Of a stretch of DNA of 64,000 nt, positions 1 to 64,000 are shown in pieces. Below the pieces are notes generated by a model. It was given only the letters and a program-made list of their open reading frames with translations, was not told where the DNA came from and did no database searches. The position numbers and the translations under genes are program-made. Source of the stretch: Candidatus Poribacteria bacterium (lineage in GTDB: Bacteria > Poribacteria > WGA-4E > JAJDTR01); the NCBI GenBank assembly GCA_965222225.1, contig CBDCTK010000002.1, positions 288,001-352,000 of the forward strand, written 5' to 3'. Every line of letters begins with the position of its first letter. Positions within the stretch are counted from its first letter, which is position 1.

Positions 1-1
1 G

Positions 2-448
2 ATCCAACTGTTCTACAGCTCGCTTTCCGAGTTTGGACGCGCCGGATTTGTCATGGCGAACTCCGCCTCCGACGCCCGCGGCTCCGAATTGGAGATTCGC
101 AAAGGGATTATTCAATCCCGCGCCGTTGATGTGATGGTGGGGATCGCGTCGAACTTCTTTTATACCGTCACCCTTCCTTGCATGCTCTGGTTCTTCGACA
201 AATCCAAACGGGGAAGCGAGCGAGAAGATAAGGTGCTGTTTATAGATGCTCGAGGCCATTATCAGCAGATGACCCGCGCGCATCGGGGTTTCACGCCGCA
301 GCAGGTTGAGTTCCTAGCCAACATCACGCGGCTCTACCGCGGCGAAGCACCGGAAAACCAACACGATAGCGCGGAATTACTGACGACTCATTTTCCCGAC
401 GAACAATACGTTGATGTTCCGGGGCTTTGCAAAGCCGTAACCATTTAG
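2..448 (+). pseudogene. hsdM: Type I RM methyltransferase subunit HsdM, 3' part; enters from the left edge and is truncated at the IS end
   Basis: Frame is open from position 2 ([26 protein letters not shown]...[16 protein letters not shown]...VLFIDAR...[11 protein letters not shown]), typical of N6-adenine HsdM. The TAG stop lies inside the IS inverted repeat, and the usual C-terminal tail (SLNPGRYVG plus helix) is absent. Confidence 0.85.
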
Positions 449-1490
449 GAGTTACGCAGTTGGCTGAAGCGTATAAAGAGGTTGTGCCAAATAAGCCCGT
501 ACCGCATCTCTGACAATAGAGAGTTTTGCATCAAACCAACTGATACCGGTATGATAGCAATAGTGCTCAATTCTCAGAAAGGCTCTCAGCGCTAAACCGA
601 TATGATTTCTTTGAGTGCGAGCAGAGCGCACTTGTGCGCGTTCAATGCCAACAAATTGCTTAATCCCGCGATGATATTCTTCTATTGTCCAAGACCATTC
701 GGCATATTTGAGACGCGTCAATTCGTCCATCTGTAAATCATTCGTTGCCCAATATTCAATGTCACCTTCTGGAGTGTCAACCTTAAATACTCGAATCAAT
801 CCATAGCCTTTGAGATGGACAATTGTACCTGTTGATTCACTCGGAAGCGTACTCACCGGACGGTTACCGGAATAATCTTTACTGACAAGTCGGTTGGCAG
901 CTAGACGAGTAAGCCACTTCCAACCATGACCTCGCACCGCTTTTAGATTCTTTAGACTGGCATACCAACTATCAAAACACACACATTCAGGAGCAAAACC
1001 GCGTGTTTTCGCTTCTTCAAGCATGGCGCGGAAATGCTCATTCTTCGTCAAGCCGTCTTTGGCTTTATCATAGATTCGATAATCACACGGAATATGTCTA
1101 TCGCCATCCGTCCAGAGCAAAGTGACCAAGTTAATCCCATTCACAACTCGGTGGTGTTTCCCTGACCAGTGTTTTGTCACGAGTTCAATCTTTTGTGAAT
1201 AAGGTTTATCCAGAGTCGAGTCATCTATAACTAAAATTCCGGATTCTAATTTCACCTGATTTCTCGATTCTTGCCACAGTTTGCCAGTATCGGGTTCCTC
1301 TCGATGCAAGAGCCGTGTTATCGAATCGTGAGCCGGAGGATTATCAGCTTGGGGTTGAACTTTTTCCGATTCAAGACAACTGTAACTTTTCTGAGCGGCT
1401 ACCAAGAAATCAATATAGTCAGTGTCAGTATATTTAGGGGGATTCATACTCAAATTATAACCTATTTTCACTCAACTGCGTAACTCCTAA
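445..1490 (-). mobile_element. IS701-family insertion sequence
   Basis: Perfect 18-bp terminal inverted repeat, TTAGGAGTTACGCAGTTG (445-462) / CAACTGCGTAACTCCTAA (1473-1490), enclosing one DDE transposase. Composition is more AT-rich than the left flank. Confidence 0.9.
452..1447 (-). CDS. IS701-family DDE transposase
   Basis: Motifs LVIDDSTLDKPYS, HWSGKHH, CFDSWY and WTIEEYHRGIKQ. Likely start is MNPPKY at ATG 1447. Confidence 0.9.
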   Translation of the reverse strand: MNPPKYTDTDYIDFLVAAQKSYSCLESEKVQPQADNPPAHDSITRLLHREEPDTGKLWQESRNQVKLESGILVIDDSTLDKPYSQKIELVTKHWSGKHHRVVNGINLVTLLWTDGDRHIPCDYRIYDKAKDGLTKNEHFRAMLEEAKTRGFAPECVCFDSWYASLKNLKAVRGHGWKWLTRLAANRLVSKDYSGNRPVSTLPSESTGTIVHLKGYGLIRVFKVDTPEGDIEYWATNDLQMDELTRLKYAEWSWTIEEYHRGIKQFVGIERAQVRSARTQRNHIGLALRAFLRIEHYCYHTGISWFDAKLSIVRDAVRAYLAQPLYTLQPTA

Positions 1491-1596
1491 GTTCATCTCT
1501 ATGGAGTATTATGCTTCACAGGGAGTTGAGTGGCGAGTTTCTGAACTGCCGGTCCAAATAAAGGACGGGTTGCGCGTTAATCCTAGAGGTATTGGT

Positions 1597-2877
1597 ATGA
1601 TTCGGACCAAGAAAATCAAGGAGTTGCCGATAACGATTATTGATGGCGATCGATCTAGCAGGTATCCTAAAAGAGGTGAGTTTCGGAAGAAAGGCATCCT
1701 TTTTCTCAACACCGCGAATATCGTTCAGAATAGATTAGATTTAACCGAGGCGAATTATGTTTCGTCGGAAAAATTCGATGAGATTAGGAAGGGACGGCTT
1801 CAACGATATGATATCGTGATGACTACCCGAGGGAGTATTGGGAAGGTAGCACTTTTTGATAGTAATCCACCGGCGGGCTTGATTAATGCCCAAATGCTTA
1901 TTCTACGAGCTGACGGTGAAGTGCTCGATCAGAAGTTTCTGTTTTACCAATTCTGTAGCGATGATTTTCAGATTAAATTGAGCAACTTCGCTTCTGGTTC
2001 AGCTCAGCCACAGCTCCCAATTGTGGACTTAAAGGAAATTGAAATTGGAGTTCCGCCGCTCCCAACCCAACGTAAAATCGCCGCCATCCTCGGCAACTAC
2101 GACGACCTCATCGAAAACAACACCCGCCGCATCAAGATCCTTGAGGAGATGGCGGGTACCATCTACCGCGAATGGTTTGTCGAATTCCGATTTCCCGGAC
2201 ATGAGAATGTGAAGATGGTGGAATCGGAGTTGGGGTTGATTCCGCAGGGATGGGAAATAGCAAGACTTAGTGATGTTGTCGAAAACACTAAGGAACACGT
2301 AAAGCCGGGAAAGCAACTAGAAGGGTTGCCCTATGTTCCAATTGATTGTATTTCTAGACGTTCGATAGCACTAAGCCAACACAAACCACATACTGAAGCC
2401 AAGAGCAGCCTAATCACCTTCAAAAGAAATGATATCCTGTTTGGTGCAATGCGATCTTATTTCCACAAGGTAGTTTTGGCCCCTTTTGACGGCATTACTA
2501 GACAAACCTGTTTTGTTTTGAGATCAAGAAACCGAAAGAATAATCCTTTTAATCTCTTTACGACGTTTCAAGATTCAACCATTACATATGCTAGCAATCA
2601 TTCAACCGGAAGTACAATTCCTTACACGATGTGGGATGGGGCATTGGCTATAATGCCAATCGTTAAACCGCCAGACCGATTGATTCAACTATTCAGTGAG
2701 ATTGTTGGTCCGATGCTAGAGTTAATTCAGATGCTATCCATGCGGAACACCATTCTCCGGAAAAACCGCGACCTATTGCTCCCCAAGCTCATCTCCGGCG
2801 AGATTGACGTATCCGATTTGGACATCGGCGCCGACCTATACTGCTCACAAGAAGGAGAGAAATCCTATGCAGCCTGA
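1597..2877 (+). CDS. hsdS: Type I RM specificity subunit HsdS
   Basis: Two variable TRDs with conserved spacers (GSAQPQL, PPLPTQRKIAAIL, YREWFV.FRFPGHE, RDLLLPKLISGE). ATG 1597 follows AGAGGT; the ORF track starts at 1501. Confidence 0.93.
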   Translation: MIRTKKIKELPITIIDGDRSSRYPKRGEFRKKGILFLNTANIVQNRLDLTEANYVSSEKFDEIRKGRLQRYDIVMTTRGSIGKVALFDSNPPAGLINAQMLILRADGEVLDQKFLFYQFCSDDFQIKLSNFASGSAQPQLPIVDLKEIEIGVPPLPTQRKIAAILGNYDDLIENNTRRIKILEEMAGTIYREWFVEFRFPGHENVKMVESELGLIPQGWEIARLSDVVENTKEHVKPGKQLEGLPYVPIDCISRRSIALSQHKPHTEAKSSLITFKRNDILFGAMRSYFHKVVLAPFDGITRQTCFVLRSRNRKNNPFNLFTTFQDSTITYASNHSTGSTIPYTMWDGALAIMPIVKPPDRLIQLFSEIVGPMLELIQMLSMRNTILRKNRDLLLPKLISGEIDVSDLDIGADLYCSQEGEKSYAA

Positions 2878-3142
2878 ACCTACGCAAAGCTGGACAGACC
2901 GAATCGTCATTGACGAGAAAATACTAACCGGAAAACCTGTCATCAAAGGCACCCGTTTAGCCGTTGAGTTCATTATTGACCTGTTAGCGCACGGGTGGAG
3001 CGAGGAAGAGATTCTTGAAAATTACCCCGGCATAGTGGTTGAGGACATTCGGGCATGTCTCGCTTACGCAAGCGCCACGCTGCATGCCGAGAAGGTTTAC
3101 CCATTTCCCACGAGGTTAAGGGATGCGCTACTTGGCAAATGA
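2867..3142 (+). CDS. DUF433 antitoxin (VapB45-like)
   Basis: Motif ILTGKPVIKGTRLAVEFIIDLLAHGWSEEEILENYP. RBS GAAGGAG precedes ATG 2867. Overlaps the following PIN-like gene. Confidence 0.9.
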   Translation: MQPEPTQSWTDRIVIDEKILTGKPVIKGTRLAVEFIIDLLAHGWSEEEILENYPGIVVEDIRACLAYASATLHAEKVYPFPTRLRDALLGK

Positions 3143-3485
3143 GAATTTTCCCGAATTAGCAGTCACAGCCATTCGTTTACGCGGGCACGATGTCGTATGG
3201 ATACGCGAAGATGACCCCGGCATCAGCGACTTTGAAGTATTGGCTCGCGCCACAACAGAGGAGCGGATACTTATTACGCTTGACAAAGATTTCGGCGAGT
3301 TAGTATTCCGACTAGGACTCAACGCGCCTTCGGGGATCGTCTTGTTTCGTATTCCGCCGCGTTCAGCATCAGTCATTGCCCAAACGGCGGCTAACATACT
3401 GGACAGTCGATCTAACTGGGCAGGACACTTTTCCGTTGTTAGTGAAAATCGTGTCCGTATGACACCACTTCTACCGGCGTATTGA
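3123..3485 (+). CDS. DUF5615 PIN-like toxin (VapC45-like)
   Basis: MRYLANENFP...GHDV...ILITLDKDFGEL pattern, coupled to DUF433. Confidence 0.88.
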   Translation: MRYLANENFPELAVTAIRLRGHDVVWIREDDPGISDFEVLARATTEERILITLDKDFGELVFRLGLNAPSGIVLFRIPPRSASVIAQTAANILDSRSNWAGHFSVVSENRVRMTPLLPAY

Positions 3486-3580
3486 ACGAGAAGCCGCGTC
3501 GTCCTAGACCCATGGCCTGCTTCTCGCCACACTCATCTCTGGCGAACCTGGCGCATCGAAACTCAATGTGAACACTGGCA
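3486..3580 (+). repeat. Degenerate copy of the hsdS 3' end
   Basis: Translates as NEKPRR..THGLLLATLISGEPGASKLNV, versus hsdS NTILRKNRDLLLPKLISGEIDVSDLDI (about 2745-2826). DNA ctcatctctggcga matches ctcatctccggcga. Confidence 0.6.
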
Positions 3581-3721
3581 CCATAGAATCAAGCACAGAA
3601 GACTCCGACTCCGATCATGATGCAATTGTACAGTAGCGACGATTCTTTTGCGGAAATACCGATGTTATGCTAAAATTCGCAGGGCTTAGAATTTGGCATT
3701 GAAAAGAGGAGGTGACCAGCG

Positions 3722-4909
3722 ATGTTTGAAGGGACAGCACCATTGCAGAAAATACATATCAAAAACTTTCTTAGCCTGCGCGATGTTGAACTTCCCCTAA
3801 AGCGTTTGACTGTGCTGGTGGGACCTAATGCTTGCGGGAAATCAAATCTCATGAAAGCCTTGCGCCTTCTCAGGGAAATGATGATTGATGAAGAACTGCC
3901 CTCGGTCAAAACCATCCAAGAATCCCTTTGGGCAGGTGAGGCAAACCACATCGCCTTCGGATTACAAACAGCACTGCAGGAATCTCGCATCGAATATGAC
4001 CTAATCATCGAAGCAAAAGTAGACAATCTTGCTGTTGCCGAGACTCTGTCGGTTAACGATGTCCAACTCATATCAACTCGGAACGGGGAGGGATGGGTTC
4101 GGGATGAAGACTGCCAAAAGGCGATAGAATGCAAGTCCAACAAACTCGCTGTGAGCGCCGTAGGCGATTATCGAATTCAACCGATTACAAAGGCTTTCGC
4201 GCAGTCTATTCAAGGCTGGCAAATCTATGATTTTCGGCCCGACCTCATACGACGAGGTCTACAAAGACTTCCGTCCGTTGACAAGCCTAGCTTGCGTGAA
4301 ACCAAAGCCGCGGAATATTCTATAAAACAGCGGAATCGTCTGCCACTATCTCACGATCTCTGGGATTGGTACCACAACGATCGAGAGCGTTTTGAAAGCG
4401 TGAACCAATCCCTTCAAGCAAGTATGAATTTCAAGCTCGATCAACGCGAGATTGATGGCGATAGTCAGTTCTGCCTCTTGGGAAAACACACGCAGCCGAT
4501 TCCTTTGACAAGAGCGTCCGATGGCACGCTGCGCTTTCTTGAATATTATATTCTGCTCAATCTGCCAAACCCGCCGTCACTCATCGCACTTGAGGAACCG
4601 GAGCGAAATCTGCATCCCGATGCTATACTAGCCGTTGCAGATTTTCTTGAGCAACTTGCCAAAGGCAGCCAAGTCATTATTACAACCCACAGTTCTCAAC
4701 TCCTTGATACCTTTGATTCCGAGAGTTTATCGGACTTACTTGAGGTTCTGTTGTTGCGTAACCCTCAAGGTCGCGGCACGGAAGTCACCAATCTCGAGGA
4801 AATTCGCGGTAACCGACCTGCGCTCGACGGTTGGATTACGGATTTCGGAATCGGCAGCGCGATTTTTCATAGTGCACTCCTGCCGAAGTCAATGGAGGAG
4901 TCCGGATGA
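3722..4909 (+). CDS. ABC/AAA_21-type ATPase (defence-associated)
   Basis: Walker A GPNACGKSN, signature ASDGT, Walker B IALEEPERNLHP, H-loop ITTHS. No transmembrane partner. Confidence 0.88.
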   Translation: MFEGTAPLQKIHIKNFLSLRDVELPLKRLTVLVGPNACGKSNLMKALRLLREMMIDEELPSVKTIQESLWAGEANHIAFGLQTALQESRIEYDLIIEAKVDNLAVAETLSVNDVQLISTRNGEGWVRDEDCQKAIECKSNKLAVSAVGDYRIQPITKAFAQSIQGWQIYDFRPDLIRRGLQRLPSVDKPSLRETKAAEYSIKQRNRLPLSHDLWDWYHNDRERFESVNQSLQASMNFKLDQREIDGDSQFCLLGKHTQPIPLTRASDGTLRFLEYYILLNLPNPPSLIALEEPERNLHPDAILAVADFLEQLAKGSQVIITTHSSQLLDTFDSESLSDLLEVLLLRNPQGRGTEVTNLEEIRGNRPALDGWITDFGIGSAIFHSALLPKSMEESG

Positions 4910-5679
4910 GTACCATAAGAATCTGGGCTTTGGAATCGGACCACGATGCTAAAGCGGTCGAGTGTTTGGCAAATAAGTTAAAATCCTACCTGCAACTCGG
5001 AGATTTGCGCATTGAATCATCTGGTGCAAGTACACTCTCGGAAATCCAAGCGCGTGTGCGCAAGTCACTTCCGAGGCGCGCGAGAAGAAATGTGACATCG
5101 GACGCGCCGCTTAAGCGAGCAACTCACGATTATCTGAAGGACGAGGCGTGCGTAATTTTCGTCATTGACCAAGATAGTCCGAAGTCTCTCAATCAACGAC
5201 GACAGGAACCGAATTCGCTAATCAACCAGATTGAGGCGGTCATCAACGAACCGAGCCTTGACGGCAAAGTATTTCTCGCGCTGGCTGTTCAGGAGCTTGA
5301 GGCATGGCTACTAATTGATTGCATAGGGATTCTTTATTATTTCGCTAGTGAAACCGGAGCATTGACGGAAAACGAACGTGATAAAACCTCAACAAACCCA
5401 TCGTTCGCGCAATTGGTTGATGATTTTCAGGAAGCCAATACTGAAGACATTGTGGAGGAGGAAATCGGAGGAAGCGGTCCTAAAGAGTATTTGTTCAAGT
5501 TCTCGGAAGCGATACTGCGCAAGCTCAATCCAAACCTTCGCCAAATAGACATTTTCCGTCAGCGCTATCGTCCAACAATGTCGCCAGCGATGGCATATTA
5601 TGTGGATATCAACGAACAAACATTGCGACGGAACAATTCCCTGCGTAAACTAGGTGAGAGGCTCGCCCAATTCAAGTAA
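4906..5679 (+). CDS. DUF4276-like TOPRIM-fold protein, putative nuclease
   Basis: IWALESDHD (TOPRIM Glu), IFVIDQD (DxD) and AVQELEAWLL. ATGA overlap with the ATPase gene. Confidence 0.75.
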   Translation: MSTIRIWALESDHDAKAVECLANKLKSYLQLGDLRIESSGASTLSEIQARVRKSLPRRARRNVTSDAPLKRATHDYLKDEACVIFVIDQDSPKSLNQRRQEPNSLINQIEAVINEPSLDGKVFLALAVQELEAWLLIDCIGILYYFASETGALTENERDKTSTNPSFAQLVDDFQEANTEDIVEEEIGGSGPKEYLFKFSEAILRKLNPNLRQIDIFRQRYRPTMSPAMAYYVDINEQTLRRNNSLRKLGERLAQFK

Positions 5680-5720
5680 GTTGACGTTGTCCTTGCCAAT
5701 TGCCTTTTATTTACGAGTAA

Positions 5721-6731
5721 ATGACAATGACTAAAATATCCGAACCGATAACCCTGGAAGAATTGTTGCCGCTAATCCAAGAATTATCTCAAAACAAGCG
5801 TGAACAACTGCGTGAGCTGCTTGAAACAGACTCGGCAACCTGGAAGGGGAAGTGGGAAAATATCAGTTCCCATTTTCGGGATGCCTTCGCGAACACGCCC
5901 GAAGGCGATGTGATACGAGATTTTGATGACGCACTGGCGGAAGTCAGACGCGAACAGAGCATTCACCCAAAGGAGGGAACCATGGAGTTGACGGATATCC
6001 TTGAATTCATCAGTCCAAATGCTATCCACATCAAGGGAACACGCGTAGATATCGAACTTGTGATTGAGGAATTCCTCTTCGGCTCAAATCCAAAGAGAAT
6101 CCAGCGGCGCTACCCGCATCTGACACCGCTGCAAATATACGGCTCGATAACCTACTATCTACTCAACCAAGAGCGGATGGATGCCTACATCGAAGCCGGT
6201 CGCGCCGCGGAAAGAGCCGTTATTGAGAAATATCGCAGCGATTCATCATATCGCTCGTCGCCAAGTGTCAGTTCCCAGTACCTGAAATCCTCCGCGGGCG
6301 GGAGCGATAAGGCGGTCGTCCGAGAGTCTGCCCCCAAGATGGCGCAGGTTGGCGCCGAGGGAAGCACCGAGACAAAAACAGGAAACCTGAACATTCGGGA
6401 TATCTTTGAATTTATCAGCCCGGACGCGATTCGGATTAAGGGCACTCGCATTGATATCGAATTTGTGATTGAGGAATTCCTCGCCGATTCCAATCCAGAG
6501 GAAATTCGGCAACGCTACTCGCATCTGACGCCAACCCAAATATATAGCTCGATTACTTACTATCTACTCAACCAAAAGCGGATGGATGCCTACATTGAAG
6601 CGGGCCGAAAAGCGGAAGAAGCCGCGTGTCAAGAACAGCTTAAAAATCCGTCTCCGGGTGTAGCGCGGCTCATGAAGATTGCGGCGGAAGCCAAAGCTGC
6701 ACGGTTAAGGATCCGCGAGCTATCGGAATGA
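5721..6731 (+). CDS. Protein with a small helical N-terminal domain and two tandem DUF433 domains
   Basis: Two near-identical units (IHIKGTRVDIELVIEEFL...YYLLNQERMDAYIEAGR and IRIKGTRIDIEFVIEEFL...YYLLNQKRMDAYIEAGR). An internal RBS GGAGG precedes ATG 5982. Confidence 0.8.
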   Translation: MTMTKISEPITLEELLPLIQELSQNKREQLRELLETDSATWKGKWENISSHFRDAFANTPEGDVIRDFDDALAEVRREQSIHPKEGTMELTDILEFISPNAIHIKGTRVDIELVIEEFLFGSNPKRIQRRYPHLTPLQIYGSITYYLLNQERMDAYIEAGRAAERAVIEKYRSDSSYRSSPSVSSQYLKSSAGGSDKAVVRESAPKMAQVGAEGSTETKTGNLNIRDIFEFISPDAIRIKGTRIDIEFVIEEFLADSNPEEIRQRYSHLTPTQIYSSITYYLLNQKRMDAYIEAGRKAEEAACQEQLKNPSPGVARLMKIAAEAKAARLRIRELSE

Positions 6732-6732
6732 T

Positions 6733-6981
6733 TTGAGTCGCTATATCCTGTGGAATCTCTATCGTACTAGGATCTTTATCGTTCGCCTTATTTGCTTGGT
6801 CGATCTATTTGTTCCGTCAATCCCTACAAAAAATGGTGGGCAGTGCCCACCCTACAAATTTACTCGTGCTTTTAGAGGCTGGTGCGCAGTGCGCACCCTA
6901 CAAGGGTACAATGTCGAGTCAAGGCGCGTCGGCGCGCCAGAAGATTTCCAAGACCAGATAACACGCATTCTGTACCGATAG
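6733..6981 (+). pseudogene. Possible relic of a DUF5615 toxin interrupted by REP repeats
   Basis: Start MSRYILWNL and end PEDFQDQITRILYR loosely resemble DUF5615 termini. The middle is occupied by two REP palindromes. Confidence 0.3.
6834..6901 (-). repeat. Pair of GTAG-type REP palindromes
   Basis: TGGTGGGCAGTGCCCACCCTAC (6834-6855) and GGTGCGCAGTGCGCACCCTAC (6881-6901). The first is the exact reverse complement of 13369-13390. Confidence 0.8.
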
Positions 6982-6991
6982 CCGGTGACTG

Positions 6992-9900
6992 ATGCAAAAT
7001 CCCTACAGCGAAGACCAACTGATTGAACAACCCGCCATCGGTCTGCTCGTTGAACTTGGGTGGGAGAGGTTGGACTGTTTTGACGAGTTTTCGCAGGTCG
7101 GTGGGAGCCCGCTCGGTAGAGAGACGAAGTCGGAGGTCGTGCTGACGTCGCGCTTGCGCCCCGCATTACGACGACTCAACCCCGATGCCTCGGACGCTGC
7201 CGTTGACTCGGCAATCGAGGAACTCACCCGCCCGCGTTCCGCCATGAGCCTCGCCGCCGCCAATCGGGAGATTTATGAACTCTTGAAGGACGGCGTGAGG
7301 GTGACGGTAAGTGATCCGGATGGCGAAGAGGAACTCGTCGAAGTCCTCCGCGTCATTGATTGGAGTTCCCCGGCAAACAACGATTTCCTCGCCGCATCTC
7401 AAATGTGGATTGCCGGCGAAACCTACCAGCGGCGACCGGACCTCATCGGTTTTGTCAACGGCATACCCCTGCTGCTAATGGAGTTCAAACGGATTGACGA
7501 ACCCGTTTACTCCGCCTACCACGACAATCTCCGCGACTACAAGGACACCATTCCCCACCTGTTCTGGTACAATGCCCTGATTATCGTCTCCAACGGCTCC
7601 GAGAGCCGATTCGGCGGGTTCACCGCCAGTTGGGAGCACTTCGCCGAATGGAAACGAGTCAGCTCCGAGGAGGAGCAGGGGGCGAGTTCGTTGGAGACGA
7701 TGCTCAGGGGACTGTGCGATCACGAACGGCTGCTTGACCTCATCGAAAACTTCACGCTCTTCATGGAGGCGCAAGGCGGACTCATCAAGCTTATCGCTAA
7801 GAACCATCAATACTTGGGCGCGAATAACGCCATCCGAGCCCTGCGGGGAATTGAATCAAACCGTGGAAAGCTGGGCGTGTTCTGGCATACACAAGGCTCC
7901 GGGAAAAGCGTGTCAATGATTTTCTTCGCCCAAAAGGTATTGAGAAAGATTCCCGGAAACTGGAGTTTTGTCCTTGTGACCGACCGGGTGGAGTTGGACA
8001 ACCAGCTCTACAAAAACTTCGCGGATTGCAGCGGGGTTGTGATAGGGCAGGAGGTTCATGCGGAAAGTGTAGTGCATCTTCGGCAACTTCTAAGCGAAGA
8101 CCATCGGTATATTTTCACCCTCATCCACAAGTTTCAAACAAGAGCCGGCGAAGAGCATCCGGTGCTCTCCGATCGATCAGACATCATTGTCATCACGGAT
8201 GAATCCCACCGCAGTCAATACGACACCTTGGCGCTGAACATGCGAACCGCGCTGCCCAACGCGGCGTTCATCGCCTTCACCGGCACCCCGCTCATCGCCG
8301 GCGAGGAGAAAACGAGGCAGGTTTTCGGCGATTATGTCTCAATCTACAACTTCAAGCAGTCGGTCGAGGATGGCGCGACGCTGCCGCTATTCTACGAGAA
8401 TCGAGTTCCGGCGCTGCAACTCACTAACGAAGACCTCAACGAAGAACTTGAGGGCATTCTTGAGGACGCCGAACTTGACGAGGCGCAGGAATCCAAGCTT
8501 GAGAAGGAGTTTTCCAGAGAGTATAACCTCATCACACGGGAAGACCGCTTGGACGCCATCGCGAAAGACATCGTCTCCCACTTTATGGGACGCGGCTATC
8601 GGGGCAAGGCGATGGTCATCTCGGTCGACAAAGCCACGACTGTCAAGATGTACGACAGAGCGCAAGCCCACTGGAAAGGTTACCTCGGAGGTCTCCGAGC
8701 GGAGTTAGATAGCACGACCTCACCCGATCTGCGCGATCCGCTTGCGGCAAAGATTCAGTACATGGACGAGACGGATATGGGCGTCGTGGTATCTCAATCG
8801 CAAAACGAGATTGACGACCTGAGACAGAAGGGGGTGGACATCGTGCCGCACCGCAGACGAATGGTTAACGAGGATTTGGATACCAAGTTCAAAGATCCGG
8901 ATGACCCGTTCCGAATCGTGTTCGTGTGTTCGATGTGGAGCACGGGTTTTGATGTCCCGTCATGCTCCACGATTTATCTCGACAAGCCTCAGCGCAACCA
9001 TACGCTGATGCAGACCATCGCCAGAGCGAATCGCGTCTTTCGTGATAAGGTCAACGGCTTGATTGTGGACTATATCGGCGTGTTCCGCCATCTTGAGAAG
9101 GCGCTTGCAACCTACGGTGGAGAGGATGACACGGAGGGCGGCAACCCGATTGTAGACAAATTGAAGCTGGTCGAGATGTTAAGAGAGGCAATCGTGGAAA
9201 TCAACGCGTTCTGCATGGGAATCGGTGTCGATCTTTTCGCGATTGACGAAGCGGAGGCGTTTGAGAAAACCGAGTTAATCGACGATGCGGTGAACAAGAT
9301 AGTGACCAACGACCCGACCAAACGGGAATATCTTCAGCTTGCCGCTAACCTCGCCAGGTTATATAAAGCCATCCTACCCGATTCGCGTGCGCAAAACTTC
9401 GTCGCGACCTGTACGCTGGTGGATATCATCGGAAAGAAGATAAGAAAGCTGACCGCATCGGCTGACATCTCCGACGTGATGGGGGAAGTGGAAGCCCTGC
9501 TTGATCGCTCGGTTGCGCCCGAAGGCTATGTTATCGAAGAAAGAGAGCACGAATGGGAGACCGACAAGCTGATCGATTTGAGCGAGATTGACTTTGAGGC
9601 GCTGCGGGAGCGGTTCAGAACCAAACGCAAACACATCGAGGCGGAGAAACTCAGGGTGGCGATAAAGGGGAAGCTAACGCAACTGGTTCACGTCAATCGC
9701 ACCCGAATGGATTTTCAGGAGAAATTCGAGGAGATGATTGCTGAGTACAACGATGGCAGAATCAAGGTAGATCTGCATTTTGATGAGTTGATTAGACTGG
9801 CTGAAGCGCTCAACGAAGAGGAGCAGCGCGCGGTCGGCGAGCGTCTTACCGAAGAGGAGTTAACCCTGTTTGACTATCTGACGCGATCCGAGGAAAATCT

Positions 9901-10180
9901 CACCGAGGCGGAACGCGATGAGGTGAAGGATGTATCGCGCACGTTGCTTGAGACGCTTAAACGCGAGAAGCTAGTTTTAGATTGGCGCAAGAAGCAGCAA
10001 TCGCGCGCCGATGTCAGGCTGACTATCCATAAAATCCTTGACGAACTGCTGCCGGAGTGTTACTCGAAAGAACTGTATAATCAGAAATGCGAAGCCGTTT
10101 ATCAGCACATCTACGATTCCTATTACAGTGATGACAGTAGTGTGTATACGATGACACACCGCGAATCTCGTTTAATTTAA
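6992..10180 (+). CDS. hsdR: Type I RM restriction subunit HsdR
   Basis: Nuclease motif RRPD...NGIPLLLMEFK, helicase Walker A HTQGSGKS, DESHRSQY, FTGTP, TGFDVP and QTIARANR; 1062 aa. Confidence 0.97.
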   Translation: MQNPYSEDQLIEQPAIGLLVELGWERLDCFDEFSQVGGSPLGRETKSEVVLTSRLRPALRRLNPDASDAAVDSAIEELTRPRSAMSLAAANREIYELLKDGVRVTVSDPDGEEELVEVLRVIDWSSPANNDFLAASQMWIAGETYQRRPDLIGFVNGIPLLLMEFKRIDEPVYSAYHDNLRDYKDTIPHLFWYNALIIVSNGSESRFGGFTASWEHFAEWKRVSSEEEQGASSLETMLRGLCDHERLLDLIENFTLFMEAQGGLIKLIAKNHQYLGANNAIRALRGIESNRGKLGVFWHTQGSGKSVSMIFFAQKVLRKIPGNWSFVLVTDRVELDNQLYKNFADCSGVVIGQEVHAESVVHLRQLLSEDHRYIFTLIHKFQTRAGEEHPVLSDRSDIIVITDESHRSQYDTLALNMRTALPNAAFIAFTGTPLIAGEEKTRQVFGDYVSIYNFKQSVEDGATLPLFYENRVPALQLTNEDLNEELEGILEDAELDEAQESKLEKEFSREYNLITREDRLDAIAKDIVSHFMGRGYRGKAMVISVDKATTVKMYDRAQAHWKGYLGGLRAELDSTTSPDLRDPLAAKIQYMDETDMGVVVSQSQNEIDDLRQKGVDIVPHRRRMVNEDLDTKFKDPDDPFRIVFVCSMWSTGFDVPSCSTIYLDKPQRNHTLMQTIARANRVFRDKVNGLIVDYIGVFRHLEKALATYGGEDDTEGGNPIVDKLKLVEMLREAIVEINAFCMGIGVDLFAIDEAEAFEKTELIDDAVNKIVTNDPTKREYLQLAANLARLYKAILPDSRAQNFVATCTLVDIIGKKIRKLTASADISDVMGEVEALLDRSVAPEGYVIEEREHEWETDKLIDLSEIDFEALRERFRTKRKHIEAEKLRVAIKGKLTQLVHVNRTRMDFQEKFEEMIAEYNDGRIKVDLHFDELIRLAEALNEEEQRAVGERLTEEELTLFDYLTRSEENLTEAERDEVKDVSRTLLETLKREKLVLDWRKKQQSRADVRLTIHKILDELLPECYSKELYNQKCEAVYQHIYDSYYSDDSSVYTMTHRESRLI

Positions 10181-10245
10181 GCGGGGCGGCAGAAACTCAT
10201 CTACGACCATCGAATCGAAAGTAAAATCATCTCATTGCGGGTTCT

Positions 10246-10327
10246 GTAGGAGCGAGTTTTTCTCGCGAATTTGGAAATTTACCTCGCGAATTGAGACTTA
10301 CAAAGCTTGGTGTGCAGTGCACACCCT
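10246..10327. repeat. REP-like palindromes downstream of hsdR
   Basis: GTAGGAGCGAG-TTTTT-CTCGCGA (10246-10268) and GGTGTGCAGTGCACACCCT (10309-10327). Confidence 0.65.
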
Positions 10328-10447
10328 CTCTTAACCTGTGTTACACCTCGCCAACAATCGACCCTACCCCAAGTCTGACCTCTCCCACGCTGAAGGCTAG
10401 AATCTTCTGAATGCTCCACCTAATGTCCACAGCAGACAAACTGTCAA

Positions 10448-10476
10448 TTGCATAAATCCACAACTTCAACTATAAT
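10448..10476 (+). promoter_or_regulatory. Sigma70-type promoter for the PAP2/LMF genes
   Basis: TTGCAT-17 nt-TATAAT, about 65 bp upstream of the ATG. Confidence 0.6.
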
Positions 10477-10540
10477 ATCGGACGAATAACGCGCCACGCC
10501 GCATGAGACATCGTGATGGCCTCGTCTCGTCAAAAAATCT

Positions 10541-11389
10541 ATGAGTTCCCTTAATCTTTTACCGTCCGACTGGATTACGACACTCTATCTCGCTGTCTCC
10601 AGCGTGTTGATGCTTATTTTTCACAGAAACCTGGCACGCTGGTATATCTTCCTGTCCATCCACATAGCAGCAGTCTTGGGGATACTTTCGCTTCATTTCG
10701 TCCCCGGCCCGCTGTCACCCCTGCTTCAGTTCGCGCGTGATTGGTACGCACTCGCAACCATCCTGCTCTTTTATTGGGGGGTTAAACCGCTGACGCAGAT
10801 GGTCTTTCAGGGCATGTTCGACGATTGGATTGTCCGATGGGAAAATCGCCTCTTCAAAGGGCAGCCGAGTACGTATCTGAGCGCACGTTTCCCGTCGGTT
10901 GCCCTCTCGGAGTATCTTCACCTCTGCTATCTTAGCTATTACTTCATCCCCGTTTTCCTGCCGACCATGCTCTATTTTCGTGGAAAGGGCGAGGCATTCT
11001 TTGAAACGTTGTTCGCTGAACTGTTCACATTCAACCTTTGCCTAATCTGGTATATTGTTTTTCCTGTCGCAGGACCTCGCTACAATTCGGAAAAAATTGA
11101 TGAGTCCCTGTCCAGTCGTCCCTTGTGTAGGTTGACACATGCCATCCTTTCCCGCGCTTCCACGAAAGGCGCGGCGTTTCCAAGTTCTCACTCCGCGCTC
11201 GCGATAGTCGTTCTTCTCTGCGGGGCGCGCTACGATCTCGTCAGTTTCGTCATTTTATTTCCATTTTGCACCGGGTTAGTGGTCGGCACGGTCTACGGTC
11301 GGTTTCATTATGCGTTGGATGCGGTTGCAGGAGTGCTCCTTGGGGTTTTAACCTTCGGGCTTTACCCAATCGTTTACCGATGGTTCTGA
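10541..11389 (+). CDS. PAP2-family membrane phosphatase (IPC-synthase-like)
   Basis: Multiple TM helices with FPVAGPR, AFPSSH and YGRFHYALD motifs. Confidence 0.85.
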   Translation: MSSLNLLPSDWITTLYLAVSSVLMLIFHRNLARWYIFLSIHIAAVLGILSLHFVPGPLSPLLQFARDWYALATILLFYWGVKPLTQMVFQGMFDDWIVRWENRLFKGQPSTYLSARFPSVALSEYLHLCYLSYYFIPVFLPTMLYFRGKGEAFFETLFAELFTFNLCLIWYIVFPVAGPRYNSEKIDESLSSRPLCRLTHAILSRASTKGAAFPSSHSALAIVVLLCGARYDLVSFVILFPFCTGLVVGTVYGRFHYALDAVAGVLLGVLTFGLYPIVYRWF

Positions 11390-11393
11390 GGCA

Positions 11394-13265
11394 ATGGATG
11401 AAGAGATGCGAGTGAACAATCCGCCAATTCAACCCCTTGTGATTTACGACGCCGATTGTGATTTTTGTCGTTTCTGGATTGCTCGCTGGCGGCACGTGAC
11501 GGGAGAACGTGCCGATTACATCTCGTCTCGGGAAGTCGGTGACCGATTCCCCGAGATCCCGCACGAGCATTATCAAAAGGCAGTGCAACTGGTAAATCCT
11601 GACGGCGAAGTCTTTTGCGGCGCCGAAGCCGTTTTTCGCGCATTCGCACACAACGCGCGCCGACGATGGGTATTGGGGTTGTATCAGCGTCTGCCGGGAT
11701 TTGCCCTCATCACCGAGGCGGTATACCGTTTTATCGCGGGACACCGCAAGTTTTTCTCGGCGTTAACGCGCTGGGGTTGGGGGAATCAGCCGATACGTCC
11801 GACGTTCTTCTTGACACGATGGCTGTTCCTCCGACTACTCGGCGTCATTTATCTCGTTGCTTTTCTGTCGCTCTGGACTCAGATTGATGGCTTGATAGGG
11901 AGTGACGGCATTTTGCCCGCCGAGCGATACCTGAGTGCCGTCCGCGAACAGGTCGGTCTTGAGCGGTATTTAGCCTTTCCAACGCTGTGCTGGCTTAACG
12001 ATAGCGATGCCTTTCTACATCTCTTGTGCGGCGGTGGCGTGTTTCTGTCGTTGCTGTTGATTGTCGGGATTGCGCCGGTTCTCGCGCTAACCGGCTTGTG
12101 GGTGTTCTACCTCTCGCTGGTGAGCGCCGGACAGAGTTTCCTTAGTTTCCAGTGGGATGCGTTACTGCTGGAAACCGGTTTTCTCGCAATTTTTTTCGCG
12201 CCGCCGCAAATTCTGCCCGGAATCTCGCGAGAACCGGTGCCATCGCCTGTCGTGTTATGGCTGCTCCGCTGGCTGCTGTTTCGGCTGATGTTCGCTTCCG
12301 GTGTCGTGAAGTTGATGAGCGGCGACCCGACATGGAGTAACCTTACCGCGCTCAATTTTCATTATGAAACGCAGCCGCTCCCAACGTCCCTAGGTTGGTA
12401 CGTCCATCACCTGCCCGAGTGGATTCAGAAGGCCTCCGTGGCAGGGATGTTCGGGGTTGAGATTGTCGTTCCGTTCCTCATCTTTGCACCGCGCCGCCTG
12501 CGATTTCTTGGGGCGATCGCCCTTGTGGCGCTGCAACTCCTAATCGCCGCAACTGGAAATTACTGCTTCTTCAACCTGTTAACGGTCGCACTCTGCGTTT
12601 TATTACTTGACGACGTCATGTTGCGCCGCTGCTTCCCATCCCGGATTGCCAAGAGGTTGACGCTGCCTTCCGCAATAAGTCTTACGCAAAGGTGGAAGCT
12701 CCCGCTCATTGGCGTTTTGGCGGCGTTCATACTACTGGTGAGCGGAATTCGGATGACTGGGACATTTCTGTGGCGCGAGGGGTTTCCGCCGGTCGCTCAA
12801 GGCGTTCTGAAGTGGGTCGCCCCATTTCGTGTAGTAAACAGCTATGGGCTCTTTACTGTGATGACCACTTCTCGACCCGAAATCGGGGTTGAAGGCAGCG
12901 ACGATGGAAGGACGTGGAAGGAGTACAAATTCAAATGGAAGCCTGATGAACTGAACCAGGCACCGCGTTGGGTCGCGCCCCACCAACCGAGACTGGATTG
13001 GCAAATGTGGTTCGCGGCGCTTCGCGGAAACTGCCAGAATGCCCCGTGGTTCGTCAAATTCATGATACGTCTGCTACAGGGATCGCCCGATGTGATCGAG
13101 CTACTGGAGAAGAATCCGTTTCCTGAAACGCCGCCGCGATATGTTCGCGCTGTCCTCTACGACTACCGGTTCACCGACCTGGAGACAAAGCGAGAAAAAG
13201 GGACATGGTGGAAACGCGAGCGGCGAGGACTATATTGCCGCCCGATTGCACTACGCCCGAATTGA
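11394..13265 (+). CDS. DCC1-like thiol-disulfide domain fused to a lipase maturation factor (LMF) domain
   Basis: N-terminal YDADCDFC, followed by LMF motifs FQWDALLLETGF, HYETQPLP, YGLF and PHQPRLDWQMWFAAL. Confidence 0.9.
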   Translation: MDEEMRVNNPPIQPLVIYDADCDFCRFWIARWRHVTGERADYISSREVGDRFPEIPHEHYQKAVQLVNPDGEVFCGAEAVFRAFAHNARRRWVLGLYQRLPGFALITEAVYRFIAGHRKFFSALTRWGWGNQPIRPTFFLTRWLFLRLLGVIYLVAFLSLWTQIDGLIGSDGILPAERYLSAVREQVGLERYLAFPTLCWLNDSDAFLHLLCGGGVFLSLLLIVGIAPVLALTGLWVFYLSLVSAGQSFLSFQWDALLLETGFLAIFFAPPQILPGISREPVPSPVVLWLLRWLLFRLMFASGVVKLMSGDPTWSNLTALNFHYETQPLPTSLGWYVHHLPEWIQKASVAGMFGVEIVVPFLIFAPRRLRFLGAIALVALQLLIAATGNYCFFNLLTVALCVLLLDDVMLRRCFPSRIAKRLTLPSAISLTQRWKLPLIGVLAAFILLVSGIRMTGTFLWREGFPPVAQGVLKWVAPFRVVNSYGLFTVMTTSRPEIGVEGSDDGRTWKEYKFKWKPDELNQAPRWVAPHQPRLDWQMWFAALRGNCQNAPWFVKFMIRLLQGSPDVIELLEKNPFPETPPRYVRAVLYDYRFTDLETKREKGTWWKRERRGLYCRPIALRPN

Positions 13266-13368
13266 ATCTGACACCAATAGCACCTGCGCCACGCGGTTTG
13301 TAGCAGCGATTCCCTTCCTTGCGCGCCCGGATCGAAGTTAAAGTCAGACTCAGTGATTGTATCAAGCT

Positions 13369-13390
13369 GTAGGGTGGGCACTGCCCACCA
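13369..13390 (+). repeat. GTAG-type REP
   Basis: GTAGGGTGGGCACTGCCCACCA, the reverse complement of 6834-6855. Confidence 0.8.
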
Positions 13391-13454
13391 TTTCAAGTGC
13401 TCTCTCCAGACCCATTGAGATGAGACTCTTATCGAAAGACTTTAGGAGGTAATT

Positions 13455-14258
13455 GTGCCAAACAAGAAAGATCCTGATCGCAGCCATTTCCTATCAGTTG
13501 CCTTGGAAGCGACGTCTAAAGCTGAAACCGTCATAATGGATTACTATTCGGGTCGCATTGCATCAGAGCTAAAAGCCGATGGAACACCTGTAACGGTAGC
13601 GGATACCGAAGCCGAACGGATTATCATAGAAACCATCGCGAACGAATTTCCCGATCACGGATTCCTGGGCGAGGAATCGGGAGTTACGCACTCAGCCTCT
13701 CCGTATGTATGGATTATTGATCCGATTGATGGGACGAAAAACTATATACGGCATATCCCGTTGTTCGCGACGCAGATTGCCCTCATGAATGAGGATAAAC
13801 TCATCTTAGGGATTTCCAACGCCCCCGCAATGGGCGAACTGCTTTGCGCCGAGAAGGAGTGTGGCGCGTTTCTGAATAATCGACGGATAAATGTTACGAA
13901 TGTTGGTCAGTTTGATGAGGCGATGATTTGCCATGGCGGGCTCAAGTATTTCAACGAAAAAGGCATATTGGCGAACCTGTTCAACCTTGCAAACGATGTG
14001 CATCGTACGAGAGGATTCGGTGATTGCTACATGTATCACCTGTTGGCTTCCGGTCGGGCAGATGCCGTGATTGAGGCGGCAATCAGCATTTGGGACATCG
14101 CGGCGCTGACCGTAATCGTAGAGGAAGCTGGCGGGACGGTTACGAACCTGCGGGGCGAGCCTATTGACAAGAACACGGATTCGATACTCGCTACCAACGG
14201 ATTCTTGCATCAACAGATCTTAACCCGGTTTGAAAAAACACTCAACGACACTGTATGA
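13455..14258 (+). CDS. hisN: Inositol monophosphatase family, histidinol-phosphatase-like
   Basis: KADGTPVT.AD, GEE, WIIDPIDGT, RGFGD and WDIAA motifs. RBS AGGAGG precedes the GTG. Confidence 0.75.
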   Translation: MPNKKDPDRSHFLSVALEATSKAETVIMDYYSGRIASELKADGTPVTVADTEAERIIIETIANEFPDHGFLGEESGVTHSASPYVWIIDPIDGTKNYIRHIPLFATQIALMNEDKLILGISNAPAMGELLCAEKECGAFLNNRRINVTNVGQFDEAMICHGGLKYFNEKGILANLFNLANDVHRTRGFGDCYMYHLLASGRADAVIEAAISIWDIAALTVIVEEAGGTVTNLRGEPIDKNTDSILATNGFLHQQILTRFEKTLNDTV

Positions 14259-14278
14259 ACATCTGAGATTGTTGTTTT

Positions 14279-14311
14279 AGAAACCGAGTTTTTCCTCAAA
14301 ACTCGGTTTCT
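14279..14311. repeat. Intergenic inverted repeat / hairpin
   Basis: AGAAACCGAGTTTT-TCCTC-AAAACTCGGTTTCT, perfect 14-bp stem. Confidence 0.7.
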
Positions 14312-14346
14312 TCCGCACAACATGAACAAGGAGGGAGACGAACGCT

Positions 14347-15237
14347 ATGCCGTTAAGAACTGTTGGAATTCTAAGCCCGGGTGATATGGGACATACCGTC
14401 GGGAGAGTGCTTGGAGAACACGGTTTGCATGTAATCGCCTGCATCCAAGGACGGAGCAGGCACACACAATCTCTGGCGGAGAGCGCAAATATCACAGTCG
14501 TGCCAACGTATCAGCAGCTCGTGGCCGAGTCGAACCTTATCCTGTCAATCCTCGTGCCTGCCCAAGCCAAGACTGCTGCCGAGAGCATCGCAGAGGCGCT
14601 TGGCGAGACTAAAACGGAACTCGTTTACGCCGATTGCAACGCGATTGCTCCACAGACTGTGCGCCAGATTGATGAAATCGTTACCGCCGCGGGAGGCAAT
14701 TTCGTGGATGCTTCAATCATTGGTCCGCCGCCCAAAAACGAAGGGTCAACACGGTTCTATGCTTCCGGGGGGGACCTTCACATCTTTCAGGAATTAAGCC
14801 ACTTTGGACTCGATATCCGCCCGCTGGGCACCGAGATCGGTTTGGCATCGGCAATTAAGATGTGCTACGCTTCGATGACAAAAGGCTTAACCGCGCTTTG
14901 CACGGAACTCCTTACCGCAGCAGAGATTTTGGGTGTCTCAGAAGCGCTTGGAGTGGAGTTCAAGTTAAGCCAATCGGCACTTTACGAGCGCATGGAACGG
15001 AGTCTGCCGTCAATGCCGCCGAAATCACGACGCTGGATTGGCGAAATGGAGGAAATCTCGGCTACGTTTGAGCATGTGGGCTTGACGCCAAATATTCTCG
15101 CCGGAGCAGCCGATATGTATCGATTGGTCGGTGAAACGCATCTTGCAGATTTATCGCCCGAGGACGCCGAGTCGTATCCAACACTTGGAGAAACGATCTC
15201 GATTTTGGCAGAGCACCTGAAGAAACAGGATGCGTGA
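14347..15237 (+). CDS. NAD(P)-dependent oxidoreductase, 6-phosphogluconate/3-hydroxyisobutyrate dehydrogenase-like (DUF1932)
   Basis: GILSPGDMG Rossmann motif, DCNAIAP, SIIGPPP, KMCYA and RWIGEMEEI. Confidence 0.85.
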   Translation: MPLRTVGILSPGDMGHTVGRVLGEHGLHVIACIQGRSRHTQSLAESANITVVPTYQQLVAESNLILSILVPAQAKTAAESIAEALGETKTELVYADCNAIAPQTVRQIDEIVTAAGGNFVDASIIGPPPKNEGSTRFYASGGDLHIFQELSHFGLDIRPLGTEIGLASAIKMCYASMTKGLTALCTELLTAAEILGVSEALGVEFKLSQSALYERMERSLPSMPPKSRRWIGEMEEISATFEHVGLTPNILAGAADMYRLVGETHLADLSPEDAESYPTLGETISILAEHLKKQDA

Positions 15238-15427
15238 TTGCCTGTTGCAATCATGGGACGGCACAGGGCCCGTCCCCTACGGTCAAGTACAATTACGCTA
15301 GAATTTCAGAATTGCTTGCACTTCATCGTATGTTGGGATATAAAATAATGGGATATTGTTACAAAGGGTCGAGAAGTCTTGCTAGGTTTCGCCTTTCTCA
15401 TTCACTACTACAAACCGAACAACGTAA

Positions 15428-15587
15428 GAGCCTGTTTGAAAAGTAAAGTTTGTAGGGTGCGATCAAAGGAATGAATAATGACTGCGATAGAGATCCTACA
15501 GGTATGTAGCAGCCAACAATGAAAACATGAGAAAACTTTCTACAAATGACCAAAAATGGCTTTGCCACCGATTATTCAAACAGGCTC
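15428..15587. mobile_element. 160-bp MITE with IS5-like ends
   Basis: 13-bp TIR GAGCCTGTTTGAA / TTCAAACAGGCTC flanked by a direct TAA repeat (15425-15427 and 15588-15590). No coding capacity. Confidence 0.75.
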
Positions 15588-15634
15588 TAAATCTTATGCG
15601 TAAAATTCTTAGTTGAATTGCTATAGTTAAAAAA

Positions 15635-18600
15635 TTAAATCTTTATCTGTTCCACACCGATTGTTGCAGCTTCCCCATTAACCTTCTGTGATTTCACAAA
15701 AGAGGATTCACCGGACGAATCTGCAACGTGCTTCGTCAGCGTTTCGCGAGTGATATAATCCCGGTGAGCGTTGAAGGCTTCATGGACGATCGGTGTTGAT
15801 TTCAGACTCAGCGAAATCCGATCAGAGATGTTGAAATCTGCTTCCTTGCGCATCTGTTGGATTTTGTTGACCAACTCTCGTGCGAAGCCTTCAAGCGTTA
15901 GTTCATGGGTCAACTCTGTCGAAAGTGCGACGAATTTCTGCGCGTCCGCCTCGACCATGTACCCCTCGCGAGGCTGAGAACGTACCTCAACGTCTTCTTT
16001 CTCCAATGTATATGTCACGCCATTTGCCTCGATTTGCAGCTCGTCGGTTGCGTCAAGTTCATTCTTGAGCGCGAATGCGTCCGTGCCTCTTACGGCTTTT
16101 GCGATCGCCTGAACGGCTTTCCCGTATTTCGGACCAAGTTGCTTGAAATTCGGGTTCACTGTATAGGTTGCGTATTCGCCGATTTGGTCGCTGAAGTCGA
16201 TTGTCTTGACGTTCAATTCATCAAGAATGAGCTCCGACAATCGCTCCACAGCGGATATTTGCTCGTCCGACAAACCGCCAATCGCGATCGATCCGAGCGG
16301 TTGGCGGGTCTTAATCGCCGAGTGATTGCGAGCTGCGCGCCCTAGGACAATAAGATCGCGCACTAGTGCCATATCGTCTTCTAGTTGTTCGTCGATCAAT
16401 GTGTTGTCGGCAACCGGATAATCGGAAAGATGAACGCTTTCGGGTGCATCGGAATCGACTGAACCCACTAGATTGCAATATATTTCCTCCGTGGCGAAGG
16501 GAATGAACGGTGCGAGTAGACGGCTGTAAGTCACCATGACGTGATACAGTGTCAAGTAGGCGGATTCCTTGTCCGCATCGGCTTCCGACTTCCAGAAGCG
16601 GCGTCGACTGCGCCGCAGATACCAATTCGACAGATCGTCCAGAAAAACCTCAACGGCGCGGCAGGCGCCATCCGGTTCATATCGCTCCAGTCGATTGGTG
16701 ACTTCTATGATAGTGGCTTGAAGCCGCGATACCAGCCAGCGATCCAAAAGATTGTCAGGTGTGCCAAATTTAACAACAGAATCTGCTGTCGGCTGCCAAC
16801 CATCGACATTAGCGTAAGTAACAAGAAAGCTATACACATTCCACAACGGGATAAGAAACTGGCGTCGAACTTCATCGGCGTTGTTGAATCCAAACGCCAA
16901 GTTCTGCTCCGGGTTAGCAATGCAATACAGCCAGCGCATAACATCCACGCCCATTTTTTCGGCGGCATCGTCAAACCAGATCGCGTTTCCCCAAGACTTG
17001 TGCATCTCGCGTCCGTCCTCTGCGAACAGGGTCGCGTAGCTAAAATTGTGCTTGAAGGGCGCGTGCCCCTCCATCACTGTACTCATAGCGATGAGCGAAT
17101 AGAACCAGTTCCGAAACTGTCCGGGGAAGCTTTCGCTAATCAGATCGGCGGGGAACCACCGTTGCCAGTAGTCGCGGTCGGTGCGGTACTGCATCGTACT
17201 GAAACTAACGCTTCCGGCATCCAACCATGGGTTTCCAACATCCGGGATGCGCGAGACCGTGGAACCGCAATTTGTGCAAGCAATCTTTACCGCGTCGATC
17301 CAGGGTCGGTGTGGTGTGTGTCCCTCGAATTCATCCCAACCTTCGACCGCGCGTTCCTTGAGTTCCTCCGCACTTCCGATTACATCGAAGTGACCGCATT
17401 CCACGCATTCGTAGATTGGGAGCGCCAACCCCCAGTATCGTTTCTTGGAGATCATCCAATCATGCATGTTGCGCAACCAATCCAGTTCGCGGGCGAGGCC
17501 GAAATCCGGATACCATTTGGTTTCATTGAGAACAACCTCCATCATCTGGTAACGTACATTCTGTTCCTTCTCCTCGTCGGTGACCTGTTCGTAAGGTTTG
17601 TCTAGTTGCTCCCCCATCGAAATGTACCACTCATCCACGAGACGGAACACCAACTCATCCTCGCAGCGCCAGCACACCGGGTAGCGATGGGTATAGTCTT
17701 CGAGCCGATAGACGATGCCTTTCTGTTTGAGGTTCTCAAAGATTTCCCCCGCTACGGTGTGAACTTGACGGGCTGTCAACCAGTCAAACCCATCATTATA
17801 AATTCCTCCGGGGCCCAGAGGCGCGATAACGACGAGATCGTGTTGCTTGCTCAACTCAAAGTCTTCCGCGCCGCAGCCGGGTGCAATGTGGACGATGCCC
17901 GTTCCTTCGGCTTCACCCACCTCGTTCCACAAGATAACACGATGCTGTGCCGCTGCTCCCGAAGTTTCTTGCGCGGGCAATTCGTCAAATGGTCCGTCAT
18001 AAGCCCAGCCCTCCAAAGCTGCGCCCTGTTTTTCGGCGATGACCCGATACGATCCGCGGATAGCGTTTTCCACTGCACCCTCGCTCAACCAGAAACGCTG
18101 ATTGTCCTGTTCGACGAGAAGATAGGTCAAATCCCGATGCACCGCCGCCGCGACATTGCTAGTTAACGTCCATGGGGTTGTCGTCCAAACCAGCAGACTT
18201 TCACCGGGGCGGTCGCGCAAGGGGAAGCGAAGAAAGATACTGGTATGTGTCAAGTCGCGGTAGCCATCGGTGGCGATTTCGTGTTGGCTAATTCCGGTAT
18301 CACAACGCGAACACCACGGCATGACGTCGGTGCCTTTGTAAATCCAACCGCGTTCGAAACATCTCTTCAGGATTGTCCAAATTGTATAATTGTTTTCGTT
18401 TGAAAAGGTGAAATAAGAACCACCTAACTCCGGTAGTCCGAGCCTCCCGACAATCTGTTCAACTGTGTCTGTTACGGGACCTTGCGGCCCTTCCACGGTG
18501 ATTACCTGTGAGGGATCTATCGCCATTTTGGATTCGAGTTCACGTAGCAATTCCGGATCGTTCCAATCCATCCAGTATCCCAATCGAATCGATTGCTCGG

Positions 18601-18994
18601 TTTGCGTAGCCGCGTGCCGGAGCACCTGTCGTTTGCAGGCATTCACGAATTTCGCCAACCCGTAGGTTTCGATGTCCTTTTTGGATTTGAATCCCATGTC
18701 GCGCTCGACATTGACCTCGATCCACAATCCTTGGCAATCAAACCCGTTCTGATACCTTGATTGGTAACCCTGCATCGCCTTGAAACGATGAAACAAATCT
18801 TTGTACGTTCGTCCCCACGCGTGATGGACACCCATCGGGTTATTGGCAGTAATTGGACCATCGATAAAACTCCAACGCGGCGCATTGCGCCGTGCTGTTT
18901 TTAGTCGATCAAAAACCTTACTATCACGCCAAAAGTCTAAGATTTCGTGCTCTTGCGCAATGAAATTGACGGAATTGGGTACATCTTTGAACAT
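15635..18994 (-). CDS. ileS: Isoleucine--tRNA ligase (type 2)
   Basis: DGPITAN, HHAW (HIGH variant), GFDCQG, WTTTPWTL, GTGIVHIAP, EMHKS (KMSKS variant), WYLRRSRRRFW and a C-terminal domain. RBS GAGGAG precedes ATG 18994. Confidence 0.97.
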   Translation of the reverse strand: MFKDVPNSVNFIAQEHEILDFWRDSKVFDRLKTARRNAPRWSFIDGPITANNPMGVHHAWGRTYKDLFHRFKAMQGYQSRYQNGFDCQGLWIEVNVERDMGFKSKKDIETYGLAKFVNACKRQVLRHAATQTEQSIRLGYWMDWNDPELLRELESKMAIDPSQVITVEGPQGPVTDTVEQIVGRLGLPELGGSYFTFSNENNYTIWTILKRCFERGWIYKGTDVMPWCSRCDTGISQHEIATDGYRDLTHTSIFLRFPLRDRPGESLLVWTTTPWTLTSNVAAAVHRDLTYLLVEQDNQRFWLSEGAVENAIRGSYRVIAEKQGAALEGWAYDGPFDELPAQETSGAAAQHRVILWNEVGEAEGTGIVHIAPGCGAEDFELSKQHDLVVIAPLGPGGIYNDGFDWLTARQVHTVAGEIFENLKQKGIVYRLEDYTHRYPVCWRCEDELVFRLVDEWYISMGEQLDKPYEQVTDEEKEQNVRYQMMEVVLNETKWYPDFGLARELDWLRNMHDWMISKKRYWGLALPIYECVECGHFDVIGSAEELKERAVEGWDEFEGHTPHRPWIDAVKIACTNCGSTVSRIPDVGNPWLDAGSVSFSTMQYRTDRDYWQRWFPADLISESFPGQFRNWFYSLIAMSTVMEGHAPFKHNFSYATLFAEDGREMHKSWGNAIWFDDAAEKMGVDVMRWLYCIANPEQNLAFGFNNADEVRRQFLIPLWNVYSFLVTYANVDGWQPTADSVVKFGTPDNLLDRWLVSRLQATIIEVTNRLERYEPDGACRAVEVFLDDLSNWYLRRSRRRFWKSEADADKESAYLTLYHVMVTYSRLLAPFIPFATEEIYCNLVGSVDSDAPESVHLSDYPVADNTLIDEQLEDDMALVRDLIVLGRAARNHSAIKTRQPLGSIAIGGLSDEQISAVERLSELILDELNVKTIDFSDQIGEYATYTVNPNFKQLGPKYGKAVQAIAKAVRGTDAFALKNELDATDELQIEANGVTYTLEKEDVEVRSQPREGYMVEADAQKFVALSTELTHELTLEGFARELVNKIQQMRKEADFNISDRISLSLKSTPIVHEAFNAHRDYITRETLTKHVADSSGESSFVKSQKVNGEAATIGVEQIKI

Positions 18995-19040
18995 CCTTTT
19001 CTCCTCGGTATGTTGCATGACCTAAAACCGGTTTTCTAAC

Positions 19041-19076
19041 AAAAAAACCCACCACCGAATCTGTTTCGATGATGGG
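19041..19076 (-). terminator. Attenuator terminator hairpin upstream of ileS
   Basis: On the minus strand, CCCATCATCGAA-ACAGA-TTCGGTGGTGGG followed by seven T. Confidence 0.85.
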
Positions 19077-19139
19077 CATTGGTATTTTATGATGACAATG
19101 GAATCAGGTTTATAGCTTGTTCATCAGCCCACCATCGTG

Positions 19140-19187
19140 CTACGGTATAATGATAATCAAGCTAGCAAACCCAATGGAAGTAAGCAT
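19140..19187 (-). CDS. ileS leader peptide MLTSIGFASLIIIIP
   Basis: ATG CTT ACT TCC ATT GGG TTT GCT AGC TTG ATT ATC ATT ATA CCG TAG, with four consecutive Ile codons. May extend in frame to GTG 19241. Confidence 0.8.
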   Translation of the reverse strand: MLTSIGFASLIIIIP

Positions 19188-19570
19188 GCTCCGACTATCA
19201 TCCGTGTCGATTAAGGTGGTGTTTGATGACACTTCTGTCACGATGGAGATGTTCCTTTTTGCTTTATCGGGCTAGTGGTTATTAAGAGAATGTCTCGTTC
19301 TATCGAGTTGGCGATGTCTGAAGCTAGAACGTTGATGATTAAGCTAACCGATGCAAGGTAAATCCACTCACCGCCTAGAACCATCTCCGATTACCGTTAT
19401 TTTTCCCAATGCGTTTTAATCTGGCAGTAAGCAACGCAGTTTTCAGTCGTTTTGTGTGTCAAATCGTTGTAGAATAGGTGGTGGCGATCCATGCATGGCA
19501 CACCACAACGGTAGTAGCGACTATCTGGAACTACCGAAAGCCGCTACCAAGCGAACACGAGAGCTAAAAC

Positions 19571-20008
19571 CTAGCCCAAACTCGCGTGGAATTCATACCA
19601 ATCGTCAAGGTTGTTAAGATTAACGGCGTCAAGGATAGAGCCGTCATCATCAATACCGGAAGCTCCAAGGATCGAGCCACGAGTTTCATCATCATGGTTG
19701 TAACCAGCGGTTGCCGCGTTCAGTTCATCAACTGCCGATTGATCAAGACTCCCGCCCTTTTTGTCGAGAACCCATTGCTCAAACTCGGGGTAGGTGGGCG
19801 AATTATCACTAATATATGCCAGCGTTTCGTCTTTATCAAGACCTAAGCCGTCAAGAACCATCTGATCGAACCCTGCGCCGCAAGCGGGGTAATCATCATT
19901 CAGTACGCCCTTGGAATCCATAAGCACTTTTGACCAGAATCTCGGAAGATGACGCACTCCAAGCGGACCGGCAACACCCGAACTGATTGTGGGGATCAAC
20001 TTAGCCAT
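19571..20008 (-). CDS. DUF5069-like small protein
   Basis: GPLGVRHLPRFWSK...YPACGAGFDQMVLDGLG. Strong RBS AAGGAG. Confidence 0.7.
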   Translation of the reverse strand: MAKLIPTISSGVAGPLGVRHLPRFWSKVLMDSKGVLNDDYPACGAGFDQMVLDGLGLDKDETLAYISDNSPTYPEFEQWVLDKKGGSLDQSAVDELNAATAGYNHDDETRGSILGASGIDDDGSILDAVNLNNLDDWYEFHASLG

Positions 20009-20239
20009 TTTCTTTTCTCCTTATCGTTTTCGTTTAAATCAATGGTAATGCAAATCCAGAGGTTCTGCATTTCTGTAAGATGATCTATTATACCACAGAT
20101 TCGGAGAGCTGAAAAGAAAAAAGAAGCCTGTTTTGGGCGATTGAATGCCGTAAGAGTTTGTGTGGTGACCGACACAGTTGAACGCGCAAAGCCTCGTATT
20201 GTAAAGTTTATTCTCTAAACTCCCTTAGGATGAAACATC

Positions 20240-20467
20240 ATGATTTGGTTGATTCTAGGCTGCGTTGTATTGGCCATGATTGGCGCAGGCACACTCATCT
20301 CGCGATTAGCGGGAATCTCTGAGAAGGATCGCGGCAAGAAGTCGTGGATCTGGGGTGTGCCCATCATAATTACACTAATCATCGTACCGCTGTTGTTGCT
20401 AGGCATAATCGTCAAATTTCTCCATTATGCAGAACTTCAAACAGTCTTTGATTCCTTCCGGCGATAG
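20240..20467 (+). CDS. Small two-TM membrane protein
   Basis: Two hydrophobic helices; RBS-like AGGA upstream. Confidence 0.55.
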   Translation: MIWLILGCVVLAMIGAGTLISRLAGISEKDRGKKSWIWGVPIIITLIIVPLLLLGIIVKFLHYAELQTVFDSFRR

Positions 20468-20496
20468 TTGTTTTGCTAGTTAGATTCTACTCCTTG

Positions 20497-21216
20497 TCAA
20501 TCTCCCGGATGGGTTTCGTCTGCTGCTAATGTTCTGTGCTTTTTGCCTCCACCAGCAACGTACAGAAAGAAGATTGTTCCGGCGATTGCGAGGAGTATCC
20601 ACAAAACCCCCCAGAAGAGCGTTGGAATGTTAGTCATCTCCGCGAGCATTCGCGCATCTGATCGTAGATGCGCACGATCCAGAATGTCGCTCTTGATATC
20701 AAGAATAGCGTAGAGGCAGCTCGTTACACCAATAACTTGAAGGATCCAACGGTTTACCGAGCTATTCAGGAATTTTCCGCTTATGACGAGCACCGCGCCG
20801 AACCCGATGCCAAACACAAGACCGAATAGATTACGTAGATACAGTACCGAGACAGCAATCATCCCAATGCCTATAACGACGCTTAAGGTTTTGTCCAGTC
20901 GGGCTCGTACGGCGAGGAGAAGAATCAACCCGCCCCAAATCAAGCTACCAAGATAGCCGGCGGTCAGTGTCCAGAAAGGCGATCCGCCCCTAGTGATTGC
21001 GTGTCCGCCCTCTTGGGAAACGACAACGATTTCTTCAATTTGACCGCCCGTAGCCATTGCCGCGACGCCGTGGCTGATTTCGTGCATAAACACGACAAAT
21101 ATCTTCAAAGGATACACAACGGGTGTGTTCCACAACAGAGTGACAGCGACGAATATCAGGATTATTCCGCCGTTTAGCCTTCTGAAGAATTCTTTAATCA
21201 CATCAGTTTCCTCCAA
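20497..21216 (-). CDS. M50B-family membrane metallopeptidase
   Basis: HEISH zinc motif, AGYLG and SDA motif; multiple TM helices. Confidence 0.85.
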   Translation of the reverse strand: MEETDVIKEFFRRLNGGIILIFVAVTLLWNTPVVYPLKIFVVFMHEISHGVAAMATGGQIEEIVVVSQEGGHAITRGGSPFWTLTAGYLGSLIWGGLILLLAVRARLDKTLSVVIGIGMIAVSVLYLRNLFGLVFGIGFGAVLVISGKFLNSSVNRWILQVIGVTSCLYAILDIKSDILDRAHLRSDARMLAEMTNIPTLFWGVLWILLAIAGTIFFLYVAGGGKKHRTLAADETHPGD

Positions 21217-21268
21217 TCCTTTGGATAACTCGTTGCCCGAATCACTCCGTGATTAGACACATTTTCCG

Positions 21269-21297
21269 TTGATATTGCACCGCCGATATGCTATAGT
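21269..21297 (+). promoter_or_regulatory. Putative sigma70 promoter of aroC
   Basis: TTGATA-17 nt-TATAGT with an extended TG. Confidence 0.45.
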
Positions 21298-21389
21298 TGC
21301 ATTTGGGTTGTTTCTGTATGGTAATACCATTTTGTGCGGCTTGTCAAGAGGATTTCGGCACAGTTCTTTTCAAGTCTCGGGGTTAGGGA

Positions 21390-22481
21390 ATGAACACATT
21401 TGGCCATCTCTTTCGCATCACGACATGGGGCGAATCCCACGGCAACGCCATCGGTGTTGTGGTAGATGGCTGTCCACCCTTATTGAGAATCGACACGGAG
21501 GCGATCCAGTTTGAATTGGATCGGCGCCGTCCTGGCCAGAGCAGTCTCACGACTCCCCGGCAGGAGGAAGACCAAGTCGAAATTCTCTCGGGTGTTTTCG
21601 AGGGAAAAACACTCGGTACCCCGATATCCATGTTGGTGAAGAACAAAGATGCGAAACCTTCCGCGTATAACCATCTGAAAGACATTTATCGGCCCTCGCA
21701 CGCCGATTTTACGTATAAGCAGAAATATGGCATTTACAACTGGCAGGGCGGTGGACGTGCCAGCGCACGGGAGACCATTGGACGGGTCGCCGCAGGCGCA
21801 ATTGCCAAGCAGATTTTACGAGAAACCTGCGGCACGGAGATTCTCGCTTACATCAAGCAAATTCACACAATAGAGGCTGAAGTTGATTCGGAGACAATCA
21901 CACTAGATGAGATTGAATCGAGTCCCGTACGATGCCCTGACCGTATCGCAAGCAAAAAGATGGCAGCCTGTATCGATCAGGCGCGGCGAGACGGGGACTC
22001 GCTTGGCGGCATAATCGAGTCCGTTTCCCGCGATGTTCCGACGGGACTTGGCGAACCGGTGTTCGACAAACTGAAAGCGGATCTTGCCAAAGCGATGATG
22101 TCTCTCCCCGCAACGATGGGCTTTCAAATTGGCTCAGGGTTTGGTGGGGTCACGTCGACCGGATCGTCCCACAACGACCCGTTCTACAGCGATCACGGCA
22201 GAATCCGCACACGGACGAACAATTCGGGCGGAACTCAAGGCGGCATCTCAAACGGTGAGAATATTCTGTTCCAGGTGGCATTCAAGCCGACAGCGACAAT
22301 TCGTAAGGAGCAGGAAACGGTTGATGCCCAAGGCAATTCGGTAACCCTGTCCGCCCATGGCAGGCATGACCCGTGCGTTCTGCCCCGTGCACCGGCTATC
22401 GTCGAGGCAATGACGGCACTAGTGTTGGTTGACCACTTCCTGCGTCAAAACGCGAAAAAATTGGACGAGATTCAGACTTGA
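21390..22481 (+). CDS. aroC: Chorismate synthase
   Basis: [28 protein letters not shown] and GRHDPCV motifs. Confidence 0.98.
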
Positions 22482-22656
22482 TGAAGTCCCAGTATGTGTT
22501 CAAATATGCGCAACATCACGGTAACCAATCTACATGTCGTGATGTGTAGCAAGAGAGTTCCTAGGCATTCCACGCAAGTGCGCAATTCAGATTGGGTTTT
22601 CGACTCTTATGGTGACACACCGTCGCCGATTCTCATGAATTGATGGTCAAGGATTA

Positions 22657-23625
22657 ATGCAGCCGAAACAACATAATCACAATCTCGTTATTGATGTCGG
22701 CACAAATTCTGTGCATATGCTCGTCTGTGATGTAGGGACTAACGGACAAAAACCTAAGGTTGTCTTTGACGATCGAAGAATCACGCGGCTGGGACATGGA
22801 TTGATGCTGACAAATGAACTCCAAGAGGAAGCGATGGCGCGTACCTGCGCCACCATTCGCGAATTCGCCGTACAAGCGGGACGGTTAGGGGTTGAACAGG
22901 TGGTCGCTGTTGGTACGAGTGCTCTCCGCGAAGCGAGAAATGCCGCCGAGTTTGTGAAGCGCGTCGTGGATCGATGTGACATCGAAATCGAAATTATATC
23001 GGGAGAAACCGAAGCTCGATGTGCTTTCTTGTCAATTCGATTAGACGAGTATTTTAGACATCTCAACGGCGACCACATCATGGTGGTGGATATCGGTGGC
23101 GGGAGTACGGAGATTATAGTGGGCAGACGGAAGATTGACAACTTCGTGAGTGTGAACCTCGGTGCTGTTTATCTAACGGAGACCTTTCTCGCAAGCGACC
23201 CACCAACTGTTGAAGAATTGGGGATGCTGTATTCCTTCCTTGAGGAGACTTGGTCAACGCAGCCGATTGCTACTGCGAAGTTTCATTCGGCACCGGTGCT
23301 GACAGGAATTGGAGGAACAATCGTAAACCTTGTAGGCATAAAACTTGGCTTGAATCACTTTAATCCGCGGCTGCTCCATGGGCAGATGCTGTACATTTCG
23401 GAAATTGAAAATCAGATTCGCCAATTGTGTTCCGTTCCCTTGGAGGAACGCAAGCAGATTCCCGGATTGGAAGTCAAGCGTGCGGACATTATCACTGCAG
23501 GCGCGGCTGTTCTTCGGAGCATTCTAAAGCATTTTGGCGCCTCACGAATTCGTGTCAGCACGCATGGCTTGCGCTACGGCATAATGTACGATCGGTTTGT
23601 CTCGCAAAGCGATGGTAGTATTTAG
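22657..23625 (+). CDS. ppx: Ppx/GppA exopolyphosphatase (short form)
   Basis: IDVGTNS, GTSALREARN, ISGETEA, DIGGGSTE, RADII and GLRYG motifs. Confidence 0.92.
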   Translation: MQPKQHNHNLVIDVGTNSVHMLVCDVGTNGQKPKVVFDDRRITRLGHGLMLTNELQEEAMARTCATIREFAVQAGRLGVEQVVAVGTSALREARNAAEFVKRVVDRCDIEIEIISGETEARCAFLSIRLDEYFRHLNGDHIMVVDIGGGSTEIIVGRRKIDNFVSVNLGAVYLTETFLASDPPTVEELGMLYSFLEETWSTQPIATAKFHSAPVLTGIGGTIVNLVGIKLGLNHFNPRLLHGQMLYISEIENQIRQLCSVPLEERKQIPGLEVKRADIITAGAAVLRSILKHFGASRIRVSTHGLRYGIMYDRFVSQSDGSI

Positions 23626-23652
23626 CGGGTCGGTTTGTCAAGAAGGAACTCT

Positions 23653-24675
23653 GTGGAGATTATGGATTCGGCAATATCCTTGGGGCTTGAGAAACTTGGA
23701 CAGGAAGATTACGTTGTCGGCGTGGATATGGGTGGTACGAAGATTCTCGCCGCGGTCATCGGTTCAAATGGGCAAATCGTGTCACGGTTTAAGGTGATGA
23801 CCAGAGCGGATAAAAGCGCCGAAGAGGTCATTAATCGAATATCCGATTGTATCTTCCAATCAATTGCACAGGCGAACCTGCAACAATCACAGATTCGGGG
23901 AATTGGCGTCGGTGCTCCTGGAGTGGTCGATTCAAAAACAGGCGTTATTATTTTTGCACCAAACCTTCGTTGGACGAATGTAGCCCTAAAATCTGTTCTT
24001 GAAAATCAGTTCAAAATTCCCGTATCCGTCGACAACGACGTGAATCTGGGGACGCTCGGCGAGCAGACGTTAGGAGCTGGAAGAGGAGTTGATAATCTCG
24101 TCGGCATTTTCATTGGTACTGGCATCGGCGGCGGAATAATTCTAAATGGTAAGCTATTTTATGGAGCCAACTGGACCGCGGGTGAAATCGGGCATGTTAT
24201 CCTAAAACCCGATGGGCCCAAATGCAGTTGCGGAAATCGAGGCTGTCTGGAGGCGCTTGCCAGCCGAACCGCCATCTCACGACATGTTCGGAAAGCCATC
24301 ACTCAGCAAGGAAAAAAAAGCATCCTCCCGGAACTAAACGGCGGTAATCTTGACTTGGTGCGTAGCGGTGCCTTGGCTAAGGCGGTGAAGAGAGGTGACA
24401 GGGTGACGACCAAGGCGATTCAGCGGGCGCAGTATTATCTTGGAATAGGGGTCGCGACAGTTGTCGGATTCGTAAATCCCCAAGTCGTCGTGCTCGGTGG
24501 CGGTCTCATTGAAGCCATGGGCGAGGATTTTGTGAATGGTGTATATAATGTCGCAGCGGAACTCGCTCTTCCCAATGCCATGAACGGTGTAGAAGTTGTA
24601 AGTGCGATGCTCGGAGATGACGCAGGTGTCATCGGAGCCGCGGTGCTTGCCTGCCAAAATCCTGGGTTGGAGTGA
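23653..24675 (+). CDS. ROK-family sugar kinase (glucokinase-like)
   Basis: GVDMGGTK, GAPG, DNDVN, GTGIGGG, GEIGH and CSCGNRGCLE. No HTH domain; start codon uncertain. Confidence 0.9.
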   Translation: MEIMDSAISLGLEKLGQEDYVVGVDMGGTKILAAVIGSNGQIVSRFKVMTRADKSAEEVINRISDCIFQSIAQANLQQSQIRGIGVGAPGVVDSKTGVIIFAPNLRWTNVALKSVLENQFKIPVSVDNDVNLGTLGEQTLGAGRGVDNLVGIFIGTGIGGGIILNGKLFYGANWTAGEIGHVILKPDGPKCSCGNRGCLEALASRTAISRHVRKAITQQGKKSILPELNGGNLDLVRSGALAKAVKRGDRVTTKAIQRAQYYLGIGVATVVGFVNPQVVVLGGGLIEAMGEDFVNGVYNVAAELALPNAMNGVEVVSAMLGDDAGVIGAAVLACQNPGLE

Positions 24676-24793
24676 AAGGAACGTTGTCTCATGCTAGCTA
24701 AAGCGATGCCTGTAATCGGACATGCTTGTGGGCACGCAGTAAGTTCATGTTTCGGTTAGTTGATATTAGCAATCACTGATTCAGGAGGAATAA

Positions 24794-25537
24794 ATGAGCC
24801 GTCTTACACAATCTCATCCCTATCCGGGCAAGCTCTTTGTGGTTGAAGGGATTGACGGGTCTGGCAAAAGCACGCAGTTGGACCTGTTACATAAATGGTT
24901 GGTTGCCGAAGGATTCAATGTGTTTTTCACGGAGTGGAACTCTTCGCCGCTTGTCAAGCAGACGAACAAAAAGGGTAAGAAGAAAAACCTTTTGACCCCT
25001 ACGACGTTCAGTGTTCTACATGCGACCGACTTCGCGGATCGATTAGCCAACATGATCGTCCCTCCTCTTCAGGCAGGTATGATTGTCCTGGCGGATCGCT
25101 ATGTATACACCGCTTTTGCGCGAGATGTCGTTCGCGGAGTTCACCCGAACTGGGTCCGCAATCTGTACTCGTTCGCTGTCAAACCGGACATTGCATTCTA
25201 TTTCAAGGTACCCATTGATGTATCAATAAGGCGGGTCACTGTCGGACGTGCAGGTCTCAAGTTCTACGAGGCGGGTATGGATCTCGGGTTGAGTGACGAT
25301 CCCGTCACCAGCTTTAGGTTGTTCCAGGGCAAAGTGATTGATGAATACGATCGATTGACGGAGGAGTTTGGACTGACCGTCATTGACGGGAGCGGCCCAA
25401 TCAACGAGCAACAGGAGAGGCTGCGCGATTTGGTCTGCAATGAGTTAAGAGACTATGCTATCCACCACCGCCCGATGACCATTCCGGAACTACATCGCGG
25501 CACCACGACTGAGGTTACAACGTCATCCGCTCCGTGA
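24794..25537 (+). CDS. Thymidylate-kinase-like P-loop kinase, subunit A
   Basis: VEGIDGSGKSTQ, TEWNSS, VLADRY and YEAGMD. RBS AGGAGG. Confidence 0.85.
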   Translation: MSRLTQSHPYPGKLFVVEGIDGSGKSTQLDLLHKWLVAEGFNVFFTEWNSSPLVKQTNKKGKKKNLLTPTTFSVLHATDFADRLANMIVPPLQAGMIVLADRYVYTAFARDVVRGVHPNWVRNLYSFAVKPDIAFYFKVPIDVSIRRVTVGRAGLKFYEAGMDLGLSDDPVTSFRLFQGKVIDEYDRLTEEFGLTVIDGSGPINEQQERLRDLVCNELRDYAIHHRPMTIPELHRGTTTEVTTSSAP

Positions 25538-25659
25538 ATTAATCCGTGAAACACAGGTAAGACGAGTTTCCCGAATCTGGCTATCAACCTCACATCACAT
25601 AGGGCGGTTATCTATGCAAAATAATTTTCTGCGGCTCGAAATCTTCGGGAGAGGGAAAG

Positions 25660-26391
25660 ATGAGAGAGGAAATATTCTACGGCGAAGGGTTGCCTTACGT
25701 TGACACTACCGATCTGAGTGGAAAACTGATTGTCATCGAAGGTACTGATGGAGTCGGTAGATCTACTCAAATCGAGGGTACTAATGAAAGCGGCAAATCG
25801 ACGCCGATCGAAGGGTTGAAAAAATGGCTTGAGGTACAAGGCTACGGTGTGGTCAGCACGGGTTGGACGCGATCGCCACTATTGGGGCCCGCAATTGATG
25901 CGATCAAGCAGGGAAACACGTTGAACCAAATTACGTACAGCATTCTATATGCAGCCGATTTTGCCGATCGTCTCGAAAACGTGATTATTCCAGCCCTGAA
26001 GGGTGGTTTTATCGTTCTTGCCGATCGCTATATGTACACAGCCTTCGCGCGTCATGTCGTTCGAGGTGTCGATCCACAATGGCTTCGCGGAATCTATGGA
26101 TTCGCCCCGCTACCCGACCTTGTAATTTATTTGAAAATTGGACTTGAGGGCTTGATTCAACGCACCTTCACTTCCGGGAGAAGTATGAAATATTGGGAAT
26201 CCGGTATGGACATCGGCTTTCGTGGCGGTCTGTATGAAAGTTTCGCCGAATATCAAACTCTTGTCCTTGAAGAGTTTGACAAAATGACCGATGAGTTTGG
26301 ATTCACAGTGCTTGACGCATCGCCCAAAATCGAGCAGGTAAATCAAAACCTCAAAGAGGTAATTGGAGAGTTCCTCACGACTTCGAGCTAG
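25660..26391 (+). CDS. Thymidylate-kinase-like protein, subunit B, with duplicated P-loop
   Basis: IEGTDGVGRSTQ-IEGTNESGKSTP-IEG, VLADRY and YWESGMD. Confidence 0.85.
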   Translation: MREEIFYGEGLPYVDTTDLSGKLIVIEGTDGVGRSTQIEGTNESGKSTPIEGLKKWLEVQGYGVVSTGWTRSPLLGPAIDAIKQGNTLNQITYSILYAADFADRLENVIIPALKGGFIVLADRYMYTAFARHVVRGVDPQWLRGIYGFAPLPDLVIYLKIGLEGLIQRTFTSGRSMKYWESGMDIGFRGGLYESFAEYQTLVLEEFDKMTDEFGFTVLDASPKIEQVNQNLKEVIGEFLTTSS

Positions 26392-26561
26392 CAACCGCTG
26401 GGCGATGTAATGTTGCTGGTCTCATTCCGTGATCGAAGCAGCTGTTTCTTCCAAGTTCGACCTGAAATGATACTTAACGCTTTTCAAGATTCCTGCCGTC
26501 ATGTCTGCTGCCGAGCCACTCAGGAAAAATATGAATTGCGTATTACTCACAAGGGAAGTTC

Positions 26562-29500
26562 ATGCCTCAAGAATATATTGACATCGGCGGCGCATGCGAA
26601 CATAATCTCAAGAATATCAGCCTTCGACTCCCGAAGGATAAACTAATTGTCTTCACTGGTGTCAGCGGTTCCGGCAAGTCCTCACTAGCGTTTGATACGA
26701 TCTACGCTGAAGGCCAACGCCGCTATATCGAATCCCTTTCCGCATACGCCCGTCAATTCCTTGGCCAACTGGAACGACCTGATGTCGACTTCATCAGTGG
26801 CCTCTCCCCCTCAATTTCAATTGACCAAAAATCCACAGGACACAACCCTCGTTCAACTGTAGCAACTGTTACAGAGATTTATGACTACCTGCGCGTTCTC
26901 TTCGCGCGCGTCGGTACACCGCATTGTCTCGAATGTGGTCGCCCCGTGGGAGCTCAAACAGGAGATGCGATTGTCGATCAGATTGTGGGTTTTCCGGAGC
27001 GGACGCGAATACTCATTTTAGCGCCAATTGTGAGCGGTCGTCGCGGGGAGTATCGTGAAGACTTGGCAGACGCGAGAAAAGCCGGATTCGTTCGCGCGAG
27101 GATCGATGGGCAGATATACGAACTGGCGGATGAAATCCAGCTTAATCGGAACCAACGGCACGACATTGAGCTTGTCGTCGATAGGCTCATCATCAAACCC
27201 GATATCCGCAGTCGAGTCGCTGAAGCCGTTGAGACCGCATTGCGAATGGGGAATGGTCGGCTTATCGTCCACATCGTCTCAACTCCCGACTCTATGGAGG
27301 AGGGAGAGAAGGGTGACGAACAGCCGAGTTCCGCAGATCTTTTGTTCAGCAAGGACTATACCTGCGTTCACTGTAACATCAGCTATGAACCCCCTGCGCC
27401 CCGTCATTTTTCCTTCAACAGTCCGGCTGGCATGTGCCCATCATGCAAGGGCTTAGGGAACAAAACGGAAATGTCACCGGACCTGGTCGTACCCGATCCA
27501 ACCAAGTCCATTCAAGAAGGTGCGATTGTCTTTTGGGGAACGCTTGATACCCTCCAGACCCGCCATCTCGCCTTTAGTGTGGCGGACTATCTTGGATTTG
27601 ACATTGATACCCCTTGGAAAGATTTGACCGAGGAGCAACGACACATCGTCCTTTACGGTACCGGGAACAAGAAAATCCCGTTCGTTTATCAAACTCGCCG
27701 AAATCGTCGCCTTAAATACACAGCGCCGTATGAGGGTGTTATTCCCCCTGAAGAGCGGAAGTATTTCCAAAGCAATTCAGAGTTACACAAGCGGTATCTG
27801 TCGAAATACATGGTCTCGGGGGCATGTCCCGAGTGCCATGGACAGCGGCTTAAGCCTGAAGTCAAGTCAGTATCAATTGCGGGAAAATCAATTCTTGATG
27901 TCGTCGCCATGACAATCAGTAATAGTCTTGAATTCTTTGAAAAACTTCAGTTGTCCGAGCGTGAGGCATTTATTGCAACCGATTTGCTCAAAGAGATTAA
28001 GGGACGTATTGGGTTCTTGATTAACGTTGGTCTGCACTATCTAACACTAGACCGCACAGCGCCAACACTTTCCGGTGGAGAATCGCAGCGAATTCGATTG
28101 GCAAGTCAGGTGGGTGCCGGCTTACGCGGCGTAATTTATGTGCTTGATGAACCGAGTATCGGGTTGCATCCACGAGATAATGCGCATCTACTCGCGACGC
28201 TGCAACTCCTTAGAGATCAGGGAAACACGGTCATTGTTGTTGAACACGACGAGGACACGATGTGGGCTGGAGATTTAATCGTGGACTTCGGGCCGGGACC
28301 GGGGGTTAAGGGCGGAGAGATTTCTGCCATTGGTACGCCTCAAGAATTGCTTGACAACTCGAATACGCTGACAGCACAGTATCTGCGCGGTGAACAACGG
28401 ATTGACATCCCGGTCGAGCGCCGGTTTGTCGGTGACCGTTGGCTTGAAATCGCCGGTGCGCGTCACAACAATCTCAAGAATATTGATGTGCGAGTCCCCA
28501 TCGGCAGTTTTACCTGCGTAACCGGAGTGAGCGGGTCGGGCAAGAGTTCCTTGATTAACGATATCCTGTATGAGGCGCTCGCACGTGAGTTGATGAAAGC
28601 GCACGGCGATCCTGGGAATCACAAGGCGATACGAGTGCTCATGTGCGAAAACGAGGATATGGAGAATCCAGAACCTGAGAGTCTCGACACAGATTTTGAA
28701 GAGTTCTCAAGCCAGAACTTTGAGTCAGCCCCATCCGAGTCCTTTCAATCGGAGTTGTCTAGCCTCCAGGTGCCAGTCGTTAGTATAATCGACAAAGTCA
28801 TCGACATTGATCAAGCGCCCATCGGACGAACTCCTAGGTCCAACCCCGCTACCTATACCAAAGTATTCGATCGCATTCGAGCGCTATATGCCGAACTTGC
28901 CGACTCAAAGCTGCGGGGATATAAGCCAGGGAGGTTTAGTTTTAATGTCTCTGGGGGCCGCTGCGAAGCGTGCCAGGGTAACGGTGCACGGCGTATCGAA
29001 ATGCACTTCTTGGCGGACGTTTGGGTGAAATGCAACGTTTGTCACGGTCGGCGGTACAACGAAGAAACGTTGCAAGTAAAATACCGCGACAAAAGCATTG
29101 TAGATGCGCTGAACATGGATGTACAAGAAGCGCTAGAGCACTTTGCCAATGTACCCTCGATTGCGCATGTTCTCCAAACACTGCACGAGGTGGGATTGGA
29201 TTATATCAAACTCGGTCAACCTGCCCCGACACTCTCCGGCGGGGAGGCGCAACGGATTAAGCTTGCGCGCGAACTTGCCAAACGCAGCACGGGAAAAACG
29301 CTCTACATTCTTGATGAGCCGACGACAGGGTTGCATTTCGACGATGTCAAGAAGTTATTGGATGTATTGCATCGGCTCGTTGACAAGGGTAACACTGTTG
29401 TCGTGGTCGAGCACAATCTGGAAGTTGTCAAAACGGCGGACTACGTAATTGACCTTGGTCCCGAAGGCGGTGAGGAGGGCGGGTACGTTGTAGCCCTTGG

Positions 29501-32246
29501 CCGCCCGGAAGATGTAGCAGAAATAGATGAATCATACACAGGGCAAGCATTAAAGAAGATTTTGGACGGTGGAAGAAATGATGAACGCATGCCTCACGCC
29601 TATCAATCTGCGTCATCCTTGCCCGCTAGTATCAGTGAGGAGCAGATGGTAGCGACTTCCGGTGGCGCGCTGCGCGAGACCGGATCCACGTATCAAACTG
29701 AGCAAGTTAGTGAAGGAATCAACAATCGTCGACATATATCTGTGCACGGTGCGCGGGAACATAACTTGAAAGATGTGGACGTGGATATCCCCCATCGGAA
29801 GCTGACAACACTTACGGGAGTAAGCGGCTCAGGCAAGACTTCCTTGGCGCTAGACACTATTTTTGCCGAAGGTCAGCGACGGTATGTCGAATCCCTATCA
29901 GCTTATGCTCGTCAGTTCCTTGGGCAACTCCAGAAACCGAAGGTCGAAAAAATCGAAGGGCTTTCGCCCGCCATTGCAATCGAACAGAAACCTCCAAGTC
30001 AAAACCCGCGGTCAACCGTAGGAACGGTAACAGAGATTTATGACTATTTGCGCGTTTTGTACGCACGCGCTGGAAATCCGCACTGTCCGAAATGCGGGGC
30101 GGAAGTTGGTGCTCAAACACTTCAACAAATTGTCGATAAGATTGCAACGTTGCCGGTCGGAACACGGGTGTACATTCTCTCGCCACTGGTCTTAAGGAAC
30201 AACGAAGACTATCCGGCGGCATTTCGCCGGTTACAAAAGGAGGGCTATGCGCGTCTTGAGATAAACGGCGAGATTGTCCCGCTTGACAAGACGCCTAAAA
30301 TAGGCAAGACCATCAAGCACGATGTCAAAATAGTAGTTGATCGCATGGCACTTGACCCCGAAGAGCAGGGGAGATTGTCGGAAGCTGTCGAGATTGCACT
30401 CAACCAAAGTAACGGCGTCGTTGTTCTCAAGACCGACGATACGGCATTTAGTCCAATTTTTTTCAGTGTACACTCCGCCTGCCTCTCCTGCGAGATAAGT
30501 TTCCCGGAGTTGACGCCGCGCCACTTTTCATTCAATAGTCCGCTGGGACAGTGTCCACAGTGCGAAGGAATTGGAACATATTACAGTGGACAGCGAAGCT
30601 GTGGGGAGTGCAACGGCACACGCATCCAGCCTTTCCCACGACATGTGCAAATTTGCCACAAAACCATAGCGGATGTCACGGCTATGTCCATTGGAGAGGC
30701 AACGCAGTTTTTCGCAGACCCTCGAGAGGAGGGGACGAATAGCACGACACATGTGACGCAGGAGATGCTGCCCCATCAGGTCGAGATTGCGCGTAATCTC
30801 TTGAATGAGATTCAAAACCGTCTTCAATTCCTTATGGACGTGGGACTTCACTATTTGACGTTGGATCGCCCTGCACCGACGCTTTCAGGCGGCGAGATGG
30901 AGCGAATTCGACTGGCGAGCCAGCTTGGCAGCGGGCTAACGGGTGTAACCTATATTCTGGACGAGCCCAGTGTCGGGTTACACCAGCGCGATCAGGAGCG
31001 ATTATTGAGAGCTTTAGCGCATCTTCGAGATCTCGGAAACAGCGTACTCGTAGTTGAGCATGATATGGAGACGATGTTGTTGTCCGACCATATCGTCGAT
31101 TTTGGTCCCGGCGCGGGCAAACTTGGTGGCGAGGTTGTCAGCACCGGTTCGCCGGATGAAATTAAAGAAGACGAAAACTCGGTTACGGGGCGTTATTTGG
31201 CTGGAACGATAAAAATAGATGTTCCCAAAACGCGGCGATCCGGAAAAGGAGAATGGCTTGAAATCACTAACGCTCAAACGAATAATCTCAAATCGATTGA
31301 CGCGAAGATTCCTTTGGGAACTCTCACATGCGTGACTGGGGTTTCCGGCTCAGGTAAGAGTTCCCTCATTGAAGAAACCCTATACCCCGCTTTGGCAACC
31401 GACTTGAATAAAACAAAGATGCGGACCGGAAAGTATAAATCAATCCTCGGAATGCAGCACCTTGACAAACTGATTAACATTAATCAGCAACCGATAGGCG
31501 AAACACCTCGATCCAACCCGGCGACCTACACCGATATTTTCACGAAGGTGCGGTATCTTTTCGCCGAACTGCCGGAAGCAAAGACGCGAGGGTTCGATTC
31601 CAGGCGATTCAGTTTTAACTTAAAAGACGGACAGTGTGAGAACTGCCACGGACATGGACATACCCGCGTTGAAATGCACTTTTTGGCTGATGTCTGGGTA
31701 AAATGTGAAACCTGCAGCGGCACAGGTTACAATCACGAGACTCTACAAATCCGCTACAAAGGGAAGAATATCGCTGAAATCCTTGATATGACGGTAAGCG
31801 AAGCTTTAGATCACTTTCAAAATGTAGCTACAATCCGCAAGCCGTTACAGATGCTTTACGATGTCGGCTTGGACTACATCGAACTCGGACAGGCAGCGAC
31901 AACCCTATCCGGCGGCGAGGCACAGCGCGTCAAACTGGCGAGCGAACTTGCCAAACGAAGTACGGGCAAAACCATCTTTATCATGGATGAACCAACCACC
32001 GGGTTGCATTTCGCCGACGTGAAGAAGCTCCTCAACGTGCTGAATCGCTTGGTGGATAAGGGTAACACCATTGTAGTGATTGAACACAATCTTGATGTTA
32101 TCAAGTGTGCGGATTGGGTCATTGATCTTGGGCCTGAAGGCGGCGATGCCGGAGGAGAGATTGTCGCCATGGGGACGCCCGAGATTGTAGCCGCGGAGGG
32201 GGCCTCACCTACGGGTAGGTTTTTGCAGAAAGCACTCGCATCGTGA
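26562..32246 (+). CDS. uvrA: Excinuclease ABC subunit A, double-length (two fused UvrA units)
   Basis: 1894 aa with four Walker A motifs (GVSGSGKS/T), LSGGE signatures and CxxC zinc modules. Confidence 0.96.
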   Translation: MPQEYIDIGGACEHNLKNISLRLPKDKLIVFTGVSGSGKSSLAFDTIYAEGQRRYIESLSAYARQFLGQLERPDVDFISGLSPSISIDQKSTGHNPRSTVATVTEIYDYLRVLFARVGTPHCLECGRPVGAQTGDAIVDQIVGFPERTRILILAPIVSGRRGEYREDLADARKAGFVRARIDGQIYELADEIQLNRNQRHDIELVVDRLIIKPDIRSRVAEAVETALRMGNGRLIVHIVSTPDSMEEGEKGDEQPSSADLLFSKDYTCVHCNISYEPPAPRHFSFNSPAGMCPSCKGLGNKTEMSPDLVVPDPTKSIQEGAIVFWGTLDTLQTRHLAFSVADYLGFDIDTPWKDLTEEQRHIVLYGTGNKKIPFVYQTRRNRRLKYTAPYEGVIPPEERKYFQSNSELHKRYLSKYMVSGACPECHGQRLKPEVKSVSIAGKSILDVVAMTISNSLEFFEKLQLSEREAFIATDLLKEIKGRIGFLINVGLHYLTLDRTAPTLSGGESQRIRLASQVGAGLRGVIYVLDEPSIGLHPRDNAHLLATLQLLRDQGNTVIVVEHDEDTMWAGDLIVDFGPGPGVKGGEISAIGTPQELLDNSNTLTAQYLRGEQRIDIPVERRFVGDRWLEIAGARHNNLKNIDVRVPIGSFTCVTGVSGSGKSSLINDILYEALARELMKAHGDPGNHKAIRVLMCENEDMENPEPESLDTDFEEFSSQNFESAPSESFQSELSSLQVPVVSIIDKVIDIDQAPIGRTPRSNPATYTKVFDRIRALYAELADSKLRGYKPGRFSFNVSGGRCEACQGNGARRIEMHFLADVWVKCNVCHGRRYNEETLQVKYRDKSIVDALNMDVQEALEHFANVPSIAHVLQTLHEVGLDYIKLGQPAPTLSGGEAQRIKLARELAKRSTGKTLYILDEPTTGLHFDDVKKLLDVLHRLVDKGNTVVVVEHNLEVVKTADYVIDLGPEGGEEGGYVVALGRPEDVAEIDESYTGQALKKILDGGRNDERMPHAYQSASSLPASISEEQMVATSGGALRETGSTYQTEQVSEGINNRRHISVHGAREHNLKDVDVDIPHRKLTTLTGVSGSGKTSLALDTIFAEGQRRYVESLSAYARQFLGQLQKPKVEKIEGLSPAIAIEQKPPSQNPRSTVGTVTEIYDYLRVLYARAGNPHCPKCGAEVGAQTLQQIVDKIATLPVGTRVYILSPLVLRNNEDYPAAFRRLQKEGYARLEINGEIVPLDKTPKIGKTIKHDVKIVVDRMALDPEEQGRLSEAVEIALNQSNGVVVLKTDDTAFSPIFFSVHSACLSCEISFPELTPRHFSFNSPLGQCPQCEGIGTYYSGQRSCGECNGTRIQPFPRHVQICHKTIADVTAMSIGEATQFFADPREEGTNSTTHVTQEMLPHQVEIARNLLNEIQNRLQFLMDVGLHYLTLDRPAPTLSGGEMERIRLASQLGSGLTGVTYILDEPSVGLHQRDQERLLRALAHLRDLGNSVLVVEHDMETMLLSDHIVDFGPGAGKLGGEVVSTGSPDEIKEDENSVTGRYLAGTIKIDVPKTRRSGKGEWLEITNAQTNNLKSIDAKIPLGTLTCVTGVSGSGKSSLIEETLYPALATDLNKTKMRTGKYKSILGMQHLDKLININQQPIGETPRSNPATYTDIFTKVRYLFAELPEAKTRGFDSRRFSFNLKDGQCENCHGHGHTRVEMHFLADVWVKCETCSGTGYNHETLQIRYKGKNIAEILDMTVSEALDHFQNVATIRKPLQMLYDVGLDYIELGQAATTLSGGEAQRVKLASELAKRSTGKTIFIMDEPTTGLHFADVKKLLNVLNRLVDKGNTIVVIEHNLDVIKCADWVIDLGPEGGDAGGEIVAMGTPEIVAAEGASPTGRFLQKALAS

Positions 32247-32371
32247 TAATATGGTGGGGGCTAGTAATTCATTTCATCGAACTTAGAAATTGTGGCTGAC
32301 AGCTTAAGTGCCAACAGCCCGAAGCACGCAATCATACTTTTGAGGCGGAACACCCTCGGTGAATACGAAGG

Positions 32372-32400
32372 TTGACAGAACTAGATCTTGCCCGTATAAT
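32372..32400 (+). promoter_or_regulatory. Perfect consensus sigma70 promoter
   Basis: TTGACA-17 nt-TATAAT, about 170 bp upstream of the transporter gene. Confidence 0.8.
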
Positions 32401-32571
32401 GCAAAAAGTCATGTGAGGTAGAAGCATTCTGGAATACCTTTGCAACTGTAGGAGCGATCAAATGAGCGAATAGCGAATGCGATAGAGATTCCATAGAGTT
32501 CCCAAAAATATAACAACTCTGTCTGTGTGTAGATACTCTCCACAATTCCATAGTGAGTTTGTTAGAAAATT

Positions 32572-34083
32572 ATGGCGATGGATTCTATAAATAACAGTGA
32601 AACAGGTCAACAGGCCGAAGAAACAGTTGAAAAAATAGAAATTCCGAAACCGACCGGTGTCTTTGCCGAACCATGGTCGGTGAAGAAATTAATCGGCTTG
32701 CTTGCTGTCTTTGGTCCTGCCGCAATTGTGGCGTCGGCAAGCATTGGCGCGGGTGAAACTATTGTCGTTGTCAGTGCGGGTGCTTGGGCGAGTTACGGAC
32801 TGCTATGGCTTGTGCTTTTGAGTTGTGTCGTAAAAGGCGTATTTGTCACCTATTTACTCGGACGCTACACCGCGGTAAGTGGGGAGCATGTAGGCCACCG
32901 TCTAGTGCGCTTGCCCGGACCGCGTGGTTGGCTGTTACTTACGATTCTAATCATGGAGATGATTGGCGCCCCGCTGGCATGGGTGCCAATCGCAAAACCG
33001 TGCGGCGATCTTTTTCATTACTTCCTTGACGGGGTGCCAAAGTCTATTCCTGAGCCCGTTTGGGAAAACTTATTCACGTGTGCATTCATTGCCCTTGCGC
33101 TTGCGCTTAGCTTGCGTCTCACCTTTGAAAGGTTAGAAAAGCAGCAACTCATCATATGCGGTATCTTGGTCTTGGGTACGATCATTGGCACGTTGATGGT
33201 ACGTCCCGATTTTGGAAAGGCATTGGTTGGAAGTGTAAGCGTCGGGCAGCTTCCAAAACTTCCACCCTGGACACCTGAAGACACCGTCGAGAATCCTCTG
33301 TTAACAATGGCGACAGCCTTCGCTTATGTAGGCGGGTCCGTGTTGGGCTACATTGTTTACGCGAATTGGATTGGACTGCACCGCTGGGGGATGACGAGCC
33401 ATGAAAACATTGCAGCTATCCGAAAATACGCCTTTACGCGTGATAAGATTGACTACCTACCCGTAGGCAGAGAACAGGTGGCGCGTCTCCGAAAAATCAC
33501 CGCGCCATTACGGTGGGATGTCGGCATGGGCGCAATCGTTCTGTTCATCGTAACCGGGGCATTCATGATATCCGGTGCGGCAGTGCTCTATCCCCTAAAG
33601 ACCGAGTTCAAAGGGTGGAGTTTGCTCACAGAGCAGGCGCACGTGTGGAGCAACATCCACGCATCATTAGTTTGGGTTTACTACATTTGCATCATTGCCG
33701 CGCTGTGGGGAACGCTCCAAGCGCTGCCGGAAATCTATGCGCGAGTCTCACAGGAATTTCTTCAAGCGGTCTGGCCAAATCATAAGTGGGATTATCATAA
33801 GATTCAACGGTTAATCTGCGGTTATCTGTTCATCACCACCGCGATCATCATTTGGAGCAACGTTCCGTTCCACATCCTCACACAGATTGCCGGTTTCCTC
33901 ATAGCCAACCTGGCAATTGGTATGATGATGCTCGCTGCGCTGTATCTAAATTTTAAACTACCTTCTGCCTATCGGACACGGCTGCCGATGTCAATCGGCG
34001 CCGTTGTGTCCGCAGGCATTCTTTTTGTTTTTGCGGGTATTAGCGGGTGGGGATTATTTGCCAAGTTGCTTGGTAACGGCTAG
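32572..34083 (+). CDS. NRAMP-like (APC superfamily) transporter
   Basis: FGPAAIVASASIGAGE, YGLLW and about 11 TM helices. Confidence 0.75.
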   Translation: MAMDSINNSETGQQAEETVEKIEIPKPTGVFAEPWSVKKLIGLLAVFGPAAIVASASIGAGETIVVVSAGAWASYGLLWLVLLSCVVKGVFVTYLLGRYTAVSGEHVGHRLVRLPGPRGWLLLTILIMEMIGAPLAWVPIAKPCGDLFHYFLDGVPKSIPEPVWENLFTCAFIALALALSLRLTFERLEKQQLIICGILVLGTIIGTLMVRPDFGKALVGSVSVGQLPKLPPWTPEDTVENPLLTMATAFAYVGGSVLGYIVYANWIGLHRWGMTSHENIAAIRKYAFTRDKIDYLPVGREQVARLRKITAPLRWDVGMGAIVLFIVTGAFMISGAAVLYPLKTEFKGWSLLTEQAHVWSNIHASLVWVYYICIIAALWGTLQALPEIYARVSQEFLQAVWPNHKWDYHKIQRLICGYLFITTAIIIWSNVPFHILTQIAGFLIANLAIGMMMLAALYLNFKLPSAYRTRLPMSIGAVVSAGILFVFAGISGWGLFAKLLGNG

Positions 34084-34339
34084 GAATATGCCGGAAGATA
34101 GGATTGAGTTCATTTGTCATGCCCTGTCAACGCGCACGGGCAACTACAGGGAAGTTTATCTTGCGTCGGGCGGGAATACCCCGTCGTAAGAAGGTATCAA
34201 AACAGGCCGGATCGTACGAAGGACTGATGCGTACGTTCTCGCATGCTGTGGCACGCGACATTACCTCGAGATTACTCCATATCTGGCATAAGTCCCTATT
34301 GTGCTTTAGCATATACGCTAAACAAAGGAGAAACTATCT

Positions 34340-35152
34340 ATGGCATCAAATCGCTTCAGAGAAAGAATGAACTCCGGCGCGCCACTCACCGGAACGCACA
34401 TCATGACCGCTCACGAAGACCTCTTTGAAATAGCTGCGGCAACAGGTCTTTATGACACTATAGAGTTTAGCGCGGAATACAGCATGTTTGACATGCGTTT
34501 GTTGAACAATATGGCACGCGCGGCAGAGTTGTATAACACGTCGCTCATCATTAAACTCGATCAATACAGTCAAGGCTTTTGGGCGCAGGCGGCCATAGGC
34601 GCGGGGTTTCACGCCGTACTTTTTACCGACATTCGGACACCTGATGACATCGTCGCGTGCCATAAGATACTTCGACCCGATAAGCCTGGAATAGACGGGC
34701 ACATGGGGGTAAAGATTCGCCGCATCGCTATTGAAGGGTACGGTGGCAGCAGCAGCTACCTTCAGAAGATTGAGGACATTGGGTTCATAGTAATGATTGA
34801 AAAGGACGTGGCTGTCCAAAACCTCGATGAGATCTGTTCTGTTGCAGCCGAGTTGGGTGTCGACATGATACAGTGGGGACCGTCGGATTTTGGATTCAGT
34901 CGGCCGAGCACGCCAACACCCGAAGAAATTCAGTATTTCGAGAAACGGGTGATTAAAACGGCTCTCGCCAAAGGCATTCGGCCTCGTGTCGAATTGGAAT
35001 TTCCTACCCCTGAAAAGATGGATTACTACACCGAGTTAGGGATTAAGGATTACTGCGCCATGTGGGACCGGAGCGCATTATCAAGTGGTTGGACTAAGAC
35101 GGGAACGGCGCTGAAGGAAGAATTGGCGGCTCGCTGGTCGCAATACTATTAA
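34340..35152 (+). CDS. HpcH/HpaI aldolase family protein
   Basis: IEFSAEYS, VMIEK and QWGPSDF. RBS AAGGAG. Confidence 0.8.
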   Translation: MASNRFRERMNSGAPLTGTHIMTAHEDLFEIAAATGLYDTIEFSAEYSMFDMRLLNNMARAAELYNTSLIIKLDQYSQGFWAQAAIGAGFHAVLFTDIRTPDDIVACHKILRPDKPGIDGHMGVKIRRIAIEGYGGSSSYLQKIEDIGFIVMIEKDVAVQNLDEICSVAAELGVDMIQWGPSDFGFSRPSTPTPEEIQYFEKRVIKTALAKGIRPRVELEFPTPEKMDYYTELGIKDYCAMWDRSALSSGWTKTGTALKEELAARWSQYY

Positions 35153-35176
35153 CCGTAAATCGGATAGGAGGATATA

Positions 35177-36034
35177 ATGGCTTACAAACTGGATTCGCAA
35201 ACCATGTACATGATGCCGACGCATTTTGGACCGAGCACGGGCCCGAGACAGGGTCCGGATGGACGCAAGTTTGAATGCAAGGATAATCCCAAGTCGAAAT
35301 CTGTGTCCGTCAGCTTTCTTACCAATAGCGAGCAACTCAAGGAATTGTTGCCGCCCGGCGGTTTCGAGTTGGGCGCTGAACCCGTCGTAACTGTGTCTGC
35401 CACTTACATGACAGAAATCGAATGGTTAGCTGGTCGTGGTTACAATGTCCTTGGTGTTAGCTTTCCCGTCGTTTTTAATGGAAAAGAGGACCGTGCCAGG
35501 GGTAGTCTGCTGACCGTGCTGTGGGAAAATCTGTGCGACCCGATTCTCACGGGACGTGAACAGTTGGGGTTCTCCAAAATCTACTGCGAACTGCCTGAGC
35601 CTGTTGTTCTTCGTGGAGAGACACACGTTATAGCCAGTTGGCTCGGATTCAAATTCCTAGACATGAAGCTGACCAACATGCATGAGATACCGTTGCCGCA
35701 AACCGCACCGTCATCCGCACCATCAGCTAAACCGAAAGACGATGTGTTGACGGGGACGTTGCATTACAAGTATATGCCGAGAACAGGCGAGTGGGGTACA
35801 CCTGACATAGCTTACGCCGTACTCACGCCATCCGAGGGAGGAAATGGCCGCACCACGGAACTTTGGCGCGGTGAAGGCACTGTGGAGTTCCACAAAGCGA
35901 GATGGGAAGACCTGCCGACACAGTACAGTATCGTCAATGCTTTCCACGACTTAGAAATAGTGGAATACCGTGGCGCCAGTTTCTCGATGGGAATTGGTGA
36001 CAAAGATTTGAGCGATCAGCGAATTCTACGCTAG
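35177..36034 (+). CDS. Acetoacetate decarboxylase family protein
   Basis: WLAGRGYN and LWENLCDPILTGREQLGFSK (Schiff-base Lys region). Confidence 0.82.
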   Translation: MAYKLDSQTMYMMPTHFGPSTGPRQGPDGRKFECKDNPKSKSVSVSFLTNSEQLKELLPPGGFELGAEPVVTVSATYMTEIEWLAGRGYNVLGVSFPVVFNGKEDRARGSLLTVLWENLCDPILTGREQLGFSKIYCELPEPVVLRGETHVIASWLGFKFLDMKLTNMHEIPLPQTAPSSAPSAKPKDDVLTGTLHYKYMPRTGEWGTPDIAYAVLTPSEGGNGRTTELWRGEGTVEFHKARWEDLPTQYSIVNAFHDLEIVEYRGASFSMGIGDKDLSDQRILR

Positions 36035-36223
36035 ACTGAAGAAACCAACTAGTACAGATAGGCGTAATTGCCTTATGAGTTAGCGGTAGGTGCGATTTCC
36101 CAATCGCACCGTCAGTTAAGGTGCTGTTTAAGTGAACGTACAGAGGGCGCGCTTAACCGTTTCATTCACTTAACTATTTCCGCCAACGTGTACTAGCGAA
36201 CTTCAGCTCAAAGTTGTATGATT

Positions 36224-36253
36224 AAAAACCCCGGCATTGCTCGGGGTTTTTTG
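36224..36253. terminator. Bidirectional intrinsic terminator
   Basis: AAAAACCCCGG-CATTG-CTCGGGGTTTTTT between convergent transcription units. Confidence 0.7.
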
Positions 36254-36265
36254 TTTACATATCGC

Positions 36266-36349
36266 TCAATTCTCCTAGCGACTTGGGTTAATCAAGGGCG
36301 CGTCGGCTTTTATGCCTTCCGGCTTGTGCTTCAAGCCCCAAACCCCGCC
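36266..36349 (-). pseudogene. C-terminal relic of a PhyH paralogue
   Basis: Reads GGVWGLKHKPEGIKADAPLINPSR*EN*, versus the intact gene end GGVWGLEHKPKGMKNDAPSINPSRWRD* at 38326-38410. Confidence 0.75.
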
Positions 36350-36399
36350 TGCCGTATTTGGGCTTTGTAGGAACCGCTTGGCTTGCTCGGGCGCAGGGC

Positions 36400-36684
36400 G
36401 TAGGTTGGGTTAAATGGTTTGATGCGAATCACTACCAAGCACAATAGAGGTTCTGTCTTTCGTTGAGGCGGGTTTATACGGAGATAGAATGAAACCCAAC
36501 ACCTCAATCCAACGCACATGTTGATTATCAAGTTGGGTTTCACTAGTCATGGGAGTTTCAAGTGGTATTGGAGCTCGAAAGCCGTGCGCAATGCGGGTGA
36601 TTTTTGGCGTTGACAGGATCTCTATCGCACGGGATCTTCTATCGCGCTCATTATTCATTCGCTTGATCGTTCAACCCAACCTAC
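36400..36684. repeat. REPIN-like composite element
   Basis: Ends GTAGGTTGGGTTAA and TCAACCCAACCTAC are inverted. Internal TGAAACCCAAC...GTTGGGTTTCA palindrome and a copy of the GCGATAGAGATCC repeat. Confidence 0.65.
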
Positions 36685-36742
36685 ATGGGACTGGACTTAG
36701 CCCCTTCATGTCCAGGAACCTAGAGTACTTTAATCCCGTCTC

Positions 36743-37983
36743 TTAATCCATCCATAGGGATGCAATCCCGTCTTTGATGATGTTCTCCATGCCAACCGCA
36801 AGTGGCCGGTTCACCGGATTTGCCCACAAGCTTGGGAAACAGCCCGCTTCATATCTGCCCTTTTCGCCAAGAGCCAATTCTTTGTCCGTAGCAATATACC
36901 CCGGGCCTTCATTGGTATAACCAAAGGTCATGTTGTGGTCAAACGGAGCGTTTTCGTCAACCCAAAGCTCGTATTCACAGAATATCTCGCTGGGAAGCGT
37001 AATAAGGCACCATTCCGTGCCTAGCATGATAGCGTTGATGTCGAATTGTATCTCTGACGGCGACCACTCCCCGCGTTCAATCATTTCCTTGATTGACTGA
37101 AGCAGCGGTTCCTGTCTTCTATATTCGTGAAGCGAGAGAATCCTGAGACGCTCGCATGCCTCCCGCCAGACTTCCATTGAGGGTAGCTCTTGGGTGGGGA
37201 GTGTAACTCGGGTGGATCGCACCTTTAACTTGTCTGTATTGATCTCGGTGCTGTTACGCATGGCTTCAAGTACACCACGACCAAGCTTTCTACCCGCTTC
37301 CTCAGCCCGTTCATGCCAGCCACTCTCAATGCTAAACGATACGGGAAATCCGTTAATATTTGCGCCACACCCTTGTGCGAACAGTGGTGTCACTACGTTA
37401 CCTAGTTCTTCGGTGATGTGATTTACCGCATGACCAGGAAAGTCAGCGCTGATATCACCGCTTGTCATTGTTATGACGGGGTGTGCAGCATGTTCGAACA
37501 GGAAGCAAGTGGTCTGCCGTCTTCCGTGTACGCTGCGAGCGTGTTGACCCATGGCACAACCGCGCCCTCTTGGTTGACTGCCATGATCACCACGCCATTT
37601 TCGTCGGCGAGACGGCGATTGTATCCGACCTGTGCCGATCCGCGCCCTACACGGAGCGACACATCGACTCGGTTAGCATACGCTTCTTCCGCCGCGGAGA
37701 AGATTAACTCTCCCATGCGCTTCGCCCAATCTTCGTCCCGTGAGTCGCGTCCGTCCGCATGCGTGTGCGAACAGTTTATTAGCGTGTGTTTGATGCCTAG
37801 CTGTTGCTGGATCTTTTCACGGATTTCAGGAAAGAACGGGTCTACCATGTCCAAGCAAATTATGCATAGAGTTTCTTCACCGTCATCCAACACGAGGGCT
37901 TTGGCAAAGAGCGGGTCGTGTATAGGAGGATTGCCAATGAGTTCAGGAAACGTCATATCTCTAGTGCTAACCCCAGCTTTCAT
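36743..37983 (-). pseudogene. Neutral/alkaline ceramidase-like hydrolase, split by a 1-nt frameshift
   Basis: N-part has IHDPLFAKAL, NCSHTHA and VGYNRR; C-part has HAAHP, ISADFPG, QGCGANIN, PSEIF and GYTN. Frames switch near 37500 (CCA CTT GC TTC CTG). Confidence 0.75.
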
Positions 37984-38325
37984 GCGTTGTCTCCTTATAC
38001 CATTTCTCTATATTTGAAGTGCATTAATAGCGTCAATCAAATCTTACTAATGCGGGGCAAGATGGGATTTCTATCGCCTTCGCTATTCGCTCAGCTGATC
38101 CCCGCTTATGGGTTTGGTGTGTGGGGTAATGGTTGGTATCGGTCATTTCATAACAGTATAATTGAAAAACATCATACGCAATATTATTCATGCGAAATGG
38201 TATTGTCATGTATTTAAGGAATAAACTTAAGGGCTTCCTGCGACGCCATCATCGCCACTAGAGAACCACACTTCGTCGCACGCCCCCTATGTCCTCAATC
38301 CACAGCCGATGATACCACTATATGC

Positions 38326-39207
38326 TTAATCCCTCCAACGACTCGGATTAATCGAAGGTGCGTCATTTTTCATTCCTTTTGGCTTATGCTCTAGGCCCCA
38401 GACCCCGCCCGTCGTATTGAGGCTTTGCAAGAACGGCTTGGCTTGTACAGGCGCAGCAGCTACTAGCTCGGGATCCCATTCTTCCATAGGTTGGATGGGC
38501 CCCGCCCACGCCGGTCGGTAGCCGAACTGGATGAGTTCCCTGGCGGACGTATCTGTGTTCGGATGGGTGGCATGGAAAAGCGTGCTAGGAATAACCACCG
38601 CCGAACCCGCTTCTAGGCAGAGTGTAGCTTCTTCGGGGTGTGATTTATAGCGTACGTACGGACTTGCCTGTGCATGAAACGAGAGGTGGCTGCGAGGGAT
38701 ACAGCGGAACGGCGCGCGCTTTGGCAGCAGGTCATCGAGATAGTATAACACCCGCAGCAATCGAGGAGAACTCCCTTCATAGTCGAAGATTGATGAGCCA
38801 TGGGGCTGCCCATCAGTGTGCATTGAAATCCCCGGAGATCCGGGGAGTGTTCTCTGAAAGAAGCCGCGTGTAAAGACGATATCTGGTCCCATAAGTTCCG
38901 TAAGAAACTCAATCGTCGGTGGGTGACCGATAAGTTCTGCAACCGCACGGCTTATCCATTGTGGCTGTTGCTTTCCAACGGTCTGATAGTCGCTGTACGG
39001 TTTAACCCCCATCGGAGTGTCCGCAAGCTCTGCTTTAAGGCGTGCAATATGCTCCGCGCTTAGAATGTCGGGCAAGACCACATAGCCTTCCACCTCAAAA
39101 TGACGGATTCGCTGTGCCAAAGTGAATGAGCGAAAGTCGGTTTCGTCAATATTCATGAAATCGATGACTTCATTGGGGGCGATTACGGGGATATCGGTCT
39201 CTTTCAT
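38326..39207 (-). CDS. Phytanoyl-CoA dioxygenase (PhyH) family Fe(II)/2OG dioxygenase
   Basis: EGYVVLPD, H-x-D (MHTD), YYLDDL, IPRSH and FHA motifs. Confidence 0.88.
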   Translation of the reverse strand: MKETDIPVIAPNEVIDFMNIDETDFRSFTLAQRIRHFEVEGYVVLPDILSAEHIARLKAELADTPMGVKPYSDYQTVGKQQPQWISRAVAELIGHPPTIEFLTELMGPDIVFTRGFFQRTLPGSPGISMHTDGQPHGSSIFDYEGSSPRLLRVLYYLDDLLPKRAPFRCIPRSHLSFHAQASPYVRYKSHPEEATLCLEAGSAVVIPSTLFHATHPNTDTSARELIQFGYRPAWAGPIQPMEEWDPELVAAAPVQAKPFLQSLNTTGGVWGLEHKPKGMKNDAPSINPSRWRD

Positions 39208-39344
39208 CGGATTCTCCTTCTAGGTCTTGATCGACCTCAAAGTATATTTCAACAGGGCAGTGTTTGGGCACTCCCGATTGTGTAGCGCGTTCTGTTGCAC
39301 CATTTGTCTGTGTGAGTATCTTATGGATATTCCTATGGATATTC

Positions 39345-40522
39345 CTAGAAATACTCAAGCGTATAGGTCGTTTTTGGTGGTAAAAGCGCTGTCGCAGCCT
39401 TCACCGCGTCTGCGCTGGAGCACGACACAAAACCGTGTTCCAATAGATTCTCAAGACTGGGTTCGCCTAACCACGCTTGCGAATACTGACGGATATCTAT
39501 TTGTAAATCTCCACTATCGGTTGGTTCGACATGTATACCCTCCGGGGAGAAGGATACCCGCCACGGTCCTCGGTTGGACGGCAGAATTTCGTCATCAATG
39601 ACCATTGTGAAGTTGCCAGACTCCGTTGTTGACAACCCCGTGAGTGAGTCTGGAACGTTAATAACCCGGAACATAGAGGGATTGGGAAGTCTCGCCGTCA
39701 TGCCGCGGGTGAACCACTTCGACGACAAAAATGGTCCATTTGAGGGTTCAGCCCAGGTAATGGTTTGGCGATTGATACCCACTCCTGCCAGAGTCGCAAG
39801 CATGGATTCATATCCTTCGAGTGTAGCCCACACAAACTCGATAACGTCAAGGTCGTCGTTCCGTGTCAATCGAAGGAGCGCGTATGCTTCTACCGGGTCG
39901 CCGGCGGCGAACACGAAGGGTGGAGTGCCGTGGGTCTGCGTGTGCCGCGACAAACCAAAACCTTTGCGGGACGTTCGCATTCCCGAATAGCGAAACGCAA
40001 ACTTCTCGTACGCTAGATCGAGAGGTGCCCAATCGTCGACGCTTAATTGGCGGATTGGCAGTGGACAGTCCATTTTGGGAAACAAGGGGACGGGACACGT
40101 CACGTGAACATCACGCCCGCAACATTCCCAACCGAAACGTCGATAGAAAATCTCGTGGGCGGCATGCAGGTTCGTCATCGTTTCGCCGGTGCTGTGCATG
40201 TGTTCTATACCATACGTCATCATGGCGCTGCCTATATGCCGCTTACGGGCTGAGGGTGTAACCGCGACGCCGCTCACCCCGCCGCATTTGAAGAGTGCCC
40301 CGCGGCACGTCCTCGGGGTATAAAAATCTGGAATGCGCCGGCAACTAGCCCATCTTCATCGGCGACGAACATCTGCTAGTCCTCTTCGGGACTTCAAGTG
40401 TCGAGTCGCACGTCAAGGTTATCAACATTCGGATTGGGTTGCCCGGCATCAAAAGCAGCCGACCAAATCATGCCAACCTGCTTACGGTCATCCTCTCGGT
40501 ATTCTCGGATGAGCGCGGTCAC
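39345..40522 (-). pseudogene. Eis-like GNAT acetyltransferase with disrupted 5' end
   Basis: Intact C-part (VAVTPSARKRHIG, FYRRFGW, SCP2-like tail). The 5' part from GTG 40522 (RBS AAAGGAG) has two in-frame stops and a frameshift near 40315. Confidence 0.75.
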
Positions 40523-40734
40523 AAAAATAGCAATTCTCCTTTCGATTCTCAAGTGCTGGCTGTTTTATGCCATGGATTCTATTTCGTTTACTCTGGATGA
40601 CTTCTGGTGGTTCTCGTCAGATTGAAAGAACGTGCCTCAACGCTTTACATCCATAGCGATGAGCCTAATGTCTCCTGGTGTCTACCGCTGAATAGCTGAT
40701 TAAAGGATTGCGAACAAGAAAGTAACGTGACAAC

Positions 40735-41580
40735 TCAGCGGAGGTGCTTTAACATGGTAAGTGGTGTAGTTGCAAGTAACGCCGCGTCAACTGGCAGCGC
40801 CACTCCCGAAATCCAGCGAGATTCGTCGCTTCCGAGGAACACGGCTGCCCACGCGACATCCCAAGCGGTTCCCTCCGTTGCCAGCGGCACGGTTCTGCGG
40901 CGCAAATCGCGGTATTCGTCCGTTATCTTGCTAACCATTGAGGCGTAAAGGTAACCCGGAACAATGCAGTTAACGCGAATTCCATCCCTGCCGTGATGCA
41001 CCGCCATGTTCCGGGTTAGCGATATGACACCCCCTTTGGAAGCAGCGTAGGCTACTTCCGGTGTCATATTCGGCGATCGCAAAGCGGCGATTGACGAGAC
41101 GTTGATTATGGAACCGCCACCCGCTTTTATCATTGCCGGGATAGCGTATTTGCTCGTAAGCATCATACTCTTAATATTGATTTCCATCATCCGTTCCCAT
41201 CCGTCTTCCTCCACATCAAGAACGGTCCCCGGATTGCCAATTCCGCTGATGCCGACGTTATTGAATAGGATGTTTAAACTTCCGAATCGCGCAATAGCCG
41301 TCTCTACCATTGCCTTACAATCCGCGCTTCGCGTGACATCGGCGACAAACGCCGATGCTTCTCCCTCAGCCTCCTCAATGGCTGCAACGGTTCGCGCCGC
41401 GTTCTCGGCATTGACATCGACGACAAGCACCTTGGCTCCCTGCATGGCAAAAAGGACTGCTGTCGCCAGTCCGGTACCGTCAGCGTAGCCGCCGCGGCTT
41501 CCGGCGCCAGTGACGATGGCGACCTTTCCCTTCAATCTTGTGCCACTTTTTTCCAAAGTTGGAGAGATCTCATTCTTCAA
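40735..41580 (-). CDS. SDR-family oxidoreductase
   Basis: VTGAG, NNVG, YAASK and RVNCIVPG motifs. Confidence 0.92.
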   Translation of the reverse strand: MKNEISPTLEKSGTRLKGKVAIVTGAGSRGGYADGTGLATAVLFAMQGAKVLVVDVNAENAARTVAAIEEAEGEASAFVADVTRSADCKAMVETAIARFGSLNILFNNVGISGIGNPGTVLDVEEDGWERMMEINIKSMMLTSKYAIPAMIKAGGGSIINVSSIAALRSPNMTPEVAYAASKGGVISLTRNMAVHHGRDGIRVNCIVPGYLYASMVSKITDEYRDLRRRTVPLATEGTAWDVAWAAVFLGSDESRWISGVALPVDAALLATTPLTMLKHLR

Positions 41581-41978
41581 ATAAAACCTGTTTGAACAAC
41601 AGAAGACAAGCTATTCTTGGTCACTTGAGAAGTGACTTTCACGTGTTCTTGTCGTCAGTGGCTATACACTTGGACAGTCTCAATTTTGACTTAATGATTG
41701 AAGATAAGGTTCTATCGCACTGGAATTTCTATCGCGCTCCTTATTCGGTCGCTTGATCGGTTTGCCACGTATTTTCTTAAGCGGGCTTAAGCGAGTCGGG
41801 CTAGAATGGAATTTCTATCGCACTCCCTAATCGGTCGCTTGATTTCGACCTACCGGAATGGGGCGCAACTTGGGTTACCTAAATGTACTTGTAAACGGGA
41901 CTCAAGATTGGCTATTGGTAACTGTAAATGGAAATGGCGATGCAAGATTAACAGCGAGATCTGCTCTTAAGCCATTCT

Positions 41979-42932
41979 CTAGAATCCGAGTTCTTTCCGT
42001 ACAACATTCGCTAACGGTTCGCCTGCCAAATACTTTTTCAGATTACCGCAGAAAAATTCGACCAAACGTGGAAACCGGCGCTGTGACACCCCGGCGACAT
42101 GCGGCGTAATTATCACGTTGTCCATATCCCACAACGGACTGTCTTTGTCGAGCGGCTCGACTTCCGTCACATCCAAACCTGCCCCGGCGATTGTTCCATT
42201 CTTCAGTGCCTCAACAAGCGCATCTTGGTCAACGATGGGTCCGCGAGCGACATTAATCAGATAAGCGGTAGGCTTCATCAATGCTAAATTACTCGCGTTA
42301 ATCAGACCGCGCGTCTCATCCGTGAGTGGACATGCAATCAGTACGGCATCTGACCGGCGCATCAAATCGGGAAGTTGGTCGATTGGCATCAATTCATCGA
42401 CATTTTCCGGTTTGTCAGTACGAAAAGCATCTACAGCGATGACATGCGTGTCAAACCCTTTTGCCCGATTTGCCATAAAGCCGCCAATCCCACCCATGCC
42501 GACGATGCCAATAGTAAGATTGGCAATCTCTATAATCGGAGTGGGTATGTGACTATCCCAGTTATGGTCATCCTGACGGCGAGCAAAATGATGAATGCCT
42601 CGGACCAACCCTAACAGAAGCGCGAATCCCTGATCGGCAACATTGGGCCCGTACAAGCCTGCCGCGTTTGTAACCACAATATTGCTATCTCGAATCGCCG
42701 GCGTCAAAAATGCGTCCATTCCCGCCGAGCTGGATTGAACCCATCTCAGATTCGGCGCTCGTTGCATCATTTCCTCACTGCATCCACCGAAGATGACCTC
42801 CACCTCTTCATCGACTGCCCCCAGCAGGTCCTCACTGGAAGCCGGAAATGCCACGCTGTTGTCGCCCGCCGCATTCAGTATCATTTGGCGGAGATCCTCA
42901 CCATAATTACTATCTGATACAATAATCTTCAT
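41979..42932 (-). CDS. D-2-hydroxyacid dehydrogenase
   Basis: GIVGMGGIG, INVARG, AGLDV and TPH. Likely start is MKII at 42932. Confidence 0.92.
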   Translation of the reverse strand: MKIIVSDSNYGEDLRQMILNAAGDNSVAFPASSEDLLGAVDEEVEVIFGGCSEEMMQRAPNLRWVQSSSAGMDAFLTPAIRDSNIVVTNAAGLYGPNVADQGFALLLGLVRGIHHFARRQDDHNWDSHIPTPIIEIANLTIGIVGMGGIGGFMANRAKGFDTHVIAVDAFRTDKPENVDELMPIDQLPDLMRRSDAVLIACPLTDETRGLINASNLALMKPTAYLINVARGPIVDQDALVEALKNGTIAGAGLDVTEVEPLDKDSPLWDMDNVIITPHVAGVSQRRFPRLVEFFCGNLKKYLAGEPLANVVRKELGF

Positions 42933-43054
42933 GTAATCGCTCCAAGGTTGCAATGACTTTGTTTGATTCTGCGGTACTTCCCCTGAACGCTGCCTCCAAA
43001 CCGTTGGGAAGAACAAAGTTGACGAGGCGCGTTAGTTCAATTTTGTAGCCCCTG

Positions 43055-43621
43055 TTATTCTGCAGAGGTGGGTGCCAATGGTGATTCCCATAACGGCTCC
43101 GGTTGCCCCAGGCGATGATTAACAAGCCGTGCGAGAACGAAAAGAAAATCCGAGAGGCGGTTCAGGTAGGGTAGAATCACTGGGTTAATTGATTCCGAAT
43201 CCGCGAGGCTGACAACACAACGCTCACTCCGTCGACATACGGTTCGCGCGAGGTGCAGCGTAGACCCAGCCATGCTACCCCCGGGAAGAATAAAATTCAT
43301 CAACGGGGCAAGTTGGTTTTCAAGCCTGTCAATGTCCTTCTCTAGTGTTCCTACGAAATCTGCAGAAACCCGCAGTGTGTTCGACTTCGCATGAGAATCC
43401 AAGGTCGCGAGGTCTGCACCGATATTGAAAAGTTCGTTCTGAACTCGGAAAAGGAGATTGTCTTTATCGGCATCTTGGATGTGTGACCGGGCACTCCCAA
43501 TGCACGCATTGAGTTCATCAATAGCGCCAATCACTTCAATGCGTAACGAGTCCTTGGGGATGCGAGCGCCTCCATATAGCCCGGTTTCGCCGGTGTCGCC
43601 TGTTTTGGTATAAATCTTCAT
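43055..43621 (-). CDS. PduO-type ATP:cob(I)alamin adenosyltransferase
   Basis: IYTKTGD.GET, DELNA, FILPGG, RTVCRRSER and YLNRLSD. Confidence 0.95.
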   Translation of the reverse strand: MKIYTKTGDTGETGLYGGARIPKDSLRIEVIGAIDELNACIGSARSHIQDADKDNLLFRVQNELFNIGADLATLDSHAKSNTLRVSADFVGTLEKDIDRLENQLAPLMNFILPGGSMAGSTLHLARTVCRRSERCVVSLADSESINPVILPYLNRLSDFLFVLARLVNHRLGQPEPLWESPLAPTSAE

Positions 43622-43655
43622 AGACGCTGATTATCAACGTTTCGCATTTGTAAAA

Positions 43656-44411
43656 TTACTTCTTGGCAGCTTCGGCATGATCCATAAACTCAGCCGCGCC
43701 AGCCGAAAGCCAGCCGCCGATTGTAGTAAAAAGGAATCGAACGCCCGCCGCTGCGTATTTTGCGACGTTGTCATTGTTCACCAAGGCACCGGCGGTTCGT
43801 CCAGCGGCTTGAATTCGCTGATGCGCATCATCAATGGTGCGTTGCACCTCAGGGTGACCTACACCTCCAAGGTACCCCATTGATGTTGCCAGATCTGAGG
43901 GTGCGACGAAGAACACATCAATATGGTCAACGGCCAAGATGTCATCCAGATTTCTTATGGCAGCGATGTCTTCGATCAACACGATTAACACCGTTTCGTC
44001 GTTGGCGAGTTTATAAAACTCAGGCACCGCGAAGCTCTGCCGGCTGCCAAACATCCCCCGGTATCCGACGGGGGCGAACATACCGCCATCCACCAGATTC
44101 TGAGCTTCCTCCTTCGTATTCACGTGTGGAACAACGATGCCTTGGGCACCCCGATCCAGTGTCCGGTAGATGATGCCTTGATTGTTTTGGTTGATGCGAA
44201 CCACTGAAGTCATTCCCCAAATGTCGCACGCTCGGGTAAGATTGCCGAGGTCAGACGGATCCACTCCACCGTGTTCCCCCTCAAGCCAGAAACCGTCAAA
44301 ACCTAGCGGACCGAATGCATCAATGTCGTCGGGATGTGTGAGACCGCCAGCCACATACGCTGTGTCGCCGGAAGCCAGTTTACGTTTGACTCGATTTGGT
44401 CTTATTTCCAT
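43656..44411 (-). CDS. HpcH/HpaI aldolase family protein
   Basis: WLEGEHG, LDRGAQGIVVPH, VLIED and FVAPSDL. Confidence 0.88.
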   Translation of the reverse strand: MEIRPNRVKRKLASGDTAYVAGGLTHPDDIDAFGPLGFDGFWLEGEHGGVDPSDLGNLTRACDIWGMTSVVRINQNNQGIIYRTLDRGAQGIVVPHVNTKEEAQNLVDGGMFAPVGYRGMFGSRQSFAVPEFYKLANDETVLIVLIEDIAAIRNLDDILAVDHIDVFFVAPSDLATSMGYLGGVGHPEVQRTIDDAHQRIQAAGRTAGALVNNDNVAKYAAAGVRFLFTTIGGWLSAGAAEFMDHAEAAKK

Positions 44412-44557
44412 TATCTATCCTCCAAAAATTGGGCAAGTGCCCGATGATTACAATCACAGTGTTTAGCCGCTACTCAGATTCCGGAGAGGCGTTGACAGGA
44501 CAGCCTTGGGCAGATTCCCAATCTGTCGTTGTTTTAGAATTTCTACATGAGGAGATC

Positions 44558-45421
44558 CTAGTCTAGGATACAACCCTTGAGGAATTGCCCGCAACGATGA
44601 AACCCCTCCTGGCGCCGGTCTCCGTCAAAAACCGGGTCTTCATGCTCAATTATGACAGCGTCCTCATATCCGCGCTCGTGCGCCATGGCGAACAAGCGGT
44701 GCCAATCAAATTTGGCGAATCCGGGCAATCGGTAGCGCCACCAGTCTTTGCCAAAAACACCGCCCCGCTTGACACGATTTTCGAAAATCTCCGTATCTTT
44801 GGCGTGTAACACATAAACGCGATCGGAAAACTCATCAAATGCGGCGAAGGGATCAATCCATTGCCAGAGGAGGTGGGAGGGGTCAAATTCTAGACCGATT
44901 TGCTTTGATGGCACTGCGTCAAACATCAATCCCCACGCTTCCGGCGTTATTGAAAGGCTTGCTCCCTCGGCGAAGGGGCCAGCACCGGGCCAATTCTCGA
45001 AGGCAATCTTCACTCCTTTGTCTTCGGCGACCTTGGCAACACGGGAATAAACCTTCTTATAACGCTCGACATTCTCTTCAAGGCTAACGCTTGGGTCGTA
45101 GCCCATCGGTCCGGGACCCGTCACAACAGCGACGTCCATCTCGTTGCAGGCATCCATGAGTTGCTCTAGGAGATTCAGTTGTTTGGACAATTCCCGTCCC
45201 AAGGTCTCACGCCGAGGAAAGTTTACATATAGGAAAGAGGCAATTGTCAATTCGTTCTCGTCAAGTAACGCTTTCGCTTTGCTTCGAGACGATTTGGCTT
45301 TAGCCGATTTGCCAATCCACTCGTCGGGCGGACCAAAAATTTCCAAACATTCAAACGACTCATCGTCGCCAGCAAATTCGACCATTTCTTCAGAATATCG
45401 CGTCAGAAACCCTAATTTCAT
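44558..45421 (-). CDS. Sugar phosphate isomerase/epimerase (AP_endonuc_2 TIM barrel)
   Basis: AFENWP, EFDPSH, HAKD and IEHED motifs. Confidence 0.88.
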   Translation of the reverse strand: MKLGFLTRYSEEMVEFAGDDESFECLEIFGPPDEWIGKSAKAKSSRSKAKALLDENELTIASFLYVNFPRRETLGRELSKQLNLLEQLMDACNEMDVAVVTGPGPMGYDPSVSLEENVERYKKVYSRVAKVAEDKGVKIAFENWPGAGPFAEGASLSITPEAWGLMFDAVPSKQIGLEFDPSHLLWQWIDPFAAFDEFSDRVYVLHAKDTEIFENRVKRGGVFGKDWWRYRLPGFAKFDWHRLFAMAHERGYEDAVIIEHEDPVFDGDRRQEGFHRCGQFLKGCILD

Positions 45422-45555
45422 AAAACCTCCTAAGAACCAATAACGTTTTCGTCAATCCAATCGCGCGTTTCAAATGAAGCGCGTTAACTCCATCACACTG
45501 TCAACTTTACCATTGCTGCCAAAGTCTCGACAATTAAGGAGCTTATTGAGCGTCA

Positions 45556-46359
45556 TTACTTCATCAGGTCTGTAAACCCAACAACGACATACGTGCCGCT
45601 GCGTGGGTTCTTACGAATCTCAATGAATCCGCGACGATTTGCATCTTCCAATAGCTCGCTAAAGGATTTATAGCCATAAAGCGACTCACTAAAGGAAGGG
45701 TTCTTCCGTTTCATCGTGTCCTTCACCATTGATGACCACAGCACTTCATGGTTCTCACGAATAATAGCACGAATTGAGTCAAATAGGAGATCGAAAGCAT
45801 CTCGAAGTTCCGCGGGGATATTCTGTCCCGCTCGTGACTCAACTCCGTCATCTTTTTCGAGATCTTCATAGTAAATGAATTCGTCACAATTTTGACTGAG
45901 AAGATCCGAGGTTGAGAATCGCATTCCCAAGCCGATGACATACTTGCCATTTTCCTTGAGTTTGGACACAAGTGGTATGAAATCACTATCGCCGGATATA
46001 ACCACAAATGTGTCTATATGTTCCTTGGAGTAGCAGAGATCCATCGCATCAACGCAAAGACGAATGTCGGCAGAATTCTTCCCCGCTAGAGAACGTTTCG
46101 GGATTTCTATTAGCGCCATGCCTGCTTCATGTAGTTTTGCTCGATCTCGTGAAAAACGATGCCAATCTGCATACGCAGTTTTGGCTACAACCTTCCCCTT
46201 CTCGACTAGGCGTCCTAAGACTTTCCGAATGTCAAATTCGAAGCCGTCGTTTACCGTCTTGATGTTTTTCTGTTTTTTTGTATCCTGAAACCCCAATGCC
46301 AGGTTCTCAAAGTCCAAGAAAACGGCAAGAGTGCGTTGTTCCTGAGGTCCTTCGGGCAT
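45556..46359 (-). CDS. NYN-domain (LabA/DUF88) protein with C-terminal OST-HTH
   Basis: FLDFEN, GKNSADIRL, ISGDSDF and CDEFIYY; C-terminal FSESLYGYKSFSELL. Confidence 0.9.
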   Translation of the reverse strand: MPEGPQEQRTLAVFLDFENLALGFQDTKKQKNIKTVNDGFEFDIRKVLGRLVEKGKVVAKTAYADWHRFSRDRAKLHEAGMALIEIPKRSLAGKNSADIRLCVDAMDLCYSKEHIDTFVVISGDSDFIPLVSKLKENGKYVIGLGMRFSTSDLLSQNCDEFIYYEDLEKDDGVESRAGQNIPAELRDAFDLLFDSIRAIIRENHEVLWSSMVKDTMKRKNPSFSESLYGYKSFSELLEDANRRGFIEIRKNPRSGTYVVVGFTDLMK

Positions 46360-46928
46360 GCGATTTGCCCTCCATTACGCGATAAAATCTGGGGCTGGAT
46401 CACGTTACGTGTTGACGCAAGGGCGGGTAAGCGTCACACTCACCGTAGCGATATAAGTTTCCAGCAAGTCACTCCACTAATCTAGTTCAATAAACTTCAA
46501 GCTTGCCCGATCAAAGTCGACAAGCCCCGTCTCTGCCGATTCATGGAATCAACAAAGCGTTGACAGCATGTTTTGCTCAAGCGCCGGGTGGCGGATTCAG
46601 TTGGACAGCGCCCGGTTTTCTCTCAAATGTTCTAAATAACGATGGCTAGTTCATCAATCTGCATGTCCTCAATACAGTTTATCAAAACAGCAGAAACCAC
46701 GCAAGAGTTTTTTAGTCTGTGTGTGATTCAAGTACGATTGCCCCTTTCGATATTTGTCTCTACTACTGTTAGAGCACCAACGTCAAAAGCAACTTGCGAT
46801 TCTGATTGCGCAGGTATTATGTTTTCAGCTATAATGCACGTCTTAGATGCTGGATGGTGCAGTAGTGGCCTATTCATCCCAATCAAACGGCGACTACTCT
46901 CAATTCTCAATCGGTTATCAGTGATATT

Positions 46929-47288
46929 GTGAGTGTGAGTATGAATTTTTCTTTCATGGGCGGCAACACACCGAAATCGCTTCGTTTCTTACGCTTCCTT
47001 TATCATTTGCCCAACTTTGTCAAGCTGGCTTGGCGTCTGTTTTGGGACCGGCGTATCCCCTTCTATCGGAAAGCGGTTCTCGTCCTGTTCGAGATTCTCG
47101 CTGTGCTGTTTGCCATCCTTTACTTTATAAATCCGCTTGATTTTGACTTCCTTCCAGTAATAGGCAAGGTGGATGATATCATCATCGGTTTGCTCGCAAT
47201 TTCAATCCCGGGCGCGTGGCTGTTCATTAAACTCTCGCCAGAACACGTCGTGCGGGAACATGTGGAACGCATTTCCAGTGGTCAGTAG
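46929..47288 (+). CDS. DUF1232 (YkvA) membrane protein
   Basis: YFINPLDFDFLPVIGKVDD motif. Confidence 0.8.
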   Translation: MSVSMNFSFMGGNTPKSLRFLRFLYHLPNFVKLAWRLFWDRRIPFYRKAVLVLFEILAVLFAILYFINPLDFDFLPVIGKVDDIIIGLLAISIPGAWLFIKLSPEHVVREHVERISSGQ

Positions 47289-47624
47289 ATTGGGCTCCTA
47301 AACCAAGTTTCTTCCGCAGGCAGATTCCCGAATCTTCAAACGCAATTCTCCTTCGCTAGGCAAAATCATTCGTCTTGGCAGAACAGTCGCAGAACATCTT
47401 TGAATAATGCCAAAATGGCACTTGATGTCAACTTCGCCTAAAATCTCCAACATTCCATCCTCCTAAATCAGTTTCCAAGTTGGTAAATGAGATTTAAGTG
47501 TCCCTCGTTTCTCAATTAATACTAAGGGCAAACAGGGATAAACAGTGCGTTCGCGGTGCGTGAGAGCCTTATTGCAGATAAAAAAGCAGGAAATTGTGAT
47601 GGGCTCTCAATGATGAAATCGGTT

Positions 47625-47640
47625 TTGGCATGTGAATTGC
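47625..47640 (+). promoter_or_regulatory. Sigma54 (-24/-12) promoter of hsp20
   Basis: TTGGCAT-GTGAA-TTGC fits TGGCAC-N5-TTGC, about 70 bp upstream of the ATG. Confidence 0.7.
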
Positions 47641-47711
47641 GCGTATACCAGCTCGATCCAAAAATTAGCGACGAATTTCCAAACCCTACAGTATTCAAGG
47701 AGGAACATAAA

Positions 47712-48161
47712 ATGACAAGCCTAACCACATGGAAACCACTACACGACCTATTTTCGACTCGCAGAGAAATCGACAGATTTTTCGACAACGTCTTCGGCAA
47801 CCAAGGCATTTCGCGTTCAACCACGGATAGCGCATGGGCTCCACCGGTTGATGTCGTAGATGCCGAAGACCACGTGGAGTTCCACGCGGAGGTTCCCGGA
47901 TTGTCCGAGGACCATGTTCAAGTGTCCGTCACCGAAAATGTCCTGACGATTAAGGGGGAGAAAAAGAGTGGATCGGAGGACAAAAACGCGGGCTATCACA
48001 TTGTTGAGCGAAGTTACGGTCAGTTCCAGCGTTCGTTTAGCCTTCCCAAGAATCTCCGTACTGATGATATAGATGCCTCGTTCAAGAGAGGTGTTCTAAC
48101 GATCTCGGTGCCGAAAACCAAGAAAGAGGAAGCGAAAGAAATTCCGATTCGGACCGAATAA
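47712..48161 (+). CDS. Hsp20/alpha-crystallin small heat shock protein
   Basis: WAPPVDV, AEVPG, LTIKGEK, ERSYGQFQRSFSLP and GVLTISVPK. RBS AAGGAGG. Confidence 0.95.
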   Translation: MTSLTTWKPLHDLFSTRREIDRFFDNVFGNQGISRSTTDSAWAPPVDVVDAEDHVEFHAEVPGLSEDHVQVSVTENVLTIKGEKKSGSEDKNAGYHIVERSYGQFQRSFSLPKNLRTDDIDASFKRGVLTISVPKTKKEEAKEIPIRTE

Positions 48162-48183
48162 TACACGCGGCTTTCGATCCATC

Positions 48184-48221
48184 AAAAAAGCGCTCTGTCT
48201 GTACAGACAGAGCGCTTTTTT
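48184..48221 (+). terminator. Intrinsic terminator after hsp20
   Basis: AAAAAAGCGCTCTGTCTGTACAGACAGAGCGCTTTTTT, a perfect palindrome. Confidence 0.85.
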
Positions 48222-48356
48222 ATGCGATCAATCTGAAAGAAAGACAGCAATCTGTGTTTAGTCGATGATTGCCGCGACAATACAACAGTTATAAACTTTC
48301 ATGAAACTTTCGTTTCCATGAGAGTGTGTCATTGGGAAAAAATTGGAGGTTATTAC

Positions 48357-49897
48357 ATGTCTCGATTCAAATCAGTCCGCTGGCTGCTCCTATTCTCGGC
48401 GATCGCGATAGTTGTTGTCAGCGTCACAATCAACCAATCTAACAATAGCACTAGCTTTTCAACTCAAGTTGCATCAGCTCAAACGCTTGAGAGCGATTTT
48501 GAGTATCTAGAGCGAGCCAACCGCGCCTTCATCGAATTAGTCAATCGCGCGAAACCAGCCGTTGTCCAAATCAGAACCAAGACGATTATCCCGTCGAGTA
48601 ACTCAAACAATTTTCCAGATTGGTTCGAGTATTTCTTTGATGTGCCCAGAAACCGGAGATCGCCTGAACGCGATGCCCCGGAGCGGCAGCGAGAGCAAGG
48701 GGGCCTCGGATCGGGTATTATCGTGAGCCAGAGTGGGTACATCCTCACCAACAATCATGTGATTGAAGGCGCAGATGACATCACGGTCATTCTTCCGGGA
48801 GGGCGTGAGTTTGAAGGTGAGTTGATCGGAACAGACGCTGGTCAAGAAGGGACGGATCTCGCCGTATTGAAAATCGACGGGCAGGATTTACCCGTGCTTG
48901 ATTTTGGAGACTCTGATGCGCTCGAAGTTGGCGAATGGGTGATCGCCATCGGCAGCCCGTTTGGTCTGTCTCAAACCGTAACACGGGGAATTGTGAGCGC
49001 GAAAGGCCGATCCGATCAGCTTGGGAACCGCGTACTGTACGAAGATTTTATTCAGACGGATACTCCAATCAATCGAGGAAATAGTGGTGGTGCTCTCATA
49101 AATATTCGCGGCGAACTCGTTGGCGTCAATACGGCAATTTTACGGGAAACAGTTTTCAGCCGGGCAATATAGGCGTGGGATTTGCCATCCCCAGTAACCT
49201 CGCACAACGAATAATGAGGCAACTAATCGATACCGGCAAAGTTGAACGCGGATGGCTGGGCGTGCGCCTTCAAAAACTCACTTATGAACTCGCCGAGGAC
49301 TTTGGACTGGATGAACCACGAGGGGCTTTGGTTTCAACAGTTTACGAAGGGACACCGGCAGACGAAGCCGGAATCAAACGGGGCGACGTGATTCTTGAAT
49401 TAAATCAAACACCTATCCGCGATGGAGCTCATCTCTCTCTCATTGTCGCAGCCGCTGAAGTTGGTAAGGAAGTCGAAGTCAAAATCAGCCGCCGAGGCAA
49501 AGAAAAGTTGCTGAATATTACTCTTGGAAAACGTCCGTCACAAGAGGCCCTTGAGTCTGGCAAGATATTGATGCCCGATGGTATAGATGAGAAGGCATTT
49601 GCCGGTATGCACGTGCAGGATTTAACGGATGAACTTGCCGAGAAGTATGGTCACGAAGGCGAAACGGGGGTCGTGATAGTTCGCATCAAACAGGGAAGCC
49701 AAGCGGTAAGACAAAGACAGATACGGGTTGGCGGCCTCATTCAGGAAATTGACTTCAACGAAATTCGAAACGTGAAAGATTTTACAGAATACGTTGAGTC
49801 GGTCGAGGTGGGAACCAAGGTCACACTATATGTCCGGTACCCCAATGGAGGTGGAAGCTACGTGACGCTGCAACACGGAGAAGCACCTAGAGAATAA
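48357..49897 (+). pseudogene. DegP/DegQ (HtrA) serine protease with two PDZ domains, split by a 1-nt frameshift
   Basis: Catalytic TNNH, TDLA and GNSGG motifs. Adding one base near 49140 restores AI-x-TGNSFQPGNIGVGFAIP into the PDZ half. Confidence 0.8.
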
Positions 49898-50488
49898 GTA
49901 ACTGCAAAACCAAGAACAGAGATTCTCCTTCAATAGTTGTCGGTGAGATGAACCTCACGTCTCGCCGACGGCTTGCGGGGGAGAAGCGTAGTTAACTACC
50001 TTTATCCCAATTCTAACAATCGCACGACGCGACCCACATAAATGTCCCGCCATAGTAGTGTTCAGATTTCTCATCCGCTCCGCAACCTTCTTGGGTTCTG
50101 CTCAAGATTGTTGCGTAACAAAACTGACCATCTAATTCTGTCCCACTTTCTTGTTCCCGCCAGCGGTTAAACCCTTACTAATCACCCTCCAAATTCGGCT
50201 TTCTCTATGTCTCCCGAGAATCACCCGCAATTAGTAACAGGTATAGCTGCGCGAAGCGGAAAGTCAACCGGACTTTTGGCTTTGTCTTTGGCTACGGGGC
50301 GTGATATACTAAAAATTGCGTTGGTGACTCAAACAAAGCGTGCCTAAGCCACATCTGTCGAGAATAGCCACAATGTTTCCCTGTGCAGATTCGATTGGAT
50401 GCCCGAACTGCGTCGTTGCTGAATGGATCAAAATCCAACGCACTTGAATAAAGAATTGGAGAAAGATACTACCGGTGGAGAGTAGATT

Positions 50489-52573
50489 GTGAATCGAGGA
50501 CACTCAATTGAGAAAATTCGAAACATCGGCATCATGGCGCACATTGACGCCGGGAAGACAACCACGACCGAGCGTATTCTGTTTTATACCGGCAAGAAAC
50601 ACAAGATAGGCGCGGTCGATGACGGTACCGCTGAAATGGATTGGATGATCCAAGAACGGGAGCGTGGTGTCACAATTACCGCAGCAGCGACGACCTGTTT
50701 CTGGCAAGATCATGCGATCCATCTCATTGATACTCCCGGACATGTCGATTTCACCGTCGAAGTCGAGCGTTCGTTGCGCGTCCTTGATGGGGCAATTGCG
50801 CTCTTCTGTGCGGTAGGAGGAGTCGAGCCGCAGTCGGAAACTGTCTGGCATCAAGCCAACCGTTACCATATCCCTCGCATCGCATTCGTGAATAAAATGG
50901 ATCGGGTGGGAGCGAATTTTACTCGTACCGTGGAGATGATGCGTGAGCGCTTAGGTGCCAATCCCCTCGCTATCCAATTACCAGTAGGCGCCGAACACAC
51001 CTTTGCCGGTGTCATCGATCTGGTGCGAATGAAGGCGATTCGCTGGCACGATGAGGACTTTGGTCAGACGTTCGATCTTGAAGACATTCCATCGGATATG
51101 GTTGCTGAGGCAACAGAGATGCGCGAGACACTAATCGACACCGTGGCAGCCGAGGATGACGAACTTCTGGAGAAGTACCTTGATGGAGAAGTTATTTCGG
51201 ACGAAGAATTAACCTGCGGAATTCGGGTAGGGACACTCGGCGGCGCGTTTGTACCGGTGTTGTGCGGTACCTCATTGAAGAACCAAGGAGTGCAACCATT
51301 AATTGACGCCGTGGTCACCTATTTGCCATCACCCCTTGATGTCCCGCCAATTGAAGGAATTGTCCCAACGAGTGGTCACGGAGAAACGCGAGAACCGAGC
51401 GATGATGCACCATTCGCCGCTTTGGCATTTAAGGTCGCGAGCGACGCAAACGTAGATAGGATTGTCTATTGCCGCATCTACTCGGGGACACTCGGTCGAG
51501 GCTGCCGAGTTTATAATGTGGTAAACGGGAGGACTGAACGAATCACACGAATTCTACAGATGCACGCCAATAAGCAACAGGTGTGTGATACGGCTTATGC
51601 CGGGGACATTGTTGCGCTGGTAGGGCTAAGAAGTACCAAGACGGGAGATACTCTAACGTTCCCTGAACACCCGATTTTGCTGGATTCGATAAGTTTTCCC
51701 GATCCGGTCATCTCCGTTGCAATCGAGCCACAGAGCGAAAGTGACAAGGACAAACTCGAAGAAACGTTGCAAATCCTGATGGATGAGGACCCGACATTTA
51801 CCGTGGCAATCGACTCCGATACGGGGCAACGCGTTATCTCGGGCATGGGCGAGTTGCATTTGGAAATATTGACCGATCGGATGATTCGCGAGTTTGGCGT
51901 TAACGCGCGCGTGAGCAAATTGCAGGTGGCTTACCGTGAGACAATAACCCGTGAGGCTGAAGCGCAGGGAAAATACATCCACAAAACGGAGGAAGAGGGC
52001 ATCTATGGAGATGTAGTCTTGCGGGTCGAGCCGTTGCCAAAAGGAGACGGATTTCAGTTTGCCGACGAAACCGATGAAACTCAGATTCCCCGCGACTTCA
52101 TCCCTAGGGTCGAAAGGGCTTTGGAAGGTGCGCTGAACATCGGCGTCTTGACAGGTTTTCCGATGCAGGATATTAAGGCAACGCTTATTGGTGGTTCATA
52201 TCATGAAACGGATTCGTCCGAAGTCGCTTTCGAAGCGGCGGCTGTCATTGCCTTTGAGAATGCCGTCCGCGGGGCACAGCCAAGGCTTTTGGAGCCTATT
52301 ATGAGGATGCGGGTCATTGTATCCAGTGAACATACCGGAAGGGTTATCGGCGACCTAAATGCTCGTCGTGCCCGAATTCGGCAAACCGGTACTCAGGGGA
52401 CTTCCGAGGTTATTGATGCCGACATTCCGTTAGCAGAGACGTTCCAATATACTACCAAACTCCGGTCAATGACTCAGGGCCGTGGTTCGTTCACGATGGA
52501 ATTTGCGTATCATGAACCCGTACCCGCAAGTCTTCGCAGCGTAATTTTGAATCAGCGATTGACGTTTGAGTAA
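50489..52573 (+). CDS. fusA: Elongation factor G (orphan paralogue)
   Basis: [29 protein letters not shown] and LLEP; 694 aa. No rpsL, rpsG or tuf neighbours. Confidence 0.92.
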
Positions 52574-52660
52574 TTCGGATTGGTCGTTCTTCCATTATAT
52601 CTTGGATTCGGCGAAAGGAATGCGCGATTCAGGCTTGGACATAGCCACCATTCACCGTTG

Positions 52661-53443
52661 CTAGACGACATTGGACAATCCGCCATCAAGGTTTATCGCC
52701 GTGCCTGTAATGAAAGAAGCGCACTCCGACGCGAGGAAGGCGACAAGCGCTCCGGCATCGGAGGGTTCGCCGAGGCGTCCTAGGGGATGCTCTTTTGTCC
52801 GCTCAATCCAATACTCGTCCAAGGTGCCACGTTCCCCTTCCGCCTTCCAAGCGCGTTCTCCCTGCGTGCTCTTTATAGAAGTCAAGCACACGGTGTTTAC
52901 GAGGATATTGTGTGGCAATAGTTCCTTGGATAGCGCCTTCGTCATAGCGATGCCCGCCGCGCGGCTCACGGAGGTCGGGTACGAGGCTGCACCGGGCTGT
53001 TTGCCCCCCGGATGCGTAATGTTGATAATCCGTCCTCCACCGACAAGTTTCATCTGTGGAATGACTAAACGTGCACAACGCACAGCCCCCATCAGTTTCA
53101 GATCCAAATCGGCATACCAGGCATCGTCGGTCAGCTCATCAAAGGCGCTCGTGGCAGACCTGCCGGCGTTGTTGACCAAAATGTCAATGCGTCCGAAATG
53201 ATCGACTACTCGGTTGATGAAATTCGTTAGCGTTTCCGGGTTGGTCACGTCGGCAGAAACAGCGAGGAGGTCACCGCTAGTCGACGCACGAAGTTCCTCA
53301 GCTGCCTGGTGCATGACATCGTCGCGCCGCGCGCAAATCGCTACCTTTGCACGCTCTTGCAGAAACCGGAGCGCGATTCCCTTTCCGATTCCTTCACTGC
53401 CGCCCGTAATAACCGCAACTTTTCCGCTCAATCCAAGATCCAT
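52661..53443 (-). CDS. SDR-family oxidoreductase
   Basis: TGGSEGIG and NNAG; atypical active site (no YxxxK). RBS GAGGAG. Confidence 0.88.
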   Translation of the reverse strand: MDLGLSGKVAVITGGSEGIGKGIALRFLQERAKVAICARRDDVMHQAAEELRASTSGDLLAVSADVTNPETLTNFINRVVDHFGRIDILVNNAGRSATSAFDELTDDAWYADLDLKLMGAVRCARLVIPQMKLVGGGRIINITHPGGKQPGAASYPTSVSRAAGIAMTKALSKELLPHNILVNTVCLTSIKSTQGERAWKAEGERGTLDEYWIERTKEHPLGRLGEPSDAGALVAFLASECASFITGTAINLDGGLSNVV

Positions 53444-53536
53444 ATCGATTCTCCTCAAGCAAGTTAATATCCGTGGTTTGCCCTAGAAACGCAACTCATG
53501 GTGCAACGAGTCACCGGTCAAATGTCGGACATTATG

Positions 53537-54487
53537 TCAGTATCCCCTAGTTTGATCGACAATATTGGTTAAGGGTTGACCTGCAACAAAGCGCTGAAGG
53601 TTTTCGCAGAAGAGGTTGAATATCCGTCCCCAAGACTTGGGAGACGCCCCTGCATGGTGTGGAGTAATAATCACGTTATCCATCTCCCAAAGCGGGCTGT
53701 CCTGCGGCAACGGCTCAGGGTCGGTTACATCGAGGCCAGCGCCGGCAATCTCCTTCGTTTGCAGAGCGTCAACCAATGCCGCTTGATCGATGATCTGTCC
53801 TCTTCCAATAGTAACCAGAATGGCTGTCGATTTCATGGCGCGGAATTCGGGCGCTCCCATCATACTTTTCGTTTGCGGTGTCAGGGGACAACAGATTGCC
53901 ACGAAGTCCGACTGACCTAGCATATCGTGCAAGCGATCCATTTTCCACAATGACTCAACGTAATCCGGTTTTCCCGTTTGCGTCGGATCGGCAGCTAGAA
54001 TACGCATGTCGAAGGCGTGAGCCCGTTTCGCTACCTGTAGACCGATATTTCCCAGACCGACAATTCCCAAGGTTTCTCCGGAGATTTCAAGAACAGGCAG
54101 GTTTCTGAAGTTTTCCCAAAATTTGTTAATCTGGTTTTTTATAGAAGTGTGGAGTGTGCGTGTGAAAGCGAGAATAAGCGACATAACGTGTTCGGAAATG
54201 TTAATAGCAGTTGAACCGCGCACGTTGGTCAACACAATATCACTATTGAGCAATTCTGGGCAAAGCACGCTCTCGACGCCGACGCTGCTAAGCTGGATCC
54301 AACGAAGTTTTCTTGCGCGTTCAATCATTTCGGGATTTATACCAAATCCGAAAAAGGCATCGGCATCCTCAATCTCGCGTATCTTATCTTCATCTGTTGT
54401 CGCCGCCACAAAACTTGCTTTGGGGACAATGGAGTGGGCAAGTGAAAGATTTTCGTCACTTAAATCGTATGACATGACAATTTTCAT
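53537..54487 (-). CDS. D-2-hydroxyacid dehydrogenase
   Basis: GIVGLGNIG, TIGRG, AGLDV and TPH. Paralogue of 41979-42932. Confidence 0.92.
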   Translation of the reverse strand: MKIVMSYDLSDENLSLAHSIVPKASFVAATTDEDKIREIEDADAFFGFGINPEMIERARKLRWIQLSSVGVESVLCPELLNSDIVLTNVRGSTAINISEHVMSLILAFTRTLHTSIKNQINKFWENFRNLPVLEISGETLGIVGLGNIGLQVAKRAHAFDMRILAADPTQTGKPDYVESLWKMDRLHDMLGQSDFVAICCPLTPQTKSMMGAPEFRAMKSTAILVTIGRGQIIDQAALVDALQTKEIAGAGLDVTDPEPLPQDSPLWEMDNVIITPHHAGASPKSWGRIFNLFCENLQRFVAGQPLTNIVDQTRGY

Positions 54488-54632
54488 AGTTTGTCCTTTC
54501 TGCGTGGAAGCGTTTATGTGTCGGGTCGATATTACGACACCGCCGACTTCCAAATCGCGTGAAGTTTCACGATTCTTCGTGCTGCTTGGCAGCGAAGCAA
54601 GTTCAGGGCGTTAAGCCTTTATCGTGATTTTC

Positions 54633-56231
54633 TCATCTTTCCAGGGCTTGGTTTCGTGCGGCCCTCTCAATCGCTTCGGGAATAGCTTCCAACACATCCC
54701 CAGCAATTAGTCCGTGCATCCCGGTCATCTCAGCGCTGATATCGCCAGCGAGACCGTGTAGGTATGCGCCGAGTACACCCGCTTCCGAGATTGGCACGCC
54801 CTGTGCCGTGAGTCCTGTGATTAGCCCGGCAAGAACATCGCCCATGCCGCCGGTTGCCATCCCCGGATTTCCCGTAGAATTAAGCCAAACTTCGCCAGTG
54901 TTGAGGGCAATTACCGTTGGAACACCTTTTAGAACGAGCGTTACCCCATGTTCCTGAGCGAACTCCCGAGCGACGCCGATGCGATCCCGCTCTATTTTGG
55001 GAACGCTCAAGCCAGTGAGTCGAGCCATTTCCCCCGGGTGAGGGGTTAGAATGGTTTGTGGTGGTAGAGAAGAGAGCAGATTGTTGACCTTGGAACGGGA
55101 GAAGGAGCGGTCTGTTTGCGCTTCTGCTAGCGCATTCAAACCATCAGCGTCAATTACCGTGGGGTGGTCTATTTCGCGGACCAAACTCTGAATGAGGTCT
55201 ACGGTTTCAGGGTGTTGCGACAGTCCAGGCCCAATGGCGAGAACGGCGGCGGTCCGTTCAATGAATTCGAGAATCTGCGGTTTAGCCGCCAACGCTAATG
55301 ATCCTTCAGTTGTCTCGGGTAACGGAGTGGTCATCACTTCGCTGAGTTTTGCTTCCACTATGGGATTCAGACTCTTTGGTACCCCAAGCGTGACCAAACC
55401 TGCCCCGGCGCGTAACGCGGCTTGACTTGCCAGAACTGCGGCGCCGGTCATACCTGTTGAACCAGCGAGAACAAGCACATGTCCATAGCTGCCTTTGTGG
55501 GAATAAGTCGGTCGAGCCGGAATCCAGGTGGCAACTTGATACGGTTGTGTCAAGTTTACCCAAATATCTTTCGATTCGACGACGCTCCGTGGAAAACCGA
55601 TGTCCGCAATCTCCAGCGCGCCTACTGTTTGTGCTCCCGGGTAGAGAAGTGTACCTCGCTTCGGAAGTCCAAGTGTCACGGTACAATCCGCGCAAATACA
55701 TGCGCCTTCTACCGCACCGGTGTCCGCGTTCAACCCGGACGGTAGATCGATTGCCATTATCGGGCAATTGGTTGAGTTAAGCCAATCAATGACATCCTTA
55801 ATATATCCTTCTATTCCACCGCGTAACCCTGTTCCAAAGATAGCGTCAACAATCAGGTCGCAGGAAACAATCTCTTTATCAAGCTTATTAAGGTCAGGTT
55901 CTGAGAGAACTTCCATAGTCGGAAGTCCCAGTTTTCGTGCAACTTGCAGGTTTGTCAACGCATCTCCAGTAAAGCGCTCCGGCGATGAAACAAGAACTAT
56001 TTGAACTGTATATCCTGCATGGGCAAGCTGTCTGGCTAAAGCCAGCCCATCTCCTCCATTATTTCCTTTGCCGATGACGATTCCAACATGCCGACATTCG
56101 GAAAAGTTTCTTTGAATCGATCTGAAAAGAGCAGTAGCCGCGGCCTCCATCAGCACCATGCCCGGGATACCAATCTCCTCAATGGTCTGTTTATCGATTT
56201 GCCGCATTTCTTCCGCGGTTACGACCTTCAT
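54633..56231 (-). CDS. nnr: Bifunctional NAD(P)H-hydrate epimerase/dehydratase
   Basis: GKGNNGGDG, DAIFGTG, HKGSYG, IGPGL, DADGL, TPHPGE and GGMGDVL. Confidence 0.95.
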   Translation of the reverse strand: MKVVTAEEMRQIDKQTIEEIGIPGMVLMEAAATALFRSIQRNFSECRHVGIVIGKGNNGGDGLALARQLAHAGYTVQIVLVSSPERFTGDALTNLQVARKLGLPTMEVLSEPDLNKLDKEIVSCDLIVDAIFGTGLRGGIEGYIKDVIDWLNSTNCPIMAIDLPSGLNADTGAVEGACICADCTVTLGLPKRGTLLYPGAQTVGALEIADIGFPRSVVESKDIWVNLTQPYQVATWIPARPTYSHKGSYGHVLVLAGSTGMTGAAVLASQAALRAGAGLVTLGVPKSLNPIVEAKLSEVMTTPLPETTEGSLALAAKPQILEFIERTAAVLAIGPGLSQHPETVDLIQSLVREIDHPTVIDADGLNALAEAQTDRSFSRSKVNNLLSSLPPQTILTPHPGEMARLTGLSVPKIERDRIGVAREFAQEHGVTLVLKGVPTVIALNTGEVWLNSTGNPGMATGGMGDVLAGLITGLTAQGVPISEAGVLGAYLHGLAGDISAEMTGMHGLIAGDVLEAIPEAIERAARNQALER

Positions 56232-56719
56232 TGTTCATCCTTTATCATGAACCTAGATTTTTGACGTATGGGAGTTGGGAGTATAGATCTCTTGGAAGGA
56301 GGAGGTATGTTTACGCAAGATTGCGTATTAGCTTAGTCTGTATAAGAGTGGCGAAATCTGTGCGGCATCGGGTACAGTTGTTTCAATTCTTCCACAACCC
56401 ATAGTACGGAAACTGAGTTCAATGTTGTAAGACAAATTTGATGACGGCAAATCCTTCTGGGCAATGCTATTATTTCTCCCAATAGCGCTGAGAGGAGGGA
56501 AAAGATAAAATCTACCGGCAAAATAATCGTCGAATGTCGAAAAGAAAGCAGTCTCACCCAATAGCAGTTTGCCGAAGAGACAGGGTAATCGTATCGGGAG
56601 TCCGCTGATACCTCAATCCGGAATTGTCAACACCGGACTTAATCGCGATTGCATTCACATGGATACAGCACCTTTATAGTCGTTTACATTCATATTTACA
56701 CATATGCAACAAACCAACT

Positions 56720-56873
56720 GTAGGGGATCAAGCGACTGAATAAGGAGGGCGATAGAGATCCCTTCCAGGTCGCGACTTCTTATCGCGAGCAGAGCTCGCT
56801 CCTACAGAAGACACGCCATAAACTACGCTACTACAAACCGAACAATGTAGGTCTTAAATGTATAATTCTTAGC
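56720..56873. repeat. Cluster of dispersed repeats in the nnr / giant-protein intergenic region
   Basis: Contains the GATCAAGCGACTGAATAAGGAGGGCGATAGAGATCC unit, the REP GCGAGCAGAGCTCGCTCCTAC, and the CTACTACAAACCGAACAA... unit shared with 15404. Confidence 0.65.
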
Positions 56874-57300
56874 TGTAATGACTATAAGAGCCGTGATCTG
56901 CGCTTTTTCAGGTGATTTTCAACTTGATTTTTTTGTCCCCTTTGCGTTACAGTGTAACACTGCACCGATGCAATGTCAACGGTGTAATCAGGACATAAGT
57001 GTTTGCATTCTGCGGCTACATATGCAATCTTATTCGTGCAAGACTACTAGGATGTGCCGAGATTCAGGACGCAACAATATGCAAGTACAGTGTTTGACCA
57101 AATACATCTGTTTCACCGAATTTGGGCGGTGTTATTATTGCCTTTAGCTCCTTCGAAGTGCATCCTCAACCAAAGAAGCGCATGTGCGTCTAAAGCGCAC
57201 AGAGGCCGTTTCAAAAACCGCCTTCCGTTTGACTTAAAATCAAAAATCTGGTTGGACAGATTCGCCTAGGGAAGTTGAAATTATTAGGAAATCCGTTTCT

Positions 57301-60300
57301 ATGATTAAGAATTGTATTCGTTGCCAAATATATCGGGTTCTAGCTGTCAAGAAGCCGAAAATCCGGTTCCGCACACTAAAATCCTCTTTACTGATTCAAC
57401 TGAGCTACTTCCTTTTGCTTCTAGTTATATCTGCTTCTGCTTGGGGTCAATTCTTCGAATCTCCACCGCGAGTCATTGATGATGCCAACGAAGACACAGT
57501 GTTTAGTCCGAATGGGGATGGCGTACAAGAAAATCTGATTATTAGTTTCGTGACGAATGGATTTACAGGCGATTATCGGATCATAATTGATGTGCACGGG
57601 CCCGGCGCAGTTGGTCAACCGGATGGCAAGTTCGACATTGATGATGACTGGCTTATCATAGGGGCAGTTGGCCCGGGGCAATCGGACCTATACCCCGGGA
57701 ATAATCCGAAAATCATACATCAAGAATGGGACGGAATGGACCGTGCTCCAAGCCAAGAAGCTCCGCCCAACGCGCGCCCGGTTGGAAACGGTAGTTATGA
57801 GATTCTTGTCGAAACCGATGCATTTGAGGATGGCGTGGTAAATATAATTGATTTTACTTACCAGTCATCTAAACTTACTGCTGTCATTGACGTTGACGCA
57901 CCGCAAATCTCGAGTACCGCCTCCCATCTATTCTTCTCGCCAAACAGTGATGCAATTAAAGATACCACAACAATCGCCTATACGCTATCCGAACATCTTT
58001 CCGAGCTCAGGTTGGAATTTGCCAATCTTGAAAGCCAACCCGCGATAAAGCTGACACATATTACAAGGGGCCAGCAATCGTTTGTTTGGAATGGGCTGGA
58101 TGGGCTTAGAACACCACTTGTTGATGGTACTTACAATCTCCGTCTACGTGGCACTGACAATGGCGGCAATGTGACGACATTTGATGCCGGTACGGTTCAA
58201 ATTGACACTAGGGCTCCTACCTTTTCGCAGATTATGCCGAGCCAGAATGCCTATTTGAAGACATCAGTTACCACTATTATGGTGGAATTTAATCCAGCGG
58301 AGCAGGAAAGTCCAATTGACTTTGATTCTTCGGTCACAACTATTAGTCTACAGAATGCGCGAGGCGAGATTTTCAGCGGCATAACGCGAAATGATGTTGC
58401 CAATAATCGCCTGACGTTAACATTGGACAATCCATTGGATACAATTTCGGAGAATGGCACGTATACCGCTGTTATCCGCGGAGCAGATGCAGCCGGGAAC
58501 CAGGTAGAAACCGGGAGTAGCTTCTACTTTGACACGGTGCCACCGACTCTAGAGCGAATTCGTTCGAATTATGGCAATTTTCCGCCAAACGGCTCTGTGA
58601 ACACAAAGATTACTTTCGTTGAGGTGGATTTAGACGATAACATTGATGATGGGTTAAATCTGTCCGCTTCGGCAATCGCACTCAATGGTCCGAATGGGGC
58701 AATCTTTGGGAATCAGACGTTCGGCGGCGATAGTACCTTGCGCTGGAATCTGAGAGTTCCCATAGCGACTGACGGTTCGGAAGATGGCATTTACACCATC
58801 ACGATAAATGCAACTGACCGCGCCGGCAATAGCGCAGATTTTGGCGAGATTTCCTTTGTCTATGACACTCAAGCTCCCAGGTTGGTTTCTCTCACACCAA
58901 ATCTTGAAGACAACTCGTTTCATCTCGGTGAAGGTACAATCTTCCGCAGCCAACCGTTATCACGAGTCGTTGCGGGCTTCGACGATGGAGATGGAAGTGG
59001 GGTTGACTTTGCCTCAACCCGCCTTGAAATCTTCCGTGCGGACGAAACGGGAGTTGGCAATATCTTCCTTGTGGGGACTCGCCATCCGAATGCCGCGGAT
59101 GGCACGTTGGATTTCCTGTTATCCCAGCCGCTTGAAAACCAAGACGGAACTCAAGACGGCGCGTACACTATTCGGGTTACCTCGGAAGATGTCGCCGGAA
59201 ATACCGACACAAGTCAAGTTCACCTCATTTATGACACTGAGACACCAAGAATCGTCTCAACTACACCAGAGCGAGACGCAACAGTTACGACGCTGTCGCA
59301 AGTGACCTTGGTCATGGATGACCGCATGAGTGGTGTCGATTTTGCGAACACTATCTTGAAGCTAGTTCGCGAAAGCGTTGAATTCCGCGCGACTTCGAGT
59401 AACAACGGAAAGGATACGGCAGTCTTAACGTTGTCTAATTCGCTGGCGACCAATGGTTCAGATGATGGAGAATACAGGATTGAAATCACAACTGTAGATC
59501 GAGCCGGGAACGCAAGTGACCAAATTGAACGTCGAATTTTCTTAGTATCTCAACGTCCAGAGATTCGTTTGAACGTACCTGTTAAAAAAGAGGTTAATGA
59601 ACTCACCACAATTGACGCACAGCTTTTTGATTACATTGGCACCGGCGTAAACTTTTCGCCCGAAAAATCTAGCGTGGTTGTGATGCGTGCAGACGGAACA
59701 GTGCTTCCGTCTGCATCTGTGGAAGCAGACAAGGTCAACAATCGGCTCATTTGGATGGCAAAGACGCCGCTTCCGCGCGACGGTTCTGCGGATGGTGAAT
59801 ATGCAGTCAGTGTATACTATGAAGACTTCGTTGGACAGAACTTCACGCAAGATTTTGCGTTGATATTTGATACGCAGCTTCCAGGAGTCGCCCAAACAAC
59901 GCCGGCTGCCGGTGCGCGCGTTGCCCGATTGGGAACGATAACAGTAGAATTCGCCGCGGACCTTAGCGGTATTGATTTCTCGGCTGCTCAGGTGCGTTTA
60001 CTTGATCCGAATGGAGTGCCTGTAGGAACAAATCAATCAGATAACGGGGCGGATATCATTACGCTTCGTGTTCAAGAGCTCCAAGCCTCAGTGGTCGACG
60101 GTGTCTATATTATAGAAGTTACCCCTGCCGATTGGGCCGGAAATGTTGCAGACAGCCCTTTTCTATCGGGTTTCACGTACGCTCCTCGTGAACCCTCAAT
60201 ATTGCTTCAGCCGTCAACAAACCTACCAACTAACCAACTGAACCAGATTACGGCTACCCTCCAAGATTATGTTGGTCCCGGGATTAATTTTGATTCCGCT

Positions 60301-63300
60301 GAAACGTCGATATCCGTAAGGAGCACAAACGGATCGGAGATTACGGCTCACCCGATTCAATCCAATGGAGCTGAATTACAGTTGATTTGGACCGCAGCGT
60401 CGCCCTTACCTCGGGACGGTTCGGCTGACGGGGAGTATGAAGTTGTATCTCGGTTCGTCGAAAACTCAGGGCTAGGATCAACTTCTCCCGCGACTTTCGA
60501 GCGGATTTCCACGTTGATTTTTGACACCCAACTGCCACAAATTGCGAGCACAATCCCATCTCGGAATGCGTGGATAACACAGTTGGAACGGGCTACGATT
60601 GAGTTGGGAGATAATCTAAGCGGTGTGGATTTCGATCTCACTTTGACACAGTTGTTGGGTCCCGATAACAACCCAATCCCAACGAGTATCAGCAATGATG
60701 GCGAGAAACAGATTACGCTTACTTTTGATCCGTTTAAGACAGATGGTTCAGCCGATGGCGTGTATCGCCTCGAAATCACTCCCGCAGACCTGGCAGGTAA
60801 TGTTGGTGGGCTTTCAACCATTGAGTTTGTCTATGCCACGCAAGCACCTGAAATTGAGATATTGACACCGTCTGATGAGTCCATCGTCAATCGTGTTCCA
60901 GAGATTCGTGTCGTTGTTCGTGACAATTCGGGCGAAGGGATTGACTTTGAGAAGTCCAATATAACCTTGACGAACACGAACAACGCTGATGTTCATGGAA
61001 TTCTCCGAAATGATGATGCAGGCACACTCACGCTGGAAGTGGGATTGCCGACGGATGGTACGGTTGATGGCAAGTACTCAGTGAATCTAAATCTCGTTGA
61101 TAACCTGGGAGCTGAAGCTGCCTATACGCGACAGTTTACGTATGATAGCGTCCCGCCTACGATTGTTGCGGAATCACGCCCGCCCCGCGAGAACAGAATC
61201 ATTGAGAATCGGATAATTGTAGAGTTTGAAGTGACGGATACCTCTCCGGTAGTTGGAGCTGAGTCTGGCGTCGATTTTGATGCGACGACAATTCAGCTCC
61301 ACGATGCGAATGGTGAATCCATCGCCGGTGAAAAGAGAGATGATGGCGTAAAGCTAATTACCTTCACCTCTGCGGAGCTCAGGAGTGTAGATGTTTATAC
61401 GCTGACGGTAGTGGTTGCTGACCGTGCCGGGAATGTCAGTGTCCCGCAGCGATTTGCCTACACAGACGAGATTAAACCGCCACGTGTAATATCAATCTTG
61501 CCACCGCCGAAGTCAAGAGTAAATCGCTTGACAGAGATTTCTACCGTACTTGAGGATCAATCGGGCACGGGGATTGATTTCTCTGCCACTGGTTCAAGCA
61601 TGGAACTGCGTAATCCCAATGACATGGTAGTTGGGGGTCCTGTGGTCAATGATGGTGTTGATACCATGACGTTGAAATTGATTGACCCGCTTTTGGCTGA
61701 TGGCAGCGATGATGGAGTTTACACGATTACCGTTCAACCTGTTGACCAGCTTGGAGTCAGCGGACAAGTGCGGCAATTCAGGATAATCTATGATACGCAG
61801 AATCCACGTGTTCAATCAGTTTCGCACATTGATATGACGGCGAATTTATCCACCGTGAAAGATTCAGTGAGGCGCATTGAAGTCGAACTTGTTGAGACGG
61901 GGTCGGGGATAGACTTCGAACGTTCGTATGTTCAGTTGTGGCGTCATTCGGGGGATGAACGTATTCTAGTCGTGGGCGCGCTTGATGATGATGGGTTGTT
62001 ACTGTGGTGGCAACTGGACAATCCGCTCGCACGTAATGGGGTGGATGATGGCTTGTATTCAGTAGAAATAAAGGCGGTTGATAATGCCGGTAACGTAGAA
62101 GAGAAAGCATTCGGATTTCTTTATGGTACGCAGGCTCCCGTGATTGGCACCATCGCGCCGCCGCCGAAGTCAAGAGTAAACCGCTTGACAGAGATTACTG
62201 CTGTGCTTGAGGATCAATCGGGCACGGGGATTGATTTCTCTGCCACCGGTTCGAGCATGGAACTGCGTAATCCCAATGACATGGTAGTTGGGGGTACTGT
62301 GGCCAATGATGGTGTTGATACCATGACGTTGAAATTGATTGACGCGCTCTTGACTGATGGCAGCGATGATGGAGTTTACACGATTACTGTTCAACCTGTT
62401 GACCAGCTTGGAGTCAGCGGAGAAGTACGTCAATTCAGGATAATCTATGATACGCAGAATCCACGTGTGCAATCAGTTGCGCACATAGATATGACGGCGA
62501 ATGTATCTAACGTCAAAGATTCAGTGAGGCGCATTGAAGTCGAACTTATTGAGACGGGGTCGGGGATAGACTTCGAACGTTCGTATGTTCAGTTGTGGCG
62601 TCATACGGGAGATGAACGTGTTGTTGTTCCGGGTGCACTTGATGATGATGGGTCGTTACTGTGGTGGCAACTGGACAATGGACTCGCGCGCAATGGAGCG
62701 GATGATGGCGCGTATACGGTGGAGGTGAAGGCGGTTGATATTGCCGGTAATGTAGAAGAGAAAGAATACAGGCTTCTCTATGATACGCAAGTCCCCGTTA
62801 TTGGTTCTGTTAATGCCTCCGTGGTTGCCGGAGATACACTAGAGCTAGACACTGGCGGTACCCCCACGGTGGTTGAAGTGCCCATTCACCAGATTCATCT
62901 AGTTTTTACCGACGGTTCAGGTAGCGGGATAGATGTCTCACAGATACCCGTCCAACTAATTCAATCCAATGGGATAGCAGTCGCTGCAACGCAACAAAAT
63001 GATGGGATTGAAACTGTTTCCTTAAGATTCAAACCGCTCCGAGATGATGGGACGGACGACGGACGCTACTTTATACGAGTGGCACCAATAGATTTCTCGG
63101 GTAACACTTATACAAGTCCGTTAGAATTTCAGTTCCTCTATTCAACGAGGAAACCCGAGATCGTTTCGACCACGCCAGCCGAGTACACATCTGTTAATTT
63201 ATTGGACTCGGTTAGTGCAGTACTCTTGGACTATAGCGGAGAAGGAATTGACTTTGATCGTTCTACAGTTGGTTTGTACAATGACGAAGGAAACCTAATT

Positions 63301-64000
63301 GATGGTCGCCAACATGTGGATACAGAAAGTTCGATAATCACTTGGGACTTAGACCAACCATTGTCGCGGGACGGTGTTGATGATGGGGAGTATTCCATTC
63401 GGCTTGTAGTTTTCGATGGAGCGGGCAGCGAACTTAAGTCGTCCAAGACGTTTCTCTACGATACCCAAATACCACAGATTGTCTCGGTTTCTGTAGGTAC
63501 AATACCACCGATGTCCATTCCCATCAATGCACTTGAAGTGCTTAACCAGTCAATTGCGCAGGTGGCGGTCAGGCTTTCTGATGAGCGCGTACTACCCGAC
63601 GGAGGACAGATTTCTGCATCGGGAATCGATTTTGTCGGTACGATGGTTCGACTGATTGCACCCAACAATGAACAAAAAGGCGTCACTGTAAGTGATGATG
63701 GTGAGGCACAGTTAATTGTTAGCTTTACACCGCTAGTACAACCCGGTACCTACACGCTTGAAATTACACCACGCGATCTTGCGGGAAATGCTTCCGGGCA
63801 CCCAATTCAATACAAGTTCAGTCTCAATTTGGCTAAACCGCGTGTGGATTCTGTAGCAATCGGCGAACACATGGCTCCCGTTGCTTTTGTTAATCAACTT
63901 GATAAGATTACCGCCAAACTTGTTGACCCGAATGGAGTTGGATTGGACTTAACTACCGGAGGTTCGACACTGAGTGTGATGGGACCCAATGGTGTGATTG
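57301..64000 (+). CDS. Giant secreted/surface protein with FlgD-like and many Ig-like repeats (partial, runs off the window)
   Basis: Frame starting at ATG 57301 appears open to 64000 (about 2233 codons, spot-checked). Signal-peptide-like LLLVISASAWG, FSPNGDG and WDG/WNG motifs, then repeated units SG(I/V)DF...DGS(D/A)DG.Y.I...D.AGN...YDT. Confidence 0.88.
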   Translation, partial: MIKNCIRCQIYRVLAVKKPKIRFRTLKSSLLIQLSYFLLLLVISASAWGQFFESPPRVIDDANEDTVFSPNGDGVQENLIISFVTNGFTGDYRIIIDVHGPGAVGQPDGKFDIDDDWLIIGAVGPGQSDLYPGNNPKIIHQEWDGMDRAPSQEAPPNARPVGNGSYEILVETDAFEDGVVNIIDFTYQSSKLTAVIDVDAPQISSTASHLFFSPNSDAIKDTTTIAYTLSEHLSELRLEFANLESQPAIKLTHITRGQQSFVWNGLDGLRTPLVDGTYNLRLRGTDNGGNVTTFDAGTVQIDTRAPTFSQIMPSQNAYLKTSVTTIMVEFNPAEQESPIDFDSSVTTISLQNARGEIFSGITRNDVANNRLTLTLDNPLDTISENGTYTAVIRGADAAGNQVETGSSFYFDTVPPTLERIRSNYGNFPPNGSVNTKITFVEVDLDDNIDDGLNLSASAIALNGPNGAIFGNQTFGGDSTLRWNLRVPIATDGSEDGIYTITINATDRAGNSADFGEISFVYDTQAPRLVSLTPNLEDNSFHLGEGTIFRSQPLSRVVAGFDDGDGSGVDFASTRLEIFRADETGVGNIFLVGTRHPNAADGTLDFLLSQPLENQDGTQDGAYTIRVTSEDVAGNTDTSQVHLIYDTETPRIVSTTPERDATVTTLSQVTLVMDDRMSGVDFANTILKLVRESVEFRATSSNNGKDTAVLTLSNSLATNGSDDGEYRIEITTVDRAGNASDQIERRIFLVSQRPEIRLNVPVKKEVNELTTIDAQLFDYIGTGVNFSPEKSSVVVMRADGTVLPSASVEADKVNNRLIWMAKTPLPRDGSADGEYAVSVYYEDFVGQNFTQDFALIFDTQLPGVAQTTPAAGARVARLGTITVEFAADLSGIDFSAAQVRLLDPNGVPVGTNQSDNGADIITLRVQELQASVVDGVYIIEVTPADWAGNVADSPFLSGFTYAPREPSILLQPSTNLPTNQLNQITATLQDYVGPGINFDSAETSISVRSTNGSEITAHPIQSNGAELQLIWTAASPLPRDGSADGEYEVVSRFVENSGLGSTSPATFERISTLIFDTQLPQIASTIPSRNAWITQLERATIELGDNLSGVDFDLTLTQLLGPDNNPIPTSISNDGEKQITLTFDPFKTDGSADGVYRLEITPADLAGNVGGLSTIEFVYATQAPEIEILTPSDESIVNRVPEIRVVVRDNSGEGIDFEKSNITLTNTNNADVHGILRNDDAGTLTLEVGLPTDGTVDGKYSVNLNLVDNLGAEAAYTRQFTYDSVPPTIVAESRPPRENRIIENRIIVEFEVTDTSPVVGAESGVDFDATTIQLHDANGESIAGEKRDDGVKLITFTSAELRSVDVYTLTVVVADRAGNVSVPQRFAYTDEIKPPRVISILPPPKSRVNRLTEISTVLEDQSGTGIDFSATGSSMELRNPNDMVVGGPVVNDGVDTMTLKLIDPLLADGSDDGVYTITVQPVDQLGVSGQVRQFRIIYDTQNPRVQSVSHIDMTANLSTVKDSVRRIEVELVETGSGIDFERSYVQLWRHSGDERILVVGALDDDGLLLWWQLDNPLARNGVDDGLYSVEIKAVDNAGNVEEKAFGFLYGTQAPVIGTIAPPPKSRVNRLTEITAVLEDQSGTGIDFSATGSSMELRNPNDMVVGGTVANDGVDTMTLKLIDALLTDGSDDGVYTITVQPVDQLGVSGEVRQFRIIYDTQNPRVQSVAHIDMTANVSNVKDSVRRIEVELIETGSGIDFERSYVQLWRHTGDERVVVPGALDDDGSLLWWQLDNGLARNGADDGAYTVEVKAVDIAGNVEEKEYRLLYDTQVPVIGSVNASVVAGDTLELDTGGTPTVVEVPIHQIHLVFTDGSGSGIDVSQIPVQLIQSNGIAVAATQQNDGIETVSLRFKPLRDDGTDDGRYFIRVAPIDFSGNTYTSPLEFQFLYSTRKPEIVSTTPAEYTSVNLLDSVSAVLLDYSGEGIDFDRSTVGLYNDEGNLIDGRQHVDTESSIITWDLDQPLSRDGVDDGEYSIRLVVFDGAGSELKSSKTFLYDTQIPQIVSVSVGTIPPMSIPINALEVLNQSIAQVAVRLSDERVLPDGGQISASGIDFVGTMVRLIAPNNEQKGVTVSDDGEAQLIVSFTPLVQPGTYTLEITPRDLAGNASGHPIQYKFSLNLAKPRVDSVAIGEHMAPVAFVNQLDKITAKLVDPNGVGLDLTTGGSTLSVMGPNGVI
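61501..62805 (+). repeat. 657-bp in-frame tandem duplication within the giant ORF
   Basis: The unit starting CC(A/G)CCGCCGAAGTCAAGAGTAAA occurs at 61501 and 62158, with high nucleotide identity throughout. Confidence 0.9.

What the first reader, a model, noticed from the sequence alone, without database searches (positions are those of the whole stretch)
22657..26391. Putative polyphosphate module: ppx + ROK kinase + heteromeric pair of thymidylate-kinase-like proteins
Seen: four co-directional genes encoding Ppx/GppA, a ROK kinase and two paralogous TMK-fold proteins. The two share YEAGMD/WESGMD and ADFADRL motifs that ordinary Tmk lacks; one has a canonical GKST P-loop, the other GRST. Established: PPK2 polyphosphate kinases share the thymidylate-kinase fold, and polyP-dependent glucokinases are ROK proteins. 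From memory and unverified, a two-subunit archaeal polyP kinase built from 'thymidylate kinase' genes beside ppx has been reported. Inference: these are not dTMP kinases but a catalytic plus regulatory heteromeric polyP kinase, co-expressed with polyP degradation and possibly polyP-driven sugar phosphorylation. This would be a poorly described bacterial polyP system.
Basis: partly seen in the sequence, partly recalled or inferred. Interest (0 to 1): 0.78.

Follow-up and report, generated by a model that had tools for sequence, protein, structure and literature searches.

The report
Bacterial PPK3-type polyphosphate kinase operon
Two neighbouring genes labelled "thymidylate kinase" in a likely sponge-symbiont (Poribacteria) genome are most likely the two subunits of the recently described PPK3 polyphosphate kinase, sitting beside a polyphosphate-degrading enzyme and an ordinary sugar kinase.

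Summary
The four genes are at the stated coordinates: short Ppx/GppA, ROK kinase and two TMK-fold paralogs, A and B, 43% identical.

Both window proteins match the solved Sulfurisphaera tokodaii cPPK3 homolog far better than any true Tmk (E 1e-56 and 1e-40, against 1e-13 and 1e-11). A–B adjacency holds in 75 of 80 related loci and ppx lies nearby in 50–55.

A keeps the Walker A lysine and a basic patch. B always has Walker A arginine and lacks that patch, but keeps the DRX arginine that the paper reports as lost in rPPK3. A complex model passes its controls (0.72 against 0.00).

The ROK protein resembles ATP-glucokinases, not polyP-glucokinases, and is absent from all 80 related loci.

B carries a 12-residue duplication of its P-loop segment, seen in only 5 of 120 listed homologs.

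Verdict: a new, probably poribacterial, member of a known family with some variant features. No activity was measured.

The parts
22657..23625 (+). Short (two-domain) Ppx/GppA-family phosphatase, 322 aa; probable exopolyphosphatase
   Evidence: PF02541 at E 2.4e-59. TIGR03706 scores 234.7 bits, below its cut-off of 307. The best solved relatives are 308-315-aa exopolyphosphatase chains (2j4r, 1t6c/1t6d), E about 1e-44. The closest named homologs are Candidatus Poribacteria Ppx/GppA proteins, 85% and 78% identical. It is only 23-37% identical to the PPX genes of the other PPK3-like loci, most of which are about 510-530 aa. One representative of those, of 509 aa, also carries Ppx-GppA domain III.
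23635..24675 (+). ROK-family sugar kinase, glucokinase-like, 346 aa from the TTG (337 aa if the ATG at 23662 is the start)
   Evidence: PF00480 at E 7.1e-76. TIGR00744 ROK glucokinase scores 247.1 bits against a cut-off of 260.35. NF045942 polyP-glucose phosphotransferase scores 52.1 against 250. PDB: glucokinases 2qm1 (2e-58) and 3vgk (8.6e-53), against polyP/ATP-glucomannokinase 1woq at 5.9e-16 over the N-terminal half only. The sequence contains CSCGNRGCLE; I recognise this from recall as the ROK zinc motif. No ROK homolog occurs in any of the 80 related loci.
24794..25537 (+). TMK-fold protein A: predicted catalytic subunit (cPPK3-like) of a PPK3-type polyphosphate kinase, 247 aa
   Evidence: The best PDB sequence hit is 2plr/5h70, the S. 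tokodaii cPPK3 homolog, at E 1.3e-56, against 3.6e-13 for the best true Tmk. TIGR00041 scores 80.3, below its cut-off of 83.25. Walker A reads GSGKST and DRX reads DRY. Basic residues K55, K59, K63, K64, R152 and K156 are conserved in 78-100% of 63 A-type proteins against 0-36% of 55 B-type proteins. A sits in the Lys-P-loop clade with the Nitrososphaerota A proteins and the Sulfolobales-type representative P0211.
25660..26391 (+). TMK-fold protein B: predicted non-catalytic or regulatory partner (rPPK3-equivalent), 243 aa, with Arg in place of the Walker A Lys
   Evidence: PDB 2plr/5h70 at E 1.1e-40, against 3.8e-11 for the best true Tmk. The AF2 model (pLDDT 90.5) is closest to 2plr/5h70 (Foldseek E 1.9e-18, TMt 0.90), ahead of Tmk at about 5e-12. 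Walker A Arg occurs in 75/75 locus B proteins, 55/55 and 118/120 database homologs. DRX is kept in 72/75 and 120/120. A B-only N-terminal motif F-Y-G-x-G-L-P-Y is conserved. The B clade is monophyletic, support 99 and 96.
25738..25809 (+). 36-nt tandem duplication inside B: EGTDGVGRSTQI followed by EGTNESGKSTPI, which doubles the P-loop segment
   Evidence: Read from the sequence: 25/36 nt and 7/12 aa identical between the copies. A P-loop-like insert is present in only 5 of the 120 listed B homologs (P0001-P0005, 73-94% identity). In those the second copy varies (GKLT, GRPA, GKPT, GKPA) while the first is constant. In the AF2 model the first copy is the P-loop after strand 22-27, and residues 40-52 form an excursion that splits helix alpha-1.

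Best explanation
This is a PPK3-type polyphosphate module in a bacterium whose closest named relatives are Candidatus Poribacteria. Protein A is the catalytic subunit. Its P-loop and DRX arginine would transfer phosphate between ATP/ADP and the end of a polyP chain held in a basic cleft. By analogy with the characterised Sulfolobus enzyme, the favoured direction is polyP + ADP -> ATP, with net polyP synthesis only at a high ATP/ADP ratio. Protein B is a paralog that has lost the catalytic lysine (Walker A K->R), the lid basics and the basic patch. It is proposed to bind A and raise its activity through oligomerisation. The short Ppx upstream hydrolyses polyP to Pi. The ROK kinase between them is an ordinary ATP-type glucokinase placed here in this lineage only; at most it uses ATP that A/B regenerate from polyP.

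Shown here: homology, conserved pairing, neighbourhood, residue patterns and a complex model that passes its controls.

Inferred: every enzymatic activity, the stoichiometry, co-transcription and the role of B.
For: (1) Both proteins match the solved S. tokodaii cPPK3 homolog (2plr/5h70) at E 1.3e-56 (A) and 1.1e-40 (B). The best true Tmk scores 3.6e-13 and 3.8e-11. The B model's best structural match is the same protein.

(2) PMC12995831 (sections read) shows by assay that Saci_2019 makes polyP, that Saci_2020 is inactive but activates it, and that neither has dTMP kinase activity. It defines PPK3 as such pairs beside ppx in archaea and bacteria.

(3) In the 80 best related loci from at least 454 species genomes, a whole B lies beside A in 75. 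In 4 the contig ends and in 1 B is fragmented.

(4) ppx is found in 50/80 loci by BLAST and in 55/79 by clustering. Further neighbours are SixA-like His_Phos_1 (27 loci), OmpR-type regulator (19), PstB-like (13), PhoU (8), PstC/A-like (7), PstS-like (6) and PPK2 (4).

(5) The trees split a Lys-P-loop clade from an Arg-P-loop clade. The first holds window A, the Nitrososphaerota A proteins and the Sulfolobales-type P0211. The second holds window B and the Nitrososphaerota B proteins. Support for the Arg clade is 99 and 96. Data S1 of the paper scores Nitrosotalea as PPK3-positive.

(6) Basics at A positions 55, 59, 63, 64, 152 and 156 are conserved in A only. This matches the paper's statement that the polyP-cleft residues are conserved in cPPK3 but not in rPPK3.

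(7) Complex prediction on A+B scored 0.72; the best of 3 controls scored 0.00. That mark was reached by 116 of 157 solved complexes and by 2 of 215 mismatched pairs. The runs agree in at least 93% of contacts and the partner's pLDDT is at least 83.

(8) Single polypeptides with an A-type domain followed by a B-type domain exist: P0019 and P0121.
Against: No activity was measured, and only the Sulfolobus enzyme has been assayed.

B keeps the DRX arginine that the paper gives as the reason for rPPK3 inactivity. Its inactivity is therefore inferred from other substitutions and is less certain. B also scores just above the NCBIfam dTMP-kinase cut-off (86.2 against 83.25).

The complex pass may come from memory. 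The predicted interface (A 66-85 and 115-127; B 88-107 and 141-148) uses equivalent helices of the two paralogs. From recall, that is the usual Tmk homodimer face, and Tmk dimers are solved.

I could not check whether the genome has a separate tmk or lacks ppk1/ppk2; none of these lies in the 64-kb window.

The window's ppx belongs to a different, short subtype from the ppx of most related loci. Gaps of 118 and 122 nt separate ROK-A and A-B, whereas the A and B ORFs abut or overlap in most of the other loci. No promoter or terminator evidence settles co-transcription.

The trees have no canonical Tmk outgroup.
Confidence: 0.8

Rival explanations
1. Both A and B are active kinases, forming a heterodimer of two catalytic subunits or two separate enzymes. 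On this reading B is an Arg-P-loop enzyme with its own substrate rather than a regulatory subunit.
For: B keeps D-R-Y (DR in 72/75 and 120/120). It also keeps the second conserved Arg of DFADR, R131, R135 and R168. The Walker A Arg is invariant rather than decaying: 55/55 and 118/120. This indicates selection for binding a phosphate-bearing ligand.
Against: From general knowledge of P-loop kinases, Lys-to-Arg at Walker A normally abolishes phosphotransfer. B lacks the lid residues R152 and K156, which are 100% and 98% basic in A but 11% and 2% in B. It also lacks the K55-K64 basic patch. The characterised partner Saci_2020 is inactive.
Confidence: 0.1
2. The ROK protein is a polyP-dependent glucokinase, so the operon drives sugar phosphorylation directly from polyP.
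For: The gene lies 9 nt (36 nt with the alternative start) after ppx, in the same orientation. PolyP-glucokinases are ROK-fold proteins; 1woq is a hit at 5.9e-16. Matching contig lengths suggest that ppx and ROK share a contig in four other assemblies, and that B and ROK share an 8.8-kb contig in one more.
Against: NF045942 scores 52 bits against a cut-off of 250, and only residues 28-189 align. The best solved relatives are ATP-glucokinases at E 2e-58 and 8.6e-53, full length. ROK is absent from all 80 related A/B loci. The PPK3 paper reports no such neighbour: 'glucokinase' occurs 0 times in its main text, and the only 'ROK' match is an author name in the reference list.
Confidence: 0.08
3. 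A and B are ordinary or specialised (d)NMP kinases, and the nearness to ppx in this genome is a coincidence.
For: Both match Pfam Thymidylate_kin. B passes the TIGR00041 cut-off by 3 bits. Sources label relatives 'dTMP kinase'.
Against: The match to the cPPK3 structure is about 30-43 orders of magnitude better than to any Tmk. The association with ppx, SixA-like, Pst and PhoU genes recurs across many phyla. The archaeal orthologs have no dTMP kinase activity.
Confidence: 0.03

Closest known systems
SaPPK3 of Sulfolobus acidocaldarius (cPPK3 Saci_2019 + rPPK3 Saci_2020; PMC12995831)
   Same: Both have two adjacent TMK-fold paralogs beside ppx. One subunit has an intact Walker A, DRX and basic cleft residues, and the other lacks the cleft basics. 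A heteromer is predicted here and was measured there (alpha2beta2 by gel filtration).
   Different: The window's B keeps the DRX arginine and instead has Walker A Lys->Arg and has lost the lid basics. A and B are 43% identical, against 22-38% reported for the archaeal c/r pairs. There is no SixA or CHAD gene in the window. A ROK kinase is inserted. The ppx is of the short type. The host is a mesophilic bacterium. I could not obtain the Saci_2020 sequence, so orthology of B with it is untested.
STK_15430 of Sulfurisphaera tokodaii (PDB 2plr, 4nzy, 4rzx, 5h70), deposited as 'dTMP kinase' and treated in the paper as a cPPK3 homolog
   Same: It is the best solved relative of both A (E 1.3e-56, residues 12-217) and B (E 1.1e-40). 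It is also the best structural match of the B model: TMt 0.90, rmsd 2.5.
   Different: It is a single archaeal catalytic-type chain. B differs at Walker A and carries a 12-residue insert and an N-terminal FYGxGLPY extension.
Predicted PPK3 pairs of Nitrososphaerota (for example Nitrosotalea; loci L066, L076, L079, L080)
   Same: The layout is the same: A immediately followed by B, with ppx nearby in 3 of these 4 loci; none was found in L076, a 6.3-kb contig. A is 59-64% and B 40-42% identical to the window's proteins. All four B proteins also have Walker A Arg and keep DRY.
   Different: The hosts are archaeal. Their B proteins have Q for R in the DFADR motif. They have no ROK gene and their PPX ORFs are long, 456-516 aa.
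Two-domain class II PPK2 (for example P. aeruginosa PA3455), as discussed in the paper
   Same: The logic is the same: an inactive P-loop kinase domain serves oligomerisation and activation of an active one.
   Different: It belongs to a different family. A and B have no Pfam PPK2 match at E <= 0.01. In PPK2 the two parts are fused in one chain, whereas here they are separate genes, although A-B fusions exist elsewhere.
ATP-dependent ROK glucokinases (PDB 2qm1, 3vgk)
   Same: The similarity is full-length, E 2e-58 and 8.6e-53. The TIGR00744 score is just under its cut-off.
   Different: Being placed inside a polyP operon is not a known feature of these enzymes. The substrate was not tested.

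Membership tests
PPK3 (family 3 polyphosphate kinase, PMC12995831) | The proteins belong to the dTMPK-superfamily clade that holds cPPK3/rPPK3, apart from canonical dTMP kinases | tested here: met
   2plr/5h70 at E 1.3e-56 (A) and 1.1e-40 (B), against 3.6e-13 and 3.8e-11 for the best true Tmk. Foldseek gives the same order for the B model. The trees place A with the Sulfolobales-type P0211 and the Nitrososphaerota A proteins. Caveat: no canonical Tmk outgroup was available for the trees.
PPK3 (family 3 polyphosphate kinase, PMC12995831) | Two paralogs (c and r) are encoded side by side | tested here: met
   In the window the two genes are 122 nt apart on the same strand. A whole B lies beside A in 75 of 80 related loci.
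PPK3 (family 3 polyphosphate kinase, PMC12995831) | The neighbourhood holds polyP or phosphate genes (ppx, sixA, CHAD, pst, nudix) | tested here: met
   ppx lies in the same gene string in the window. In related loci: ppx 55/79, SixA-like 27, PstB-like 13, PhoU 8, PstC/A-like 7, PstS-like 6. The window itself has no sixA, CHAD or pst gene.
PPK3 (family 3 polyphosphate kinase, PMC12995831) | The catalytic subunit has an intact P-loop Lys, the DRX Arg and conserved positively charged cleft residues | tested here: met
   A has GSGKST and DRY. K25 and R102 are 100% conserved in 63 A-type proteins. Basics at 55, 59, 62-64, 152 and 156 are conserved in A. Their position in a cleft was not checked in 3D.
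PPK3 (family 3 polyphosphate kinase, PMC12995831) | The regulatory subunit lacks the DRX arginine (as stated for rPPK3s in the paper) | tested here: not met
   B reads LADRYMYT. DR is kept in 72/75 locus B proteins and in 120/120 database homologs. B instead has Walker A Arg (118/120) and lacks the lid and patch basics. The supplementary figure with the paper's alignment is a PDF that I could not read.
PPK3 (family 3 polyphosphate kinase, PMC12995831) | The two subunits form a heteromer (alpha2beta2 in SaPPK3) | tested here: inconclusive
   The 1:1 model scores 0.72 and the best of 3 controls 0.00. That mark was reached by 116/157 solved complexes and 2/215 mismatches, with at least 93% contact agreement and partner pLDDT at least 83. 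The pass may reflect solved Tmk homodimers. Stoichiometry was not modelled. A-then-B fusion proteins exist.
PPK3 (family 3 polyphosphate kinase, PMC12995831) | Reversible ATP:polyP phosphotransfer, and no dTMP kinase activity | not testable with these tools
   This needs enzyme assays. It is known only for the S. acidocaldarius proteins.
PPK3 (family 3 polyphosphate kinase, PMC12995831) | A canonical tmk lies elsewhere in the genome, and PPK1/PPK2 are often absent | not testable with these tools
   Only 64 kb is held. No tmk, ppk1 or ppk2 was found among the 47 of the 48 ORFs of at least 90 aa picked that were scanned; window 15635-19018 (-) was not scanned.
Canonical dTMP kinase (NCBIfam TIGR00041 equivalog) | The score reaches the curated equivalog cut-off of 83.25 bits | tested here: inconclusive
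   A scores 80.3 (below) and B 86.2 (just above). Both align far better to the cPPK3 homolog. A's HMMER alignment to the best true Tmk ends at residue 149 of 247.
PPK2 (Pfam PF03976) | A match to the PPK2 domain model | tested here: not met
   Neither A nor B has a PF03976 hit at E <= 0.01. True PPK2 genes, found as neighbours in 4 related loci, match at 5.5e-69.
Polyphosphate-glucose phosphotransferase (NCBIfam NF045942) | The score reaches the curated cut-off of 250 bits, with full-length similarity to PPGK | tested here: not met
   52.1 bits, residues 28-189 only. 1woq at E 5.9e-16, against ATP-glucokinases at 2e-58.
ROK-family glucokinase (NCBIfam TIGR00744 subfamily) | The score reaches the curated cut-off of 260.35 bits | tested here: not met
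   247.1 bits, 13 bits short. Pfam ROK is clearly met at 256 bits against 22.9. Sugar specificity therefore stays open.
Exopolyphosphatase (NCBIfam TIGR03706 exo_poly_only) | The score reaches the curated cut-off of 307 bits | tested here: not met
   234.7 bits. Pfam Ppx-GppA is met at 201.6 bits against 27. The closest solved proteins are short exopolyphosphatase chains of 308-315 aa. PPX and GppA activity cannot be told apart from sequence here.

The most novel reading that the evidence does not exclude
The widespread bacterial and Nitrososphaerota B subunit is not a dead scaffold of the Sulfolobus kind. It would be a distinct regulatory subunit whose invariant Arg-P-loop and retained DRX arginine still bind a phosphate ligand (ADP/ATP or the polyP chain), so that the enzyme senses energy charge or chain ends. 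In this reading PPK3 regulation in most of its hosts works differently from the one case studied. In this lineage the module would also be wired to an ATP-glucokinase, so that polyP -> ATP -> glucose-6-phosphate runs as one unit without any polyP-glucokinase.
Probability: 0.2. Interest if true: 0.6.

Novelty: new member of a known kind. Interest (0 to 1): 0.4.

Why it matters
PPK3 was characterised in one thermoacidophilic archaeon and described as occurring in "a few taxonomically scattered bacteria".

The searches here show it is much more common in bacteria:
- At least 454 species-representative genomes encode a relative. The best 80 loci span Acidobacteriota, Bacteroidota, Chloroflexota, Nitrospirota, Planctomycetota and other groups.
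- 370 clusters at 50% identity match A at E <= 1e-30.
- More than 7,900 clusters at 90% identity match B.

The window adds a lineage, most likely Poribacteria, with no entry in the part of the paper's 47,545-genome table that is held. Many of these genes are annotated as dTMP kinase, so polyP capacity is probably under-called in metagenome surveys. That includes sponge symbionts, whose polyP storage has been linked to marine phosphorus cycling. I know that paper only from a reference list.

The consistent Lys->Arg signature of B, with DRX retained, gives a simple sequence rule for telling the two subunits apart. It also points to a regulatory mechanism different from the published one.

Tried and rejected
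**Searches that failed or could not be made**
- the locus scan with a 29-row alignment failed because no stretch was conserved enough. It was repeated with an 11-row alignment.
- As a substitute I compared 'longest contig' lengths between hit lists. ppx and ROK hits share 20830, 199325, 196185 and 2399266. B and ROK hits share 8770. This is a lead, not proof.
The organism was instead inferred from names attached to ROK and Ppx homologs.
- The closed collections (metagenome contigs, viral contigs) were not searched.

**Gaps in the comparison with the published family**
- I could not obtain Saci_2020.
- P0199 and P0218 have lost DRX, so I considered them as possible Sulfolobus-type r subunits. 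The Atlas placed P0199 nearest to bacterial clusters, so that idea was dropped.
- No canonical Tmk lay in any locus flank to serve as an outgroup.
- The paper's alignment and tree figures are in a PDF supplement that I could not read.

**Scans that gave nothing useful**
- Rfam found nothing at 21000-27000 (E <= 1) or in the whole window. There are no tRNAs.
- The promoter and terminator scan gave no + strand terminator inside the cluster and no informative promoter.

**Hypotheses rejected**
- PPK2 membership was rejected.
- I first considered the second copy (GKST) to be B's real P-loop, because phmmer aligned it to the cPPK3 P-loop. I rejected this because the first copy is the conserved one and the AF2 model uses it.

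Full report
**Observation.**
- 22657-23625, 322 aa
- 23635-24675, 346 aa
- 24794-25537, 247 aa ('A')
- 25660-26391, 243 aa ('B')

Pfam assigns Ppx-GppA (E 2.4e-59), ROK (7.1e-76) and Thymidylate_kin for A (2.8e-20) and B (6.9e-22). A and B are 43% identical (E 4e-65).

One detail was missed. B contains GVGRST and, directly after it, a duplicated segment with ESGKST. This is a 36-nt tandem duplication (25738-25773 and 25774-25809), with 25/36 nt identical by my count on the sequence.

Flanking genes are aroC upstream and a 1894-aa UvrA-like gene downstream. I scanned 47 of the 48 ORFs of at least 90 aa picked against Pfam. None is a tmk, ppk1, ppk2, sixA, CHAD or pst gene.

**The remembered paper is real.** PMC12995831 (J Biol Chem 2026) has an earlier preprint, 10.1101/2024.08.28.610084. 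I read the JBC outline, sections 4, 7, 8 and 9, and parts of its Data S1, and passages of the preprint.
- In S. acidocaldarius, Saci_2019 (cPPK3) makes polyP from ATP.
- Saci_2020 (rPPK3) is inactive but stimulates it.
- Neither protein is a dTMP kinase.
- The complex is alpha2beta2 and prefers polyP + ADP -> ATP.
- The authors define PPK3 as pairs of exapted dTMP-kinase paralogs beside ppx, sixA, CHAD and pst genes, in Sulfolobaceae, Nitrososphaeraceae and "a few" bacteria.

**Are A and B of that family?**
- The best solved relative of both is the S. tokodaii cPPK3 homolog (2plr/5h70): E 1.3e-56 for A and 1.1e-40 for B. The best true Tmk scores 3.6e-13 and 3.8e-11.
- An AF2 model of B (pLDDT 90.5) also matches 2plr/5h70 best (E 1.9e-18, TMt 0.90), ahead of Tmk structures at about 5e-12.
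- A falls below the NCBIfam dTMP-kinase cut-off (80.3 against 83.25). B is just above it (86.2).
- Neither protein matches Pfam PPK2.

**Related loci.** A scan of species-representative genomes found at least 454 that encode a relative. The best 80 loci come from Acidobacteriota, Bacteroidota, Ignavibacteriota, Chloroflexota, Nitrospirota, Planctomycetota, Thermodesulfobacteriota, Armatimonadota and other bacteria, and from four Nitrososphaerota archaea.
- A whole B-type gene lies beside the A-type gene in 75 of 80 loci. In four the contig ends, and in one (L054) B is in fragments.
- In three Planctomycetota loci (L044, L056, L058) the order is B-ppx-A.
- ppx is present in 50/80 loci by BLAST with the window's Ppx and in 55/79 by clustering of neighbours within 6 kb.
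- Other recurrent neighbours are a SixA-like histidine phosphatase (27 loci), an OmpR-type regulator (19), PstB-like (13), PhoU (8), PstC/A-like (7), PstS-like (6) and PPK2 (4).
- This is the neighbourhood the paper describes.
- ROK is in none of the 80.

**Which subunit is which?** The evidence comes from two trees and from subunit-specific residue patterns.

Trees (FastTree on 107 rows; IQ-TREE quick on 52 rows):
- An Arg-P-loop clade (support 99 and 96) holds window B together with all bacterial and Nitrososphaerota B proteins in the set.
- A Lys-P-loop group (95 and 92) holds window A, the Nitrososphaerota A proteins and P0211.
- P0211 is the Sulfolobales cPPK3 type (2plr at E 2.1e-87).

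Joint alignment of 63 A-type and 55 B-type proteins:
- The Walker A residue is Lys in 100% of A and Arg in 100% of B.
- Basic residues at A positions 55, 59, 63, 64, 152 and 156 are 78-100% conserved in A and 0-36% in B.
- This agrees with the paper's statement that the polyP-cleft basics are kept in cPPK3 only.

The DRX arginine behaves differently from the published description:
- The paper says it is replaced in rPPK3s, and uses this to explain their inactivity.
- Here it is kept in B: 98%, 72/75 and 120/120.
- So the large bacterial and Nitrososphaerota B clade is degenerate in a different way from the published description.
- Its invariant Arg argues that the site still binds something.

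B also has its own conserved N-terminal motif, F-Y-G-x-G-L-P-Y.

I could not obtain Saci_2020. Whether the two kinds of second subunit share one origin therefore stays open.

**Do A and B bind?** Complex prediction gave 0.72, and the best of 3 controls gave 0.00. That mark was reached by 116 of 157 solved complexes and by 2 of 215 mismatched pairs. The runs agree in at least 93% of contacts, and the partner's pLDDT is at least 83.
- The interface is A 53-54, 66-85 and 115-127 against B 8-13, 88-107 and 141-148. It uses equivalent helices of the two paralogs plus B's N-terminal motif.
- Tmk homodimers are solved, so the pass may come from memory. It shows likeness, not binding.
- Independent hints are single polypeptides with an A-type domain followed by a B-type domain: P0019 and P0121.

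**The duplication in B.** Of the 120 listed B homologs, 5 (P0001-P0005, 73-94% identical) carry a P-loop-like 12-residue insert.
- Their second copies differ (GKST, GKLT, GRPA, GKPT, GKPA), while the first copy is constant.
- The AF2 model uses the first copy as the P-loop after strand 22-27. The insert (residues 40-52) is an excursion that splits helix alpha-1.
- It looks like a tolerated, decaying duplication in one lineage, not a second active site.

**The other two genes.**
- The Ppx is a short two-domain form. Its best solved relatives are 308-315-aa exopolyphosphatase chains.
- Most related loci carry a PPX ORF of about 510-530 aa. A 509-aa representative also has Ppx-GppA domain III. 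The window's Ppx is only 23-37% identical to these PPX genes.
- The window's ppx-PPK3 association is therefore functional rather than inherited synteny.
- The ROK protein resembles ATP-glucokinases over its full length (2qm1 at 2e-58, 3vgk at 8.6e-53). It resembles the polyP/ATP-glucomannokinase 1woq only weakly (5.9e-16, N-terminal half).
- It scores 52 bits against the 250-bit cut-off of the polyP-glucose phosphotransferase model.
- Direct polyP use is therefore unlikely. Indirect coupling through ATP regenerated by A/B is possible but untested.

**Organism.** The closest named homologs of the ROK and Ppx proteins are from Candidatus Poribacteria: ROK 83% identical, Ppx 85% and 78%. Poribacteria do not occur in the part of the paper's 47,545-genome table that is held, where they would sort between Planctomycetota and Pseudomonadota. 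Two full-text searches found no paper that links Poribacteria with a polyphosphate kinase of this kind.

**Verdict.** This is a new, probably poribacterial, member of the published PPK3 family. Its variant features are an Arg-P-loop partner that keeps DRX, a lineage-specific P-loop duplication, a short Ppx and an embedded ATP-type glucokinase. All enzymatic statements are inferred by homology. The genome-wide checks (separate tmk, absence of ppk1/ppk2) and synteny within Poribacteria could not be made.

Noticed in passing
window 26562-32246 (+): Directly downstream of B lies a 1894-aa ORF that looks like two complete UvrA units fused in tandem. The UvrA interaction domain matches in two stretches, and ABC ATPase regions recur along the whole length.
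   Followed up: no
window 53-10180: A type I restriction-modification locus appears to be disrupted. A 131-aa N6_Mtase fragment (53-448) abuts a DDE transposase on the other strand (452-1471). These are followed by an hsdS-like gene (1501-2877), an AAA_21 ATPase (3722-4909), a DUF433 protein (5721-6731) and hsdR (6992-10180).
   Followed up: no
window 11394-13265 (+): A 623-aa protein joins a DCC1-like thiol-disulfide oxidoreductase domain to lipase-maturation-factor (LMF1 and LMF1_C) domains. From recall, that family is known mainly from eukaryotes.
   Followed up: no
window 48318-49172 and 49175-49897 (+): A trypsin-like protease ORF and a PDZ-domain ORF lie 2 nt apart in different frames. 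This looks like an HtrA/DegP-type gene split by a frameshift, or a sequencing error.
   Followed up: no
window 56232-58807: This stretch of about 2.6 kb holds no ORF of 90 aa or more in my greedy non-overlapping selection, no Rfam match and no tRNA. GC is lowest here: 0.447 in 56001-58000.
   Followed up: no
proteins P0160 (2575 aa), P0173 (1610 aa), P0183, P0190, P0195, P0198, P0219 (1030-1276 aa): Very long proteins of unknown origin carry an embedded A-type (GLDGSGKST ... DR[YWH]) PPK3-like domain at 47-52% identity to A. What the rest of these proteins is was not examined.
   Followed up: no
loci L044, L056, L058 (Planctomycetota): The gene order is B, then a long ppx ORF of 856-1076 aa, then A, instead of A followed by B. 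The long ORFs may be ppx fused to another domain, or they may be over-extended by my ORF caller.
   Followed up: no
proteins P0021, P0022 (324-329 aa): These are B-type proteins with an N-terminal helix-turn-helix domain (PF13384), 60-62% identical to B. They suggest that some B subunits are fused to a DNA-binding domain.
   Followed up: no
locus L054:10738-11366: In this Chloroflexia MAG the B gene is broken into three short ORFs while A is intact. This is either a pseudogene or an assembly error.
   Followed up: no
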